A stretch of DNA of 64,000 nt, from positions 15,004,001 to 15,068,000 of the forward strand of contig NC_047031.1 in NCBI RefSeq assembly GCF_902652985.1. The letters are read 5' to 3'. The notes under the pieces are model-generated. The model was given only the letters and a program-made list of their open reading frames with translations. It was not told where the DNA came from and made no database searches. Position numbers and translations under genes: made by a program. This stretch comes from Pecten maximus (Eukaryota). Positions 1 to 64,000 of this stretch are shown piece by piece; positions within the stretch are counted from its first letter, which is position 1; every line of letters starts with the position of its first letter.

Positions 1-107
1 AATCGCTCTATATGTGTCGGTATGTGATCTCGCGCATAAACACTTATGTTCTGTTTCTTCATGACGGGATCACAATTGATGACGCAACGAAGTTGACTGG
101 TATTCAT
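1..107 (-). CDS. Adenain-like maturation protease, N-terminus (cut by window edge)
   Basis: Reads MNTSQLRCVINCDPVMKKQNISVYARD, matching MNTSQLRCMIDCDPVMRKTIMGVYARD at 17377; ATGA overlap with the MCP stop. Confidence 0.9.
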   Translation of the reverse strand, partial: MNTSQLRCVINCDPVMKKQNISVYARDHIPTHIER

Positions 108-1425
108 GGTTTTAAAATATCTCTTGCAGCGTTGATTTCAAAATAGCCAGGATACTCGGCATAGACGATACAGCTGATGGTTTTTGGTAGTGTACTTCCG
201 AATGTTACCTCCAATCTGACGTTTCCCTGTTTCAGCAAGGTAAGATATTGACTTCCTTGAAATATCGGCTCCAAGTTGAATGAGTAGAGGGAATAACCAT
301 TTGAGATGCTCTCCCTATTTATTTCCAATCCACAATCGTATAACCATCTTCCAGTCGTTTTAAACATGTTCCTGAGAACTGGAATGGTGGTCTGGCCGGT
401 GGTGGCATTGTAATCGATTTTTATGGTGTTACCTCCTACGGGTATTCCGTCCACATAGAGACCAATGGATGTTAAGTTGAATGGTTGGAAGAACCATGGG
501 TTTTGATCGTAGGCTCCCGTGATAGCAGTTGCATCGACAAATCCAATTGTTACGAAATTTGGTCTCATTCCCTGAAATATGTTGTCGTACGTAAAACTGG
601 TACCTCCAGCTGGGAGGGTGATGTGTTTTAGTACAGTCTCCGTAAATGGATATTTTGCTGTAGTAGTAGTTAGGGCTTGACTTTGAGCATAGATGACGGC
701 AGGGTTAACCTTGACTTTAGCGATGCGTAGTCTAATATCTTCAAATTCAATCTTGTAGTCTGGAGTCTGTGTTCCGGACAATAGACAAAATTCAGGCTTT
801 GATCTGTACATCTTCACGTTTACGTTGACTTGATTAAGTAGGTATCTATCCATCCTGAATAGATCGTGAAATATGGGACCTTCTAAATCGACACTTTTAC
901 CACCCTCGAATAGTTCAGCTCTTTCCAGCAAAGCTAAGTTATTACCAGTCCTCACGTCTGTATCGTTCATCTCCCCATCGGTATCTTTGTTCCATAACTG
1001 AGTCGTCAGCTGGGATGTTTTAGCATCAGTTCCATATTTCAATAATGTCTGAATGTATGCCTTATAGGCATAATTACTTGTGGTAGAGACTACCGTTCTC
1101 CCTTGAAGTGTAACGTCTACTTGTGAAAATAGGGCAGGTAACAAAAAATTAACGGGTCCTATATCTTCGGTTGTGCTTATAGCAGATCCATCTGCCTTTG
1201 TTATCTTTATTTTAGAGTAAACTAGTGAATTTTTCATATCGATGTATTCATACCATTTTGACCGGAAACGACAAATTCTATTGGTGAATCCCCACTCATC
1301 TGTGATATCGGTAGTACATCTTGATAGTATACGTTTTCGACCGCTGTCTGTGTGGGTGGTAATTCAAAAAGTTCCAACTGTGAAGGTTGGGCTTCTCTGA
1401 AAAAGTCCTTGTTTATTGTAGCCAT
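104..1425 (-). pseudogene. Polinton major capsid protein (hexon-like), one frameshift near 1240
   Basis: ORFs 1234-1425 and 104-1237 together align end to end with the 440-aa MCP at 16058. Confidence 0.9.
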
Positions 1426-1895
1426 GATGATAGTAAGTGATTAGATTTCTTACGCTTCTGTGTTGGTTTCTTTGTGTGTTTACGTTTCTTTGTAGACTTA
1501 CGCTTCTGTGTAGACTTGCGTTTCTGTGTAGTTTTCTGTTTTGTCTTCTTTCCTGTCGGTTTTCTTCTGATGATGTGTACCCTTCGACGTTTCCTGTTAG
1601 AATGATTAGTTTTTAATTTTCTCTTCCTTTTTAATTCCGACTTGGCTTGATCCACAATCTGTTGCGAAGGTGATACCATGTTGATGTCGAGGTTTCGGGT
1701 TGGTAAGGCTTTCTCTCCGTCACTGCTGTACTTGTCGATGGGAACGATGAATTCAGTCGTATCACCTGATATGCTTCCTCCCCTTTGTTTTACATCTTTC
1801 ATATCTGTATAAGGATTGACCTTTCCATCCGTAACTTTCCGATAATACTGTAACCACTTACCCACATTGGGTACGTATAGATTAGAAACATTCAT
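1413..1895 (-). CDS. Lys/Arg-rich putative core (DNA-condensing) protein
   Basis: Homologous to 15609-16070; basic C-terminal half; lies between penton and MCP. Confidence 0.75.
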   Translation of the reverse strand: MNVSNLYVPNVGKWLQYYRKVTDGKVNPYTDMKDVKQRGGSISGDTTEFIVPIDKYSSDGEKALPTRNLDINMVSPSQQIVDQAKSELKRKRKLKTNHSNRKRRRVHIIRRKPTGKKTKQKTTQKRKSTQKRKSTKKRKHTKKPTQKRKKSNHLLSSWLQ

Positions 1896-2315
1896 CTGTA
1901 AAATGGATAGGCTTTAAAATGAAGTGTAATCGTTGCTGACTTTTTTAAGAATGAAGCAAAGTTATCGTCACTGTCTTTTATAGATATCTCTATATCTCTG
2001 ATTTCTGATCTCTTTACAGGAACGTATTGGGGAGTGTCAAGTGTTTGACTCCAGCTTGCAACCTTTTGAGCTTTCACCATTCGAAGTAGATTCTGCTTCT
2101 CACCGTCGACAATGGATTCTCCAACTAGATCACAGTGTACGTATAAATTTTCTCTCGTTTTCGTATTACTTGTTGCTACACATGTCAACGAGTGCTACAT
2201 TCCATGTACCATTCAGAGTAATGGCAGATTTTAGTTGGCAGCGAAAATGGTAGGGTTTATTGTCGGGAAAATAGTCGAGATTCTTGTCGCTGTTAATGAT
2301 GACGTAGTGTGTCAT
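1892..2315 (-). pseudogene. Minor capsid protein (penton-like), frameshift near 2185
   Basis: MTHYVIINSD..PDNKPYHF..LNGTWNVAL then LYVHCDLVGESIVDG..LLR..YVPV; homologous to 15187-15612. Confidence 0.85.
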
Positions 2316-3461
2316 GTTTGTTTGTTGTGACGTCTTTGATGTCCTTCTCTGAAATCCATTGGTTATATTTAGAGGGCCAACCCTCGAATTGGACGAGCCA
2401 CTCGATCTGACCTCCTCTCTTACGTTTGCGTATTTTTTTTATCTATAAACCATAAGGTTTGCTCGTCTTTGTCGACGCGTTGTAATTCTGACTGATAAAA
2501 ATTACCCTCGATGGGGTCTCCTAAAAAGTCTATCAATTGATACAGAGGTATTCCCTGCATAAGAAATCTTTTGTTTATCTTAAATATTTCGGATGACCAT
2601 TGTTGTTGATAGGCATGCTTAAACAACTGTTTTGTGTGTGATATACGAACTAAACTTCCTATCTTGAATCTGTAGGGATTGTTTTTTTCAGGTGTTTTTT
2701 TCCGTTTATTCCTTTTTAGTCTCAGTTTCTGTTTTTTCCTCAAGTACATGTAAGCAAATAAATCTGCTTGATTGTCGTCGTTAACATCTTTTGGAGCTAT
2801 ACCATTGAGGGAGCGGTGGGGTGTGGCATTATACGAATCGACAAATTTTTGTAAATCGTCGATATACCTATAGGTTCTATATTTAGTAAAGTAGCGAAAT
2901 ATCATGGTCTTAAATGTTCGATTAACGCGTTCTACCATTGAGGCGTGAAAATGACTGTGCAGTAAAATAATGAATGTTGTGATCATGACACCATTTTTTA
3001 AACCATCTATTATTATATTCTTTACCTAAGTCTGAATGAATTTTCTTCGGAATTCTACCCCTTTCAGCTATTTTCTTGAAGGCTTCTAATACTTCTTTTG
3101 CCGTTTTTGTTTTAATAGGTTCCACCCAGAGAAAATGACTGAACACATCGATAACCATCAACAAGTATTTCACACCGGAGTTATGCTTGGCAAGTGATGT
3201 CATGTCCAATAAATCGGTGTCATACTGCTCGAATGGCTCCCCAACTTCTACACGTGCGCGCTTAAATGAACGCTTCACAGGTTTTTGTAGACTGTAATCG
3301 TCGAGACTTTGAATGTATCGTCTGATCTTGTGCAAACCTGGAGAGTTAAATCCTTGTGATTTGAGTATTTGATGTACTTTTGTCGGACTGAGGAACGTTC
3401 CACCGTTATTAAAGTTATAATAAATGTCATCTACTCTCTGTTTTTCTTGTGGTGTCAACAT
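2293..3461 (-). pseudogene. Retroviral-like (rve) integrase with C-terminal chromodomain, frameshifted
   Basis: DTDL, IDVFS, HSDLGKE, VERVNRT, YNATPHRSL, WLVQFEGWPSKYNQWI; frame breaks near 2950 and 2435. Confidence 0.92.
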
Positions 3462-3853
3462 TTCCTACAATAGACATTCATTGTAAAGGTGAACATTTAT
3501 ATCATAAAGAAACAGTTATAAGTATTAACTGTATTAATTATAATGTTAACTAGTAATAAAGATAAAATAATTTCATAAATAAAGATAAAATAATTTCATA
3601 CATGGGAATATCTTTTTGATAAAATGTGCACCTTTACAATCATTAGTACGTAGAGACAAGACGGACTGTCGTTACATCTTTAATATAATAAAGAATTACA
3701 ATAATATCTTAATACTCAAATCGTTGTCTAATAAGTTTCCACATAAATGAGTTTATATATGTATAATTGACATAAAAGATTATAATAATATTGTTATACA
3801 TACTGAAGTGGCTGTCTCAATATCTTCCACATAAATGAACAAAAAGACCGTGG

Positions 3854-4135
3854 TTACGGTTTTATAAAGCGGTTCTCTAGACGATGCATAGATTGAATTA
3901 TTTTGTTAATCTTTTTTCTTCGCCATAGTTTTTTCAGTTCCATATTTCTCCATTCAGGACACAGTACTTTTAAAATATAATTGTTTCTAATATCGTCGGG
4001 AACTTTAAAACTGTTTACTTCTTCTATGAAATGTCTTAACATATCACTCTCCGATGTTTGTTGATACATGTGAAAGGCGTATACAAAGTTAAATAACGAG
4101 TCTATTTTCTCATTAATAGATTGAGTATCCTCCAT
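3854..4135 (-). CDS. Polinton accessory protein, unknown function
   Basis: Homologous and syntenic to 13679-13999 (shared F.V...RN....LC.EWR..E.K..W...SM.R.E..F.K pattern). Confidence 0.7.
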   Translation of the reverse strand: MEDTQSINEKIDSLFNFVYAFHMYQQTSESDMLRHFIEEVNSFKVPDDIRNNYILKVLCPEWRNMELKKLWRRKKINKIIQSMHRLENRFIKP

Positions 4136-4136
4136 G

Positions 4137-4571
4137 TTAAGCAAATAGTTTCGGTCTAACAATGTCTACTTTCTTCACAATCTTGAGGATTTTGCTAGAG
4201 AAATGACGTTTTACATATTCTTCACAACGAAACCGTTCGTCATTCATCAAGTTCTGTAACACGTGGGAGGGAACACAAGATTGAATAGAAAGATCCCGCC
4301 ACAGTTTCTCTACTTCTAGGTGGTTGACAGTTAACAAAGCTTCTTCAAAATATCGATCCACTATATCTTCACCGCTAAGCATCACACAATTGTGACCTTC
4401 CTGGTTAGCTTGACCCTCTAGGCATCCTGTACAGATAAAAAGTTCCGATATGACGTCTTTAACGTTCAATGCATAGGCTAGACATAACAATTTCGTCACA
4501 ATCTTCTTGTATGCTTTTTCCTCGATACGATTTCTCAGGTAAGAATGAAGTCTTTCCTCAAATGTATCCAT
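4137..4571 (-). CDS. Polinton accessory protein with CxGC-NQ-HxC putative Zn motif
   Basis: ELFICTGCLEGQANQEGHNC; homologous to 12700-13140. Confidence 0.78.
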   Translation of the reverse strand: MDTFEERLHSYLRNRIEEKAYKKIVTKLLCLAYALNVKDVISELFICTGCLEGQANQEGHNCVMLSGEDIVDRYFEEALLTVNHLEVEKLWRDLSIQSCVPSHVLQNLMNDERFRCEEYVKRHFSSKILKIVKKVDIVRPKLFA

Positions 4572-4853
4572 TAGCAAGATACTCTGTAACCTATGTGTTC
4601 CTTAAAAGTGACTAATAAATCAAAAACGGGATCATCAATGACGTAATCCTCTTCAGACCACACTTCTGCCAGTATCTTTGCTAGTTCGACGACGTGTTCA
4701 GGTTTTATGAATCCCGAATCGAAAGACCAACCTCTCTCCTCGATGAGTTCGTTAATTAGTGAACCATGTGTCCTATATTGCTGACATGTTGCAGCTACAA
4801 CCTAGATCATCTTTATCATCAACGTCATGCAAATAAAAAGTTAGACCTCCCAT
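4571..4853 (-). pseudogene. Polinton accessory protein, frameshifted (absent from ORF track)
   Basis: MGGLTFYLHD..GCSC then ..LIEERGWSFD..IKPEHV..FKEHIGYRVSC*, matching 12394-12657. Confidence 0.72.
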
Positions 4854-4854
4854 G

Positions 4855-5154
4855 TTATAGCGGTATTGTCATTTGTAGGTAAATACACTCTGTCGACCAC
4901 TTTTTATGTTCGTTTTCTACACTGTCGTAGGACATCCAGGAGCTCAACTGTACTCCACACATGAAACAGGTGACTTTATCGCTCTGTCTAGAATAAAAAA
5001 ATCCGTTTCGAGCAAGTTCGTTTGGGGTTTGGCGTATTTGTTGAGGCCAATCTTGGAAAGTTTGCAATCGATCCTTACACTTGATCATAGAATGATGTAC
5101 TGGTCGTATGTGGTACAAATTATGACGAAAACAATCTGTTCCGATATCTGACAT
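4855..5154 (-). CDS. Single-BIR-domain (IAP-like) protein
   Basis: RLQTFQDWP..LARNGFFY..DKVTCFMC-x16-H-x6-C, a complete BIR signature; no RING. Confidence 0.9.
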   Translation of the reverse strand: MSDIGTDCFRHNLYHIRPVHHSMIKCKDRLQTFQDWPQQIRQTPNELARNGFFYSRQSDKVTCFMCGVQLSSWMSYDSVENEHKKWSTECIYLQMTIPL

Positions 5155-5155
5155 G

Positions 5156-5395
5156 TCAATGTAGTAGAGCACAAATACACTGTAGACTTTCTGATAGAAA
5201 CAGTATCTTTTTAAAATAGTTTCCCGTTATTTGTATACTCTTTCCATTTTCTTTTAAACAGATCTTCAGCTCACCTTTGACTTTTTTAGCGATGACTTGT
5301 TGTGTTATACCAAGACGACAGTCTATTTGATTGTTTGATATATTTGTCAGAGTAATATCTTCCGCGACTATCCGATTGATGATCTCCTGAGCCAT
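5156..5395 (-). CDS. Small protein, possibly PC4-like ssDNA-binding fold
   Basis: VIAKKVKGELKICLKENGKSIQITGNYFKKI resembles the PC4 beta-beta-beta-helix pattern; TATA box just upstream. Confidence 0.5.
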   Translation of the reverse strand: MAQEIINRIVAEDITLTNISNNQIDCRLGITQQVIAKKVKGELKICLKENGKSIQITGNYFKKILFLSESLQCICALLH

Positions 5396-5422
5396 TAGTG
5401 GTGACTTCAAGTGTCCACCTGG

Positions 5423-5430
5423 TTTATATA
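5423..5430 (-). promoter_or_regulatory. TATA box of the first gene of copy A
   Basis: TATATAAA on minus strand, about 28 nt before the ATG at 5395. Confidence 0.55.
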
Positions 5431-5815
5431 TGCAGTGTTACACATACCATAGCTTGTAAAAAGTGATAACCTGTTGAGACTTGACTATTGTCAAATTACT
5501 ATGAACATGTCTAATCTTGTCAGCTTTACCTTCACAAATAATGAGTTGTCTGTAACGTAGTTATTTTTAAACAATATTTTTCTGTGTCGTGTTACTCTTA
5601 AGGTCATTTGAGGACATTGTCTAATCTCGAACACAGACTGAATGTGTACATATTCACGCTCGATTTATCACACTGTCCACCTAGACTTCTGTTGTCGTGT
5701 CCGGTATGAAAGGACTACCACGTGACTGTAAACAAACGGAGGGTGGCAATCTATACAAAACATTGCACCATGGCTATTTTTAAGAATGCTAAGGGTACCC
5801 ACCATTGTATTATCA

Positions 5816-6029
5816 AGTCAATCCTCCCACCTTCCAGTCCTGTGACGTCATATCTTCTATTGTTATCATCAGGTCAATCCTCCCACCTCACATTCCTGTG
5901 ACGTCATATCTCATTATCATCACATATATTGCATCATCAGGTCATATATATTGCATCATTAGGTCAAGGTCATAATCCTCCTGTCAAGGAGGATTAGGGA
6001 GGATCTGGCACCGGTATTTCACCCCTACT
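5816..6029. repeat. Terminal region (probable TIR) of Polinton A with short repeats and a hairpin
   Basis: Two TCAATCCTCCCACCT..TCCTGTGACGTCATATCT units; 10-bp inverted repeat 5973-5996; terminus ..CCCCTACT. Confidence 0.65.
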
Positions 6030-6780
6030 TATATAGCTTCAGGAAATTCCTGTATACCAGTGTCCCTAAACCTTTGTCCTGGATATACAATTAAAGGTGC
6101 GACATAGTCTCCAAGGGCATTGAAACATGCCATCACGGTAATCTGCTGTTTAGTGTTCGCCACAACTTGATAAACATGCTTTGCGCCGGTTTGTGTTAAA
6201 ACTTTTCCAGACTTCATGCACAGAGGAAAGCCGGATTCGTCTGCGTTAAATATCCGTCTAGGGTTCTGAATGAGTAGTTCCGAATTGGGAATTTCCTTTT
6301 CCAGAAAGGTAAAAAGGCCATCATACCACGCTTCTACCATTGGCACTGAAATCGCGGCGCGCTCATGTCCTGTGGAATTCTTTCTGAAAGATCTGGGTGA
6401 CGCTTCATAAACGATGTATACCAGTCATAGCCTGGCAAATTGTCTTTGAATGGCGTCTTTCTCCCATCCAAATCCATAAGTCGTTTGACTTCAAAGGAAA
6501 GTTCCTTTCTCGTAATCGGGTACCCGATTTCTGCCATGATATTAGTGTAGTTGACAAGAGTTATCTCTTCAGCCTTCGTTAAGACTGGTTTCGGACCAGG
6601 TTTTGTTGGTTCCTCTGGTACTCTATTTGCCAGCTTATCCAGTAGAGTTGTTTTAGGAACCGAATACACTTTTGAAGCCCTGTTTTTTGCCATACCGTTT
6701 CTCACTGCTTCAATGGCTAATGCCACGTTTTCAGGGGAGTATTGTATCCTTTTCTTTTTCACAAGGAGTTGAGACGCCAT
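6030..6780 (-). pseudogene. pogo-family transposase (HTH-psq, CENP-B HTH, start of DDE_1), disrupted
   Basis: ASKVYSVPKTTLLD, PGYDWYTSFMKRHPDLS, RIFNADESGF, ITVMACFNALG; truncated at 6030. Confidence 0.88.
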
Positions 6781-7917
6781 TTTCTAAGAAAGAAGGACAG
6801 GTGTGAATTAATATCTTATTGATTAGTTTTTTTTTGTTTTCGTTTTTGTCAGTAGCAGCATAATGCACCGGAACACATTCATATTCGCTTAAACTAAGCA
6901 AAATAAACTTTATATAACCTTTTACATTTCGCAGAACTAATATTTATCATCAATCTGATGCGTAACGTTGTGCTAATTATTTTCTCTTAATTGTTTAGTT
7001 GTTATGCTATGACATTACTCCTGATTTGGGAAATTTAACGTAAATGTTAGAGTAGGATAAAAGCTCAATCTGATTCATTTGGGACTGTTCTGGTAAATAA
7101 ATATGAACACAATTATAACTAAAAAGATGAGAAATAATTTGATAAATGTATAAATTTTGCTGTAAGCTTAAACTCACCAAATTTCAAAATTGATTTTAAT
7201 TATTCGGGTTTTTTTAGTTATGTTCCACCGCATATTCTAATTCAGATTAATTACAACAACAACAACAACAAAATAGAAATTAAAATTAAAAAAAGAAAAT
7301 ATGCGTCGATGGGTGTATTCGAACACGTCCTCAATTGCAATAAAAAGATACGCGAGACAACCACGTTGACCATTACACTACCGCAAACAACATATAACAA
7401 TGTGTCAAACATGTATATAACATATATATTGTCAAACTCTACATGCGGAGCTGTCCGTTATTTTTCCATTAAGCCAACGGTCGATAATACCCTGCGATTA
7501 TAATTTCGTCAGGGTATTATCGACCATCCCATTTTTTTCTTGGAGCTGACCTAACTATCCCTTTTTTCATTAAAACCTTAAAATACTCTTTCAAATACAG
7601 TTCATACAATAAATATCTGCCAGAATATCTGTTTGTACATCTCAAAAAACACACTTTCATTTTCCCTTACCTGTTAAATTCTGTCGTAACGTTGCGTAGT
7701 TTTTAAAGACCCGCGCTAGCCACTTTCATCAATGTCATCCATAAGGAATTTAAAGGCTCTCAGATATCTAAGGAAAACCTCAAGTTATTCCGAAAGGGAA
7801 AATTCTGAGTGATGGAAGCGATTGAATGACAAGACAACACTTTTAACGACTTTTATCAAGCTTTAATAAGGCAAATGGTCGATAATACCCGGTGGTCGAT
7901 AATACCCCAGTGTGCTC
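6030..7917 (-). mobile_element. pogo/Tigger-like DNA transposon, 5' part
   Basis: Transposase plus a terminal sequence with tandem GGGTATTATCGACC motifs (7877-7907) ending at a TA (7918-7919); the same motif forms an internal 16-bp inverted repeat at 7479-7525. Confidence 0.8.
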
Positions 7918-8883
7918 TAGATCTGAACGTGATCGGAAAAATCTTTAATGCATTCCCGAAAGGAGGATTTGTGTTCTTCGGGTAATGCACTCGATTTTGC
8001 CCTCACGTGTAGAGTAAGGTTAATATCAGGTGTTTCGACAAGCCATGGCGGTACATCTGATACGGTGTATTCGCCTATGTTGTCTAAGCTTATGTTAAGT
8101 TTAAGCCGGGTTTTTCGGGTTGGATTTCAATTGGGCGGCATATTGAAGAGTAAGTTTTTTCCTTCGGTCATTTAAAGATGGTTCATTTGCCTCTACATAA
8201 AGGCTCTGCACTGGTGTTGTTCGGAAAGCACCAAGTGCTAGACGTAATCCTTGATTATGGATAGGATCCAACATTGGCAGGTAAGAATTCCGTGCCGATC
8301 CATAAACGATGGACCCATAGTCGAGTTTTGATCGAATAAGTGCCCTATAAAGGCACAAGAGCATTTCACGGTCCGCACCCCAGTCGGTGTGGGATAGTAC
8401 GCGTAAAATATTCATTGCCTTTGAGCACTTATCCTTTAGGTGTTTAATATGTGGAACAAAGGAGAGTTTTGAATCGAAAATTAGTCCGAGAAATTTGGTT
8501 TGCCCTACAACTGGAATTTTAGCTTCCATTTAATGTTAGATCGGGATCATTATGTGGCTTTCGTTTTTGGCAGAAGTGCATGCAGACAGTTTTTGGTCTG
8601 GAAAATTTGAAGCCGTTTTCATCTGCCCATGTTTGTAGTTTGCCCAAACATTGTTGAAGTTGTCGTTCTATCGTGTGCATGTTCTTCGACCTATAGCAGA
8701 TCAAGAAGCCTATAGCAGATCAAGAAGTCATCAACAAATAGAGACCCTTCAGTTGACTTACCGAGACATTTAGTTATACTGTTGATTTTCAGACCGAAAA
8801 GAGTTACGGAAAGGATCCCACCCTGAGGGACTCCCATTTCCTGTTTAGCTGTTTCAGAAAACGTTGAGCCAACGCGAACCTTA
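7918..8883 (-). mobile_element. LINE fragment (RT C-terminal part to start of RNase H), same family as 59975-62535
   Basis: Near-identical inverted copy of about 61466-62505, with an internal deletion near 8103 and a short duplication near 8690-8727. Confidence 0.92.
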
Positions 8884-9494
8884 TTTTACCAAAACAGGTT
8901 TAACCGGTCTCTTTGTTCAAATTATGGGTGTGTCCGGACATTTCGCCACAATTTAGTTAGTTGTTTTGCCGCAAACCTTATCCACTAAGCAAATCGTTCT
9001 GTAAATAATAAAATTGATTTCATTAAATTTCACGTTGTAAGAGATTACCTTCGGCTTTGATTAAGTGTGAGAGTTGAACACTACTCTCCTATTTAGGGCG
9101 GTTATCACCAGAATCGTCTCACGACAACTCGTCCCAAAATAGTAATGACTGATACCATTTCGCCCAAAATAATTATCTTAGCCATCTCGCCTTAAACGTC
9201 CAGCATTTTTAGCCTGTGACTAGTGTAAAGGGAGGAGTTAAGGCCAGGCCGCTACGGATACACTGCAATCTAATTTTAGACACAGAGCTGATAACAATAC
9301 AGGGAGCACATGTATAAACAAAGCACCATTGTTCTACCTTACCGCTATCATTGATGAAGTAAATTTCCAGTTTGTTTTCAATATGGTCACACATTGACAT
9401 ACAATCACTATAACAAAGGGTTGGAGAAACACTGACACTAGTATCTTGTTAAATGTAAAATTTGTAACAAATATTTCATACACAACTTTTTCAT

Positions 9495-9886
9495 CTAGCT
9501 GGTATACATATGCTCCATCCACAGAACCCATATGTATTCACGAAAATTGTATGTTTTCCTTTTGTGGACAGAGGACCCTAACTTTTGTCGATGTGTTTTC
9601 ATGTCTTCAAATATGGTTTGCCTTGATGTAATTGGCCTATCAACATGCTCATTCCAGTCTAGAATCGAATGATTGATTCTCATTTTGTAAGAGCATTTAT
9701 TAAATACAATCCGTTTGTCATGGTACTATAGGAGGGAATTGTTGAATGATTCCACGTAGTGTGTCTTTACAATAACAGTAATCTTCAGCATTTTTGTATA
9801 CTTGTAATTTTAAAAGGAAATCTTTCAACATTTTTTCAGCCTCTGGAGACCTAATAGTATTTTTCGTGCTTTCATAGCCTGGATCA
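9495..9886 (-). pseudogene. C-terminal fragment of a DDE transposase (Kolobok/Mutator-like; family uncertain)
   Basis: Across a frameshift reads KDT.YVESFNNSLL*YHDKRIVF..YKMRINHSILDWNEHVDRP; abuts the PolB fragment. Confidence 0.5.
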
Positions 9887-11113
9887 GACTTGGGATACGT
9901 ATTTGAAGTTGATCTGGAATATCCAGACGAGCTCCACGACAATCATTCCGATTACCCCCTTGCACCGGAACGCAAAAAAGTCTCCGACAAAGAATTGTCA
10001 CCTACCAGTAAAGAGATGTGGAAAATATTACATCCAAACCCTAAACACACCGATGACAATTTACATGGGCGCGTATCGACAGAAAAACTGATACCAACAT
10101 TAGAAAACAAGACCAAATACATCTGCCATGGTAGAAATCTACAATTGTACATGGAACTGGGTCTAAAATCACAAAAATCCACAGAATTTTGGAATTTAAA
10201 CAAAAACCCTGGTTACGCCCATACATACAATTCAACACATCCAAAAGAGCGTCCTATAAGAACGAGTTTGAGAGATTTTTTTAAACTCATGAACAATGCC
10301 GTATTTGGAAAGACAATGGAGAATGTACGATCGCGAGTCGATATCAAGTTGGCTCACACGGTCAAAAAATTCAAAAAATATGTGGCAAGACCTTCGTTTC
10401 AAAGATTCACAATCTTTAACGAAGACTTGGTAGCCGTTCAGAACGATAAAATCAAACTAGTTTTGAACAAACCTGTATATGTAGGACAGACCATTCTAGA
10501 TCTGTCGAAGTGTATCATGTATGAGTTTTTTTACAAGTACTTAAAACCCAAATATGGGAATGGTATAAAATTACTCATGACAGACACAGACAGTCTATTA
10601 TACCATGTTCAATGTGCAGACATCTATGATGACATGTATCGGGACAGATATCTGTTCGATCTGTCCAATTATCCAATCGAGCATCGCTGTCACGATACAA
10701 AGAACAAAAAAATACCCGGATATTTCAAGGACGAAACGGGAAGCGAACCCATTGCAGAGTTTGTAGGGCTCCGTGCAAAAATGTACTCCTACATCTATGC
10801 CATACGTACACAGATAGAGATTGAAAATCGTACCGTTCTTTGGAACGATATGAAAGAAAAACAGATAGCCAAGGGTGTCGCAAAAACGACCATCAGACGC
10901 GATCTAAGGCACAAAATGTACAGAGAGTGTTTATTCGGAAACGAAATCAAAATGTGTAAAATGAATTCAATTAGAAGTGATAAACATCAACTCTACGTTC
11001 ACAACGTCAACAAGTCGGGTCTGTGTGCCTTCGATGACAAGCGTTGGGTCTTACCCAATCGGTGCGATACGCTCGCATACGGTCATTACATACTTTCCAC
11101 TATGGGTTGGTAA
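9887..11113 (+). pseudogene. polB: pPolB C-terminal fragment (Polinton copy D)
   Basis: KLMNNAVFGKTME, MTDTDS, EFVGLRAKMY, AKGV, DDKR; 5' part missing; two compensating indels about 10168-10275. Confidence 0.92.
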
Positions 11114-11689
11114 TGAAAACACAAATGTAGTTTCACAAATATTTATTTGTCAGACATCAGTCGTCATGGAAAATATTGTAAAACTATGTATACATGCTTT
11201 GGATATGTTGTTTATAGATTTATATGTTGTAAATATGTTGTACAATTGCTATATTTTTTTTTAAGAACTTTTTGATTATATACTCTTGTATTATTACAAT
11301 TGTAAGAATAAAAAACTTTAAGAATATGTTTCCAAACTAAATTAAGATTAAGCTGTAGAACAAAAGACAAAGATTAAGTTGTGAAACAAAAAAAAATAAA
11401 GATAAAAACATTAAGTTGAATAACAAAACTAAAACACGGATTAAGTTTGAATACTAATCTAGGGTAAAGATTAGAAGAAAAAAAGTTTAAATGTAAACTA
11501 GAAAAAAATAAAGTTGAAAAAAAAACAAAAAAAAAAACAAGGATTATATTTTAATACAAGTTCAGAGGAAACGTTCATTGGTAAAACGAAAAAAAAAAAG
11601 GAATGAAGTTGAAGAAAACAAATTAATACAAACAGAAAAATTTAATTGTAGAACAAAATTGGGAGAACAAAAAATAAAAACTGAAAAGA

Positions 11690-12189
11690 NNNNNNNNNNN
11701 NNNNNNNNNNNNNNNNNNNNNNNNNNNNNNNNNNNNNNNNNNNNNNNNNNNNNNNNNNNNNNNNNNNNNNNNNNNNNNNNNNNNNNNNNNNNNNNNNNNN
11801 NNNNNNNNNNNNNNNNNNNNNNNNNNNNNNNNNNNNNNNNNNNNNNNNNNNNNNNNNNNNNNNNNNNNNNNNNNNNNNNNNNNNNNNNNNNNNNNNNNNN
11901 NNNNNNNNNNNNNNNNNNNNNNNNNNNNNNNNNNNNNNNNNNNNNNNNNNNNNNNNNNNNNNNNNNNNNNNNNNNNNNNNNNNNNNNNNNNNNNNNNNNN
12001 NNNNNNNNNNNNNNNNNNNNNNNNNNNNNNNNNNNNNNNNNNNNNNNNNNNNNNNNNNNNNNNNNNNNNNNNNNNNNNNNNNNNNNNNNNNNNNNNNNNN
12101 NNNNNNNNNNNNNNNNNNNNNNNNNNNNNNNNNNNNNNNNNNNNNNNNNNNNNNNNNNNNNNNNNNNNNNNNNNNNNNNNNNNNNNNNN
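11690..12189. other. Assembly gap
   Basis: 500 N. Confidence 1.
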
Positions 12190-12190
12190 C

Positions 12191-12391
12191 AAATACTGGT
12201 CAAGACATTATCATCATAATCCTCAACAGCTTGCATCAAACGGATTTTTCTATACTGGAACAGAAGACTGTGTGACTTGTTTCATGTGTGGTGTTTCTCT
12301 CAAACATTGGAACTATTTCGACGATATCAAAACCGAACACGGGAGGTGGTCGAAGGATTGTATGTATCAACAGATGATGTTTGTGATGTAG
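12191..12391 (+). CDS. Single-BIR protein, 5' end in gap (absent from ORF track)
   Basis: KYWSRHYHHNPQQLASNGFFYTGTEDCVTCFMCGVSLKHWNYFDDIKTEHGRWSKDCMYQQMMFVM*. Confidence 0.88.
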   Translation, partial: KYWSRHYHHNPQQLASNGFFYTGTEDCVTCFMCGVSLKHWNYFDDIKTEHGRWSKDCMYQQMMFVM

Positions 12392-12393
12392 AT

Positions 12394-12657
12394 ATGGGGA
12401 GAATTACCTTTCACTTTCTCGACACAGACGGAACTTGTAGTTGTCAGGAATGTGACGTGTGGGTACATCCATCTAACATTGCTTTACTCATAGACGAAGG
12501 CTGGTCGTATGATGAAAGGGAAATAAAAGAGGAACACATAACGAACTTATTAAAGTTATTGGTGAAACTGGAGGAAAGAGACGGCTATATCGACAACGAG
12601 TATATTAGACTATTATTTGTATTTAACGAACACGTAGGAGCTGAAGTGTCCTATTAA
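12394..12657 (+). CDS. Polinton accessory protein with CSCxxC motif
   Basis: True start MGRITF follows the BIR stop; homologue at 4571-4853. Confidence 0.72.
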   Translation: MGRITFHFLDTDGTCSCQECDVWVHPSNIALLIDEGWSYDEREIKEEHITNLLKLLVKLEERDGYIDNEYIRLLFVFNEHVGAEVSY

Positions 12658-12699
12658 AGTTATTGGTGTAAACGATATAGTAGATTTAATGAGTACATT

Positions 12700-13140
12700 A
12701 TGGACACTGAATTATTTCAAAAGAGAGTTCGAAACTACTTGATAGAACAAGTGGATGAACAATCATTTTCGATATTATTGAAAAATCTACTATACCTATC
12801 TTATGCTTATGCTGTTAAGACCAAGATTTCGGAACTTTTCGTGTGTGCGGGATGCACAGAAGGACTAGAGAATCAAATGTGACATGCGTGTGTGATGTTA
12901 TCGAGCGAGGACAGATTGGAGATATATTTCGATGAAGCTTTAACTTTAATTGATCACCTGGAAGTGGAAAAGATCTGGCGAGAGTTTGCCATACAGTCGT
13001 ACATTCCTTCAAAGCTGTTACACCATCTAATGCAAGACGAACGTTTTAGAAACGAAAACTATGTCAAGCAGCGATATTGTAGAAAAATAAAGAGATATGT
13101 GAAGAAAATTGAAGAAGCCGAATCAAATCTTTTCAATTAA
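12700..13140 (+). pseudogene. CxGC-NQ-HxC accessory protein with an in-frame TGA at 12880
   Basis: The two ORFs are in the same frame; NQM*HACVM versus NQEGHNCVM in copy A. Confidence 0.8.
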
Positions 13141-13177
13141 CTGTGAACAGTTGTAGATAGTAGACGTATACTGCATT

Positions 13178-13369
13178 ATGGGTGCAGATCAGCTTGTAGA
13201 CATCGACGTTGATGGTGATGAGATTAGCGTAATCGTTGAAGACCGCGGGAGATGTCGTAGATACATTTGTCCTATATGTATTTCTTTTCGCGAAAACTAC
13301 TCTGACAGAGGTCAGAAACGACTTGTGGAACATATATTGGAAGAACACCCGAAAGATACTTGGATGTGA
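13178..13369 (+). CDS. Small C2H2-type zinc-finger protein
   Basis: YICPIC..LVEHILEEH; absent from copy A. Confidence 0.55.
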   Translation: MGADQLVDIDVDGDEISVIVEDRGRCRRYICPICISFRENYSDRGQKRLVEHILEEHPKDTWM

Positions 13370-13430
13370 TTGTTTGAAATCACACTGTGGGAATGAATAT
13401 TAGTGACGTATTTATTCTTTCTACTTATAG

Positions 13431-13676
13431 ATGGAAACTCGCCCAGTCCACGGTCATATGACAAGCTGTGTTGAACGACTGATGACCTTTTACAACTGGA
13501 ACTGTAAACTTCGTCAAACTCCATATCAACTGGCTACTGGTGGATTTTATTATCAAGGTGTTGGTGATTACATGACGTGTTACAAGTGTGGTAAAACATT
13601 GAAATATTGGAAACATAGAAACTTTTCACTGAAATGTATTGACGAACATTGTGTTTTACCATACCCATCCAGTTAG
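13431..13676 (+). CDS. Second, degenerate BIR-like protein
   Basis: RLMTFYNW..RQTPYQLATGGFYY..CYKC; canonical H and C spacing lost. Confidence 0.75.
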   Translation: METRPVHGHMTSCVERLMTFYNWNCKLRQTPYQLATGGFYYQGVGDYMTCYKCGKTLKYWKHRNFSLKCIDEHCVLPYPSS

Positions 13677-13678
13677 AT

Positions 13679-13999
13679 ATGGAATCATCGGAAGAAATCA
13701 GTATGGAGAGCTTATTAAAACTAACCTATGCAAATCATGTTCGAGAAATCATAAATGAAAGACAATGTGATTTTAACGATGCTTTTATTCATTTAGACGA
13801 TATCAAAGTGATCCGAGACTTCATTCGAGAGACTCTTCGTTTTGACGTCCAGCGAGGTGTTAGAAACTGTTTCGTATCACGATTGTGTAATGCCGAATGG
13901 AGAATGAACGAAATCAAAACAGAAAAATGGAAAAACTGTGTATGCAATATGGTCAAATCTATGAATCGTGTAGAAGACTGGTTTCATAAATCATTGTAA
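13679..13999 (+). CDS. Polinton accessory protein, unknown function
   Basis: Homologue of 3854-4135; followed by two AATAAA near 14010-14027. Confidence 0.7.
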   Translation: MESSEEISMESLLKLTYANHVREIINERQCDFNDAFIHLDDIKVIRDFIRETLRFDVQRGVRNCFVSRLCNAEWRMNEIKTEKWKNCVCNMVKSMNRVEDWFHKSL

Positions 14000-14060
14000 A
14001 ATGAATGTAAATAAATGTTGAAATAAAAGTCATGTACAGAAATATTTTGTCTCATTGAAT

Positions 14061-15185
14061 ATGTTGACCGTTAAAGAGAAACGACTCATAGATGGAGTGT
14101 ATTACGATCTGAATAACGGAGGTGCTTTTCTGAGTCCAACTAAAGTTCATCAAGTATTGAAATCTCGCGGATTCACTTCACCAGGTCTATATAAGATCAG
14201 AAGATATATCCAGAGTTTAGACGATTATAGCTTACAAAAACCAGTCAAGCGATCTTTCAAGAGAGCACGAGTGGAAGTCTCTGGTCCATACGAAGAATTT
14301 CAAGCCGATCTCGCAGATGTATCGAACCTCTCGAAACAGAATGACGGTATAAGATTTCTACTAGTAGTCATAGACGTATTCTCCCGCTTCCTATGGGTTG
14401 AACCTACAAAAACAAAAACGACAAAAGACGTGTTAAATGCATTCAGAAAGATAATAGATAGGGGAGGAAAGCCGAAGCGTCTATATACCGATGCAGGCAA
14501 AGAATTTACGGGGAATCTAATGAGGCAGTATTGTAAAGACAACGATATCAAATATTTTACTAGTCGCAATGAACAGAAAGCATCTGTGGTCGAACGTGTC
14601 ATCAGAACGATAAAGACCATGATGTATAGGTATTTTACCAAATATAGGAGTTATGCATATGTAGATAAATTGCAAGATTTCGTCAAGAGTTACAATGCTA
14701 CACCTCACAGATCATTAAATGGTACGGCTCCAAAAGATGTTAACAAAACCAACGAAGCAGACCTCTTTGCATACATGTACCTTAGAAAGAAAAGATCTCC
14801 TCATAGCAAAACCGTCAAGAAACCAAAATTCAGGTTTAAGATAGGAAGTCTAGTTAGGATATCACATTTAAAGCAACCCTTTACCAGAGCTTATCAACAA
14901 CAATGGAGTTCAGAGATATTCAAGGTCGACAAACGTTTCTTACGCCAGGGAATACCTCAGTATCAGTTGATAGACTTTCTAAACGAACAAATCACTGGAA
15001 CTTTTTATCAATCCGAACTGCAGAGAGTAGACAAGGACGAAAACGCATTATGGTACATAGAAGACAAACTTAAAAAACGTAAAAAGAGAGGCCAAATCGA
15101 ATGGCTCGTTAAATTCGAGGGGTGGCCGTCTAAATATAACCAGTGGATACCTGAGAATGATCTCAAAGACGTATCCAGGACCTAA
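14061..15185 (+). CDS. rve integrase with C-terminal chromodomain
   Basis: DDE triad in QADL, YTDAGKEF, VVERVIRT; WLVKFEGWPSKYNQWI. Confidence 0.95.
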   Translation: MLTVKEKRLIDGVYYDLNNGGAFLSPTKVHQVLKSRGFTSPGLYKIRRYIQSLDDYSLQKPVKRSFKRARVEVSGPYEEFQADLADVSNLSKQNDGIRFLLVVIDVFSRFLWVEPTKTKTTKDVLNAFRKIIDRGGKPKRLYTDAGKEFTGNLMRQYCKDNDIKYFTSRNEQKASVVERVIRTIKTMMYRYFTKYRSYAYVDKLQDFVKSYNATPHRSLNGTAPKDVNKTNEADLFAYMYLRKKRSPHSKTVKKPKFRFKIGSLVRISHLKQPFTRAYQQQWSSEIFKVDKRFLRQGIPQYQLIDFLNEQITGTFYQSELQRVDKDENALWYIEDKLKKRKKRGQIEWLVKFEGWPSKYNQWIPENDLKDVSRT

Positions 15186-15186
15186 G

Positions 15187-15612
15187 ATGTCGCATTACGT
15201 AGTGATTCACAGCGACGGGGCAAAGAAGTACCATCCCGAAAACAAACCTTGCCATTTCATTGTACACTTTCAAACACCATTAAATCTAAGCGGAACTTGG
15301 AAAGTGGCTTTGATGGACATCACATTAACAACGAGTGGAACAAAGACGAGACAAAATTTGTACCTACACAGTGACGTATGTGACGAAAGTTTTGTCGATG
15401 GTGAAAAGGAAACTCTTCTACGCTCCATCCGGGCAATAAAGGTTGCCAACTGGAGTCAAACGTTCGACATTCCATACTATTTACCTGTCAAAAAATCGGA
15501 AGTTAGAGACATAGAATTTGATATAAAGACTGAAAAAGGCGATCTCGCGTCATTCTTAAAAGAGAAGGCAACGATTACACTTCATTTTAAACAATATCCG
15601 TTCCTATCATGA
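15187..15612 (+). CDS. Minor capsid protein (penton-like)
   Basis: HPENKPCHF..PLNLSGTWKVAL..LYLHSD..ESFVDG..LLR..YYLPV..LHFK pattern and gene position. Confidence 0.85.
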   Translation: MSHYVVIHSDGAKKYHPENKPCHFIVHFQTPLNLSGTWKVALMDITLTTSGTKTRQNLYLHSDVCDESFVDGEKETLLRSIRAIKVANWSQTFDIPYYLPVKKSEVRDIEFDIKTEKGDLASFLKEKATITLHFKQYPFLS

Positions 15613-16070
15613 GTGTTTCAAAGATGTACGTTCCCAACGTGGGCAAGTGGATGAAATATTATCAAGACGTGGCGCGCGGAAAGGAAAATGCTTATGTGAA
15701 CAATACTAAACGAAACGTGAAACAATATGGTGGAGGATTGTCACAAACCTCAAACGAGTTTATGATTCCCATAGACAAAAACGACAGAGAAGGAGAAAAA
15801 TCCTTACCTGCCCGTGAGATTAACGTCAACATGATATCTCCGGCGCAACGAGCCGTAGAACAAGCCAAATCCGAATTAAAAAGGAAACGAATCACACATC
15901 GTCGCCAGTCTATCAGGAAGCGTCGCCGTACACACACCACATCGAAAGACCTGAAGAAAGGTAAAAGGAAGGCTAGTAAGGTGAAAACGAAACGGAAGAC
16001 GAGTAAGAAACATAACAGAAAATCTACAAAGAAGACCAAAAGAAATCTCATTTCACAATGGCTGCGTTAA
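15609..16070 (+). CDS. Basic putative core protein
   Basis: K/R-rich C-terminus, QYGGG motif, homologue in copy A. Confidence 0.75.
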   Translation: MSVSKMYVPNVGKWMKYYQDVARGKENAYVNNTKRNVKQYGGGLSQTSNEFMIPIDKNDREGEKSLPAREINVNMISPAQRAVEQAKSELKRKRITHRRQSIRKRRRTHTTSKDLKKGKRKASKVKTKRKTSKKHNRKSTKKTKRNLISQWLR

Positions 16071-17380
16071 ACAAGGATTTTTTCAGAGAAGCACAACCGT
16101 CAGAATTAGCATTATTTGACCTTCCACCAACCCAAACAGCCGTGGAAAACATTTACTATCAAGATGTGTTACCGATATCACAGATAACGAGTGACTCGGT
16201 CGTCGAGTTTGTCGTTAGTGGACAAAACGGACTAGAATTGATCGATCTGCGGAACACTTTAATATATGCAAAGGTAAAAATAACAAAAGCAGACGGAAGC
16301 GCCATCGGTCTTGCAGAGGACGTGGCTCCCATCAATTTGTTTTTACCTTCTCTATTTTCACAAGTGGACGTCACGTTACAGGGGAAGACCATCGTGTCTA
16401 CGACTGGTCATTATCCCTACAAGGCCTATATCAACAATCTTCTACAATATGGTGATGAAACGAAAAAGACGCAGCTAACTACTCAACTGTGGATTCAAGA
16501 TAAAGAGGGGTCAATGGATCAGCATAGCCCTAGAACCGGTTCAAATGGATCTTTGCTAGAGAGAGCTCAGATGTTTGAAGGTGGGAAAGTGTTAGATTTG
16601 GTCGGTCCAATCTATCACGATTTATTCAAGATGGATAGGTATTTATTGAATCAAGTCAACGTCAATGTGAAGCTATACAGATCTAAACCGAGTTTTTGTC
16701 TGTTGTCCGGTACAGCAGCTCCCGATTACAAGGTAACATTCGAAGACATTCGATTGCGAGTGAGTAAAGTCAGAGTCAACCCCGCTGTCATTTATGCGCA
16801 AAGTCAAGCACTCGAGATGACCAATGCAAAATATCCATTTACACAGACCATGATAAAACAAATGACCATACCTATCGGAGCGACAAACTTTACCTATGAT
16901 AATATTTTTCAAGGTATGAGACCAAACACCGTAGTGGTTGGTTTTGTAAATGCTGCAGGAACTACCGGCGACTATGAAGAGAACCCTTGGTTTTTTCAAC
17001 CGTATGACGTCACATCTATAGGGCTATACGTGGATGGAATACCAGTAGGTGGAACTCCTTTAAAACTCAAGTACAGTGCGACTGGTGGAGAAACCACCAT
17101 TCCCGTCCTACAGAACATGTTGCAATCGACTGGGAAATGGCTCAACGATAGTGATTCCGGCATAGACAGAGATGACATTGCACAAGGGTATGCACTTTAT
17201 ACCTTTGAGTTGGAACCTACCTTTCAAACAAACCAATATCTCACCTTACTCAAACAGGGAAACGTCAGACTGGAAGTCATCATCGGAACGGCATTGACGA
17301 CTGTGGTATCTTGCATCATTTACTGTGAATATCCGGGTTACTTTGAAATCAACGCTGCCAGAGACATAGTGTTACCATGA
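16058..17380 (+). CDS. Major capsid protein (double jelly-roll, hexon-like)
   Basis: ELALFDLPPTQTAVE, SLFSQVDV, HYPYKAYI, AKYPF, NPWFFQ, GNVRLEV, EINAARDI motifs of Polinton MCP. Confidence 0.93.
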   Translation: MAALNKDFFREAQPSELALFDLPPTQTAVENIYYQDVLPISQITSDSVVEFVVSGQNGLELIDLRNTLIYAKVKITKADGSAIGLAEDVAPINLFLPSLFSQVDVTLQGKTIVSTTGHYPYKAYINNLLQYGDETKKTQLTTQLWIQDKEGSMDQHSPRTGSNGSLLERAQMFEGGKVLDLVGPIYHDLFKMDRYLLNQVNVNVKLYRSKPSFCLLSGTAAPDYKVTFEDIRLRVSKVRVNPAVIYAQSQALEMTNAKYPFTQTMIKQMTIPIGATNFTYDNIFQGMRPNTVVVGFVNAAGTTGDYEENPWFFQPYDVTSIGLYVDGIPVGGTPLKLKYSATGGETTIPVLQNMLQSTGKWLNDSDSGIDRDDIAQGYALYTFELEPTFQTNQYLTLLKQGNVRLEVIIGTALTTVVSCIIYCEYPGYFEINAARDIVLP

Positions 17381-17853
17381 ATACCTCACAGTTGCGCTGC
17401 ATGATAGACTGTGATCCTGTAATGAGAAAAACAATAATGGGAGTTTATGCGCGAGACGAGGTACCTAACGAGATACAAACATTTCCAGTTGGCTATATCG
17501 TCAATACAGACGATAGTGACAGACCGGGAAGACACTGGTTGGCCTTTTATTGTCAATCTAAGGACGAGACGGAATTCTTCGACAGTTACGGACATTCACC
17601 GAGTTATTTTTCATTTGAAGCGAACTGTTATAACGATAGACGATTGCAGAGTAGCACATCGAGAGTGTGTGGTCTGTATTGCATGTATTACCTATTGCAT
17701 AAAAGCAGAGGTGTGACGATGGAGTCTATCCTTAGACCATTTGGAAATGACTTGAAAGAAAATGACAATTACGTGTACGAATACATACAAAACTCATTTC
17801 CGTATTGTTTTTATAGTACGTGTACTCATCAGACGTGTTTTGCAGAATTGTAA
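17377..17853 (+). CDS. Adenain-like cysteine protease
   Basis: NTD..GRHW (His), EFFDSYG (Asp), LQ, VCGLYC (Cys). Confidence 0.93.
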   Translation: MNTSQLRCMIDCDPVMRKTIMGVYARDEVPNEIQTFPVGYIVNTDDSDRPGRHWLAFYCQSKDETEFFDSYGHSPSYFSFEANCYNDRRLQSSTSRVCGLYCMYYLLHKSRGVTMESILRPFGNDLKENDNYVYEYIQNSFPYCFYSTCTHQTCFAEL

Positions 17854-18205
17854 ATAGTCTTGTAAACATATGACATTACACATATTTGATATTATTTTTT
17901 CTCGGGTCGTAAATTAATAGTAACTATTCATGTAAATATCTATTGTACCGTGTAAAACATTACACATATTTGTTGTTGTTGTTTTTTTTTTTTCGGGTTG
18001 TAAATAGTAACTATTCATGTAAATATCCTGTAACAACACGTAAATATCCTAATGTATCATGTATATCTGAGAGTTATCCTTTTTTTCATTTTTCTCGGTG
18101 TAGGATATTTTCATATATATATATATAAGCATGTCATGAACGTAACCTCCACCAATAAAATATCATAAATAGTGAAGTCGTGTGTACGTGTCTTCATTTG
18201 CTACG

Positions 18206-18904
18206 ATGGCGTGGTATACTACAGAGAGTCTAGTGAAATTCCAGTCTCCGTGTAGAATCATGGTGTGTGGCGCGTCGGGTTCTGGGAAAACGTTCCTGAC
18301 TAAAAGGATTTTGGAAAGCGCCAGTGGCATGTTTAGCGAGTCCCCCCGAAAGATCATTCTGTGTTACGATACCTGGCAGCCAGCGTTTGACGAGTTGAGG
18401 CGAAATTTGAGGGAGATTACGTTCCATCAAGGTTTGCCGAACGAAGACCAGTTTAACGAATGGGGGGACATAGAAGGTCATAAATTATTGGTCATCGACG
18501 ATTGTATGGCGGAGGGAGTGGACAGTCCACATCTGATGAAAATGTTTTGCGTGAAATCTCATCACCAGAACTTTACGGTCATGTTTTTAGTACAGAACGT
18601 GTTTCAACGTGGAAAGGTCATGAGAACTCTGAGTCTGAATACACAATACTTCATATTATTTAGAAATTACAGAGATCAATCACAAGTAGAGGCGCTGGGA
18701 AGACAAATATTCCCCAGACAGAACGCTTATTTCAGAGAAGCCTATCAATTGGCAACGACAGACAGATTCGGTTATCTGTTAATAGATGTCTCACCTTCGA
18801 CTCCGGACGTAAATATCATAGACCTGCGCTCCGAAGTACCCCCACTCCGCACCAGGATCTTACCGGGAGAGGACACGGTGTTGTATTTTCCTAAAAAACA
18901 ATGA
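18206..18904 (+). CDS. A32/FtsK-like packaging ATPase
   Basis: Walker A GASGSGKT, Walker B LLVIDD, SHH, RTLSLN. Confidence 0.94.
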   Translation: MAWYTTESLVKFQSPCRIMVCGASGSGKTFLTKRILESASGMFSESPRKIILCYDTWQPAFDELRRNLREITFHQGLPNEDQFNEWGDIEGHKLLVIDDCMAEGVDSPHLMKMFCVKSHHQNFTVMFLVQNVFQRGKVMRTLSLNTQYFILFRNYRDQSQVEALGRQIFPRQNAYFREAYQLATTDRFGYLLIDVSPSTPDVNIIDLRSEVPPLRTRILPGEDTVLYFPKKQ

Positions 18905-19194
18905 AAAGTTTAATCGAATTCTGGTTGATAGCATCGGACAAACAGAAGAAAGGCATCTTGTTAACGTCAACAGATTCACAACTCAAGTTCATCATAGAAA
19001 CCATTCATAACGTAGCAGCGGATAACATTTCCATTTCTGAGGAGGATAAAAAGAAAATAGCCAAACACAAAGTGGGCATATGCAAAGTGTTGGCGAGAGG
19101 GATCAGTCGACGTCAGAGAAGGCGGAGACTACTCGCAGTGAGTAAAATATTACCTGTGTTCTTTACAAACTATTTGACATGGCTAAAGCAATGA
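18901..19194 (+). CDS. Small basic Polinton protein downstream of the ATPase
   Basis: ATGA overlap with ATPase; helical body, Arg cluster, hydrophobic/amphipathic C-terminus. Confidence 0.7.
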   Translation: MKSLIEFWLIASDKQKKGILLTSTDSQLKFIIETIHNVAADNISISEEDKKKIAKHKVGICKVLARGISRRQRRRRLLAVSKILPVFFTNYLTWLKQ

Positions 19195-19562
19195 TATTAA
19201 TACCAAAAACGAAATACGACGACATCATCAAACACGAGAACGATTCAACTAATACACACACAAGCACCATCGAACATGATGTCAATCCATCTGATGATAA
19301 AACGCCCATTACCACGAAGAAATCCAGCGTAGAATTGACAAATAATATCGATAAGAGTAAAACCGACCCACCTGATACGCCTGACGCAATCCACGAGCCC
19401 AGTCTAGAATCGATCAATAGGGAGCCTGTGTCACTCAAACGGAGCATGCGCAGAAAAACAAAAAGTCAGCGAGGCGGAAAACTTGCTTTAAAGACCACGC
19501 CTCCCCAATTTCAGAGAAACCTAAAAACGAAGAAACGTAAGTGGTTGTCATTCAACATATAG
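19179..19562 (+). CDS. Disordered protein with basic tail (KKRKWLSF)
   Basis: Fills the space up to PolB; contains QRGG. Confidence 0.65.
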   Translation: MAKAMILIPKTKYDDIIKHENDSTNTHTSTIEHDVNPSDDKTPITTKKSSVELTNNIDKSKTDPPDTPDAIHEPSLESINREPVSLKRSMRRKTKSQRGGKLALKTTPPQFQRNLKTKKRKWLSFNI

Positions 19563-19589
19563 AACTCGACGAAACAGGTCCTAAACAAG

Positions 19590-22500
19590 ATGGCAGCACA
19601 ATATTTTGACGATTTACTTGATTCTGTGTCAAATGGTGACGAAAATGCAATTCAAACAGTGAGGAATTTGAAAAGGATTTTAAACTCTATAGATTTATCT
19701 CCCGTGAAAAAAAACAGAAGGGAAGATGACGTACTCAAAGATAGACAAAATGTGAATACTTGTGATCAGTGTGGGAAGCAATATTCTACCGATGAAAAGT
19801 TGAAGGCGCACATGAAGAGACATTTTCGTCAATTACCGTGCACAATATGTGGAAAGATATTTAAGGATTCAGGCAACTTAAAGACACACCTGATTTCACA
19901 CAAAAATCAGAGTTCCTACAAATGTCACGTGTGTGACAAATCATTTACGAGGAAATACAACATGAAAATGCACGTGAAAAGCAAACATGGACTGACTGGT
20001 GGAGATCTACCTAATCCTAGCAGTAGTCGGATACCGGAGCATTTCAACACTAATACACCAATACCTTCGAGAATCCAGTCGCCACAGCCGGGTCCGTCCG
20101 ACGTCCAGTCGCCACAGCCGGGCCCGTCCGACGTCCAGTCGCCACAGCCGAGTCCGTCCGACGTCCAGTCGCCACAGCCGGGTCCGTCCGACGTCCAGTC
20201 GCCACAGCCGAGTCCGTCCGACGTCCAGTCGCCACAGCCGGGTCCGTCCGACGTCCAGTCGCCGCAGCCGGGTCCGTCCGACGTCCAGTCGCCGCAGCCG
20301 GGTCCGTCCGACGTCCAGTCGCCACAGCCGGATCCCACCGGTTCTCAACCAACGGGAGAACATACCCATTCGGACGATGTGAGCTTGCAAGGAAATGCTA
20401 ACGTGAGAAACATATATCCAAATTTCAGTGACGATGGTGACATACTCACATTTTTTGCCAGCTCCAAAACGGAAGTGATGTATCATTTAAAACGGTTGTG
20501 TGAGAGATTGAAAGGAATTAAGTGGTATCTTAACATTCGTGTGTCTTTGGAAAAGGAAACTAGAGAAGGTAATGTAGTACAGACCACCCCACATTTCTTG
20601 AGTAAAGCATATATATTAATGCCAAATGAATCTGATCTAGAACACGACGTCAATACAGCTTATCAGAAAATGTTTGCCTCATTTGAGGAGTTTGTACGTA
20701 AAGGGTCTGCATGGGTACTCAAGAAAATCATAAAATTAGAAATACATGTTGCAAAATACTCACCATTGAGTGGTTCTTCTTACATACCAACTCCAACTAC
20801 TTTCAGAACTCATAAATTAGTCAATGTCTTGAATCGTGACGAAAAATGTTTCTTATGGTCCATTTTGGCATCCCTCCATCCCACCGATACCTCTCCCGAA
20901 CGCATCTCTCATTACGAGATGTACGAAAGCGAACTAGACATGACGGGTATCCAATATCCAGTCTCCATCTCCCAAGTACAAAAGTTCGAAAGACAGAACG
21001 ACGTATCTGTAAACGTGTTTGGACTCGAGGATAATACCATTTATCCCATGTACGTGACGAAAACGAAACAGTCGCGACATCACACCAATCTGCTCTTTTT
21101 ACAAGAAGGTGCAAAAACCCATTACTGTTTGATCCCCAATCTAAACATGTTTTTGAGCAGAACGAAAAAATGTCATAGTCTAACACATTTCTGTCAACAT
21201 TGTCTGCAAGGCTTTACCAGTAGCGTTTTATTAAACAAACACGTGGAACTGTGTTCCACCCACAGGACACAGAGAGTTGAATTTCCCGGAGATGATGCTC
21301 TCTTATCGTTTGAGGACTTTCAGAAACAAATGAAAGTACCTTTTGTCATTTATGCCGATTTCGAAACATTTGTAGAACAAATGGATTCGTGTGAGCCAAA
21401 CCCAGACCTTTCAAGTACGACTAAGAATATAAAGTTCGAGCCCTGTGGATTTGGATACAAAGTCGTGTGTATGGAAGATAGGTATACCAAACCACCCGTC
21501 ATTTACAGGGGAGCTGACGTCAGTAAAACGTTTTTAGAATGTATCATAGAAGAAGAAAAACATATCAAAGATGTTTTAGGTCAGCCAGAACCGCTAGTCA
21601 TGTCTCTCCAGGACGAGCAGTCTTTTATGGAGAGTACTCGGTGTCACATCTGTGGTAAGCATTTTACGGAACAGAGTACGGTGGTGCGAGACCACTGTCA
21701 TTTGAGTGGGAAATTTCGCGGTGCTGCACACAACGAATGCAATTTGAAGTACAAATATCCCACTCACATACCTTGCGTGTTTCATAACTTAAAGCGATTC
21801 GATGCTCACATCCTGACTGAAAGTATGGGTCTATTTAAAGACCGCGAAATTCACTGCATTCCTAACACTACGGAACAGTACATTTCGTTTAGTCTGGGTG
21901 ATATCAGATTCATAGATTCGTTCCAATTCATGCCTCAGAGTCTAGAGACTCTGACAGAAAATCTGGCCAAAGAGGGCTTAGTGAAATTCAGTAACTTTTC
22001 TAAGGCATTTACCGAAACAGAAGCCAAATTCCTACTAAGAAAGGGAATATATCCCTACGAATACGTAGACACTGCCGATCGATTCTTAGAACAAAAGTTA
22101 CCACCAAAAAAGAAATTTTATAGCTCGTTGAGTCGCTCACACGTGTCAGATGCAGATTACGCACATGCACAGACCGTGTGGGAGAAAATGGACATTCGAG
22201 ACCTCGGTCAGTATCACGACCTCTATCTCAAGACGGACGTGCTACTGTTGGCCGACGTATTTGAGAACTTCAGAAACATGTGTCTCGATTATTACGGGTT
22301 AGATGCGGCTCACTTCTATACCAGTCCCGGTCTGGCTTGGAGTGCAGCTTTAAAAATGACGAGAGTGAGGTTAGAACTCATCAGAGATCCAGACATGTAT
22401 CTCTTCTTTGAAAACGGAGTGAGAGGAGGTGTTAGCATGATATCTAATAAATACGGTCAAGCTAACAATCCTTACATTCCAGAAACGTATGACCTCTCCC

Positions 22501-23870
22501 AACCACATTCGTACATTATGTACACGGACTGCAATAACTTGTACGGGAAAGCCATGTCAGAACCGTTACCCATAGGTGGGTTTCGGTGGGTCGAAAACCC
22601 ACAATCATTTGATATAACCAAAGTCTCCAAAAACGGAGATCTGGGTTACGTACTGGAAGTAGATCTGGAATATCCAGACGAACTTCACGACAGCCATTCC
22701 GATTACCCCCTCGCACCGGAACGTAAAACAGTCTCAGACAGCGAATTATCACTAACGAGTAAACAGCTGTGGAAAACCTTACATCCTAGCACTAAACACA
22801 CCGATGATAAATTACATGGACGGGTACCGACGGAAAAACTGATTCCCACGCTAGAAAACAAGACGAAATACATCTGTAATTACAGAAATCTGCAGTTGTA
22901 CCTGGAATTGGGTCTAAAAATAACCAAAATCCACCGAATCCTAGAATTCAAGCAGACACCTTGGCTACATCCATACATACAATTCAACACCTCAAAAAGA
23001 GCGTCCTGTAAGAACGAGTTTGAGAAAGATTTCTTTAAACTCATGAACAATGCCGTATTTGGCAAGACGATGGAGAACGTGCGCTCCAGAGTCGACATCA
23101 AGCTGGCACACACGGAAAAGAAACTAAAAAAATACGTGGCAAGGCCTTCGTTTAAAAGATTTACCATCTTTAACGAAGATCTAGTAGCCATCCAGAACGA
23201 CAAAGTCAAACTCGTACTAAACAAACCCGTATATGTTGGACAGACCATTCTAGATCTATCCAAATGTATCATGTACGAGTTTTATTACAAGTACCTAAAA
23301 CCCAAATATGGACATGGAATCAAGCTACTCATGACGGACACGGACAGTCTTTTGTATCACGTCCAATGTCCAGACGTTTATGACGACATGTATCGGGACA
23401 GACATCTGTTCGATCTGTCCAATTATCCGGTCGAACATCACTGTCACGACACGAGAAACAAAAAGATACCGGGATATTTCAAGGACGAAACGGGAAGTGA
23501 GCCCATTGCAGAGTTTGTAGGACTTCGCGCCAAAATGTATTCTTACGTGTACGCCGTGAAAAATAGAACTGAAATAGAAAATCTGGTAGTCCGATGGAAC
23601 GAGATAAAAGAAAAACAGGTAGCTAAAGGTGTTGCAAGAGCAACCATCAGACGTGATCTCAGACACGAAATGTACAGAGACTGTTTATTTGACAACAGAA
23701 CGATAATGACCAAAATGAATTCCATTAGAAGCGACAAACACCAGTTGTACGTTTACACCGTCAACAAATCGGGTCTCTGCGCTTTTGACGACAAACGCTG
23801 GGTCTTACCCAATCGGTATGACACGCTTTCATTTGGTCATTATATAATTTCCGCCATGGGATGGCAATAA
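19590..23870 (+). CDS. polB: Protein-primed family B DNA polymerase with three N-terminal C2H2 fingers and an endonuclease VII-like insert
   Basis: YADFE, FHNLKRFD, DHCHLSGKFRGAAH, YTDCNNLYG, KLMNNAVFGK, MTDTDS; open for 1426 aa. Confidence 0.97.
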   Translation: MAAQYFDDLLDSVSNGDENAIQTVRNLKRILNSIDLSPVKKNRREDDVLKDRQNVNTCDQCGKQYSTDEKLKAHMKRHFRQLPCTICGKIFKDSGNLKTHLISHKNQSSYKCHVCDKSFTRKYNMKMHVKSKHGLTGGDLPNPSSSRIPEHFNTNTPIPSRIQSPQPGPSDVQSPQPGPSDVQSPQPSPSDVQSPQPGPSDVQSPQPSPSDVQSPQPGPSDVQSPQPGPSDVQSPQPGPSDVQSPQPDPTGSQPTGEHTHSDDVSLQGNANVRNIYPNFSDDGDILTFFASSKTEVMYHLKRLCERLKGIKWYLNIRVSLEKETREGNVVQTTPHFLSKAYILMPNESDLEHDVNTAYQKMFASFEEFVRKGSAWVLKKIIKLEIHVAKYSPLSGSSYIPTPTTFRTHKLVNVLNRDEKCFLWSILASLHPTDTSPERISHYEMYESELDMTGIQYPVSISQVQKFERQNDVSVNVFGLEDNTIYPMYVTKTKQSRHHTNLLFLQEGAKTHYCLIPNLNMFLSRTKKCHSLTHFCQHCLQGFTSSVLLNKHVELCSTHRTQRVEFPGDDALLSFEDFQKQMKVPFVIYADFETFVEQMDSCEPNPDLSSTTKNIKFEPCGFGYKVVCMEDRYTKPPVIYRGADVSKTFLECIIEEEKHIKDVLGQPEPLVMSLQDEQSFMESTRCHICGKHFTEQSTVVRDHCHLSGKFRGAAHNECNLKYKYPTHIPCVFHNLKRFDAHILTESMGLFKDREIHCIPNTTEQYISFSLGDIRFIDSFQFMPQSLETLTENLAKEGLVKFSNFSKAFTETEAKFLLRKGIYPYEYVDTADRFLEQKLPPKKKFYSSLSRSHVSDADYAHAQTVWEKMDIRDLGQYHDLYLKTDVLLLADVFENFRNMCLDYYGLDAAHFYTSPGLAWSAALKMTRVRLELIRDPDMYLFFENGVRGGVSMISNKYGQANNPYIPETYDLSQPHSYIMYTDCNNLYGKAMSEPLPIGGFRWVENPQSFDITKVSKNGDLGYVLEVDLEYPDELHDSHSDYPLAPERKTVSDSELSLTSKQLWKTLHPSTKHTDDKLHGRVPTEKLIPTLENKTKYICNYRNLQLYLELGLKITKIHRILEFKQTPWLHPYIQFNTSKRASCKNEFEKDFFKLMNNAVFGKTMENVRSRVDIKLAHTEKKLKKYVARPSFKRFTIFNEDLVAIQNDKVKLVLNKPVYVGQTILDLSKCIMYEFYYKYLKPKYGHGIKLLMTDTDSLLYHVQCPDVYDDMYRDRHLFDLSNYPVEHHCHDTRNKKIPGYFKDETGSEPIAEFVGLRAKMYSYVYAVKNRTEIENLVVRWNEIKEKQVAKGVARATIRRDLRHEMYRDCLFDNRTIMTKMNSIRSDKHQLYVYTVNKSGLCAFDDKRWVLPNRYDTLSFGHYIISAMGWQ
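20074..20331 (+). repeat. 30-bp coding tandem repeat (QSPQPGPSDV x8 plus partial) in PolB
   Basis: Unit TCCAGTCGCCACAGCCGGGTCCGTCCGACG. Confidence 0.97.
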
Positions 23871-24164
23871 AAACCGAACCTCAAATATAGTTTCACAAAT
23901 ATTTATTTCAATTATCGGACCGAAGTCGTCATGTAAAATATTCGCCAAACTCGTTCATCATTGGTGTCGTTTACCAACTAAATTACGACATTATATAGAA
24001 AAGAAAGTTCCAATTTAAAATCAAAAATTTAAGTTTATAAACACAAAGTTGTTAAAAAATAATAAAGTATTCAATTTAGATATAAATGTAGACAGAAAAA
24101 TCACATGGATAGTTTTATTGTTAATCTAAAACAAAACGTTGTATTTAAAAGTCAAAACAAAGCT

Positions 24165-24580
24165 CCTATTTAAAATCAAAAAGTTTCAAAACAAAGTTTC
24201 ATTTTAAAATAAAAAAAAAAAAAACAAAGTTTCATTTTAAAATAATAAACACAAAGTTTCAATTTAAAATCAAAAAGTTGAAAAAAAAAGGTTTTAAAAT
24301 AAAGTTTCAATTTAAAATCAAAAAGTACAAGTTTCATTTTAAAATCAAAAAGTATAAGTTTCATTTTAAAATAAAAAACACAAAGTTTCAATTTAAAATC
24401 AAAAAGTACAAGTTTCAATTTAAAATCAAAAAGTATAAGTTTCATTTTAAAATAAAAAACACAAAGTTTCAATTTAAAATCAAAAAGTTGAAGAAAAAAA
24501 AAGGTTTTAAAATAAAGTTTCACTTTAAAATCAAAAAGTACAAGTTTCAATTTAAAATCAAAAAGTATAAGTTTCAATTG
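24165..24580. repeat. AT-rich degenerate tandem array (about 27-30 bp)
   Basis: AAGTTTCA(A/T)TTTAAAATCAAAAAGTA units. Confidence 0.9.
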
Positions 24581-24629
24581 GTGAAGAAATTCAAAATTAA
24601 TGTTCAAGTCAAATGTATGAGAGACATCA

Positions 24630-24862
24630 CTTAAAGGTTACGTGATTATTATATATTCCAAGGTATGAGAGGTATCATTTAAAGGTTACGTGATTATTAT
24701 ATATTCCAAGGTATGAGAGGTATCATTTAAAGGTTACGTGATTATTATGTATTCCAAGGTATGAGAGGCATCATTTAAAGGTTACGTGATTATTATGTAT
24801 TCCGAGGTATGAGAGGTATCATTTAAAGGTTATGTGATTATTATGTATTCCAAGGTATGAGA
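24630..24862. repeat. 47-bp tandem repeat, about 5 copies
   Basis: TTAAAGGTTACGTGATTATTAT(A/G)TATTCCAAGGTATGAGAGGTATCAT. Confidence 0.93.
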
Positions 24863-25260
24863 GGGATCTATTCTGAATTATGAGAGACATCATGTGAAGT
24901 TTAAAAGGGTACAAGAGGTATCATGTACGCTACAAACTCTGGTGTTAATTAATAGTAAGAGAAATTTTCATATGAATTAAAAATATATCAATATTCTGAA
25001 GAGAGACATCAATTAAAGGTTACGTATTCTTAAAGGTTACGTATTCTTAATGATAGATCACGTGTTGCCATATTTTAATTTACAGTTGATGTATTAAACG
25101 ACATCTGTTCTTACGTAAACAGGTTCGTGTGTGTATAGAGAATGTAATTATTCTACAAAATAACATTGCTTACATTTCCATGTTATTAATTCATTTCACT
25201 TATGTTTTGTATGAAGTCACTGTATTTTCTCAATAAAATGATCATTAAGCCAAAAGTTGT

Positions 25261-25623
25261 TTAGTTCTCCCTACATTCTGAGATACAATCAAACACCGTC
25301 TCTTCATTATACGTGCTAAACACGACTTCTACTTTACAATAATATCGATGTCTGGTTAGCCTTTTCATTTGGGAACGAACTCTCCCATATTTCAACTCTA
25401 CTACACTGTCGACAAAGAAACGAGTTTCGTTTCTGAATTCTGGATAGCGCCTCATTATGGCTTTTACAAGATAACGATAGATGACAGATCGACAGATGTC
25501 GACCTCGTGACAACCGAATAAGATACTGATGAAACATAGATTAGTAGCACAGTACGATGTATCTCTTAATAATACATCCCCGTTTAAATCTACGAGCGAC
25601 TTAGTGAGACGTTTACGATACAT
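25261..25623 (-). CDS. Conserved 120-aa Polinton accessory protein, unknown function
   Basis: Full-length diverged homologue at 59076-59436 in the same position relative to PolB. Confidence 0.8.
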   Translation of the reverse strand: MYRKRLTKSLVDLNGDVLLRDTSYCATNLCFISILFGCHEVDICRSVIYRYLVKAIMRRYPEFRNETRFFVDSVVELKYGRVRSQMKRLTRHRYYCKVEVVFSTYNEETVFDCISECREN

Positions 25624-25680
25624 TATTGAGAGACGTCGATATTATTGTATAATAGAAATGCTATAAGAGAGATAACTCGC

Positions 25681-26296
25681 TTATTGAAACGATGACTGCA
25701 GATATTGGTCAAATTCATCTGCATAACTGTTATTTCCCGCTCCTGCTCCTGACTGGCTCTTGCGAGTATATGGATGCATTCTCCTTTCAGCTACCTGTAG
25801 TAAGAAAGCAATGTAACTAGAACACCAACAGTAGTAAATAATATATTGACGGATGTTTAAATTCGATAATTAACTTACAAGTACGTGTCTTACATCACTA
25901 CTGCCCTGTTCAGGCTTCGGCTTGCTCTCCTCTTGATTTTGACCCTGTGGAAGAATTGAATTAATTTGTACAATGTGCTGTTTAAAATTACATTGAAGCT
26001 ATAAATTGATGATATACATTGTGCTGTTTATAGAAAAATACACTTACCTGATTAATCAAATAGAGGTTATCCTCCAGGTTCCCCCTAAGGTCCGTCAAAT
26101 CTTGATATTCATCAAGTGTTAGGGGTAGGTAGTACTTCTTCTCCTTCTTAGTAATATGCACATAAACCACTCCGTTGAAGAGATTTACGGATATACTAGT
26201 TTGACTATTTAATCTGCTTGACAAGGATGTTTCATTCGAACCATCTTTCTTTGTATGACTCGTAAGTTCAAATTTTCCGTAGATATTTTGTTCCAT
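25681..26296 (-). CDS. Three-exon PC4-like protein (exons 26296-26048, 25944-25879, 25794-25681)
   Basis: ISVNLFNGVVYVHI..LPLTLDEYQDL; two GTAAGT..CAG phase-0 introns; last exon VAERRMHPYTRK..SSFQ*; TATAAAA and CCAAT upstream. Confidence 0.75.
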
Positions 26297-27018
26297 TTTT
26301 GCGCCAGAAGTGACGGTTAGTGGGGTTTGCGCGCTTTTTTATATCACCGATATGGGTGTGAAACTGGGTAGAATCGAAACGACCAATGAAAACCTAGAAT
26401 GGTGAATGTTTAAAATTTTAAATGGTGTTTTCTTGACAAACCGGTTTTTTTTTCTCCACACGACACTTGTGTAACACATTTAATTTTACACTGTGTCAGC
26501 ATTCAGCTCATATGATTCTGTTACGTATACAATTTCGTGTACAACAATTTTATTTTTCTCATTTAAACATATTTATTGTTCTAAATATTAAGGATTGGGT
26601 AAAAGTTATTACAATTTATCGGTACCTTTTACTCTAATGCAGTACATACATGATAACACTTTAATGAAGCATACAAAATTAATACATAAAACCTGTTGCT
26701 GGATTTGATGAAAATTTGCACGGGTTTTCAAACTTCTGTATCAATGGATAGATTTCGATTTTCAGAAAAAAAAAAACTTAATAAATTTATAGATCGTTTT
26801 CACCATTTAGTCAGTAAAATTGTTGTAAAAATGTTGTAAGGCTTTTTTTTTTTTCAATCGATACTTTTTAATTGACGACTTTTTATATTAAATAGTGAAT
26901 TGAAAAATTCTGATTAGGTTAAAGCTGTCACCGTATTCCGGAAAACAGAATTTGGCGGTAATTCTGCACGTGCAAAGCGTGAAACTGAATCGGGTAACTA
27001 GTCCAGTGATGAGCAAAG

Positions 27019-29694
27019 ATGGCTGCAGTACTGCTCTTGCTATTATCGCTCGTACTCGAGGTAGAGGGGTGTATCAACACCCCTCTTCTCTATGCATGCA
27101 ATGTGAACAGAGATGACACGACTCTTGACGTTTTTTATTGCACTATGAATGAGGAATGGTTGGCCCGGGGGGTCAACACGACGTTCACGTTGTGTTGTGG
27201 TCCGGCGCCCCCGGATCAACCATACATCATCATCACCCATTGGCAAGCTGGCGACCGTCTCCTGGGGGAATGCATACATTACTTCCCCCACATCAAGATC
27301 TACCCCCAGGTGGATTGTGACATGGTGGAGGGGTTGGTGGATAATTGTGTAAGTACAATCTATTCTGTTACTAGAAAATAGTTTGTGTATATATAATATC
27401 ACCTAATCGGTTTTACCGTTTAAATATCTATTCAGGTCAACACTTGTACCTTACAAAATCTGACCTCTGTCAGGTGCAGATACAGGAATTTAAGTTAGAT
27501 GGGGTGTGATAATTAATTTTCAGATCCATGAGGAGACCCCCACCACGGTCCATGAGGAGACCCCCACCACGGTCCATGAGGAGACCCCCACCATGGTCCA
27601 TGAGGAGACCTCCACCACGGTCCATGAGGAGACCTCCACCACCGTCCATGAGGAGACCCCCACCACGGTCCATGAGGAGACCTCCACCACGGTCCATGAG
27701 GAGACCTCCACCACCGTCCATGAGGAGACCCCCACCACCGTCCATGAGGAGACCTCCACCACGGTCCATGAGGAGACCCCCACCACCGTCCATGAGGAGA
27801 CCCCTACCACGGTCCATGAGGAGACCCTCACCACGGTCCATGAGGAGACCCCCACCACCGTCCATGAGGAGACCCCCACCACCGTCCATGAGGAGACCTC
27901 CACCACCGTCCATGAGGAGACCTCCACCACCGTCCATGAGGAGACCCCCACCACCGTCCATGAGGAGACCTCCACCACGGTCCATGAGGAGACCTCCACC
28001 ACGACCGCGGTGAAGGTGCTGTTGGTTTTGGCAGTACTACTACCATTGATGTTTAGTATGTATAATCTCATACTTTCTTTTTAATGTGGTCTTGGTCAGT
28101 TTTTTTTTTTTTTTTTTTTTTTAATGTTAGTAAAATACAATATCAGTGCTTTCCAAAAACATCTGACAAATATGATGAAAGCTCATTTGGCTCGATAATA
28201 AGTAAATATATCATAAGCATGAACAATAGCCATGTACATTTTCGATCCAACAGAATTTTCTCAGACAACTTTCAGGATTCTGAAAAAAAAAAATTCATAC
28301 ATTTTAGTCAAATGCTCTTAACTGAGAAATAATGTATTCCTTTCCAGTTTTAGTCTTCCTGCTGATTAGGCGAAGGGCTTACAGGGGTCACAAGCCCTAT
28401 AGGATGAGGGAAGAAGGAGACATCTGTAAGTATTTCACATAAGATTTTGCCTTTCATGAATCTGTAATGTAAACAAACTATCTCTCCTGACTAATTCATA
28501 ACATTTCATCATCTATCATTGATCATTTTAACCTAGATGTTATGAGAGTTTCCTGTATCAATGATGATTGTGTATGTATTCCAGTCTGGTATTTCAGTGA
28601 GTTGTCTCCCCTAGATCATAAAAGTTTTGTTCTGTTTTCAGTCAGCATTGAAGATCAATCTGATACAAGTAAGTTAATTTTAATTCCTAATGACGGTTAA
28701 AACATATTTTAAGGTTTTGGTAATCAGATGCTAAAAATTATTTTGCTAGAGTCTCCTTCAGTCTTGAAGAAATAACAATTGATAAAAGTACAGGTAAACA
28801 GTAACACTAGACTCGCCAGTGCTGCTACCAACTATTCAGCTTTTTTCATCAAAGCTTGGTCAGCTTCACATGTCTCAAGGTTAATAACTATAGCTGAATT
28901 ACCAAAATATGATGATCATGATCATTTTTCTGTCAAAATATGGAACAGCGAGTTCAGACAAAGATTTGGATCTCTTGGACTTTTTTATCTGAGAAAATGA
29001 GCTTCAGCTTAAGGAATTTTCAACCTCCGAGTAATGTGTATACATTTCTGTTATTTTGATTCTATAGTATGTGTATTATTTTAATTGTAGTCGAAATGAA
29101 CAGACTGGACCCCCCTCCCTCTGACCATTATGAAGATTCAGGTAATTAACTACTTATAAGTTGATAGCAGTGTTAAATATATTTCATGAATATGAATTGT
29201 GTGTATTTACCTTGTAGAATTATGTCTGCCTAGTTTTGACCAATAACAAGGTTTGATATCTGTATGACATTATTTATTTTATATTGTAGATGAGACCATT
29301 CCGAAGATGGTGGAGTCATCAATTGATGGTATGTATATTGGATAATTATGGTCAGAAGTGTTTATACTGCGGTTAATTTACTTATTCGGTATTATTTATA
29401 TCTGATATTATTTGATTTAATTATGGTGAGTAAAAGAGTAGTTGATTTATTTGGTATTATGTTACAGTTTCACAGATTGACTTGCCGCCCTCCTCCTCCT
29501 CCTCCTCAACTGACACACACACAGGTAAGAATTTTATAAGTTCGAAGAGTTAAATTCCTCTAGTAAACAATTTCCTGAAATATTTCAAAGCATCTTCATC
29601 ATACCTTACCACTTAACCAACAGATAATAATTTGTATGTTATAGTTGTGGAGGTGGAGCCCATCTGGCTGAGAAGTGGGAGGAGGAAGCATTAA
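27019..29694 (+). CDS. Multi-exon type I membrane glycoprotein GP1 (signal peptide, Cys domain, mucin-like stalk, TM, acidic tail)
   Basis: In-frame GT-AG exons 27019-27348, 27524-28055, 28348-28425, then 29091-29141, 29290-29328, 29468-29524, 29645-29694; three small exons in 28537-28792 have uncertain phase. Confidence 0.78.
27527..28006 (+). repeat. 24-bp coding tandem repeat HEET(P/S)TTV x20
   Basis: Unit CATGAGGAGACC(C/T)CCACCAC(G/C)GTC. Confidence 0.97.
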
Positions 29695-29905
29695 GGAGTA
29701 AGTTTTTTTCTTTATAATTCTCATTCACATGCTTGTGTAATCACTTACACCGTACGCTTTTCTGTGATGTTTTCAATTTAATAATTCATTTGAGTGGATA
29801 GTGTGTACAATACATTACTACTTATTCAATATAAAATGGTAAATAATCTGTTTGTATGTTTTAGGAAGGAAGACGACAAAAGAATTTGGATTTTCTGATT
29901 GTGTG

Positions 29906-29943
<38 letters not shown>

Positions 29944-31317
29944 GGTGATTTATGTGTATACATATATATAATAAGCTTTTCTGTGATGTCTTTTAATGTG
30001 GTAATTCATTTTAGGTGGGTGTATGAGAGTGTATGTATGTGAGTGTATAAGGATGTGTGGGAGGGTGTGTATGAAGGTAAGAGTCTGTGCCTTTTAATTT
30101 ACACCAATGATTTTTATACCAATGTTTAATTATATCTTATTGTGATTTTTTTTATACCAATGTTTAATTATCTATCTAATTGTGATTTTTATACCAATGT
30201 TTAATTATATATTTTGTTGTGATTGATACTTATTCTAATTCTCAGGGAGAACATGTGTGTCCATTTTAGTTACGTGTACCAAATAAATGTTTTGATTCGT
30301 AATCTATGTTTTCTTGTTCTTAATGTTTACTCAACAGTCGAGATTTGTATATGTAGATTCATTGATATATTTTACATACCTTGTGAAGAGTGAACGTTAT
30401 CAGTTTCCCTCATTGGGAAACATGTGTTGGATTTGGATGACGCTAGTCTTCATACCTCGGAAGTAAATCAGTGTTTTGAACGGCGCCATGTTTACGTGTA
30501 GAACATGTGGGATGCGGTTAACGTCCTTGACATTGACTTCACGGTGTATTGGTTTTGGACGATGCCACTCTACATACCTCGGGAGGGGGATCTGTGTTTT
30601 TGGACGATGTTATGTTTATGTGGTATGACTCGTACTGCTTCTCAAAATAGACTGTCTATTTCATAACAAGATCTAGATTCCTTTATGTATTTTACATACC
30701 TCGCGAAAAGTGAATGTAATCGGTTTCCCTCTGTAACGTCTCGGACGACACCATCCGTGTTTTGGACGACGCCATGTTAACGTCCTTAATACTGACTTCA
30801 CGGTGTATTGCTTTTGGACGATGCCACTCTACATACCTCAGGAGGGGAATCGGGGTACATGTATGGTTCAACGCTCTCTCGGATAGGCACTTGTGTGCTT
30901 TCTCAAAATAGACTGTCGATTTCATAACAAGACCAGGACATTACTTTGAAAACGTGGGGCACTTTATTATACATTTTACTGTGCATAGTCTAGTGATACC
31001 CGTTTACACAGGTTAAATAAAAGTTGAAGAAGGTCTCTCAGCAAAATGCTAAGTACGTTTATACAGCATAGCAGTTTCAACTTCCAATTTCTTATTTATA
31101 AACATGCCTCCCCATCATGTATTCAATCATTTAAATATTATTGGTTAACATTATTTTCCCCCCCTTTAATTCCGTTATTGTCTTGCTATGTCGACTCCCA
31201 TCTCCATTTATCATATTTACCGATTGGTATTTATGATTTTACAGGCTTTGGACTGTCTGACATTTATTGTCAGGCTGGATTAGAGTCGTCCGTCCGTCTG
31301 TCTGTCCGACACTCTTG

Positions 31318-31614
31318 CTAGTTATGTTTAGCTAGCAAGATTTGGACAACTTCCCCGTAAGGAAGGTTGTCCTGTTGTCGGACCTGCTCCACCCACTCCC
31401 GGGTCTCTTTAACCATAGAAGGGGAAAGCATTTGTTTGCTTTCCACCCTCACAGGCATTAATCTGTCTTCATATTCATATCGAGGACCATTTATTTCCTC
31501 TCTATGCATGGTGACACATAGTTGTAGCTCTCTATGGAGAGCTGCAACTTTATTTTTTCGAAGAAACAAAAGAATTCTCCGAAACCTTTCAAGAGGTGAT
31601 GTTTGAACATCCAT
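31318..31614 (-). CDS. Hypothetical protein (about 98 aa)
   Basis: Protein-like composition, GC-richer than flanks; no homologue recognised. Confidence 0.4.
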   Translation of the reverse strand: MDVQTSPLERFRRILLFLRKNKVAALHRELQLCVTMHREEINGPRYEYEDRLMPVRVESKQMLSPSMVKETREWVEQVRQQDNLPYGEVVQILLAKHN

Positions 31615-31754
31615 GATCCCCTTAAAAGTGATTCTACACAAAACTTAACTATCCGAGCAACACTCGACCTTGCAAAACGCACTAATGTATAGTTTCATTC
31701 GATATTGCCTGATCCAATTTCAGGTAATTATCGCTACTTTTTACCAATCTATTT

Positions 31755-32215
31755 TCTCGGCAGGACAGTGTCGGGAGGTGACGGTATACGTTCTGTTCGC
31801 ATCACCTTGTACTGACACGTACATATCAAGACTTCATCTTTATGTTGATGACCACCGAGGTGTGTAATTATTAATATTATCTCGGCACGACAGTGTCGGG
31901 AGGTGACTGTACGTTCTGTTAGATCAACGATCGTGTACTGACACGTACCACCGTGTCAAGACTTCATCTTTATGTTGATGACCACCGAGGTGTGTATTAA
32001 TGGTCTTGGGTTACCGTGGTAGCGATCACCGGGGAAAATGATCCGGTTTCATCTCTATTTGAATAGAGTAAAAAACTAACATGTTAACATGCTAGCTGCT
32101 CTTACATGCTAAACTAACCTGTTACATGCTATCAACAACTAACATGTTAACATGCTAGCTGCTCTTACATGCTAAACTAACCTGTTACATGCTATCAACA
32201 ACTAACATGTTAGCA
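31755..32215. repeat. Two short tandem duplications (about 125 bp x2; 63 bp x2.3)
   Basis: 31755-31866 versus 31880-31996; AACTAACATGTTAACATGCTAGCTGCTC.. units at 32074-32215. Confidence 0.88.
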
Positions 32216-32315
32216 TGCATGTTTGAACACGCCTAAAATACTACTACTCTTTGCGTAAGTGTTGTCCCCCTTCCTAGCCCAGGGCATGCGCATTAGACTC
32301 AATTAGGAAAAAACA

Positions 32316-33250
32316 ATGGCGGTCACCGTAGTGTACCTGCTGTTTCTCACATGTGCAGCTTTTGCTTCAGTTAATGGTGACATCGTTGATGAATGCCACA
32401 TCACACATAATTTGTGTAGGTTACCCGAGTTGCCTAATGGATCTTCGCTCACCCTTCGTAAGTAATAACAATCTTACACTTAAATTGACTTAATTGACTT
32501 TGATGACCTAACCCGGTTATCGGTATTTATCATAAAAATCTATACATGCCCCTGTGTCAGGATACACGTGTATAAGCTTATATAAGCCTATTAACATGAG
32601 GAATATATTAAAACAATCTCCATATATTGGTATCTTTAAACATATTACAAGGCAAGCAATGTGCATTAATGAATATTCGTTCGAATTATTGATTCATGTT
32701 AGATCTATATGTAAAAGTAGCATCAACTGAATGTGACATCATCTTTCAATAAAAGTGTTCTTATTATAGAGCGTCAATGGCCTCATCCTATGATGAGAAT
32801 CTCTGGTTGGAGGTCGACATATAAACTAAGGGTAGATGAGCAGAAAAGACTGCGGAAGATTGTCTTCTTTGGGGCTGGTGTCGATTGTACCAACCTCATA
32901 ATTGACCCTGTCGTGAAGATATTTTTCAACAAGGTCCAGTTTTGTGTAAGAATGTTTTGATATATCATCTAAAAGCATTACAATCAAACTTTAGACACTA
33001 TTGTTAGTGATTGATATATATATATATGATAGGAATAACAAATGGAATGTCTATTTTAAAGAAAATATGATCAGTTGATAGAACTCTGACAGAATGAAAA
33101 GAAAACAAAGTGAAACCCTTATTATAATCATTAACTTTATTAAGACATAATTTGTGAACGAATTTCCATTTGATAATGTAATTAAATTGGTATACATGTT
33201 ATAGTAATGCATTTTTTTTAATTCTTATTAGATCTCAACAACAACAGCAC
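32316..33250 (+). pseudogene. GP2: spliced signal-peptide protein distantly related to GP1, truncated in exon 3
   Basis: Exons 32316-32457 (MAVTVVYLLFLTCAAFASVNG..), 32770-32945 (..ISGW..VDC..FC), then ISTTTAP from 33232. Confidence 0.65.
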
Positions 33251-33360
33251 CCGACTCGCAACATTTCTGCCCTGCAGGTAGGGCGTAAGAATTGTACCTG
33301 CTGCCCCCATTGCATGATTGTAAGAGGCGACTAAACTTGGGATCTTATCTTTTCTCTTCT
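33248..33360. mobile_element. Short SINE-like repeat fragment at a deletion junction
   Basis: GTAAGAGGCGACTAA motif recalled from invertebrate retro-repeats; both flanking genes are truncated here. Confidence 0.45.
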
Positions 33361-33363
33361 AAT

Positions 33364-33510
33364 ATCGCCGATTTAAACTCACAATTTTTCATAAATTAGT
33401 TGAATTTTTGCCATCTCTTCAGTATGGCGATTTTGCCACTCTAAGTAGACTTTCATAATTATAGAATATCCACACAGGATTTGTGCTATGATGATGATGA
33501 TGTCAATCAT
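33364..33510 (-). pseudogene. 5' half of the TM-coiled-coil gene (intact copy at 52978-53403)
   Basis: 33364-33793 is near-identical to 53256-53681. Confidence 0.85.
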
Positions 33511-34203
33511 TTTGAAGTTTAATATTCAAAGTGGTCAGTTTGTCTTGAGAAATACTTTTATATTATAAGATAGTAGTAGTTAGTTCTTAGTGGTCATTTT
33601 TTGTGTAAACCATTCGAGTCGCCATTTCGATGTTTTAAACGATCCTTTTTGTGGTTGAATTAGAAAAAAAATGTTTTTTTTTTTAGACATATACTATATA
33701 TATATATATACACAATACTGACAAGGAAAAAAAACAATAGAAAAAAACCTGTTTTAGTATGGGGGTTACATATCGAAATAGGTCATCAGGATTGTTAACA
33801 CGTAAAAAAAAAAACAATCTCATTTATGGTTTCTTATATGAATTATCTGATCTACTAAAAAACACTGTTTCTGTATAGGTTACAATGAAACTTAAAGCAC
33901 GCTGACTATAGTGAGTTTCTATTCAGACTTATTCATCCGGATCCATTCACCCCGTGTTTATAGATAATAAAATATTAGAGCCTACGAGTTACTTCCCTTC
34001 CATTACATATTTTATATATATATATATATATATATAGGTAAAAAAGTGAAAACAAAATCGAGATGGTGGATTGTATTAGCTTTTTGCCTATAATACTTCC
34101 TTTAAAATCAATAATAGTTTCGATTGATATTATTAAAATGGAACGTCGATTTAATTTTCATGCGAGTTTTCTATGTCGATCCCCACAGCCACTTCCGGTA
34201 AAG

Positions 34204-34544
34204 ATGGCTAGCACTATGCTGCATCATGTTCTGCTCGTTATAAGTCTGATAACGTATTGCATGTCTTCACCAATTCCGCTGTCATGGGCTTGCCCGATGC
34301 AGCAACATGAATCGGAGTCGTCATATTTTGACGCAATTGTTTGTCGGATGGATTGGGCAAGTCTAGTTTTTCTTTGTGTGCCAACTCCCTCCCTAACCAG
34401 CCTAATCTCATCGTGAAGGGATGGAAACCATACTATCAACTGAATACAGATTGTTCGCCCATTCTCCACCTCACCATCACAATACAGCCGACAAATCAAG
34501 TGAACTTTGAAGGAATTATAGGAACGCTCGTCACCAATTGCCAG
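34204..34544 (+). pseudogene. GP3 exon 1: paralogue of the GP1 Cys domain, frameshift near 34350
   Basis: Signal peptide, PLSWAC..CRM, then FSLC..PNQP..KGW..DC..TLVTNCQ followed by GT. Confidence 0.72.
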
Positions 34545-34854
34545 GTATATAGCTAGACGATTTATATTACGGGTTTAAGATCCGGTCAGGGTACGAGTGA
34601 AAAAAATTATCATCCTTCGTCGTTTATGTTATATATATCCTACAAGAAATATTTAAACCGAGATTAAATTTCATTCTTATATTTAATGCATATGTATATC
34701 CGACCGATACTAAACGTCCACTAAAATGAATTGATATCAATAATATACTGTAAGCAATAATGTGATTGTCTCCCTTTCTATACATGTCGCACGCACGGGA
34801 GGCCGTCCTTAAATGACCTTAGATGTTAATAGGGCGTTAAACAAAATAAACCAA

Positions 34855-35354
34855 NNNNNNNNNNNNNNNNNNNNNNNNNNNNNNNNNNNNNNNNNNNNNN
34901 NNNNNNNNNNNNNNNNNNNNNNNNNNNNNNNNNNNNNNNNNNNNNNNNNNNNNNNNNNNNNNNNNNNNNNNNNNNNNNNNNNNNNNNNNNNNNNNNNNNN
35001 NNNNNNNNNNNNNNNNNNNNNNNNNNNNNNNNNNNNNNNNNNNNNNNNNNNNNNNNNNNNNNNNNNNNNNNNNNNNNNNNNNNNNNNNNNNNNNNNNNNN
35101 NNNNNNNNNNNNNNNNNNNNNNNNNNNNNNNNNNNNNNNNNNNNNNNNNNNNNNNNNNNNNNNNNNNNNNNNNNNNNNNNNNNNNNNNNNNNNNNNNNNN
35201 NNNNNNNNNNNNNNNNNNNNNNNNNNNNNNNNNNNNNNNNNNNNNNNNNNNNNNNNNNNNNNNNNNNNNNNNNNNNNNNNNNNNNNNNNNNNNNNNNNNN
35301 NNNNNNNNNNNNNNNNNNNNNNNNNNNNNNNNNNNNNNNNNNNNNNNNNNNNNN
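34855..35354. other. Assembly gap
   Basis: 500 N. Confidence 1.
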
Positions 35355-36109
35355 ACCCCATACCGCAGCCGAGACCTCTTACCGGGAGAGGACACGGTGT
35401 TGTATTTTCCTAAAAAAACAATGAAGTTAATCGAATTCTGGTTGATAGCATCGGACAAACAGAAGAAAGGCATTCTGGTTAACGTCAACAGATTCACAAC
35501 TCAAGTTCATCATAGAAACCATTCATACGTAGCAGCGGATAACATTTCCATTTCTGAGGAGGATAAAAAGAAAATAGCCAAACACAAAGTGGGCATATGC
35601 AAAGTGCTTGGCGAGAGGGATCAGTCGACGTCAGAGAAGGCGGAGACTACTCGCAGTGAGTAAAATATTACCTGTGTTCTTTACAAACTATTTGACATGG
35701 CTAAAGCAATGATATTAATACCAAAAACGAAATACGACGACATCATCAAACACGAGAACGATTCAACTAATACACACCAAGCACCATCGAACATGATGTC
35801 AATCCATCTGATGATAAAACGGCCCATTACCACGAAGAAATCCAGCGTAGAATTGACAAATAATATCGATAAGAGTAAAACCGACCCACCTGATACGCCT
35901 GACGCAATCCACGAGCCCAGTCTAGAATCGATCAATAGGGAGCCTGTGTCACTCAAACGGAGCATGCGCAGAAAAACAAAAAGTCAGCGAGGCGGAAAAC
36001 TTGCTTTAATAAGACCACGCCTCCCCAATTTCAGAGAAACCTAAAAACGAAGAAACGTAAGTGGTTGTCATTCAACATATAGAACTCGACGAAACAGGTC
36101 CTAAACAAG

Positions 36110-39100
36110 ATGGCAGCACAATATTTTGACGATTTACTTGATTCTGTGTCAAATGGTGACGAAAATGCAATTCAAACAGTGAGGAATTTGAAAAGGATTT
36201 TAAAACTCTATAGATTTATCTCCCGTGAAAAAAACAGAAGGGAAGATGACGTACTCAAAGATAGACAAAATGTGAATACTTGTGATCAGTGTGGGAAGCA
36301 ATATTCTACGATGAAAAGTTGAAGGCGCACATGAGAGACATTTTCGTCAATTACCGTGCACAATATGTGGAAAGATATTTAAGGATTCAGGCAACTTAAA
36401 GACACAACCTGATTTCACACAAAAAATCAGAGTTCCTACAAATGTCACGTGTGTGACAAATCATTTACGAGGAAATACAACATGAAAATGCACGTGAAAA
36501 GCAAACATGGACTGACTGGTGGAGATCTACCTAATCCTAGCAGTAGTCGGATACCGGAGCATTTCAACACTAATACACCAATACCTTCGAGAATCCAGTC
36601 GCCACAGCCGGGTCCGTCCGACGTCCAGTCGCCACAGCCGAGTCCGTCCGACGTCCAGTCGCCACAGCCGGGTCCGTCCGACGTCCAGTCGCCACAGCCG
36701 GGTCCGTCCGACGTCCAGTCGCCCACAGCCGAGTCCGTCCGACGTCCAGTCGCCACAGCCGGGTCCGTCCGACGTCCAGTCGCCGCAGCCGGGTCCGTCC
36801 GACGTCCAGTCGCCGCAGCCGGGTCCGTCCGACGTCCAGTCGCCACAGCCGGATCCCACCGGTTCTCAACCAACGGGAGAACATACCCATTCGGACGATG
36901 TGAGCTTGCAAGGAAATGCTAACGTGAGAAACATATATCCAAATTTCAGTGACGATGGTGACATACTCACATTTTTTGCCAGCTCCAAAACGGAAGTGAT
37001 GTATCATTTAAAACGGTTGTGTGAGAGATTGAAAGGAATTAAGTGGTATCTTAACATTCGTGTGTCTTTGGAAAAGGAAACTAGAGAAGGTAATGTAGTA
37101 CAGACCACCCCACATTTCTTGAGTAAAGCATATATATTAATGCCAAATGAATCTGATCTAGAACACGACGTCAATACAGCTTATCAGAAAATGTTTGCCT
37201 CATTTGAGGAGTTTGTACGTAAAGGGTCTGCATGGGTACTCAAGAAAATCATAAAATTAGAAATACATGTTGCAAAATACTCACCATTGAGTGGTTCTTC
37301 TTACATACCAACTCCAACTACTTTCAGAACTCATAAATTAGTCAATGTCTTGAATCGTGACGAAAAATGTTTCTTATGGTCCATTTTGGCATCCCTCCAT
37401 CCCACCGATACCTCTCCCGAACGCATCTCTCATTACGAGATGTACGAAAGCGAACTAGACATGACGGGTATCCAATATCCAGTCTCCATCTCCCAAGTAC
37501 AAAAGTTCGAAAGACAGAACGACGTATCTGTAAACGTGTTTGGACTCGAGGATAATACCATTTATCCCATGTACGTGACGAAAACGAAACAGTCGCGACA
37601 TCACACCAATCTGCTCTTTTTACAAGAAGGTGCAAAAAACCCATTACTGTTTGATCCCCAATCTAAACATGTTTTTGAGCAGAACGAAAAAATGTCATAG
37701 TCTAACACATTTCTGTCAACATTGTCTGCAAGGCTTTACCAGTAGCGTTTTATTAAACAAACACGTGGAACTGTGTTCCACCCACAGGACACAGAGAGTT
37801 GAATTTCCCGGAGATGATGCTCTCTTATCGTTTGAGGACTTTCAGAAACAAATGAAAGTACCTTTTGTCATTTATGCCGATTTCGAAACATTTGTAGAAC
37901 AAATGGATTCGTGTGAGCCAAACCCAGACCTTTCAAGTACGACTAAGAATATAAAGTTCGAGCCCTGTGGATTTGGATACAAAGTCGTGTGTATGGAAGA
38001 TAGGTATACCAAACCACCCGTCATTTACAGGGGAGCTGACGTCAGTAAAACGTTTTTAGAATGTATCATAGAAGAAGAAAAACATATCAAAGATGTTTTA
38101 GGTCAGCCAGAACCGCTAGTCATGTCTCTCCAGGACGAGCAGTCTTTTATGGAGAGTACTCGGTGTCACATCTGTGGTAAGCATTTTACGGAACAGAGTA
38201 CGGTGGTGCGAGACCACTGTCATTTGAGTGGGAAATTTCGCGGTGCTGCACACAACGAATGCAATTTGAAGTACAAATATCCCACTCACATACCTTGCGT
38301 GTTTCATAACTTAAAGCGATTCGATGCTCACATCCTGACTGAAAGTATGGGTCTATTTAAAGACCGCGAAATTCACTGCATTCCTAACACTACGGAACAG
38401 TAACATTTCGTTTAGTCTGGGTGATATCAGATTCATAGATTCGTTCCAATTCATGCCTCAGAGTCTAGAGACTCTGACAGAAAATCTGGCCAAAGAGGGC
38501 TTAGTGAAATTCAGTAACTTTTCTAAGGCATTTACCGAAACAGAAGCCAAATTCCTACTAAGAAAGGGAATATATCCCTACGAATACGTAGACACTGCCG
38601 ATCGATTCTTAGAACAAAAGTTACCACCAAAAGAGAAATTTTATAGCTCGTTGAGTCGCTCACACGTGTCAGATGCAGATTACGCACATGCACAGACCGT
38701 GTGGGAGAAAATGGACATTCGAGACCTCGGTCAGTATCACGACCTCTACCTCAAGACGGATGTGCTACTGTTGGCCGACGTATTTGAGAACTTCAGAAAC
38801 ATGTGTCTCGATTATTACGGGTTAGATGCGGCTCACTTCTATACCAGTCCCGGTCTGGCTTGGAGTGCAGCTTTAAAAATGACGAGAGTGAGGTTAGAAC
38901 TCATCAGAGATCCAGACATGTATCTCTTTTTTGAAAACGGAGTGAGAGGTGGAGTTAGCATGATATCAAACAAATACGCTCAAGCTAACAATCCTTATAT
39001 TCCAGAAACTTACGATCTCTCCCAACCACATTCGTACATCATGTACACGGACTGCAATAATTTGTACGGAAAGGCAATGTCGGAGCCGTTGCCAATCGGT

Positions 39101-40395
39101 GGGTTTCGGTGGGTGGACAATCCACAAACATTTGACATAACCAAAGTCTCCAAACACGGAGATCTGGGTTACGTACTGGAAGTAGATCTGGAATATCCAG
39201 ACGAACTTCACGACAGCCATTCCGATTACCCCCCTCGCACCGGAACGTAAAAACAGTCTCAGACAGCGAATTATCACTAACGAGTAAACAGCTGTGGAAA
39301 ACCTTACATCCTAGCACTAAACACACCGATGATAAATTACATGGACGGGTACCGACGGAAAAACTGATTCCCACGCTAGAAAACAAGACGAAATACATCT
39401 GTAATTACAGAAATCTGCAGTTGTACCTGGAATTGGGTCTAAAAATAACCAAAATCCACCGAATCCTAGAATTCAAGCAGACACCTTGGCTACATCCATA
39501 CATACAATTCAACACCTCAAAAAGAGCGTCCTGTAAGAACGAGTTTGAGAAAGATTTCTTTAAACTCATGAACAATGCCGTATTTGGCAAGACGATGGAG
39601 AACGTGCGCTCCAGAGTCGACATCAAGCTGGCACACACGGAAAAGAAACTAAAAAAATACGTGGCAAGGCCTTCGTTTAAAAGATTTACCATCTTTAACG
39701 AAGATCTAGTAGCCATCCAGAACGACAAAGTCAAACTCGTACTAAACAAACCCGTATATGTTGGACAGACCATTCTAGATCTATCCAAATGTATCATGTA
39801 CGAGTTTTATTACAAGTACCTAAAACCCAAATATGGACATGGAATCAAGCTACTCATGACGGACACGGACAGTCTTTTGTATCACGTCCAATGTCCAGAC
39901 GTTTATGACGACATTTATCGGGACAGACATCTGTTCGATCTGTCCAATTATCCGGTCGAACATCACTGTCACGACACGAGAAACAAAAAGATACCGGGAT
40001 ATTTCAAGGACGAAACGGGAAGTGAGCCCATTGCAGAGTTTGTAGGACTTCGCGCCAAAATGTATTCTTACGTGTACGCCGTGAAAAATAGAACTGAAAT
40101 AGAAAATCTGGTAGTCCGATGGAACGAGATAAAAGAAAAACAGGTAGCTAAAGGTGTTGCAAGAGCAACCATCAGACGTGATCTCAGACACGAAATGTAC
40201 AGAGACTGTTTATTTGACAACAGAACGATAATGACCAAAATGAATTCCATTAGAAGCGACAAACACCAGTTGTACGTTTACACCGTCAACAAATCGGGTC
40301 TCTGCGCTTTTGACGACAAACGCTGGGTCTTACCCAATCGGTATGACACGCTTTCATTTGGTCATTATATAATTTCCGCCATGGGATGGCAATAA
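36110..40395 (+). pseudogene. polB: pPolB of copy B2, broken by single-base indels
   Basis: Fragments match 19590-23870; the indels may be sequencing errors. Confidence 0.92.
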
Positions 40396-41789
40396 AAACC
40401 GAACCTCAAATATAGTTTCACAAATATTTATTTCAATTATCGGACCCAAGTCGTCATGTAAAATATTCGCCAAACTCGTTCATCATTGGTGTCGTTTACC
40501 AACTAAATTACGACATTATATAGAAAAGAAAGTTCCAATTTAAAATCAAAAATTTAAGTTTATAAACACAAAGTTGTTAAAAAATAATAAAGTATTCAAT
40601 TTAGATATAAATGTAGACAGAAAAATCACATGGATAGTTTTATTGTTAATCTAAAACAAAACGTTGTATTTAAAAGTCAAAACAAAGCTCCTATTTAAAA
40701 TCAAAAAGTTTCAAAACAAAGTTTCATTTTAAAATAAAAAAAAAAAAAAAAAAAGTTTCATTTTAAAATAATAAACACAAAGTTTCAATTTAAAATCAAA
40801 AAGTTGAAAAAAAAAAGGTTTTAAAATAAAGTTTCAATTTAAAATCAAAAAGTACAAGTTTCATTTTAAAATCAAAAAGTATAAGTTTCATTTTAAAATA
40901 AAAAAACACAAAGTTTCAATTTAAAATCAAAAAGTACAAGTTTCAATTTAAAATCAAAAAGTATAAGTTTCATTTTAAAATAAAAAACACAAAGTTTCAA
41001 TTTAAAATCAAAAAGTTGAAGAAAAAAAAAGGTTTTAAAATAAAGTTTCACTTTAAAAATCAAAAAGTACAAGTTTCAATTTAAAATCAAAAAGTATAAG
41101 TTTCAATTGGTGAAGAAATTCAAAATTAATGTTCAAGTCAAATGTATGAGAGACATCACTTAAAGGTTACGTGATTATTATATATTCCAAGGTATGAGAG
41201 GTATCATTTAAAGGTTACGTGATTATTATATATTCCAAGGTATGAGAGGTATCATTTAAAGGTTACGTGATTATTATGTATTCCAAGGTATGAGAGGCAT
41301 CATTTAAAGGTTACGTGATTATTATGTATTCCGAGGTATGAGAGGTATCATTTAAAGGTTATGTGATTATTATGTATTCCAAGGTATGAGAGGGATCTAT
41401 TCTGAATTATGAGAGACATCATGTGAAGTTTAAAAGGGTACAAGAGGTATCATGTACGCTACAAACTCTGGTGTTAATTAATAGTAAGAGAAATTTTCAT
41501 ATGAATTAAAAATATATCAATATTCTGAAGAGAGACATCAATTAAAGGTTACGTATTCTTAAAGGTTACGTATTCTTAATGATAGATCACGTGTTGCCAT
41601 ATTTTAATTTACAGTTGATGTATTAAACGACATCTGTTCTTACGTAAACAGGTTCGTGTGTGTATAGAGAATGTAATTATTCTACAAAATAACATTGCTT
41701 ACATTTCCATGTTATTAATTCATTTCACTTATGTTTTGTATGAAGTCACTGTATTTTCTCAATAAAATGATCATTAAGCCAAAAGTTGT

Positions 41790-42152
41790 TTAGTTCTCCC
41801 TACATTCTGAGATACAATCAAACACCGTCTCTTCATTATACGTGCTAAACACGACTTCTACTTTACAATAATATCGATGTCTGGTTAGCCTTTTCATTTG
41901 GGAACGAACTCTCCCATATTTCAACTCTACTACACTGTCGACAAAGAAACGAGTTTCGTTTCTGAATTCTGGATAGCGCCTCATTATGGCTTTTACAAGA
42001 TAACGATAGATGACAGATCGACAGATGTCGACCTCGTGACAACCGAATAAGATACTGATGAAACATAGATTAGTAGCACAGTACGATGTATCTCTTAATA
42101 ATACATCCCCGTTTAAATCTACGAGCGACTTAGTGAGACGTTTACGATACAT
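41790..42152 (-). CDS. Copy of the conserved 120-aa protein
   Basis: Identical translation to 25261-25623. Confidence 0.8.
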   Translation of the reverse strand: MYRKRLTKSLVDLNGDVLLRDTSYCATNLCFISILFGCHEVDICRSVIYRYLVKAIMRRYPEFRNETRFFVDSVVELKYGRVRSQMKRLTRHRYYCKVEVVFSTYNEETVFDCISECREN

Positions 42153-42209
42153 TATTGAGAGACGTCGATATTATTGTATAATAGAAATGCTATAAGAGAG
42201 ATAACTCGC

Positions 42210-42825
42210 TTATTGAAACGATGACTGCAGATATTGGTCAAATTCATCTGCATAACTGTTATTTCCCGCTCCTGCTCCTGACTGGCTCTTGCGAGTATAT
42301 GGATGCATTCTCCTTTCAGCTACCTGTAGTAAGAAAGCAATGTAACTAGAACACCAACAGTAGTAAATAATATATTGACGGATGTTTAAATTCGATAATT
42401 AACTTACAAGTACGTGTCTTACATCACTACTGCCCTGTTCAGGCTTCGGCTTGCTCTCCTCTTGATTTTGACCCTGTGGAAGAATTGAATTAATTTGTAC
42501 AATGTGCTGTTTAAAATTACATTGAAGCTATAAATTGATGATATACATTGTGCTGTTTATAGAAAAATACACTTACCTGATTAATCAAATAGAGGTTATC
42601 CTCCAGGTTCCCCCTAAGGTCCGTCAAATCTTGATATTCATCAAGTGTTAGGGGTAGGTAGTACTTCTTCTCCTTCTTAGTAATATGCACATAAACCACT
42701 CCGTTGAAGAGATTTACGGATATACTAGTTTGACTATTTAATCTGCTTGACAAGGATGTTTCATTCGAACCATCTTTCTTTGTATGACTCGTAAGTTCAA
42801 ATTTTCCGTAGATATTTTGTTCCAT
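42210..42825 (-). CDS. Copy of the three-exon PC4-like gene
   Basis: Same sequence as 25681-26296. Confidence 0.75.
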
Positions 42826-43546
42826 TTTTGCGCCAGAAGTGACGGTTAGTGGGGTTTGCGCGCTTTTTTATATCACCGATATGGGTGTGAAACTGGGTAG
42901 AATCGAAACGACCAATGAAAACCTAGAATGGTGAATGTTTAAAATTTTAAATGGTGTTTTCTTGACAAACCGGTTTTTTTTTCTCCACACGACACTTGTG
43001 TAACACATTTAATTTTACACTGTGTCAGCATTCAGCTCATATGATTCTGTTACGTATACAATTTCGTGTACAACAATTTTATTTTTCTCATTTAAACATA
43101 TTTATTGTTCTAAATATTAAGGATTGGGTAAAAGTTATTACAATTTATCGGTACCTTTTACTCTAATGCAGTACATACATGATAACACTTTAATGAAGCA
43201 TACAAAATTAATACATAAAACCTGTTGCTGGATTTGATGAAAATTTGCACGGGTTTTCAAACTTCTGTATCAATGGATAGATTTCGATTTTCAGAAAAAA
43301 AAAAACTTAATAAATTTATAGATCGTTTTCACCATTTAGTCAGTAAAATTGTTGTAAAAATGTTGTAAGGCTTTTTTTTTTTCAATCGATACTTTTTAAT
43401 TGACGACTTTTTATATTAAATAGTGAATTGAAAAATTCTGATTAGGTTAAAGCTGTCACCGTATTCCGGAAAACAGAATTTGGCGGTAATTCTGCACGTG
43501 CAAAGCGTGAAACTGAATCGGGTAACTAGTCCAGTGATGAGCAAAG

Positions 43547-46306
43547 ATGGCTGCAGTACTGCTCTTGCTATTATCGCTCGTACTCGAGGTAGAGGGGTGT
43601 ATCAACACCCCTCTTCTCTATGCATGCAATGTGAACAGAGATGACACGACTCTTGACGTTTTTTATTGCACTATGAATGAGGAATGGTTGGCCCGGGGGG
43701 TCAACACGACGTTCACGTTGTGTTGTGGTCCGGCGCCCCCGGATCAACCATACATCATCATCACCCATTGGCAAGCTGGCGACCGTCTCCTGGGGGAATG
43801 CATACATTACTTCCCCCACATCAAGATCTACCCCCAGGTGGATTGTGACATGGTGGAGGGGTTGGTGGATAATTGTGTAAGTACAATCTATTCTGTTACT
43901 AGAAAATAGTTTGTGTATATATAATATCACCTAATCGGTTTTACCGTTTAAATATCTATTCAGGTCAACACTTGTACCTTACAAAATCTGACCTCTGTCA
44001 GGTGCAGATACAGGAATTTAAGTTAGATGGGGTGTGATAATTAATTTTCAGATCCATGAGGAGACCCCCACCACGGTCCATGAGGAGACCCCCACCACGG
44101 TCCATGAGGAGACCCCCACCACGGTCCATGAGGAGACCTCCACCACGGTCCATGAGGAGACCTCCACCACCGTCCATGAGGAGACCCCCACCACCGTCCA
44201 TGAGGAGACCCCCACCACGGTCCATGAGGAGACCTCCACCACGGTCCATGAGGAGACCTCCACCACCGTCCATGAGGAGACCCCCACCACCGTCCATGAG
44301 GAGACCTCCACCACGGTCCATGAGGAGACCCCCACCACCGTCCATGAGGAGACCCTCACCACCGTCCATGAGGAGACCCCCACCACGGTCCATGAGGAGA
44401 CCCCCACCACGGTCCATGAGGAGACCCCCACCACCGTCCATGAGGAGACCCCCACCACGGTCCATGAGGAGACCCCCACCACCGTCCATGAGGAGACCTC
44501 CACCACCGTCCATGAGGAGACCTCCACCACCGTCCATGAGGAGACCCCCACCACCGTCCATGAGGAGACCTCCACCACGGTCCATGAGGAGACCTCCACC
44601 ACGACCGCGGTGAAGGTGCTGTTGGTTTTGGCAGTACTACTACCATTGATGTTTAGTATGTATAATCTCATACTTTCTTTTTAATGTGGTCTTGGTCAGT
44701 TTTTTTTTTTTTTTTTTTTTAATGTTAGTAAAATACAATATCAGTGCTTTCCAAAAACATCTGACAAATATGATGAAAGCTCATTTGGCTCGATAATAAG
44801 TAAATATATCATAAGCATGAACAATAGCCATGTACATTTTCGATCCAACAGAATTTTCTCAGACAACTTTCAGGATTCTGAAAAAAAAAAAATTCATACA
44901 TTTTAGTCAAATGCTCTTAACTGAGAAATAATGTATTCCTTTCCAGTTTTAGTCTTCCTGCTGATTAGGCGAAGGGCTTACAGGGGTCACAAGCCCTATA
45001 GGATGAGGGAAGAAGGAGACATCTGTAAGTATTTCACATAAGATTTTGCCTTTCATGAATCTGTAATGTAAACAAACTATCTCTCCTGACTAATTCATAA
45101 CATTTCATCATCTATCATTGATCATTTTAACCTAGATGTTATGAGAGTTTCCTGTATCAATGATGATTGTGTATGTATTCCAGTCTGGTATTTCAGTGAG
45201 TTGTCTCCCCTAGATCATAAAAGTTTTGTTCTGTTTTCAGTCAGCATTGAAGATCAATCTGATACAAGTAAGTTAATTTTAATTCCTAATGACGGTTAAA
45301 ACATATTTTAAGGTTTTGGTAATCAGATGCTAAAAATTATTTTGCTAGAGTCTCCTTCAGTCTTGAAGAAATAACAATTGATAAAAGTACAGGTAAACAG
45401 TAACACTAGACTCGCCAGTGCTGCTACCAACTATTCAGCTTTTTTCATCAAAGCTTGGTCAGCTTCACATGTCTCAAGGTTAATAACTATAGCTGAATTA
45501 CCAAAATATGATGATCATGATCATTTTTCTGTCAAAATATGGAACAGCGAGTTCAGACAAAGATTTGGATCTCTTGGACTTTTTTATCTGAGAAAATGAG
45601 CTTCAGCTTAAGGAATTTTCAACCTCCGAGTAATGTGTATACATTTCTGTTATTTTGATTCTATAGTATGTGTATTATTTTAATTGTAGTCGAAATGAAC
45701 AGACTGGACCCCCCCTCCCTCTGACCATTATGAAGATTCAGGTAATTAACTACTTATAAGTTGATAGCAGTGTTAAATATATTTCATGAATATGAATTGT
45801 GTGTATTTACCTTGTAGAATTATGTCTGCCTAGTTTTGACCAATAACAAGGTTTGATATCTGTATGACATTATTTATTTTATATTGTAGATGAGACCATT
45901 CCGAAGATGGTGGAGTCATCAATTGATGGTATGTATATTGGATAATTATGGTCAGAAGTGTTTATACTGCGGTTAATTTACTTATTCGGTATTATTTATA
46001 TCTGATATTATTTGATTTAATTATGGTGAGTAAAAGAGTAGTTGATTTATTTGGTATTATGTTACAGTTTCACAGATTGACTTGCCGCCCTCCTCCTCCT
46101 CCTCCTCCTCCTCCTCCTCAACTGACACACACACAGGTAAGAATTTTATAAGTTCGAAGAGTTAAATTCCTCTAGTAAACAATTTCCTGAAATATTTCAA
46201 AGCATCTTCATCATACCTTACCACTTAACCAACAGATAATAATTTGTATGTTATAGTTGTGGAGGTGGAGCCCATCTGGCTGAGAAGTGGGAGGAGGAAG
46301 CATTAA
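43547..46306 (+). CDS. Copy of GP1 (23 stalk repeats)
   Basis: Same exons; extra C in a C-run near 45710. Confidence 0.72.
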
Positions 46307-46517
46307 GGAGTAAGTTTTTTTCTTTATAATTCTCATTCACATGCTTGTGTAATCACTTACACCGTACGCTTTTCTGTGATGTTTTCAATTTAATAATTCA
46401 TTTGAGTGGATAGTGTGTACAATACATTACTACTTATTCAATATAAAATGGTAAATAATCTGTTTGTATGTTTTAGGAAGGAAGACGACAAAAGAATTTG
46501 GATTTTCTGATTGTGTG

Positions 46518-46553
<36 letters not shown>

Positions 46554-48922
46554 GGTGATTTATGTGTATACATATATATAATAAGCTTTTCTGTGATGTC
46601 TTTTAATGTGGTAATTCATTTTAGGTGGGTGTATGAGAGTGTATGTATGTGAGTGTATAAGGATGTGTGGGAGGGTGTGTATGAAGGTAAGAGTCTGTGC
46701 CTTTTAATTTACACCAATGATTTTTATACCAATGTTTAATTATATCTTATTGTGATTTTTTTTATACCAATGTTTAATTATCTATCTAATTGTGATTTTT
46801 ATACCAATGTTTAATTATATATTTTGTTGTGATTGATACTTATTCTAATTCTCAGGGAGAACATGTGTGTCCATTTTAGTTACGTGTACCAAATAAATGT
46901 TTTGATTCGTAATCTATGTTTTCTTGTTCTTAATGTTTACTCAACAGTCGAGATTTGTATATGTAGATTCATTGATATATTTTACATACCTTGTGAAGAG
47001 TGAACGTTATCAGTTTCCCTCATTGGGAAACATGTGTTGGATTTGGATGACGCTAGTCTTCATACCTCGGAAGTAAATCAGTGTTTTGAACGGCGCCATG
47101 TTTACGTGTAGAACATGTGGGATGCGGTTAACGTCCTTGACATTGACTTCACGGTGTATTGGTTTTGGACGATGCCACTCTACATACCTCGGGAGGGGGA
47201 TCTGTGTTTTTGGACGATGTTATGTTTATGTGGTATGACTCGTACTGCTTCTCAAAATAGACTGTCTATTTCATAACAAGATCTAGATTCCTTTATGTAT
47301 TTTACATACCTCGCGAAAAGTGAATGTAATCGGTTTCCCTCTGTAACGTCTCGGACGACACCATCCGTGTTTTGGACGACGCCATGTTAACGTCCTTAAT
47401 ACTGACTTCACGGTGTATTGCTTTTGGACGATGCCACTCTACATACCTCAGGAGGGGAATCGGGGTACATGTATGGTTCAACGCTCTCTCGGATAGGCAC
47501 TTGTGTGCTTTCTCAAAATAGACTGTCGATTTCATAACAAGACCAGGACATTACTTTGAAAACGTGGGGCACTTTATTATACATTTTACTGTGCATAGTC
47601 TAGTGATACCCGTTTACACAGGTTAAATAAAAGTTGAAGAAGGTCTCTCAGCAAAATGCTAAGTACGTTTATACAGCATAGCAGTTTCAACTTCCAATTT
47701 CTTATTTATAAACATGCCTCCCCATCATGTATTCAATCATTTAAATATTATTGGTTAACATTATTTTTCCCCTTTAATTCCGTTATTGTCTTGCTATGTT
47801 GACTCCCATCTCCATTTATCATATTTACCGATTGGTATTTATGATTTTACAGGCTTTGGACTGTCTGACATTTATTGTCAGGCTGGATTAGAGTCGTCCG
47901 TCCGTCTGTCTGTCCGACACTCTTGCTAGTTATGTTTAGCTAGCAAGATTTGGACAACTTCCCCGTAAGGAAGGTTGTCCTGTTGTCGGACCTGCTCCAC
48001 CCACTCCCGGGTCTCTTTAACCATAGAAGGGGAAAGCATTTGTTTGCTTTCCACCCTCACAGGCATTAATCTGTCTTCATATTCATATCGAGGACCATTT
48101 ATTTCCTCTCTATGCATGGTGACACATAGTTGTAGCTCTCTATGGAGAGCTGCAACTTTATTTTTTCGAAGAAACAAAGAATTCTCCGAAACCTTTCAAG
48201 AGGTGATGTTTGAACATCCATGATCCCCTTAAAAGTGATTCTACACAAAACTTAACTATCCGAGCAACACTCGACCTTGCAAAACGCACTAATGTATAGT
48301 TTCATTCGATATTGCCTGATCCAATTTCAGGTAATTATCGCTACTTTTTACCAATCTATTTTCTCGGCAGGACAGTGTCGGGAGGTGACGGTATACGTTC
48401 TGTTCGCATCACCTTGTACTGACACGTACATATCAAGACTTCATCTTTATGTTGATGACCACCGAGGTGTGTAATTATTAATATTATCTCGGCACGACAG
48501 TGTCGGGAGGTGACTGTACGTTCTGTTAGATCAACGATCGTGTACTGACACGTACCACCGTGTCAAGACTTCATCTTTATGTTGATGACCACCGAGGTGT
48601 GTATTAATGGTCTTGGGTTACCGTGGTAGCGATCACCGGGGAAAATGATCCGGTTTCATCTCTATTTGAATAGAGTAAAAAACTAACATGTTAACATGCT
48701 AGCTGCTCTTACATGCTAAACTAACCTGTTACATGCTATCAACAACTAACATGTTAACATGCTAGCTGCTCTTACATGCTAAACTAACCTGTTACATGCT
48801 ATCAACAACTAACATGTTAGCATGCATGTTTGAACACGCCTAAAATACTACTACTCTTTGCGTAAGTGTTGTCCCCCTTCCTAGCCCAGGGCATGCGCAT
48901 TAGACTCAATTAGGAAAAAACA

Positions 48923-49857
48923 ATGGCGGTCACCGTAGTGTACCTGCTGTTTCTCACATGTGCAGCTTTTGCTTCAGTTAATGGTGACATCGTTGATGAA
49001 TGCCACATCACACATAATTTGTGTAGGTTACCCGAGTTGCCTAATGGATCTTCGCTCACCCTTCGTAAGTAATAACAATCTTACACTTAAATTGACTTAA
49101 TTGACTTTGATGACCTAACCCGGTTATCGGTATTTATCATAAAAATCTATACATGCCCCTGTGTCAGGATACACGTGTATAAGCTTATATAAGCCTATTA
49201 ACATGAGGAATATATTAAAACAATCTCCATATATTGGTATCTTTAAACATATTACAAGGCAAGCAATGTGCATTAATGAATATTCGTTCGAATTATTGAT
49301 TCATGTTAGATCTATATGTAAAAGTAGCATCAACTGAATGTGACATCATCTTTCAATAAAAGTGTTCTTATTATAGAGCGTCAATGGCCTCATCCTATGA
49401 TGAGAATCTCTGGTTGGAGGTCGACATATAAACTAAGGGTAGATGAGCAGAAAAGACTGCGGAAGATTGTCTTCTTTGGGGCTGGTGTCGATTGTACCAA
49501 CCTCATAATTGACCCTGTCGTGAAGATATTTTTCAACAAGGTCCAGTTTTGTGTAAGAATGTTTTGATATATCATCTAAAAGCATTACAATCAAACTTTA
49601 GACACTATTGTTAGTGATTGATATATATATATATGATAGGAATAACAAATGGAATGTCTATTTTAAAGAAAATATGATCAGTTGATAGAACTCTGACAGA
49701 ATGAAAAGAAAACAAAGTGAAACCCTTATTATAATCATTAACTTTATTAAGACATAATTTGTGAACGAATTTCCATTTGATAATGTAATTAAATTGGTAT
49801 ACATGTTATAGTAATGCATTTTTTTTAATTCTTATTAGATCTCAACAACAACAGCAC
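48923..49857 (+). pseudogene. Copy of GP2
   Basis: Same sequence as 32316-33250. Confidence 0.62.
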
Positions 49858-50806
49858 CCGACTCGCAACATTTCTGCCCTGCAGGTAGGGCGTAAGAATT
49901 GTACCTGCTGCCCCCATTGCATGATTGTAAGAGGCGACTAAACTTGGGATCTTATCTTTTCTCTTCTAATATCGCCGATTTAAACTCACAATTTTTCATA
50001 AATTAGTTGAATTTTTGCCATCTCTTCAGTATGGCGATTTTGCCACTCTAAGTAGACTTTCATAATTATAGAATATCCACACAGGATTTGTGCTATGATG
50101 ATGATGATGTCAATCATTTTGAAGTTTAATATTCAAAGTGGTCAGTTTGTCTTGAGAAATACTTTTATATTATAAGATAGTAGTAGTTAGTTCTTAGTGG
50201 TCATTTTTTGTGTAAACCATTCGAGTCGCCATTTCGATGTTTTAAACGATCCTTTTTGTGGTTGAATTAGAAAAAAAATGTTTTTTTTTTAGACATATAC
50301 TATATATATATATATACACAATACTGACAAGGAAAAAAAACAATAGAAAAAAACCTGTTTTAGTATGGGGGTTACATATCGAAATAGGTCATCAGGATTG
50401 TTAACACGTAAAAAAAAACCAATCTCATTTATGGTTTCTTATATGAATTATCTGATCTACTAAAAAACACTGTTTCTGTATAGGTTACAATGAAACTTAA
50501 AGCACGCTGACTATAGTGAGTTTCTATTCAGACTTATTCATCCGGATCCATTCACCCCGTGTTTATAGATAATAAAATATTAGAGCCTACGAGTTACTTC
50601 CCTTCCATTACATATTTTATATATATATATATATATATAGGTAAAAAAGTGAAAACAAAATCGAGATGGTGGATTGTATTAGCTTTTTGCCTATAATACT
50701 TCCTTTAAAATCAATAATAGTTTCGATTGATATTATTAAAATGGAACGTCGATTTAATTTTCATGCGAGTTTTCTATGTCGATCCCCACAGCCACTTCCG
50801 GTAAAG

Positions 50807-51830
50807 ATGGCTAGCACTATGCTGCATCATGTTCTGCTCGTTATAAGTCTGATAACGTATTGCATGTCTTCACCAATTCCGCTGTCATGGGCTTGCCCGA
50901 TGCAGCAACATGAATCGGAGTCGTCATATTTTGACGCAATTGTTTGTCGGATGGATTGGGCAAGTCTAGTTTTTCTTTGTGTGCCAACTCCCTCCCTAAC
51001 CAGCCTAATCTCATCGTGAAGGGATGGAAACCATACTATCAACTGAATACAGATTGTTCGCCCATTCTCCACCTCACCATCACAATACAGCCGACAAATC
51101 AAGTGAACTTTGAAGGAATTATAGGAACGCTCGTCACCAATTGCCAGGTATATAGCTAGACGATTTATATTACGGGTTTAAGATCCGGTCAGGGTACGAG
51201 TGAAAAAAATTATCATCCTTCGTCGTTTATGTTATATATATCCTACAAGAAATATTTAAACCGAGATTAAATTTCATTCTTATATTTAATGCATATGTAT
51301 ATCCGACCGATACTAAACGTCCACTAAAATGAATTGATATCAATAATATACTGTAAGCAATAATGTGATTGTCTCCCTTTCTATACATGTCGCACGCACG
51401 GGAGGCCGTCCTTAAATGACCTTAGATGTTAATAGGGCGTTAAACAAAATAAACCAAACCAAACCAAACTCCCTTTCTATTATGATATATGTTATTATAA
51501 TGATTCTAGATTACTCTTCACATATACTCGGAATACTGCTTGTATGTATGAATAAATGACACTATTTCGTTGGTTGTACAGTTAACTGCTTCCTCTGAAA
51601 CGACCTCGAACTCCCTTATGAGACAGACCACCTCTAGTGAGCGCAGACAGTGGACCAGCCCTGATAAACGCCCTCGCGGACAGCGGTCCAGCCCTGATTA
51701 ACCTCCTAACGGACAGCGGACCAGTTTGGTAAACGCCCTGACGGACAGTGGACCAGCCCTGATGAACACCCTCACGGACAGCGGACCGCTCATGTTGGTA
51801 CTGTCCAATGGGTAACTTCATTGTATATTG
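50807..51830 (+). pseudogene. GP3 exons 1-2 (50807-51147, 51582-51830) with a 33-bp repeat stalk and start of TM
   Basis: About 5 GGACAG(C/T)GGACCAGCCCTGAT.. units, internal stop and frameshift, ends WVTSLYI G then GTGAGT. Confidence 0.65.
51385..51468 (+). mobile_element. 5'-truncated SINE with (AAACC)n tail and 12-bp target-site duplication
   Basis: CTCCCTTTCTAT at 51373-51384 and 51469-51480; the same insertion is at 34782-34854. Confidence 0.85.
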
Positions 51831-51913
51831 GTGAGTAAAAATGATTATAATAAACTTTTAAAAATATGATTTGTTCTTCATTATTCTGTCAATGAGCATT
51901 GTGACAATAATGT

Positions 51914-52345
51914 TTAATAAAACACAAAGTCGTCAAGTTGCGACTGTTGCTGCTGCAGCTGCTGTTGTTGCGGCAGTTGCTGCTGCTGCTGCTGCTGCTG
52001 CTGTGGTTGCTGTGGTGGTGCTGGTAGTGGTAGTCGAGGGCGCTGATATGGATGCATCCTCTATATAAATACATAGAAAAGGGATGTGACGAAAGGAGAA
52101 TATTTTGTTAAAGTTTTGATGTTGATAGGAGTGCATCCTCTACATAAATATATACAAAAAGGTGTGACGAAAGGAGAACCATTTATGTGTTAAAGAATTG
52201 AAAATTGGGTTTAGTTCAACTTACCACTCCCCGTTCAGATTTCACCTGTGTCAATACAATCGGAGTGTGAGACAATAGCATGATTAATAAGATATAGGAT
52301 TACGGCAGAAATAGATTGGTAAACTTACCACTTCCTGTTCATGAT
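51914..52345 (-). pseudogene. 3' exons of another PC4-like gene (orphaned)
   Basis: Phase-0 exons ending at 52329, 52245-52225 (VKSERGV), 52060-51914 (RMHPYQRP..polyQ..LDDFVFY*). Confidence 0.6.
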
Positions 52346-52374
52346 ATAATATGCTGGCTGTTTTATGATTTCAG

Positions 52375-52583
52375 AGCATGATCATGGCATGGCATTGCAG
52401 GAAATATCAACCATCCAGGTGCCACCAATGGCTGAACCCACTCCATCAGCGGCTAGTCCTGTAGAGCCTGTAGGTGGACTATTAAGGACCGACCCTATAG
52501 GGGCATTGTTGAGAGGGTCGGAAGATAGTCTCTTTGACTTCAGCCCCTACAGGAGGCAGACACAAAAGAAGAAACTATCTTAG
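52375..52583 (+). CDS. Orphan terminal exon ending QKKKLS*, probably a GP-family cytoplasmic tail
   Basis: TTTTATGATTTCAG acceptor, phase 1, Pro/Ser/Glu-rich. Confidence 0.5.
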
Positions 52584-52977
52584 AAAGTCGCATATATAAA
52601 TCATTGTATCACAAAGTTATTTTCTTTTCTAAATTATAATGCTTATTTTCTATAAATTGTTTTTATAAACATATACCATTACATTTCCAGTCTAATGATG
52701 GAAATATTAACTTTCATTTGTTTTGGATAATTTAATCCTAACATTCCTAACAATCTTATGCAAATCATTACTGGTATAAACCGGTTTTCTTATATCGGTG
52801 ACTTTAAAGATATTATAAAAGTATTTGTATACATGTGATCATCTATCCATAACGTGTTCAGGTCAATGTCTCATTTCATTGTATCATAAAGTTGCTTTCT
52901 AAATTACAATGCTTTTTTTTCTATAAATTGTTTTTATAGACATATACCATTACATTTCCAGTCTAATGATGGAAATA

Positions 52978-53403
52978 TTAACTTTCATTTGTTTTTGATA
53001 AGTTAAATCCCAACATTCCTAACAATTTTATTCTAGAAGTAAAATTGAAAAGGATTACACTGATACTGTTAATACAAACAACTTGAATAGTAATTAAGGA
53101 TGGTTTCTTACCTAAGTCCGAAATGTCAGACAAGCGCTCAAAATCCTCACCACCATATTCCATACTATATGGTGGTGGGTTCATAAACGTATTTCTTTGC
53201 TTGAGGATGGTTAGATCTGTTAGAGTCATCCCTAGCTCAGTGTCTATGTTGAGTAATCGCCGATTTAAACTCACAATTTTTTCATAAATTAGTTGAATTT
53301 TTGCCATCTCTTCAGTATGGCGATTTTGCCACTCTAAGTAGACTTTCATAATTATAGAATATCCACACAGGATTTGTGCTATGATGATGATGATGTCAAT
53401 CAT
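52978..53403 (-). CDS. Small membrane protein: N-terminal TM, coiled coil, PPPY motif
   Basis: MIDIIIIIAQILCGYSIIM, heptad-like segment, MNPPPYS; TATAAAA about 45 nt upstream. Confidence 0.65.
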   Translation of the reverse strand: MIDIIIIIAQILCGYSIIMKVYLEWQNRHTEEMAKIQLIYEKIVSLNRRLLNIDTELGMTLTDLTILKQRNTFMNPPPYSMEYGGEDFERLSDISDLGKKPSLITIQVVCINSISVILFNFTSRIKLLGMLGFNLSKTNES

Positions 53404-55104
53404 TTTGAAGTTTAATATTCAAAGTGGTCAGTTTGTCTTGAGAAATACTTTTATATTATAAGATAGTAGTAGTTAGTTCTTAGTGGTCATTTTTTGTGTA
53501 AACCATTCGAGTCGCCATTTCGATGTTTTAAACGATCTTTCTTGTGGTTGAATTAGAAAAAAAATGTTTTTTTTAGACATATACTATATATATATACACA
53601 CAATACTGACAAGGAAAAAAAACAATAGAAAAAAACCTGTTTTAGTATGGGGGTAACATATCGAAATAGGTCATCAGGATTCCAGAACGGGTGACTAATT
53701 ACTTACCATACGAACGCGAACTGGACATGTCTGGAATTCTTTTTCCCGTAAAGATATCACAGATAGAAAAGTTTGAAAGACAAAATGATATTTCTGTGAA
53801 TGTGCTTGGATATGAGGATAAGGATATTTTCCCGATGTATGTTACGAAATTGCGGCAAGTACGTCACCATGTACATTTATTGTATTTAAAACAGGGTGAG
53901 CAAAAAGTCATTATTGTCTCATTAGTAACGTAGATACGTTTTTATCTACAACAAAAAAAGACGCATCATAAGACCTATTTTTGTGATTATTGTCAAGGGT
54001 TTACCAGAAATGACCTCTTAGAAAATCACATTGAACAATGTTCAAAACACGACCCACAACATGTAAAACTTCCAGAAGAAGGTGAAAATATACTGGAGTT
54101 TGACAATTTTGCAAAACAGTTAAAAGTTCCATTTGTTATATATGCAGATTTTGAAACTTTTGCTAAGAGAATGGATACATGTTTACCCAATCCGAAAACC
54201 TCGAGTACAACTCGAAATACAAAATTTGAACCCTCGGGTTTGGATATCAAGTCGTCAGCATAGACGAAAAGTATACAAAATCTCCCGTTATTTATCGCGG
54301 ACCGAATGTGAGTAAAACGTTTCTGGAAAGTATAGTAAAGGAAGAAAAGGAAATCATGAGCATTTTAAAGCATGTAGAACCTTTAGTAATGTCTCCAGAG
54401 AACGAGCAAGAGTTTCAAAATAGCACAAAATGTCATATATGTGATTGCATTTTTACAAAAAATGTCACTATAGTCAGAGATCATTGTCATTTGACAGGTA
54501 AATATAGAGGTGCCAGCTGTCAAGGTTGTAATCTCAATTTTCAGTACCCCTCATTTGTCCCTGTCGTGTTCCACAATCTAAAAGGGTTCGACGTTCACAT
54601 ACTCTGCGAAAGTATAGGTTTATTTAAAGATCAGGATATCAACTGTATTCCCAATAACATGGAGAAATACATTTCCTTCAGTTTGGGAAACCTACGTTTT
54701 ATAGATTCTTTTAAATTCATGTCTCAGAGTCTAGAATCACTAGTCAGCAATCAAGCTCAGCAAGGATTAGCACCAATTAAACATTTAGCTAACGAATTCT
54801 CTGTGGAGCATGCGCACCTTCTCTTGAGAAAGGGGGTTTACCCTTATGAATATGTAAACAACGCATGTAGATTTAGTGAAACATCTTTACCTCCAAAGTC
54901 TGCATTTTACAGTCAACTAAGCAAATCAAACATTGCGGTTGAAGATTATGAGCATGCGCAGAATGTTTGGAATATATTACAAATGAAGGATTTGGGTGAA
55001 TATCACGATCTCTATTTAAAGACGGACGTTCTACTCTTGGCGGATGTATTTGAAATTTTTAGAACCATGTGCTTGAACTATTACAAGCTAGATCCATCTC
55101 ATTT

Positions 55105-57212
55105 TTAGCTCATCCTGCCCGAAGGGCAAGTGAGCTTATGCCGTGGCGCGGCGTCCGTCGTCCGTCCGTCCGTCCGGCGTCAACTTTCCATTCAAGCAAC
55201 TTCTTCTCAATAACCAAAAGGCCTAGAGACCTAATATTGGGCCTGTAGCATGCTGGGGTGAAGGGCTACCAAGTTTGTTCAAATGAATAACGTTGACCTT
55301 CATTCAAGGTCACAGGGGTCAAAAAGGCTAAAATCTTTAAACAACTTCTTCTCAATAACCAAGAGTCTCAGGGAGTTGATATTGGGTCTGTAGCATGCTG
55401 GGGTAAAGGGCTACCAAGTTTGTTCAAATGAATGACCTTGACTTTCATTCAAGGTCACAGGAGTCAAATATGCTAAAAAAAAATTAGACGACTTCTTCTA
55501 AATAGCCAAAAGACCCAGGGACTTGATATTGGGTCTGTAGCATGCTGGGGTGAAGGGCTACCAAGTTTGTTCAAATGAATGACCTTGACTTTCATTCAAG
55601 GTCACAGGAGTCAAAAAGGCTAAAATCTTTAAACGACTTCTTCTCAATAACCAAGAGTCCCAGGGACTTGATATTGGGTCTGTAGCATGCTGGGGTGAAG
55701 GGCTACCAAGTTTGTTCAAATGAATGACCTTGACCTTCATTCAAGGTCACAGGAGTCAAAAAGGCTAAAATCTTTTAACGACTTCTTCTCAATAACCAAG
55801 AGTCCCAGGGACTTGATATTGGGCCTGTAGCATGCTGGGGTGAAGGGCTACCAAGTTTGTTCAAATGAATGACCTTGACCTTCATTCAAGGTCACAGGAG
55901 TCAAAAAGGCTAAAATCTTTAAACGACTTCTTCTCAATAACCAAGAGTCCCAGGGAGTTGGTATTGGGTCTGTAGCATGCTCGGGTGAAGGGCTACCAAG
56001 TTTGTTCAAATGAATGACCTTGACTTTCATTCAAGGTCACAGGGATCAAAAAGGCTAAAATCTTTAAACGACTTCTTCTCAATAACCAAGAGTCCCAGGG
56101 AGTTGATATTGGGTCTGTAGCATGCTGGGGTGAAGGGCTACCTAGTTTGTTCAAATGAATGGCCTTGACCTTCATTCAAGGTCACAGGGGCCAAAAAGGC
56201 TAAAATCTTTAAACGACTTCTTCTCGATAACCAACAGTCCCAGAGACCTAATATTTGGCCTGTAGCATGCTGGGGTAAAGGGCTACCAAGTTTGTTCAAA
56301 TGAATGACCTTGACTTTCATTCAAGGTCACAGGAGTCAAAAAGGCTAAAATCTTTAAACGACTTCTTCTCAATAACCAAGAGTCCCAGAGACCTAATATT
56401 TGGCCTGTAGCATGCTGGGGTGAAGGGCTACCAAGTTTGTTCAAATGAATGACCTTGACTTTCATTCAAGGTCACAGGAGTCAAAAAGGCTAAAATCTTT
56501 AAACGACTTCTTCTCAATAACCAGGAGTCTCAGGGAGTTGATATTGGGTCTGTAGCATGCTGGGGTAAAGGGCTACCAATTTTGTTCAAATGAATGACCT
56601 TGACCTTCATTCAAGGTCACAGGGGTCAAAAAGGCTAAAATCTTTAAACAACTTCTCAATAACCAAGAGTCCCAGGGAGTTGATATTGGGTCTGTAGCAT
56701 GCTGGAGTGAAGGGCTACCAAGTTTGTTCAAATGAATGACCTTGACCTTCATTCAAGGTCACAGGGGCCAAAAAGGCTAAAATCTTTAAACGACTTCTCG
56801 ATAACCAACAGTCCCAGAGACCTAATATTTGGCCTGTAGCATGCTGGGGTGAAGGGCTACCAAGTTTGTTCAAATGAATGACCCTGACTTTCATTCAAGG
56901 TCACAGGGGTCAAAAGGCTAAAATCTTAAAACGACTTCTTCTCAATAACCAAGAGTCCCAGGGAGTTGATATTGGGACTGTAGCATGCTGCGGTAAAGGG
57001 CTACCAAGTTTGTTCAAATGAATGACCTTGACTCACATTCAAGGTCACGTCGATCAAGTATGCTTAAATCTTTAAATGACTTTTAGTGAAAAGCCAAAGT
57101 GCAGAGAGACATTATATTGGTCCTGTAGCATGCTTTCAAATAACTGCAGGATCCATATATGAAAAGATCACTGCATTACAGGTGAGCGATTTGGGCCCAT
57201 TGGGCCCTTGTT
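55105..57212 (+). mobile_element. Non-autonomous Helentron-type element (HINE/DINE-like)
   Basis: TTAGCTCA..TGAGCT 5' inverted repeat, (GTCC)n, central tandem array, CAGGTGAGC subterminal repeat, GGGCCCATTGGGCCC palindrome, inserted in a T-run. Confidence 0.85.
55195..57050. repeat. 145-bp tandem array, about 13 copies
   Basis: Period visible directly and in ORFs spaced 145 bp apart. Confidence 0.95.
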
Positions 57213-58703
57213 ATACAAGCCCCGGACTTGCATGGAGTGCCGCTCTAAAAATGACCGGAGTAAGTTTAGAACTACTGACAGATCCGGACATGTATTTATT
57301 TTTTGAGAGTGGGTTACGAGGTGGTGTGTCTATGATATCAAACAAATACTCAAAGGCTAACAATCCCTATGTACCAGAAACGTTTGATTCCTCAAAACCT
57401 AACAAATACATCATCTATACAGATTGTAACAATCTGTACGGTAAGGCCATGGCTGAACCGCTACCTATGGGGGATTTTCAGTGGGTTGACGATGTGGAAC
57501 ATTTCAATGTTAAAAACGTACCTAAGGATGGAGATACGGGGTATGTATTAGAAGTTGACCTAGAATACCCTCCAGATTTACATGACCTCCGTTCAGACTA
57601 TCCGCTCGCTCCAGAAACAAAAGTCATTTCTGACGATATGCTATCCCCCTTAGCAAAGAATTATGGAAAGAATTACATCCTAGCCCCAAACATATCAACA
57701 ACAAACTGTATGGACGCACTGCCACACCTAAACTTGTACCCACATTAGAAAACAAGACAAAATATATCTGTCATTATAGAAATTTACAACTGTATTTAGA
57801 GCTTGGTATGAAAGTAACCAAGATTCACAGAATTCTACAATTTAGACAACATCCCTGGTTGAAGAAATATATCGATTTGAATAGTCAAAAAAGAAGGGAA
57901 ACGACTTCCGAATTTGAAAAGGATTTCTTTAAATTAATGAACAATTCGGTGTTTGTTAAAACAATGGAGAACGTGCGTAACCGAGTCAACATAAAACTCT
58001 CTCACACAGAAAAAAAAATGAAAAAGTACGCGGCAAAGCCGTCTTTTCAAAGATTTAAAATATTCAACGAGGATTTAGTGGGAATAGAAAACAGTAAAAT
58101 CAAACTAATACTCAACAAACCTGTATATGTGGGTCAATGTATTTTAGACATCTCTAAATCATGTACGATTTCCATTACAACCACATGCTGTCTAAATATC
58201 AGAATATACGTTTGCTTATGACTGACACAGATAGTTTGATGTATGAAATCTCCGATGTTACAGACTTGTATCAAACACTACAAGAAGACAAGCACCTGTT
58301 CGATCTATCCAATTATCCCACCAATCACCCGATCTATGACGTTACAAACAAAAAAATACCGGGAAAGTTTAAAGACGAACTGGGTGGGAATATTTTACAA
58401 GAATTTGTTGGACTGAGACCTAAAATGTATTCCTATGCATACAATCATGGCTCTGACGGGGCAATGAAATCGAAGCAGATAGCTAAGGGTATCAATAAAA
58501 GCACCATAGTGCACGATTTACGTCACGAGATGTATCGAGAATGTTTGTTTGGTTCTAAAACTATTATGTGTGACATGAAATCCATCTGAAGTGACAGACA
58601 CAACTTCCATGTATACACCATAAGAAAAGCCGGTCTTTGTAGTTTTGTCGACAAACGTTACATAATCCATGGTGGTGAAACATATGATGTACATCATCTT
58701 GAA

Positions 58704-58922
58704 CTTTAATTATAGTTGAATGCTTACCGAAATGTCGAAATGTAAGCTTTTTAATTATCTGTTGTACATCTATAGTTAAATGATCGTCGAAATGTAAGCT
58801 TTTTAATTATCTGTTGTACATCTATAGTTAAATGCTTACCGAAATGTCGAAATGTAAACTTTTTAATTATCTGCTGAACATCTATAGTTAAATGCTTGCC
58901 GAAATGTCGAAATACAAGTTTT
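58704..58922. repeat. About 50-60-bp degenerate tandem repeat after PolB of copy C
   Basis: TTTTAATTATCTGTTGTACATCTATAGTTAAATGCTTACCGAAATGTCGAAATGTAA units. Confidence 0.88.
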
Positions 58923-59075
58923 TATTACATCATGTCGAAAAGTTGAAATATTAGCGTAAGAGTTACTTCTCTTACATCGTCGGCACGATTTCAATGCATA
59001 TTTTAGATAGAAATACATTGTATATATTTTCTACATTGTAATAAAATTGTATCCTATATTATGTTTTACGTCTTA

Positions 59076-59436
59076 TTAATTATCTCTACTGTTGATTATA
59101 TCTATTACATATTCTGGATCTTCAATATATCTACAAAATATTCCTTCTACAAAGACGTACATAGTATGTCTATGAATATAATTTGACATAATTCTCGAAA
59201 CCCGCCCCCATTTCAAACTTATGATTGTATCACGGTAAAACAGATGTTCGTTTTCTGAATTTAGGATACTTAATTTTGATTCCTTTAATTAACATTTTAA
59301 AAATATACCTCTTACATATATTTATACTATCACACCTAAATATGAATCCTATTGTTGATAAATGTGTAGGTATATATTCCATATCCCTCCTGAGTAAGCG
59401 TCCCGTACTATCTAATATACACTTGATTTGATACAT
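59076..59436 (-). pseudogene. Homologue of the 120-aa protein, frameshift near 59240
   Basis: Continues FYRDTIISLKWGRVSR..HRH..INSRDN*, matching FFVDSVVELKYGRVRS..RHR..ECREN. Confidence 0.78.
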
Positions 59437-59616
59437 TTCGTTTTTATTCTACCTATACGGTATGTCAGACTATTTATTTAAAAAAACGATGAAAATTATT
59501 CTGAATAACACTTGTTAAGTTCAAGCAGTTGCTTTTCAAATCAAATAAAAATTATTCTAAATATCAATTATTATGTTTAAAAGGAGGTTACATACCGTAT
59601 AGATAGAACTAAACAT

Positions 59617-59934
59617 TTACTTCTTGCTGTAGGGATTATAACGCTGCGATGCTTGATAGGGTGGCGGTGGCCCCCTTTCCAAATTCATGCGAGGATAGTA
59701 AGCCTCAAGTATCGGTGTAGATGCGTACTGGATTCCCTCCACGGATACCATCTGCAAAGGTGGTTGTTGTAACGATACAGTTGACGATGGTGACGCACTC
59801 GCAGCAGGTATGAGTGTCGTCATCGATGTGGGTGGTGGAATAGTAGACTCTGACAAAGGTGCATCTGCAGATTCTATAGCGTCAGTAGATGGAACAGTGG
59901 CAGAGGCTGAGACAACGGCAGGCATGGGTGCAGG
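59617..59934 (-). pseudogene. Terminal exon of the copy C gene at the PC4-like position
   Basis: CTCATTTACAG acceptor, phase 0, ends PPPPY..QRYNPYSKK*; upstream exons replaced by the LINE. Confidence 0.55.
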
Positions 59935-59974
59935 CTGTAAATGAGATGTTTAATATACATCAATGAAACCAATT

Positions 59975-62535
59975 ACACATTTAAAGTAACTCCCAGCACC
60001 ATACATAATTCTCGGATATTTTAATGGGCATAACAGTCTGTGGGGCTCCCCGAACACAGATGAGAGAGGAAGACGTATTGAGGAATTTATAGATAAAAAC
60101 AACCTGTGTCTTTTTAACAATAATACCCCAACATATCTACATCCTGCTACAGGCTCTCGTACCCACATAGACCTATCATTATGCCATCCATCCATTTTAC
60201 TCGATTATGACTGGAGGGTAAATGATGATCTATGTGGGAGTGACCACTTCCCTATTTTTCGTAGGAATATTGGGACCCCTCTTGATAAACCACTTCCTCG
60301 ATGGAATGTGCACAGGGCGGATTGGGGCCAATTTAAACACCTGTGCAACGAGGAGATTACTGTAGAAAAATTCACTAACCTGGATGACCCAATTAAAACA
60401 TTCACTGAAACGATAACTTCTATTGCCACAAAAACGATACCAAAGTCCGTCCCAAAACCTACAAAGTTCCTTTTATCTGAAGAATCTTTTATCAATAGAT
60501 CCGGCCGAAAGGCAGCTCTAAGACGATTCCTGACTTCCCCTACAACTGAAAATTACAATAATTTTAAAATTTGGAGGGCGAAGGCTCGGCGATCTATTAA
60601 GTCCGACAAAAAGAATAGCTGGAAGGAATACATTTCTAAAATATCTTCAAACACATCATCAAAAAAGATATGGGATCAGATACGAAAAATAAGTGGAAAA
60701 CGAAAAACGGCTCCAGCATCCCATCTTATCAACAATAGCCAAATTTTCTCTTCTACATCTGAAATTGCAAATGCATTTGCTAAAAATATAGCCCATAACT
60801 CATCCGCCAAAAATCACTCCAAAAAATTCCAAACTTTCAAAAAAGACAAAGAAAAGAAACGTCTTAACTTCAAATCATCCAACACAGAGAGTTACAACAA
60901 GCCTTTTGATCTCCAGGAGTTGCTTGAATCGCTAAAAAGATCGACCGATTCAGCAGCTGGGCCAGATGAAATTCCGTATCAATTCCTGAAACATTTACCA
61001 GAATCATCATCACGATGTCTCTTATATATTTTTAATCAAGTATTCGCTTCCGGTAAGATCCCCGAGTCTTGGAAGGAATCTACAGTTATTCCAATTCCAA
61101 AACCTGGTAAGGACGCCAATGAACCAAATAATTATCGCCCTATCTCTCTAACAAGCTGCATCTGTAAAACACTTGAACGGATGATAAACAATAGACTGGT
61201 TTGGTTCCTTGAATCCAATAATATTTTGAGTCCACTCCAAAGCGGATTCAGAAACCGCAGAGGAACAGTAGACCACCTGGTCAGATTAGAAACCTTTATT
61301 CGAGAAGCTTTCGCAAAGAAGGAACATCTTGTTGCTGTGTTCTTTGATCTGGAGAAAGCATACGATACTACATGGCAATATGGTATTATGAAAGACTTGC
61401 ATGAAATTGGTGTACGTGGGAATCTCCCTCAATTCATTTCAAACTACATATCTGACAGACATTTTAAGGTTCGCGTTGGCTCAACGTATTCTGAAACAGC
61501 TAAACAGGAAATGGGAGTCCCTCAGGGTGGGATCCTTTCCGTAACTCTTTTCGGTCTGAAAATCAACAGTATAACTAAATGTCTCGGTAAGTCAACTGAA
61601 GGGTCTCTATTTGTTGATGACTTCTTGATCTGCTATAGGTCGAAGAACATGCACACGATAGAACGACAACTTCAACAATGTTTGGGCAAACTACAAACAT
61701 GGGCAGATGAAAACGGCTTCAAATTTTCCAGATCAAAAACTGTCTGCATGCACTTCTGCCAAAAACGAAAGCCACATAATAATCCCGATCTAACATTAAA
61801 TGGAAGCAAAATTCCAGTTGTAGAACAAACCAAATTCCTCGGACTAATTTTCGATTCAAAACTCTCCTTTGTTCCACATATTAAACACCTAAAGGATAAG
61901 TGCTCAAAGGCGATGACTATTTTACGCGTACTATCCCACACCGACTGGGGTGCGGACCGTGAAATGCTCTTGCGCCTTTATAGGGCACTTATTCGATCAA
62001 AACTCGACTATGGGTCCATCGTTTATGGATCGGCACGGAATTCTTACCTGCAAATGTTGGATCCTATCCATAATCAAGGATTACGTCTAGCACTTGGTGC
62101 TTTCCGAACAACACCAGTGCAGAGCCTGTATGTAGAGGCAAATGAACCATCTTTAAATGACAGAAGGAAAAAACTTTCTCTTCAATATGCCGCCCAATTG
62201 AAATCCAACCCGAAAAATCCGGCTTTTGACCTTGTTGTCAATCCGCAATACCAAAGCATATTTACTCAAAACCAAAAACTCTTACCAACATTTGGCATTA
62301 GAATTTCGAATTTTCTTCATGAACTTAACATAAGCTTAGACAACATAGGCGAATACACCGTATCGGATGTACCGCCATGGCTTGTCGAAACACCTGATAT
62401 TAACCTTACTCTACACGTGAGGGCAAAATCGAGTGCATTACCCGAAGAACACAAATCCTCCTTTCGGGAATGCATTAAAGATTTTCCCGATCACGTTCAG
62501 ATCTACACTGATGGCTCAAAAGATGGAGTAAAGGC
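59975..62535 (+). mobile_element. Non-LTR retrotransposon (I/Nimb-like) ORF2: partial AP endonuclease, RT, start of RNase H; truncated at both ends
   Basis: Frame open from 59990: FNGH..WGS, GSDHFPI, YRPISL, FFDLEKAYD, GVPQG, FVDD, IYTDGSK. Confidence 0.95.
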
Positions 62536-62544
62536 CTCCTTAGT

Positions 62545-62850
62545 GCTCATTTGTTGAATTAGCTCTTCATCATTCACATGTTCTTTTTCCAGGAAAGGTT
62601 TCATCTCGGTTCTTATGATATCACTTTTTAGTCCAGTATACACAGAACGACAAAAGAGACTGTCAACAAGTTTCTGATCATTCATCACAGCATTGCTATC
62701 TTCCTGTGAAGTAAACATAACCTTTTGTCTCAGTTTCAATGCTCGGAGAAGAAAATCAGAAGGGTCCTCCCTTGGCTGTTGGACCATCTCGCTAATCATG
62801 TTGAATAACTCGGTAGGGGTTTTCTCCTTGTAGTGTGCCCTGAGAATAAG
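62545..62850 (-). pseudogene. LTR-retrotransposon gag-like fragment
   Basis: ILRAHYKEK..ELF..QQPREDPSDFLLRALKLRQKV..TGL pattern. Confidence 0.6.
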
Positions 62851-63044
62851 CACGGCCCTCCAGATAATTCCTTAGACCAGATCCCACCGGTACAGTATCA
62901 CGAGAAAGTATGTCACCAAGGACGTCACCTAACAGAAGGTGCTGTACGAGAAGCAGGCTATTGGATTACAGGTGGGAAGCGTCTCATCTCATACATCATT
63001 CACTCTTGTGTTAGTCCGCCATCTTTGGAGCTGTACATGTATAC

Positions 63045-63192
63045 AGGCCAAGTAGTACAATAGAAAAGAACCCCTTGTAGTTATAGAATAAGGTGCCGGA
63101 GTTCTTGGGGGGGCCTTGATCGCGATATGTTTACCGTCCAGCGCCCCACACGCATGGTGGAAGTTCCATCTTTGACCAAACTGCTCGGCTAC
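63045..63192 (-). pseudogene. PIF/Harbinger transposase fragment
   Basis: RWNFHHACGALDGKHIAI then, after a frameshift, FYNYKGFFSIVLL. Confidence 0.85.
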
Positions 63193-63548
63193 CTGCAAAA
63201 CACAATACAGAAATGTATTAATTTAAAATGACGTATAATATTACAATGAAATATAATTCAATTTGATGCTTAGCAATATAGACAAATGTTTTAGCCTGTT
63301 TTCCGTCGTGATTAGCTCCCAAATATGTGCAGTGCTATTTCAGGTTTTTTTATTATGTAATTTTGACATCATAATCAAATGACTACTTCCAGAATCTTGG
63401 AAGCGATTCTATGGGTGTATTTCTTTCGCCAGTCCGGTGTGTGCAGAACATGTTCGAGCCAATGAAATGCACCATTACAGTACGCGCGCACAACGAGAAT
63501 CGTCTTCCGTGCGCACCACTTTTACAGCTGGTGCAGAAAGAATTAAAG

Positions 63549-63672
63549 ATGGCGGAGTCGGAACCAACCGTTTACATGTGCTCTAACTGCGGAGTGTGTT
63601 TCGCATTTAGAGCAAATTTCGACGCTCACCAGTGCACATCCAGCATGTCCAGCGTTGCAAAGGCATCCACAG
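63549..63672 (+). CDS. Possible first exon with a zinc-finger motif (likely transposon gene)
   Basis: MAESEPTVYMCSNCGVCF..HQC followed by a GTAAAA donor. Confidence 0.35.
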
Positions 63673-64000
63673 GTAAAACAATAGAGAGAGAATGGAAATT
63701 TTGGTGGCTTTTTAGGATTACTTAAGAATGCTAATAATGCTGACAAGAAATAAATGACAGGATATGCATTGATCTTATGACCTACATATGATAAATAAGG
63801 CATGTGTTGTTGCCAGAAAACTTATTGTCTTACCACCATCTTAATTTGGCCTGTTAAATTTACTTTACTGTATAAGGAATCAAAATTATTTGGTCAAATT
63901 GTGAAGCAAAAAATAACCTAAATCTGGTTGTCATTTTTTCTTGATTAAAGTTTTCCGTATGTGTGTGCAATTTGGCCAAACTGCATTTGACCTTTTCTTG

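Follow-up and report, generated by a model that had tools for sequence, protein, structure and literature searches.

A family of spliced, predicted type I membrane protein genes carried by Polintons of Pecten maximus

Accessory genes of Polintons and related systems

The viral lifestyle of animal Polintons is debated; of the accessory genes described in them so far, most are compact and have intracellular products. In adenoviruses, the E3/19K protein has a dilysine tail and the ectodomain of E3 CR1 proteins is Ig-like. Attachment glycoproteins of enveloped viruses carry a head on a mucin stalk, and host receptors such as CD34, CD164 and the TIM-like proteins are encoded by a head exon, a mucin exon, a TM segment split by an intron and short phase-1 tail exons, with a basic juxtamembrane stretch. 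Nematode Mavericks carry the intron-bearing cargo genes wasp and krma, taken from their hosts, and a fusogen with a signal peptide and a single TM helix, MFUS-1/PC1 (bioRxiv 10.1101/2022.07.12.499685). Adintoviruses have accessory genes for PLA2X, GasderminX, Cupiennin, Oncoids and IAP/Bcl2 (PMC8502044), vertebrate Mavericks have been reported as intronless (PMC8097293), and, among eukaryotes, bivalves reportedly have the largest number of such viral regions (bioRxiv 10.1101/2025.04.19.649669). A search of the main texts of open-access papers found no report of the gene family described here.

The window analysed is a stretch of 64,000 nucleotides of Pecten maximus (contig NC_047031.1), in which a first-pass annotation had proposed three genes, GP1, GP2 and GP3, as a possible E3-like cassette on or beside a Polinton. 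The genes do form a family, carried as cargo by Polintons, but the single cassette has to be given up: GP1 and GP2 lie in two nested elements, and GP3 is a broken piece of a third subfamily (Table 1).

Table 1. Features of the window, in window coordinates
Feature	Position	Strand	Remarks
Polinton core of GP1 element	14022..23870	+	integrase, capsid, protease, ATPase, pPolB genes
Integrase (rve + chromo)	first core gene in 14022..23870	+	Pfam rve, E 4.5e-13
Putative minor capsid	ORF 15061	+	named from position and size; conserved in all sister elements
Core protein	ORF 15591	+	within GP1-element core
Putative major capsid	ORF 16016	+	named from position and size; conserved in all sister elements
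Adenain-like protease	ORF 17347	+	Pfam Peptidase_C5, E 2.2e-4
A32-like ATPase	ORF 18176	+	Pfam Pox_A32, E 0.005, under that family's cut-off
ORF 19146		+	in core, between ATPase and pPolB
pPolB	19563-23870	+	1435-aa ORF; family-B motifs read in sequence
Right-arm ORF 25261	25261..25641	-	conserved; usual neighbour of GP gene; no assigned family
Second right-arm gene (ORF 25988)	25662..26296	-	three exons predicted
GP1	27019..29694	+	intact 8-exon gene; exon model equals RefSeq XP_033725665.1 letter for letter
GP1 exons	27019-27348, 27524-28055, 28348-28425, 28642-28668, 29091-29141, 29290-29328, 29468-29524, 29645-29694	+	
Right terminal repeat of GP1 element	31750..32248	.	inner 130-bp and 63-bp repeats; ends ...ACTACTACT
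GP2	32316..33266	+	exons 1-2 (32316-32457, 32770-32945) and exon 3 start (from 33232); truncated
Insert breaking GP2	33267..33793	.	high-copy short repeat 33267-33360 and 430-bp duplicate of 53256-53681
GP3 exon 1	34204..34544	+	frameshifted in head domain; remainder lost at gap 34855-35354
GP1 second copy	43547..46306	+	stalk of 23 repeats; reading frame lost at exon 5 and beyond
Antisense spliced RNA, intron	44878..46989	-	passes through GP1 3' exons; also fits GP1 copy 1
Second copy of right terminal repeat	48357..48855	.	
GP2 second copy	48923..49873	+	truncated like first copy
GP3 second copy	50807..51830	+	exon 1 (50807-51147) and 33-bp-repeat stalk exon (51582-51830); frameshifted, stalk broken
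Last exon of GP2-type genes	52375-52583	+	ends KKKLS-stop here

Two nested elements and their membrane protein genes

The GP1 element has an integrase, a protease and a packaging ATPase of Polinton/Maverick type, as identified with Pfam, and elements of this kind also carry an IAP-type BIR gene (Pfam). We take the names of the capsid and pPolB genes from position, size and known motifs; the major and minor capsid ORFs had no Pfam match, and in the pPolB ORF the Pfam matches were zinc fingers and an endonuclease VII insert only. Of the right-arm genes, ORF 25261 has a dN/dS of 0.26, while the product of ORF 25988 is presumably PC4-like; splicing of the latter is predicted, and a donor after the domain is present in 4 of the 6 copies examined. 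Pfam found no family for ORFs 25261, 25988 or 52978, Rfam had no match in 24000-34854, and the ORF list of the element included none of fusogen size.

The window holds only the right terminal repeat of this element. Its partner on the inverse side, with pieces that are 94-99% alike, is found past a BIR-gene stretch, at C17:15123817-15124111, where 64 bp equal window positions 12190-12253, and also at C345:4075-4369. The left repeat is expected inside the assembly gap 11690-12189, which makes the target duplication of the element unreadable. The rest of the first GP3 copy is lost at a further gap (34855-35354). Positions 35377-51457 are 99% alike to 18858-34854, the two meeting at a 500-N gap, and may be either a genuine tandem duplicate or the same stretch assembled twice.

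GP1 is located between pPolB and the right terminal repeat ending at 32248. Its 387-aa protein comprises a signal peptide, a 93-aa Cys-capped head with a sequon (N53-T-T), a 161-aa Thr/Ser/Glu stalk, a membrane helix at about 275-295, a basic juxtamembrane stretch and an acidic tail ending RSGRRKH; the signal peptide and single TM segment are predicted, with hydropathy peaks at residue 1 and 275-295. Exon 1 ends TGT/gtaagt in phase 0, the stalk consists of 20 copies of the 8-aa unit HEET(P/S)TTV, and a phase-1 intron falls inside the hydrophobic helix. RNA contigs contained exon joints 3-4, 4-5 and 5-6, in a comparison that began after the stalk array and had joints 1-2 and 2-3 outside it. GP1 RNA was present in tissue runs from four studies, three of four runs being taken as RNA by guess, and much of the cover was unspliced or antisense. 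A joint from exon 6 to exon 8 was also seen, which may conceal exon 7 in a skipped repeat. The antisense spliced RNA, with canonical minus-strand donor and acceptor, had its joint in runs X3 and X6 and no long ORF in its flanking pieces.

GP2 begins 68 bp after the right terminal repeat of the GP1 element, and homology to GP2-type elements begins at the first base past that repeat; GP2 is part of another Polinton lineage, and the GP1 element has inserted into it. Elsewhere in the genome, GP2 lies inside two elements whose terminal inverted repeats start with AGT and which are flanked by target duplications of 6 bp, one at C2:43749146-43772625 (TCAATT) and one at C13:3974717-3990707 (GCTTAC). 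The GP2 domain bears a sequon (N41-G-S) and an extra phase-1 intron, and ends TGT/gtaaga before ISTTT; of the stalk exon, about 11 codons remain before the high-copy repeat, which reached a contig depth of about 10,000 in two runs. In the window and in one copy on C2 the last exon closes with KKKLS, an ending of KKXX type, and in two other copies with KKEIILESCI. Among four recent GP2 copies dN/dS was mixed (0.43-2.07, few changes).

Several details of the first-pass annotation can now be refined. All three genes do start with an ATG and a hydrophobic N-terminus, as expected of signal peptides, and the HEETPTTV repeats of GP1 stand. The phase-0 intron leading into a stalk holds for GP1 and GP2; in GP3, no frame of the stalk exon is free of stops. 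The GP3 peptide that had been quoted spans two reading frames, the frame from its ATG stopping at codon 71 in both window copies. GP3 was rejected as an intact gene, and its homology to GP1 stands. A phase-1 intron in the hydrophobic segment is present in GP1; the exon behind GP3 is, in other copies, the last exon of GP2. The similarly placed sequons of GP1 and GP2 are missing in the members L005 and L007 and in the GP2 copy at C17:18.39 Mb. Splicing in RNA was seen for GP1 only; no joints of GP2 or GP3 appeared in the runs examined, where absent cover is no proof of silence. What endures is a diversified family of spliced genes for predicted type I membrane proteins inside Polintons, GP2 being enclosed by repeats and target duplications and GP1 preceding a terminal repeat.

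Relatives, genomic linkage and selection

Family members share a Cys-capped head of about 90 aa, a phase-0 intron, a Ser/Thr/Pro repeat stalk that is unrelated between them, and a membrane helix interrupted by a phase-1 intron. A GT donor directly follows the closing Cys at all 17 loci tried and at 10 of 11 in another set, a phase-1 donor lies in the helix in nine of nine locus-peptide pairs tried, and the tail motif Y-R-(M/V/I)-R occurs in the three GP1-type copies whose next exon was located. The proposed common head is well founded for GP1 and GP3, since a GP1-only profile, free of circularity, finds GP3 at E 4.5e-4 among 15,004 ORFs. Between GP1 and GP2 direct similarity is weak (hhalign probability 4.7, E 0.0086), and they are bridged by outside proteins whose scores against each of the two subfamily profiles exceed those of every one of 550 shuffles (P0006, 23.7/29.2 bits; P0007, 19.1/25.4; P0008, 20.3/22.0; P0010, 22.2/17.8; shuffle maxima 13.8/9.2), with some circularity left because these proteins were originally found with the joint profile.

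Eleven unnamed relatives were found outside this genome, and in the tree its subfamilies interleave with the outside sequences. P0014 is a twin of P0002, P0008 had no match in this genome, and P0009 (4056 aa, 35-column match) was discarded as chance. Word-index searches returned GP1 itself and P0004 only. No Pfam family was found in the GP pieces (low-complexity stalk matches under cut-off only) or in any of 22 aligned members at E <= 1, PDB sequences gave none under E 0.36, and Foldseek against PDB and BFVD gave nothing at E <= 0.001. The best VIA-align scores, Z 3.7 and 3.8 to a filamentous haemagglutinin secretion domain with no row at Z >= 5, may be a lead to a parallel beta-solenoid, below the level of a match, and an absent fold match does not establish a new fold. 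ESM Atlas hits, to nematode DUF870/TTR-52 (0.85) and unnamed mollusc clusters (0.76-0.78), were all under the bar, and a trimer prediction, with an uncertain fold, scored 0.00. Viral and metagenome contigs held no locus related to GP1, P0007, the P0007/P0008 pair or the major capsid.

Homologues were not confined to ordinary host loci: 22 of 30 family loci examined in this genome are within 10 kb of Polinton genes, and no intact ordinary host locus was found in it. The other eight had no marker within 10 kb in the stretch examined, two being linked by other evidence, and four further GP2-type matches (C22:177961, C17:15160627, C3978, C791) stand outside the 30. In one set, 9/11 loci lie within 3 kb of a homologue of ORF 25988, an ORF with 33 matches in 918 Mb. 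A core-less derivative on C345 keeps GP1 with ORFs 25261 and 25988; the copies on C11, C22 (75 kb) and C3964 have no core genes nearby. Many GP copies, including that on C11, are broken. Most elements examined carry one GP gene; C2, where GP2 is present twice in tandem, and C3964, where a GP2-type gene lies beside a GP3-type piece, are the exceptions. A GP gene lay 5-15 kb downstream of the ATPase in only two of 20 ATPase-anchored loci, of which only six had any recognisable right-arm gene.

Compared with the element at C17:14.51 Mb, the GP1 head has a dS of 0.84 and a dN/dS of 0.28, against 1.00 and 0.14 for pPolB and 1.07 and 0.05 for the ATPase. GP1 has diverged together with the core, under purifying selection. 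The GP slot is constant across elements with ATPases 51-91% identical to that of the window. Diversification is faster in head and stalk than in the core, which is what one would expect if the protein faces the host.

Possible roles and comparison with known systems

In one mollusc Polinton clade, a spliced gene between pPolB and the right terminal repeat encodes a predicted type I membrane protein. Tentatively, and a little short of an even call, we propose that this protein works on the surface of the cell that carries the element and there weakens or redirects recognition by the host. It would be made with the spliceosome and the secretory pathway of the host, and an O-glycosylated repeat stalk would raise a small, disulphide-capped, beta-strand-rich head above the membrane. 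The head would bind a host receptor or lectin, the stalk would shield neighbouring proteins, and the basic tail with its conserved Tyr would anchor or sort the product, a role that would parallel adenovirus E3 CR1 by convergence. With the BIR gene, these elements already hold host-control genes; we know of no virion or infection of them. Exons are laid out as in host genes, which suggests that a host receptor gene was captured long ago in the form of DNA. A bolder version, possible but less likely than not, is that a clade of mollusc polintoviruses evolved, independently of adenoviruses, a spliced terminal arm for host control, whose mucin-stalked surface protein has a new small beta-solenoid head and is expressed from integrated copies in healthy animals as an immune-evasion or virus-exclusion factor against the innate immunity of invertebrates.

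GP1 RNA in tissues, coming from integrated copies, would also suit superinfection exclusion or host defence: at the cell surface or inside the ER, the protein would mask or trap the receptor through which related Polintons or other viruses enter. Lineage-specific heads in the tree suit lineage-specific receptors, the gene is kept in the core-less C345 derivative, and the KKXX-type ending of some GP2 copies is a motif that retrieves type I proteins to the ER (PMC2120234). However, the KKEIILESCI and RRKH endings rule out ER retrieval as a family trait, and in the window a GP1-type element has inserted into one of GP2 type; we regard this explanation as unlikely. An attachment protein of a membrane-wrapped particle, or one for cell-to-cell spread, is improbable: the head on a mucin stalk, the nematode fusogen (bioRxiv 10.1101/2022.07.12.499685) and weak fold rows to parallel beta-solenoids, an adhesin secretion domain among them, point towards it, but those rows are below the level of meaning, the element has no fusogen-like ORF, GP is multi-exon and outside the intronless structural module, and only a subset of elements carry it.

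The host-like exon phases might instead mark a gene taken from a host that is a mere passenger of the element, or is of value to the host, cargo of the wasp/krma kind; nematode Mavericks are described as having acquired intron-bearing cargo from their hosts (bioRxiv 10.1101/2022.07.12.499685). Copies without core genes nearby and outside relatives without genomic context fit such a history, to which we nevertheless give a low probability, given purifying selection over saturated dS in the same slot of diverged elements, the interleaving of subfamilies, a broken C11 copy and the lack of an intact ordinary host locus. To return to the proposed surface role, the location and binding partner of GP would show whether Polintons manage immunity, exclude rivals or build wrapped particles. 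GP is a selected, spliced membrane protein, predicted to face the host and inherited with the core, and its head forms a protein family without Pfam or fold match. Annotation based on ORFs misses such genes (8 of the 11 outside relatives end in read-through of a splice donor), and other spliced genes of Polintons may therefore have escaped notice.

Like wasp and krma, GP is a spliced gene between terminal repeats, beside an intronless core and in a variable zone next to a repeat; those cargoes encode proteases and kinases, lie between integrase and left repeat and moved between species, whereas GP encodes a membrane protein and keeps to a single slot, flanked by pPolB and the right repeat, in element lineages that have diverged. 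MFUS-1/PC1 is likewise Polinton-encoded, with a signal peptide and one TM helix, but has 866 aa and a herpes gB-like class III fold; GP1, with 387 aa, a 93-aa head on a repeat stalk and seven introns, does not match a fusogen of about 870 aa with a class III ectodomain. Adintoviruses share with these elements host-control accessory genes, BIR/IAP included, and the accessory genes listed for them above include no spliced type I glycoprotein (PMC8502044). The exon layout of CD34/CD164/TIM-like receptors is shared, but the GP head matches no known domain and GP genes are element-borne. E3 CR1 proteins, from a virus related to Polintons, are also diverse, fast-evolving proteins with signal peptide and TM segment encoded outside the core module (PMC4858740); glycosylation sites are a common trait too, given the sequon of GP1, and one GP subfamily can end in KKXX. 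Sequence kinship with the E3 CR1/19K families did not emerge, 22 GP members having no Pfam match. Among the fold matches, none of them above Z 3.8, there was no Ig-type row, though a family outside those listed might still match. E3 is an array of paralogues in one unit, whereas GP is mostly one gene per element, with two exceptions, in an invertebrate host without MHC. The earlier parallel would hold for function: GP is likely E3-like in role, and not a member of the E3 family.

The GP genes and the Polintons that carry them

It is very probable that the GP genes, which are predicted to specify signal-peptide membrane proteins with a Cys-capped head of about 90 aa, are true Polinton cargo, whatever their role. 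The window (C17:15004001-15068000) is a nest of Polintons with polymerase debris. The GP1 element has its right end at 32248, with ACTACTACT, and similarity to GP2-type elements starts at 32249, indicating that a GP1-type element was inserted just upstream of GP2. The window genes had tentatively been read as one cassette in the first-pass annotation, and this must be abandoned, since GP1 and GP2 belong to separate elements. Its placing of the family on or beside a Polinton can be narrowed to the inside: GP2 lies within two bounded elements, one of 23.5 kb on C2 and one of 16 kb on C13, both with AGTAG-starting repeats and exact 6-bp duplications (TCAATT and GCTTAC, respectively), and GP1 lies upstream of the terminal repeat end. 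The GP1 element's terminal repeat also bounds a sister piece on the left, past the BIR (IAP-type) gene (C17:15123817-15124111), and is found on a core-less derivative (C345:1-4369) that holds between its ends only the right-arm genes ORF 25261 and ORF 25988 and a 99% copy of GP1.

Features of the window other than the GP genes
Feature	Position	Strand	Basis or remark
Polinton core	1-5400	-	
BIR (IAP-type) genes	4855-5226; 12197-12391; 13440-13661	-; +; +	Polinton left arm, one or two per element
pogo/Tc5-like fragment	6029-6783
LINE reverse-transcriptase copies	7918-8883; 59990-62557
Polinton core: integrase, putative capsids, protease, ATPase, pPolB	14022-23870	+	ORFs and Pfam
ORF 25988	25662-26296	-	Second Polinton gene apparently spliced; three predicted exons
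146-aa ORF	52978-53418	-	Hydrophobic N-terminus, coiled-coil-like middle; conserved beside GP2 within terminal repeats
145-bp satellite array	55199-57082		Splits pPolB remnant

A 16-kb stretch occurs twice in the window at 99% (18858-34854 and 35377-51457), flanking a 500-N gap, and a second 99% pair (7312-11689 and C17:15124112-15128254) likewise meets at gaps; these pairs could have arisen by segmental duplication in the recent past or be doublings made by the assembly. In the polymerase pPolB (family B; 19563-23870), three C2H2 fingers stand at the N-terminus, and the gene also contains a 30-bp repeat (SPQPGPSDVQ) and an insert of endonuclease VII type. ORF 25988, whose product is presumably PC4-like, has its splice donor present in four of six other copies, and a Pfam search with the 146-aa ORF gave no match.

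The family profile (E <= 0.05) detected 30 loci in the genome stretches examined, a count that includes the window's doubles, so that the loci are not independent. A Polinton gene lies within 10 kb of 22 of these and a core gene within 20 kb of 16, and two more of the 30 were tied to Polintons by other comparisons. Across 918 Mb, the Polinton ATPase gave 150 scored matches out of 221 candidates, and ORF 25988 gave 33. The test in the reverse direction is less complete: a family gene was found 5-15 kb downstream at two of 20 ATPase-anchored loci and at none of the eight more distant ones, and just six of the 20 stretches contained any right-arm gene. ATPases accompanying GP1-type genes are 87-91% like that of the window, and those with GP2-type genes 51-68%. 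The family gene is the mark of a subset within one Polinton clade. The family genes, with the Polintons that hold them, are concentrated in a small number of regions where elements are nested and decayed (C17:14.4-16.6 Mb, C13:0-4 Mb and C22).

Gene structure, selection and transcription

The layout proposed in the first-pass annotation, of a domain directly followed by an intron, a repeat stalk and an intron in the helix, recurs across the family. A GT donor follows the closing Cys at all 17 loci tried, a phase-1 intron falls within the helix in nine of nine, and Ser/Thr/Pro repeat stalks of unrelated sequence were seen at 12 of the 18 places listed (C2 counted twice). Conserved head residues (mature numbering) are Cys24, Phe39, Trp58, Leu64 and the closing Cys. 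Compared with the C17:14.51 Mb element, the GP1 head has a dS of 0.84 and dN/dS of 0.28, pPolB 1.00 and 0.14, and the ATPase 1.07 and 0.05, from which it follows that GP1 was inherited with the core and conserved, but evolved faster. The remaining GP1-type pairs gave dN/dS of 0.15-0.48 (seven of ten pairs, where dS was measurable); for four young GP2 copies the ratio is uninformative.

The eight-exon GP1 model has canonical sites, and its translation is identical to XP_033725665.1 (Pecten maximus LOC117315537), its product in the protein collection. In this protein the signal peptide precedes a 93-aa head containing 7 Cys, and the head leads into a 161-aa stalk that is 43% Ser+Thr. Beyond the stalk come a helix of strong hydrophobicity around residues 275-295 (the predicted membrane segment), a stretch of basic residues and, last, an acidic tail. 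The juxtamembrane Y-R-(M/V/I)-R of the basic stretch is conserved in three copies (GP1, 28348-28425; C467; C13:2.35 Mb), and may resemble the FERM-binding tails of host membrane proteins.

Four of 24 listed sequencing runs were compared with 44604-55100, X6 being the sole run recorded as RNA. Contigs from run X3 connect GP1 exons 3-4 and 4-5, and a contig from run X1 connects exons 5-6, in each case exactly where the model predicts. A 6-to-8 joint was also seen, in which exon 7 may be hidden. Three runs carry the copy-1 form at the point where GP1 copy 2 loses frame. Much of the GP1 cover is unspliced. A minus-strand GT-AG intron (44878-46989; runs X3 and X6, two studies) crosses the GP1 3' exons, and fits copy 1 equally; no long ORF was found in this antisense RNA, for which one might speculate about a regulatory function or about processing into small RNAs from this element graveyard. 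No GP2 or GP3 exon joints were seen in these four runs over the same interval.

The GP2 head is interrupted by a phase-1 intron, with its final Cys at a phase-0 donor, and the stalk exon of the window copy has been broken off by a high-copy repeat. Copies on C2, C13 and C17:18.39 Mb retain the entire layout of five exons, with a Pro/Ser/Asn/Thr stalk and a helix split in phase 1; their last exon is the one standing behind GP3 in the window, and ends in KKKLS (window, one C2 copy) or KKEIILESCI (two other copies). GP3 has a frameshifted exon 1 in both window copies and a stalk exon with stops in all frames; its closest relative (55%) is on C6.

Outside relatives and the head domain

Searched with the family profile, a set of 1.84 billion proteins yielded 13 matches: GP1, 11 unnamed relatives and one that was dropped. 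The ten looked up came from Logan or JGI/IMG, the dropped one excepted. In eight of the 11 relatives the domain ends C-V-S/R, as would fit read-through of the same splice donor. On a midpoint-rooted tree with long branches they interleave with this genome's subfamilies, which makes the family older than the insertions seen here.

AlphaFold2 modelled the head with confidence as a small domain built from short strands (pLDDT 82.5 in one job and 85.8 in a second, where only two of five models agreed). Fold searches with it gave no named match, only weak rows (Z <= 3.8), the majority of them to parallel beta-helix, LRR or STAS folds; as a lead, the head may be a Cys-capped beta-solenoid.

Possible role and known systems

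The family is carried by the element and under selection, and GP1 is spliced. Tentatively, and at somewhat below even chances, we favour a protein at the surface of the carrier cell whose glycosylated spacer would hold up a head for binding, and which would alter how that cell is recognised. Exclusion of related viruses is a distinctly less probable role for this spliced, selected cargo; attachment of particles is more doubtful again, and to the same degree so is a passive or host-serving passenger.

A search of the openly accessible literature found no account of the GP1-GP3 family. In the accessible text, nematode Mavericks are described with intron-bearing cargo and a TM fusogen (bioRxiv 10.1101/2022.07.12.499685), vertebrate Mavericks are reported as intronless (PMC8097293), and the adintovirus accessory lists name other proteins (PMC8502044). 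The earlier likening to adenovirus E3 (PMC4858740) holds as an analogy of role and not as membership in the E3 families, given the absence of any Pfam match.
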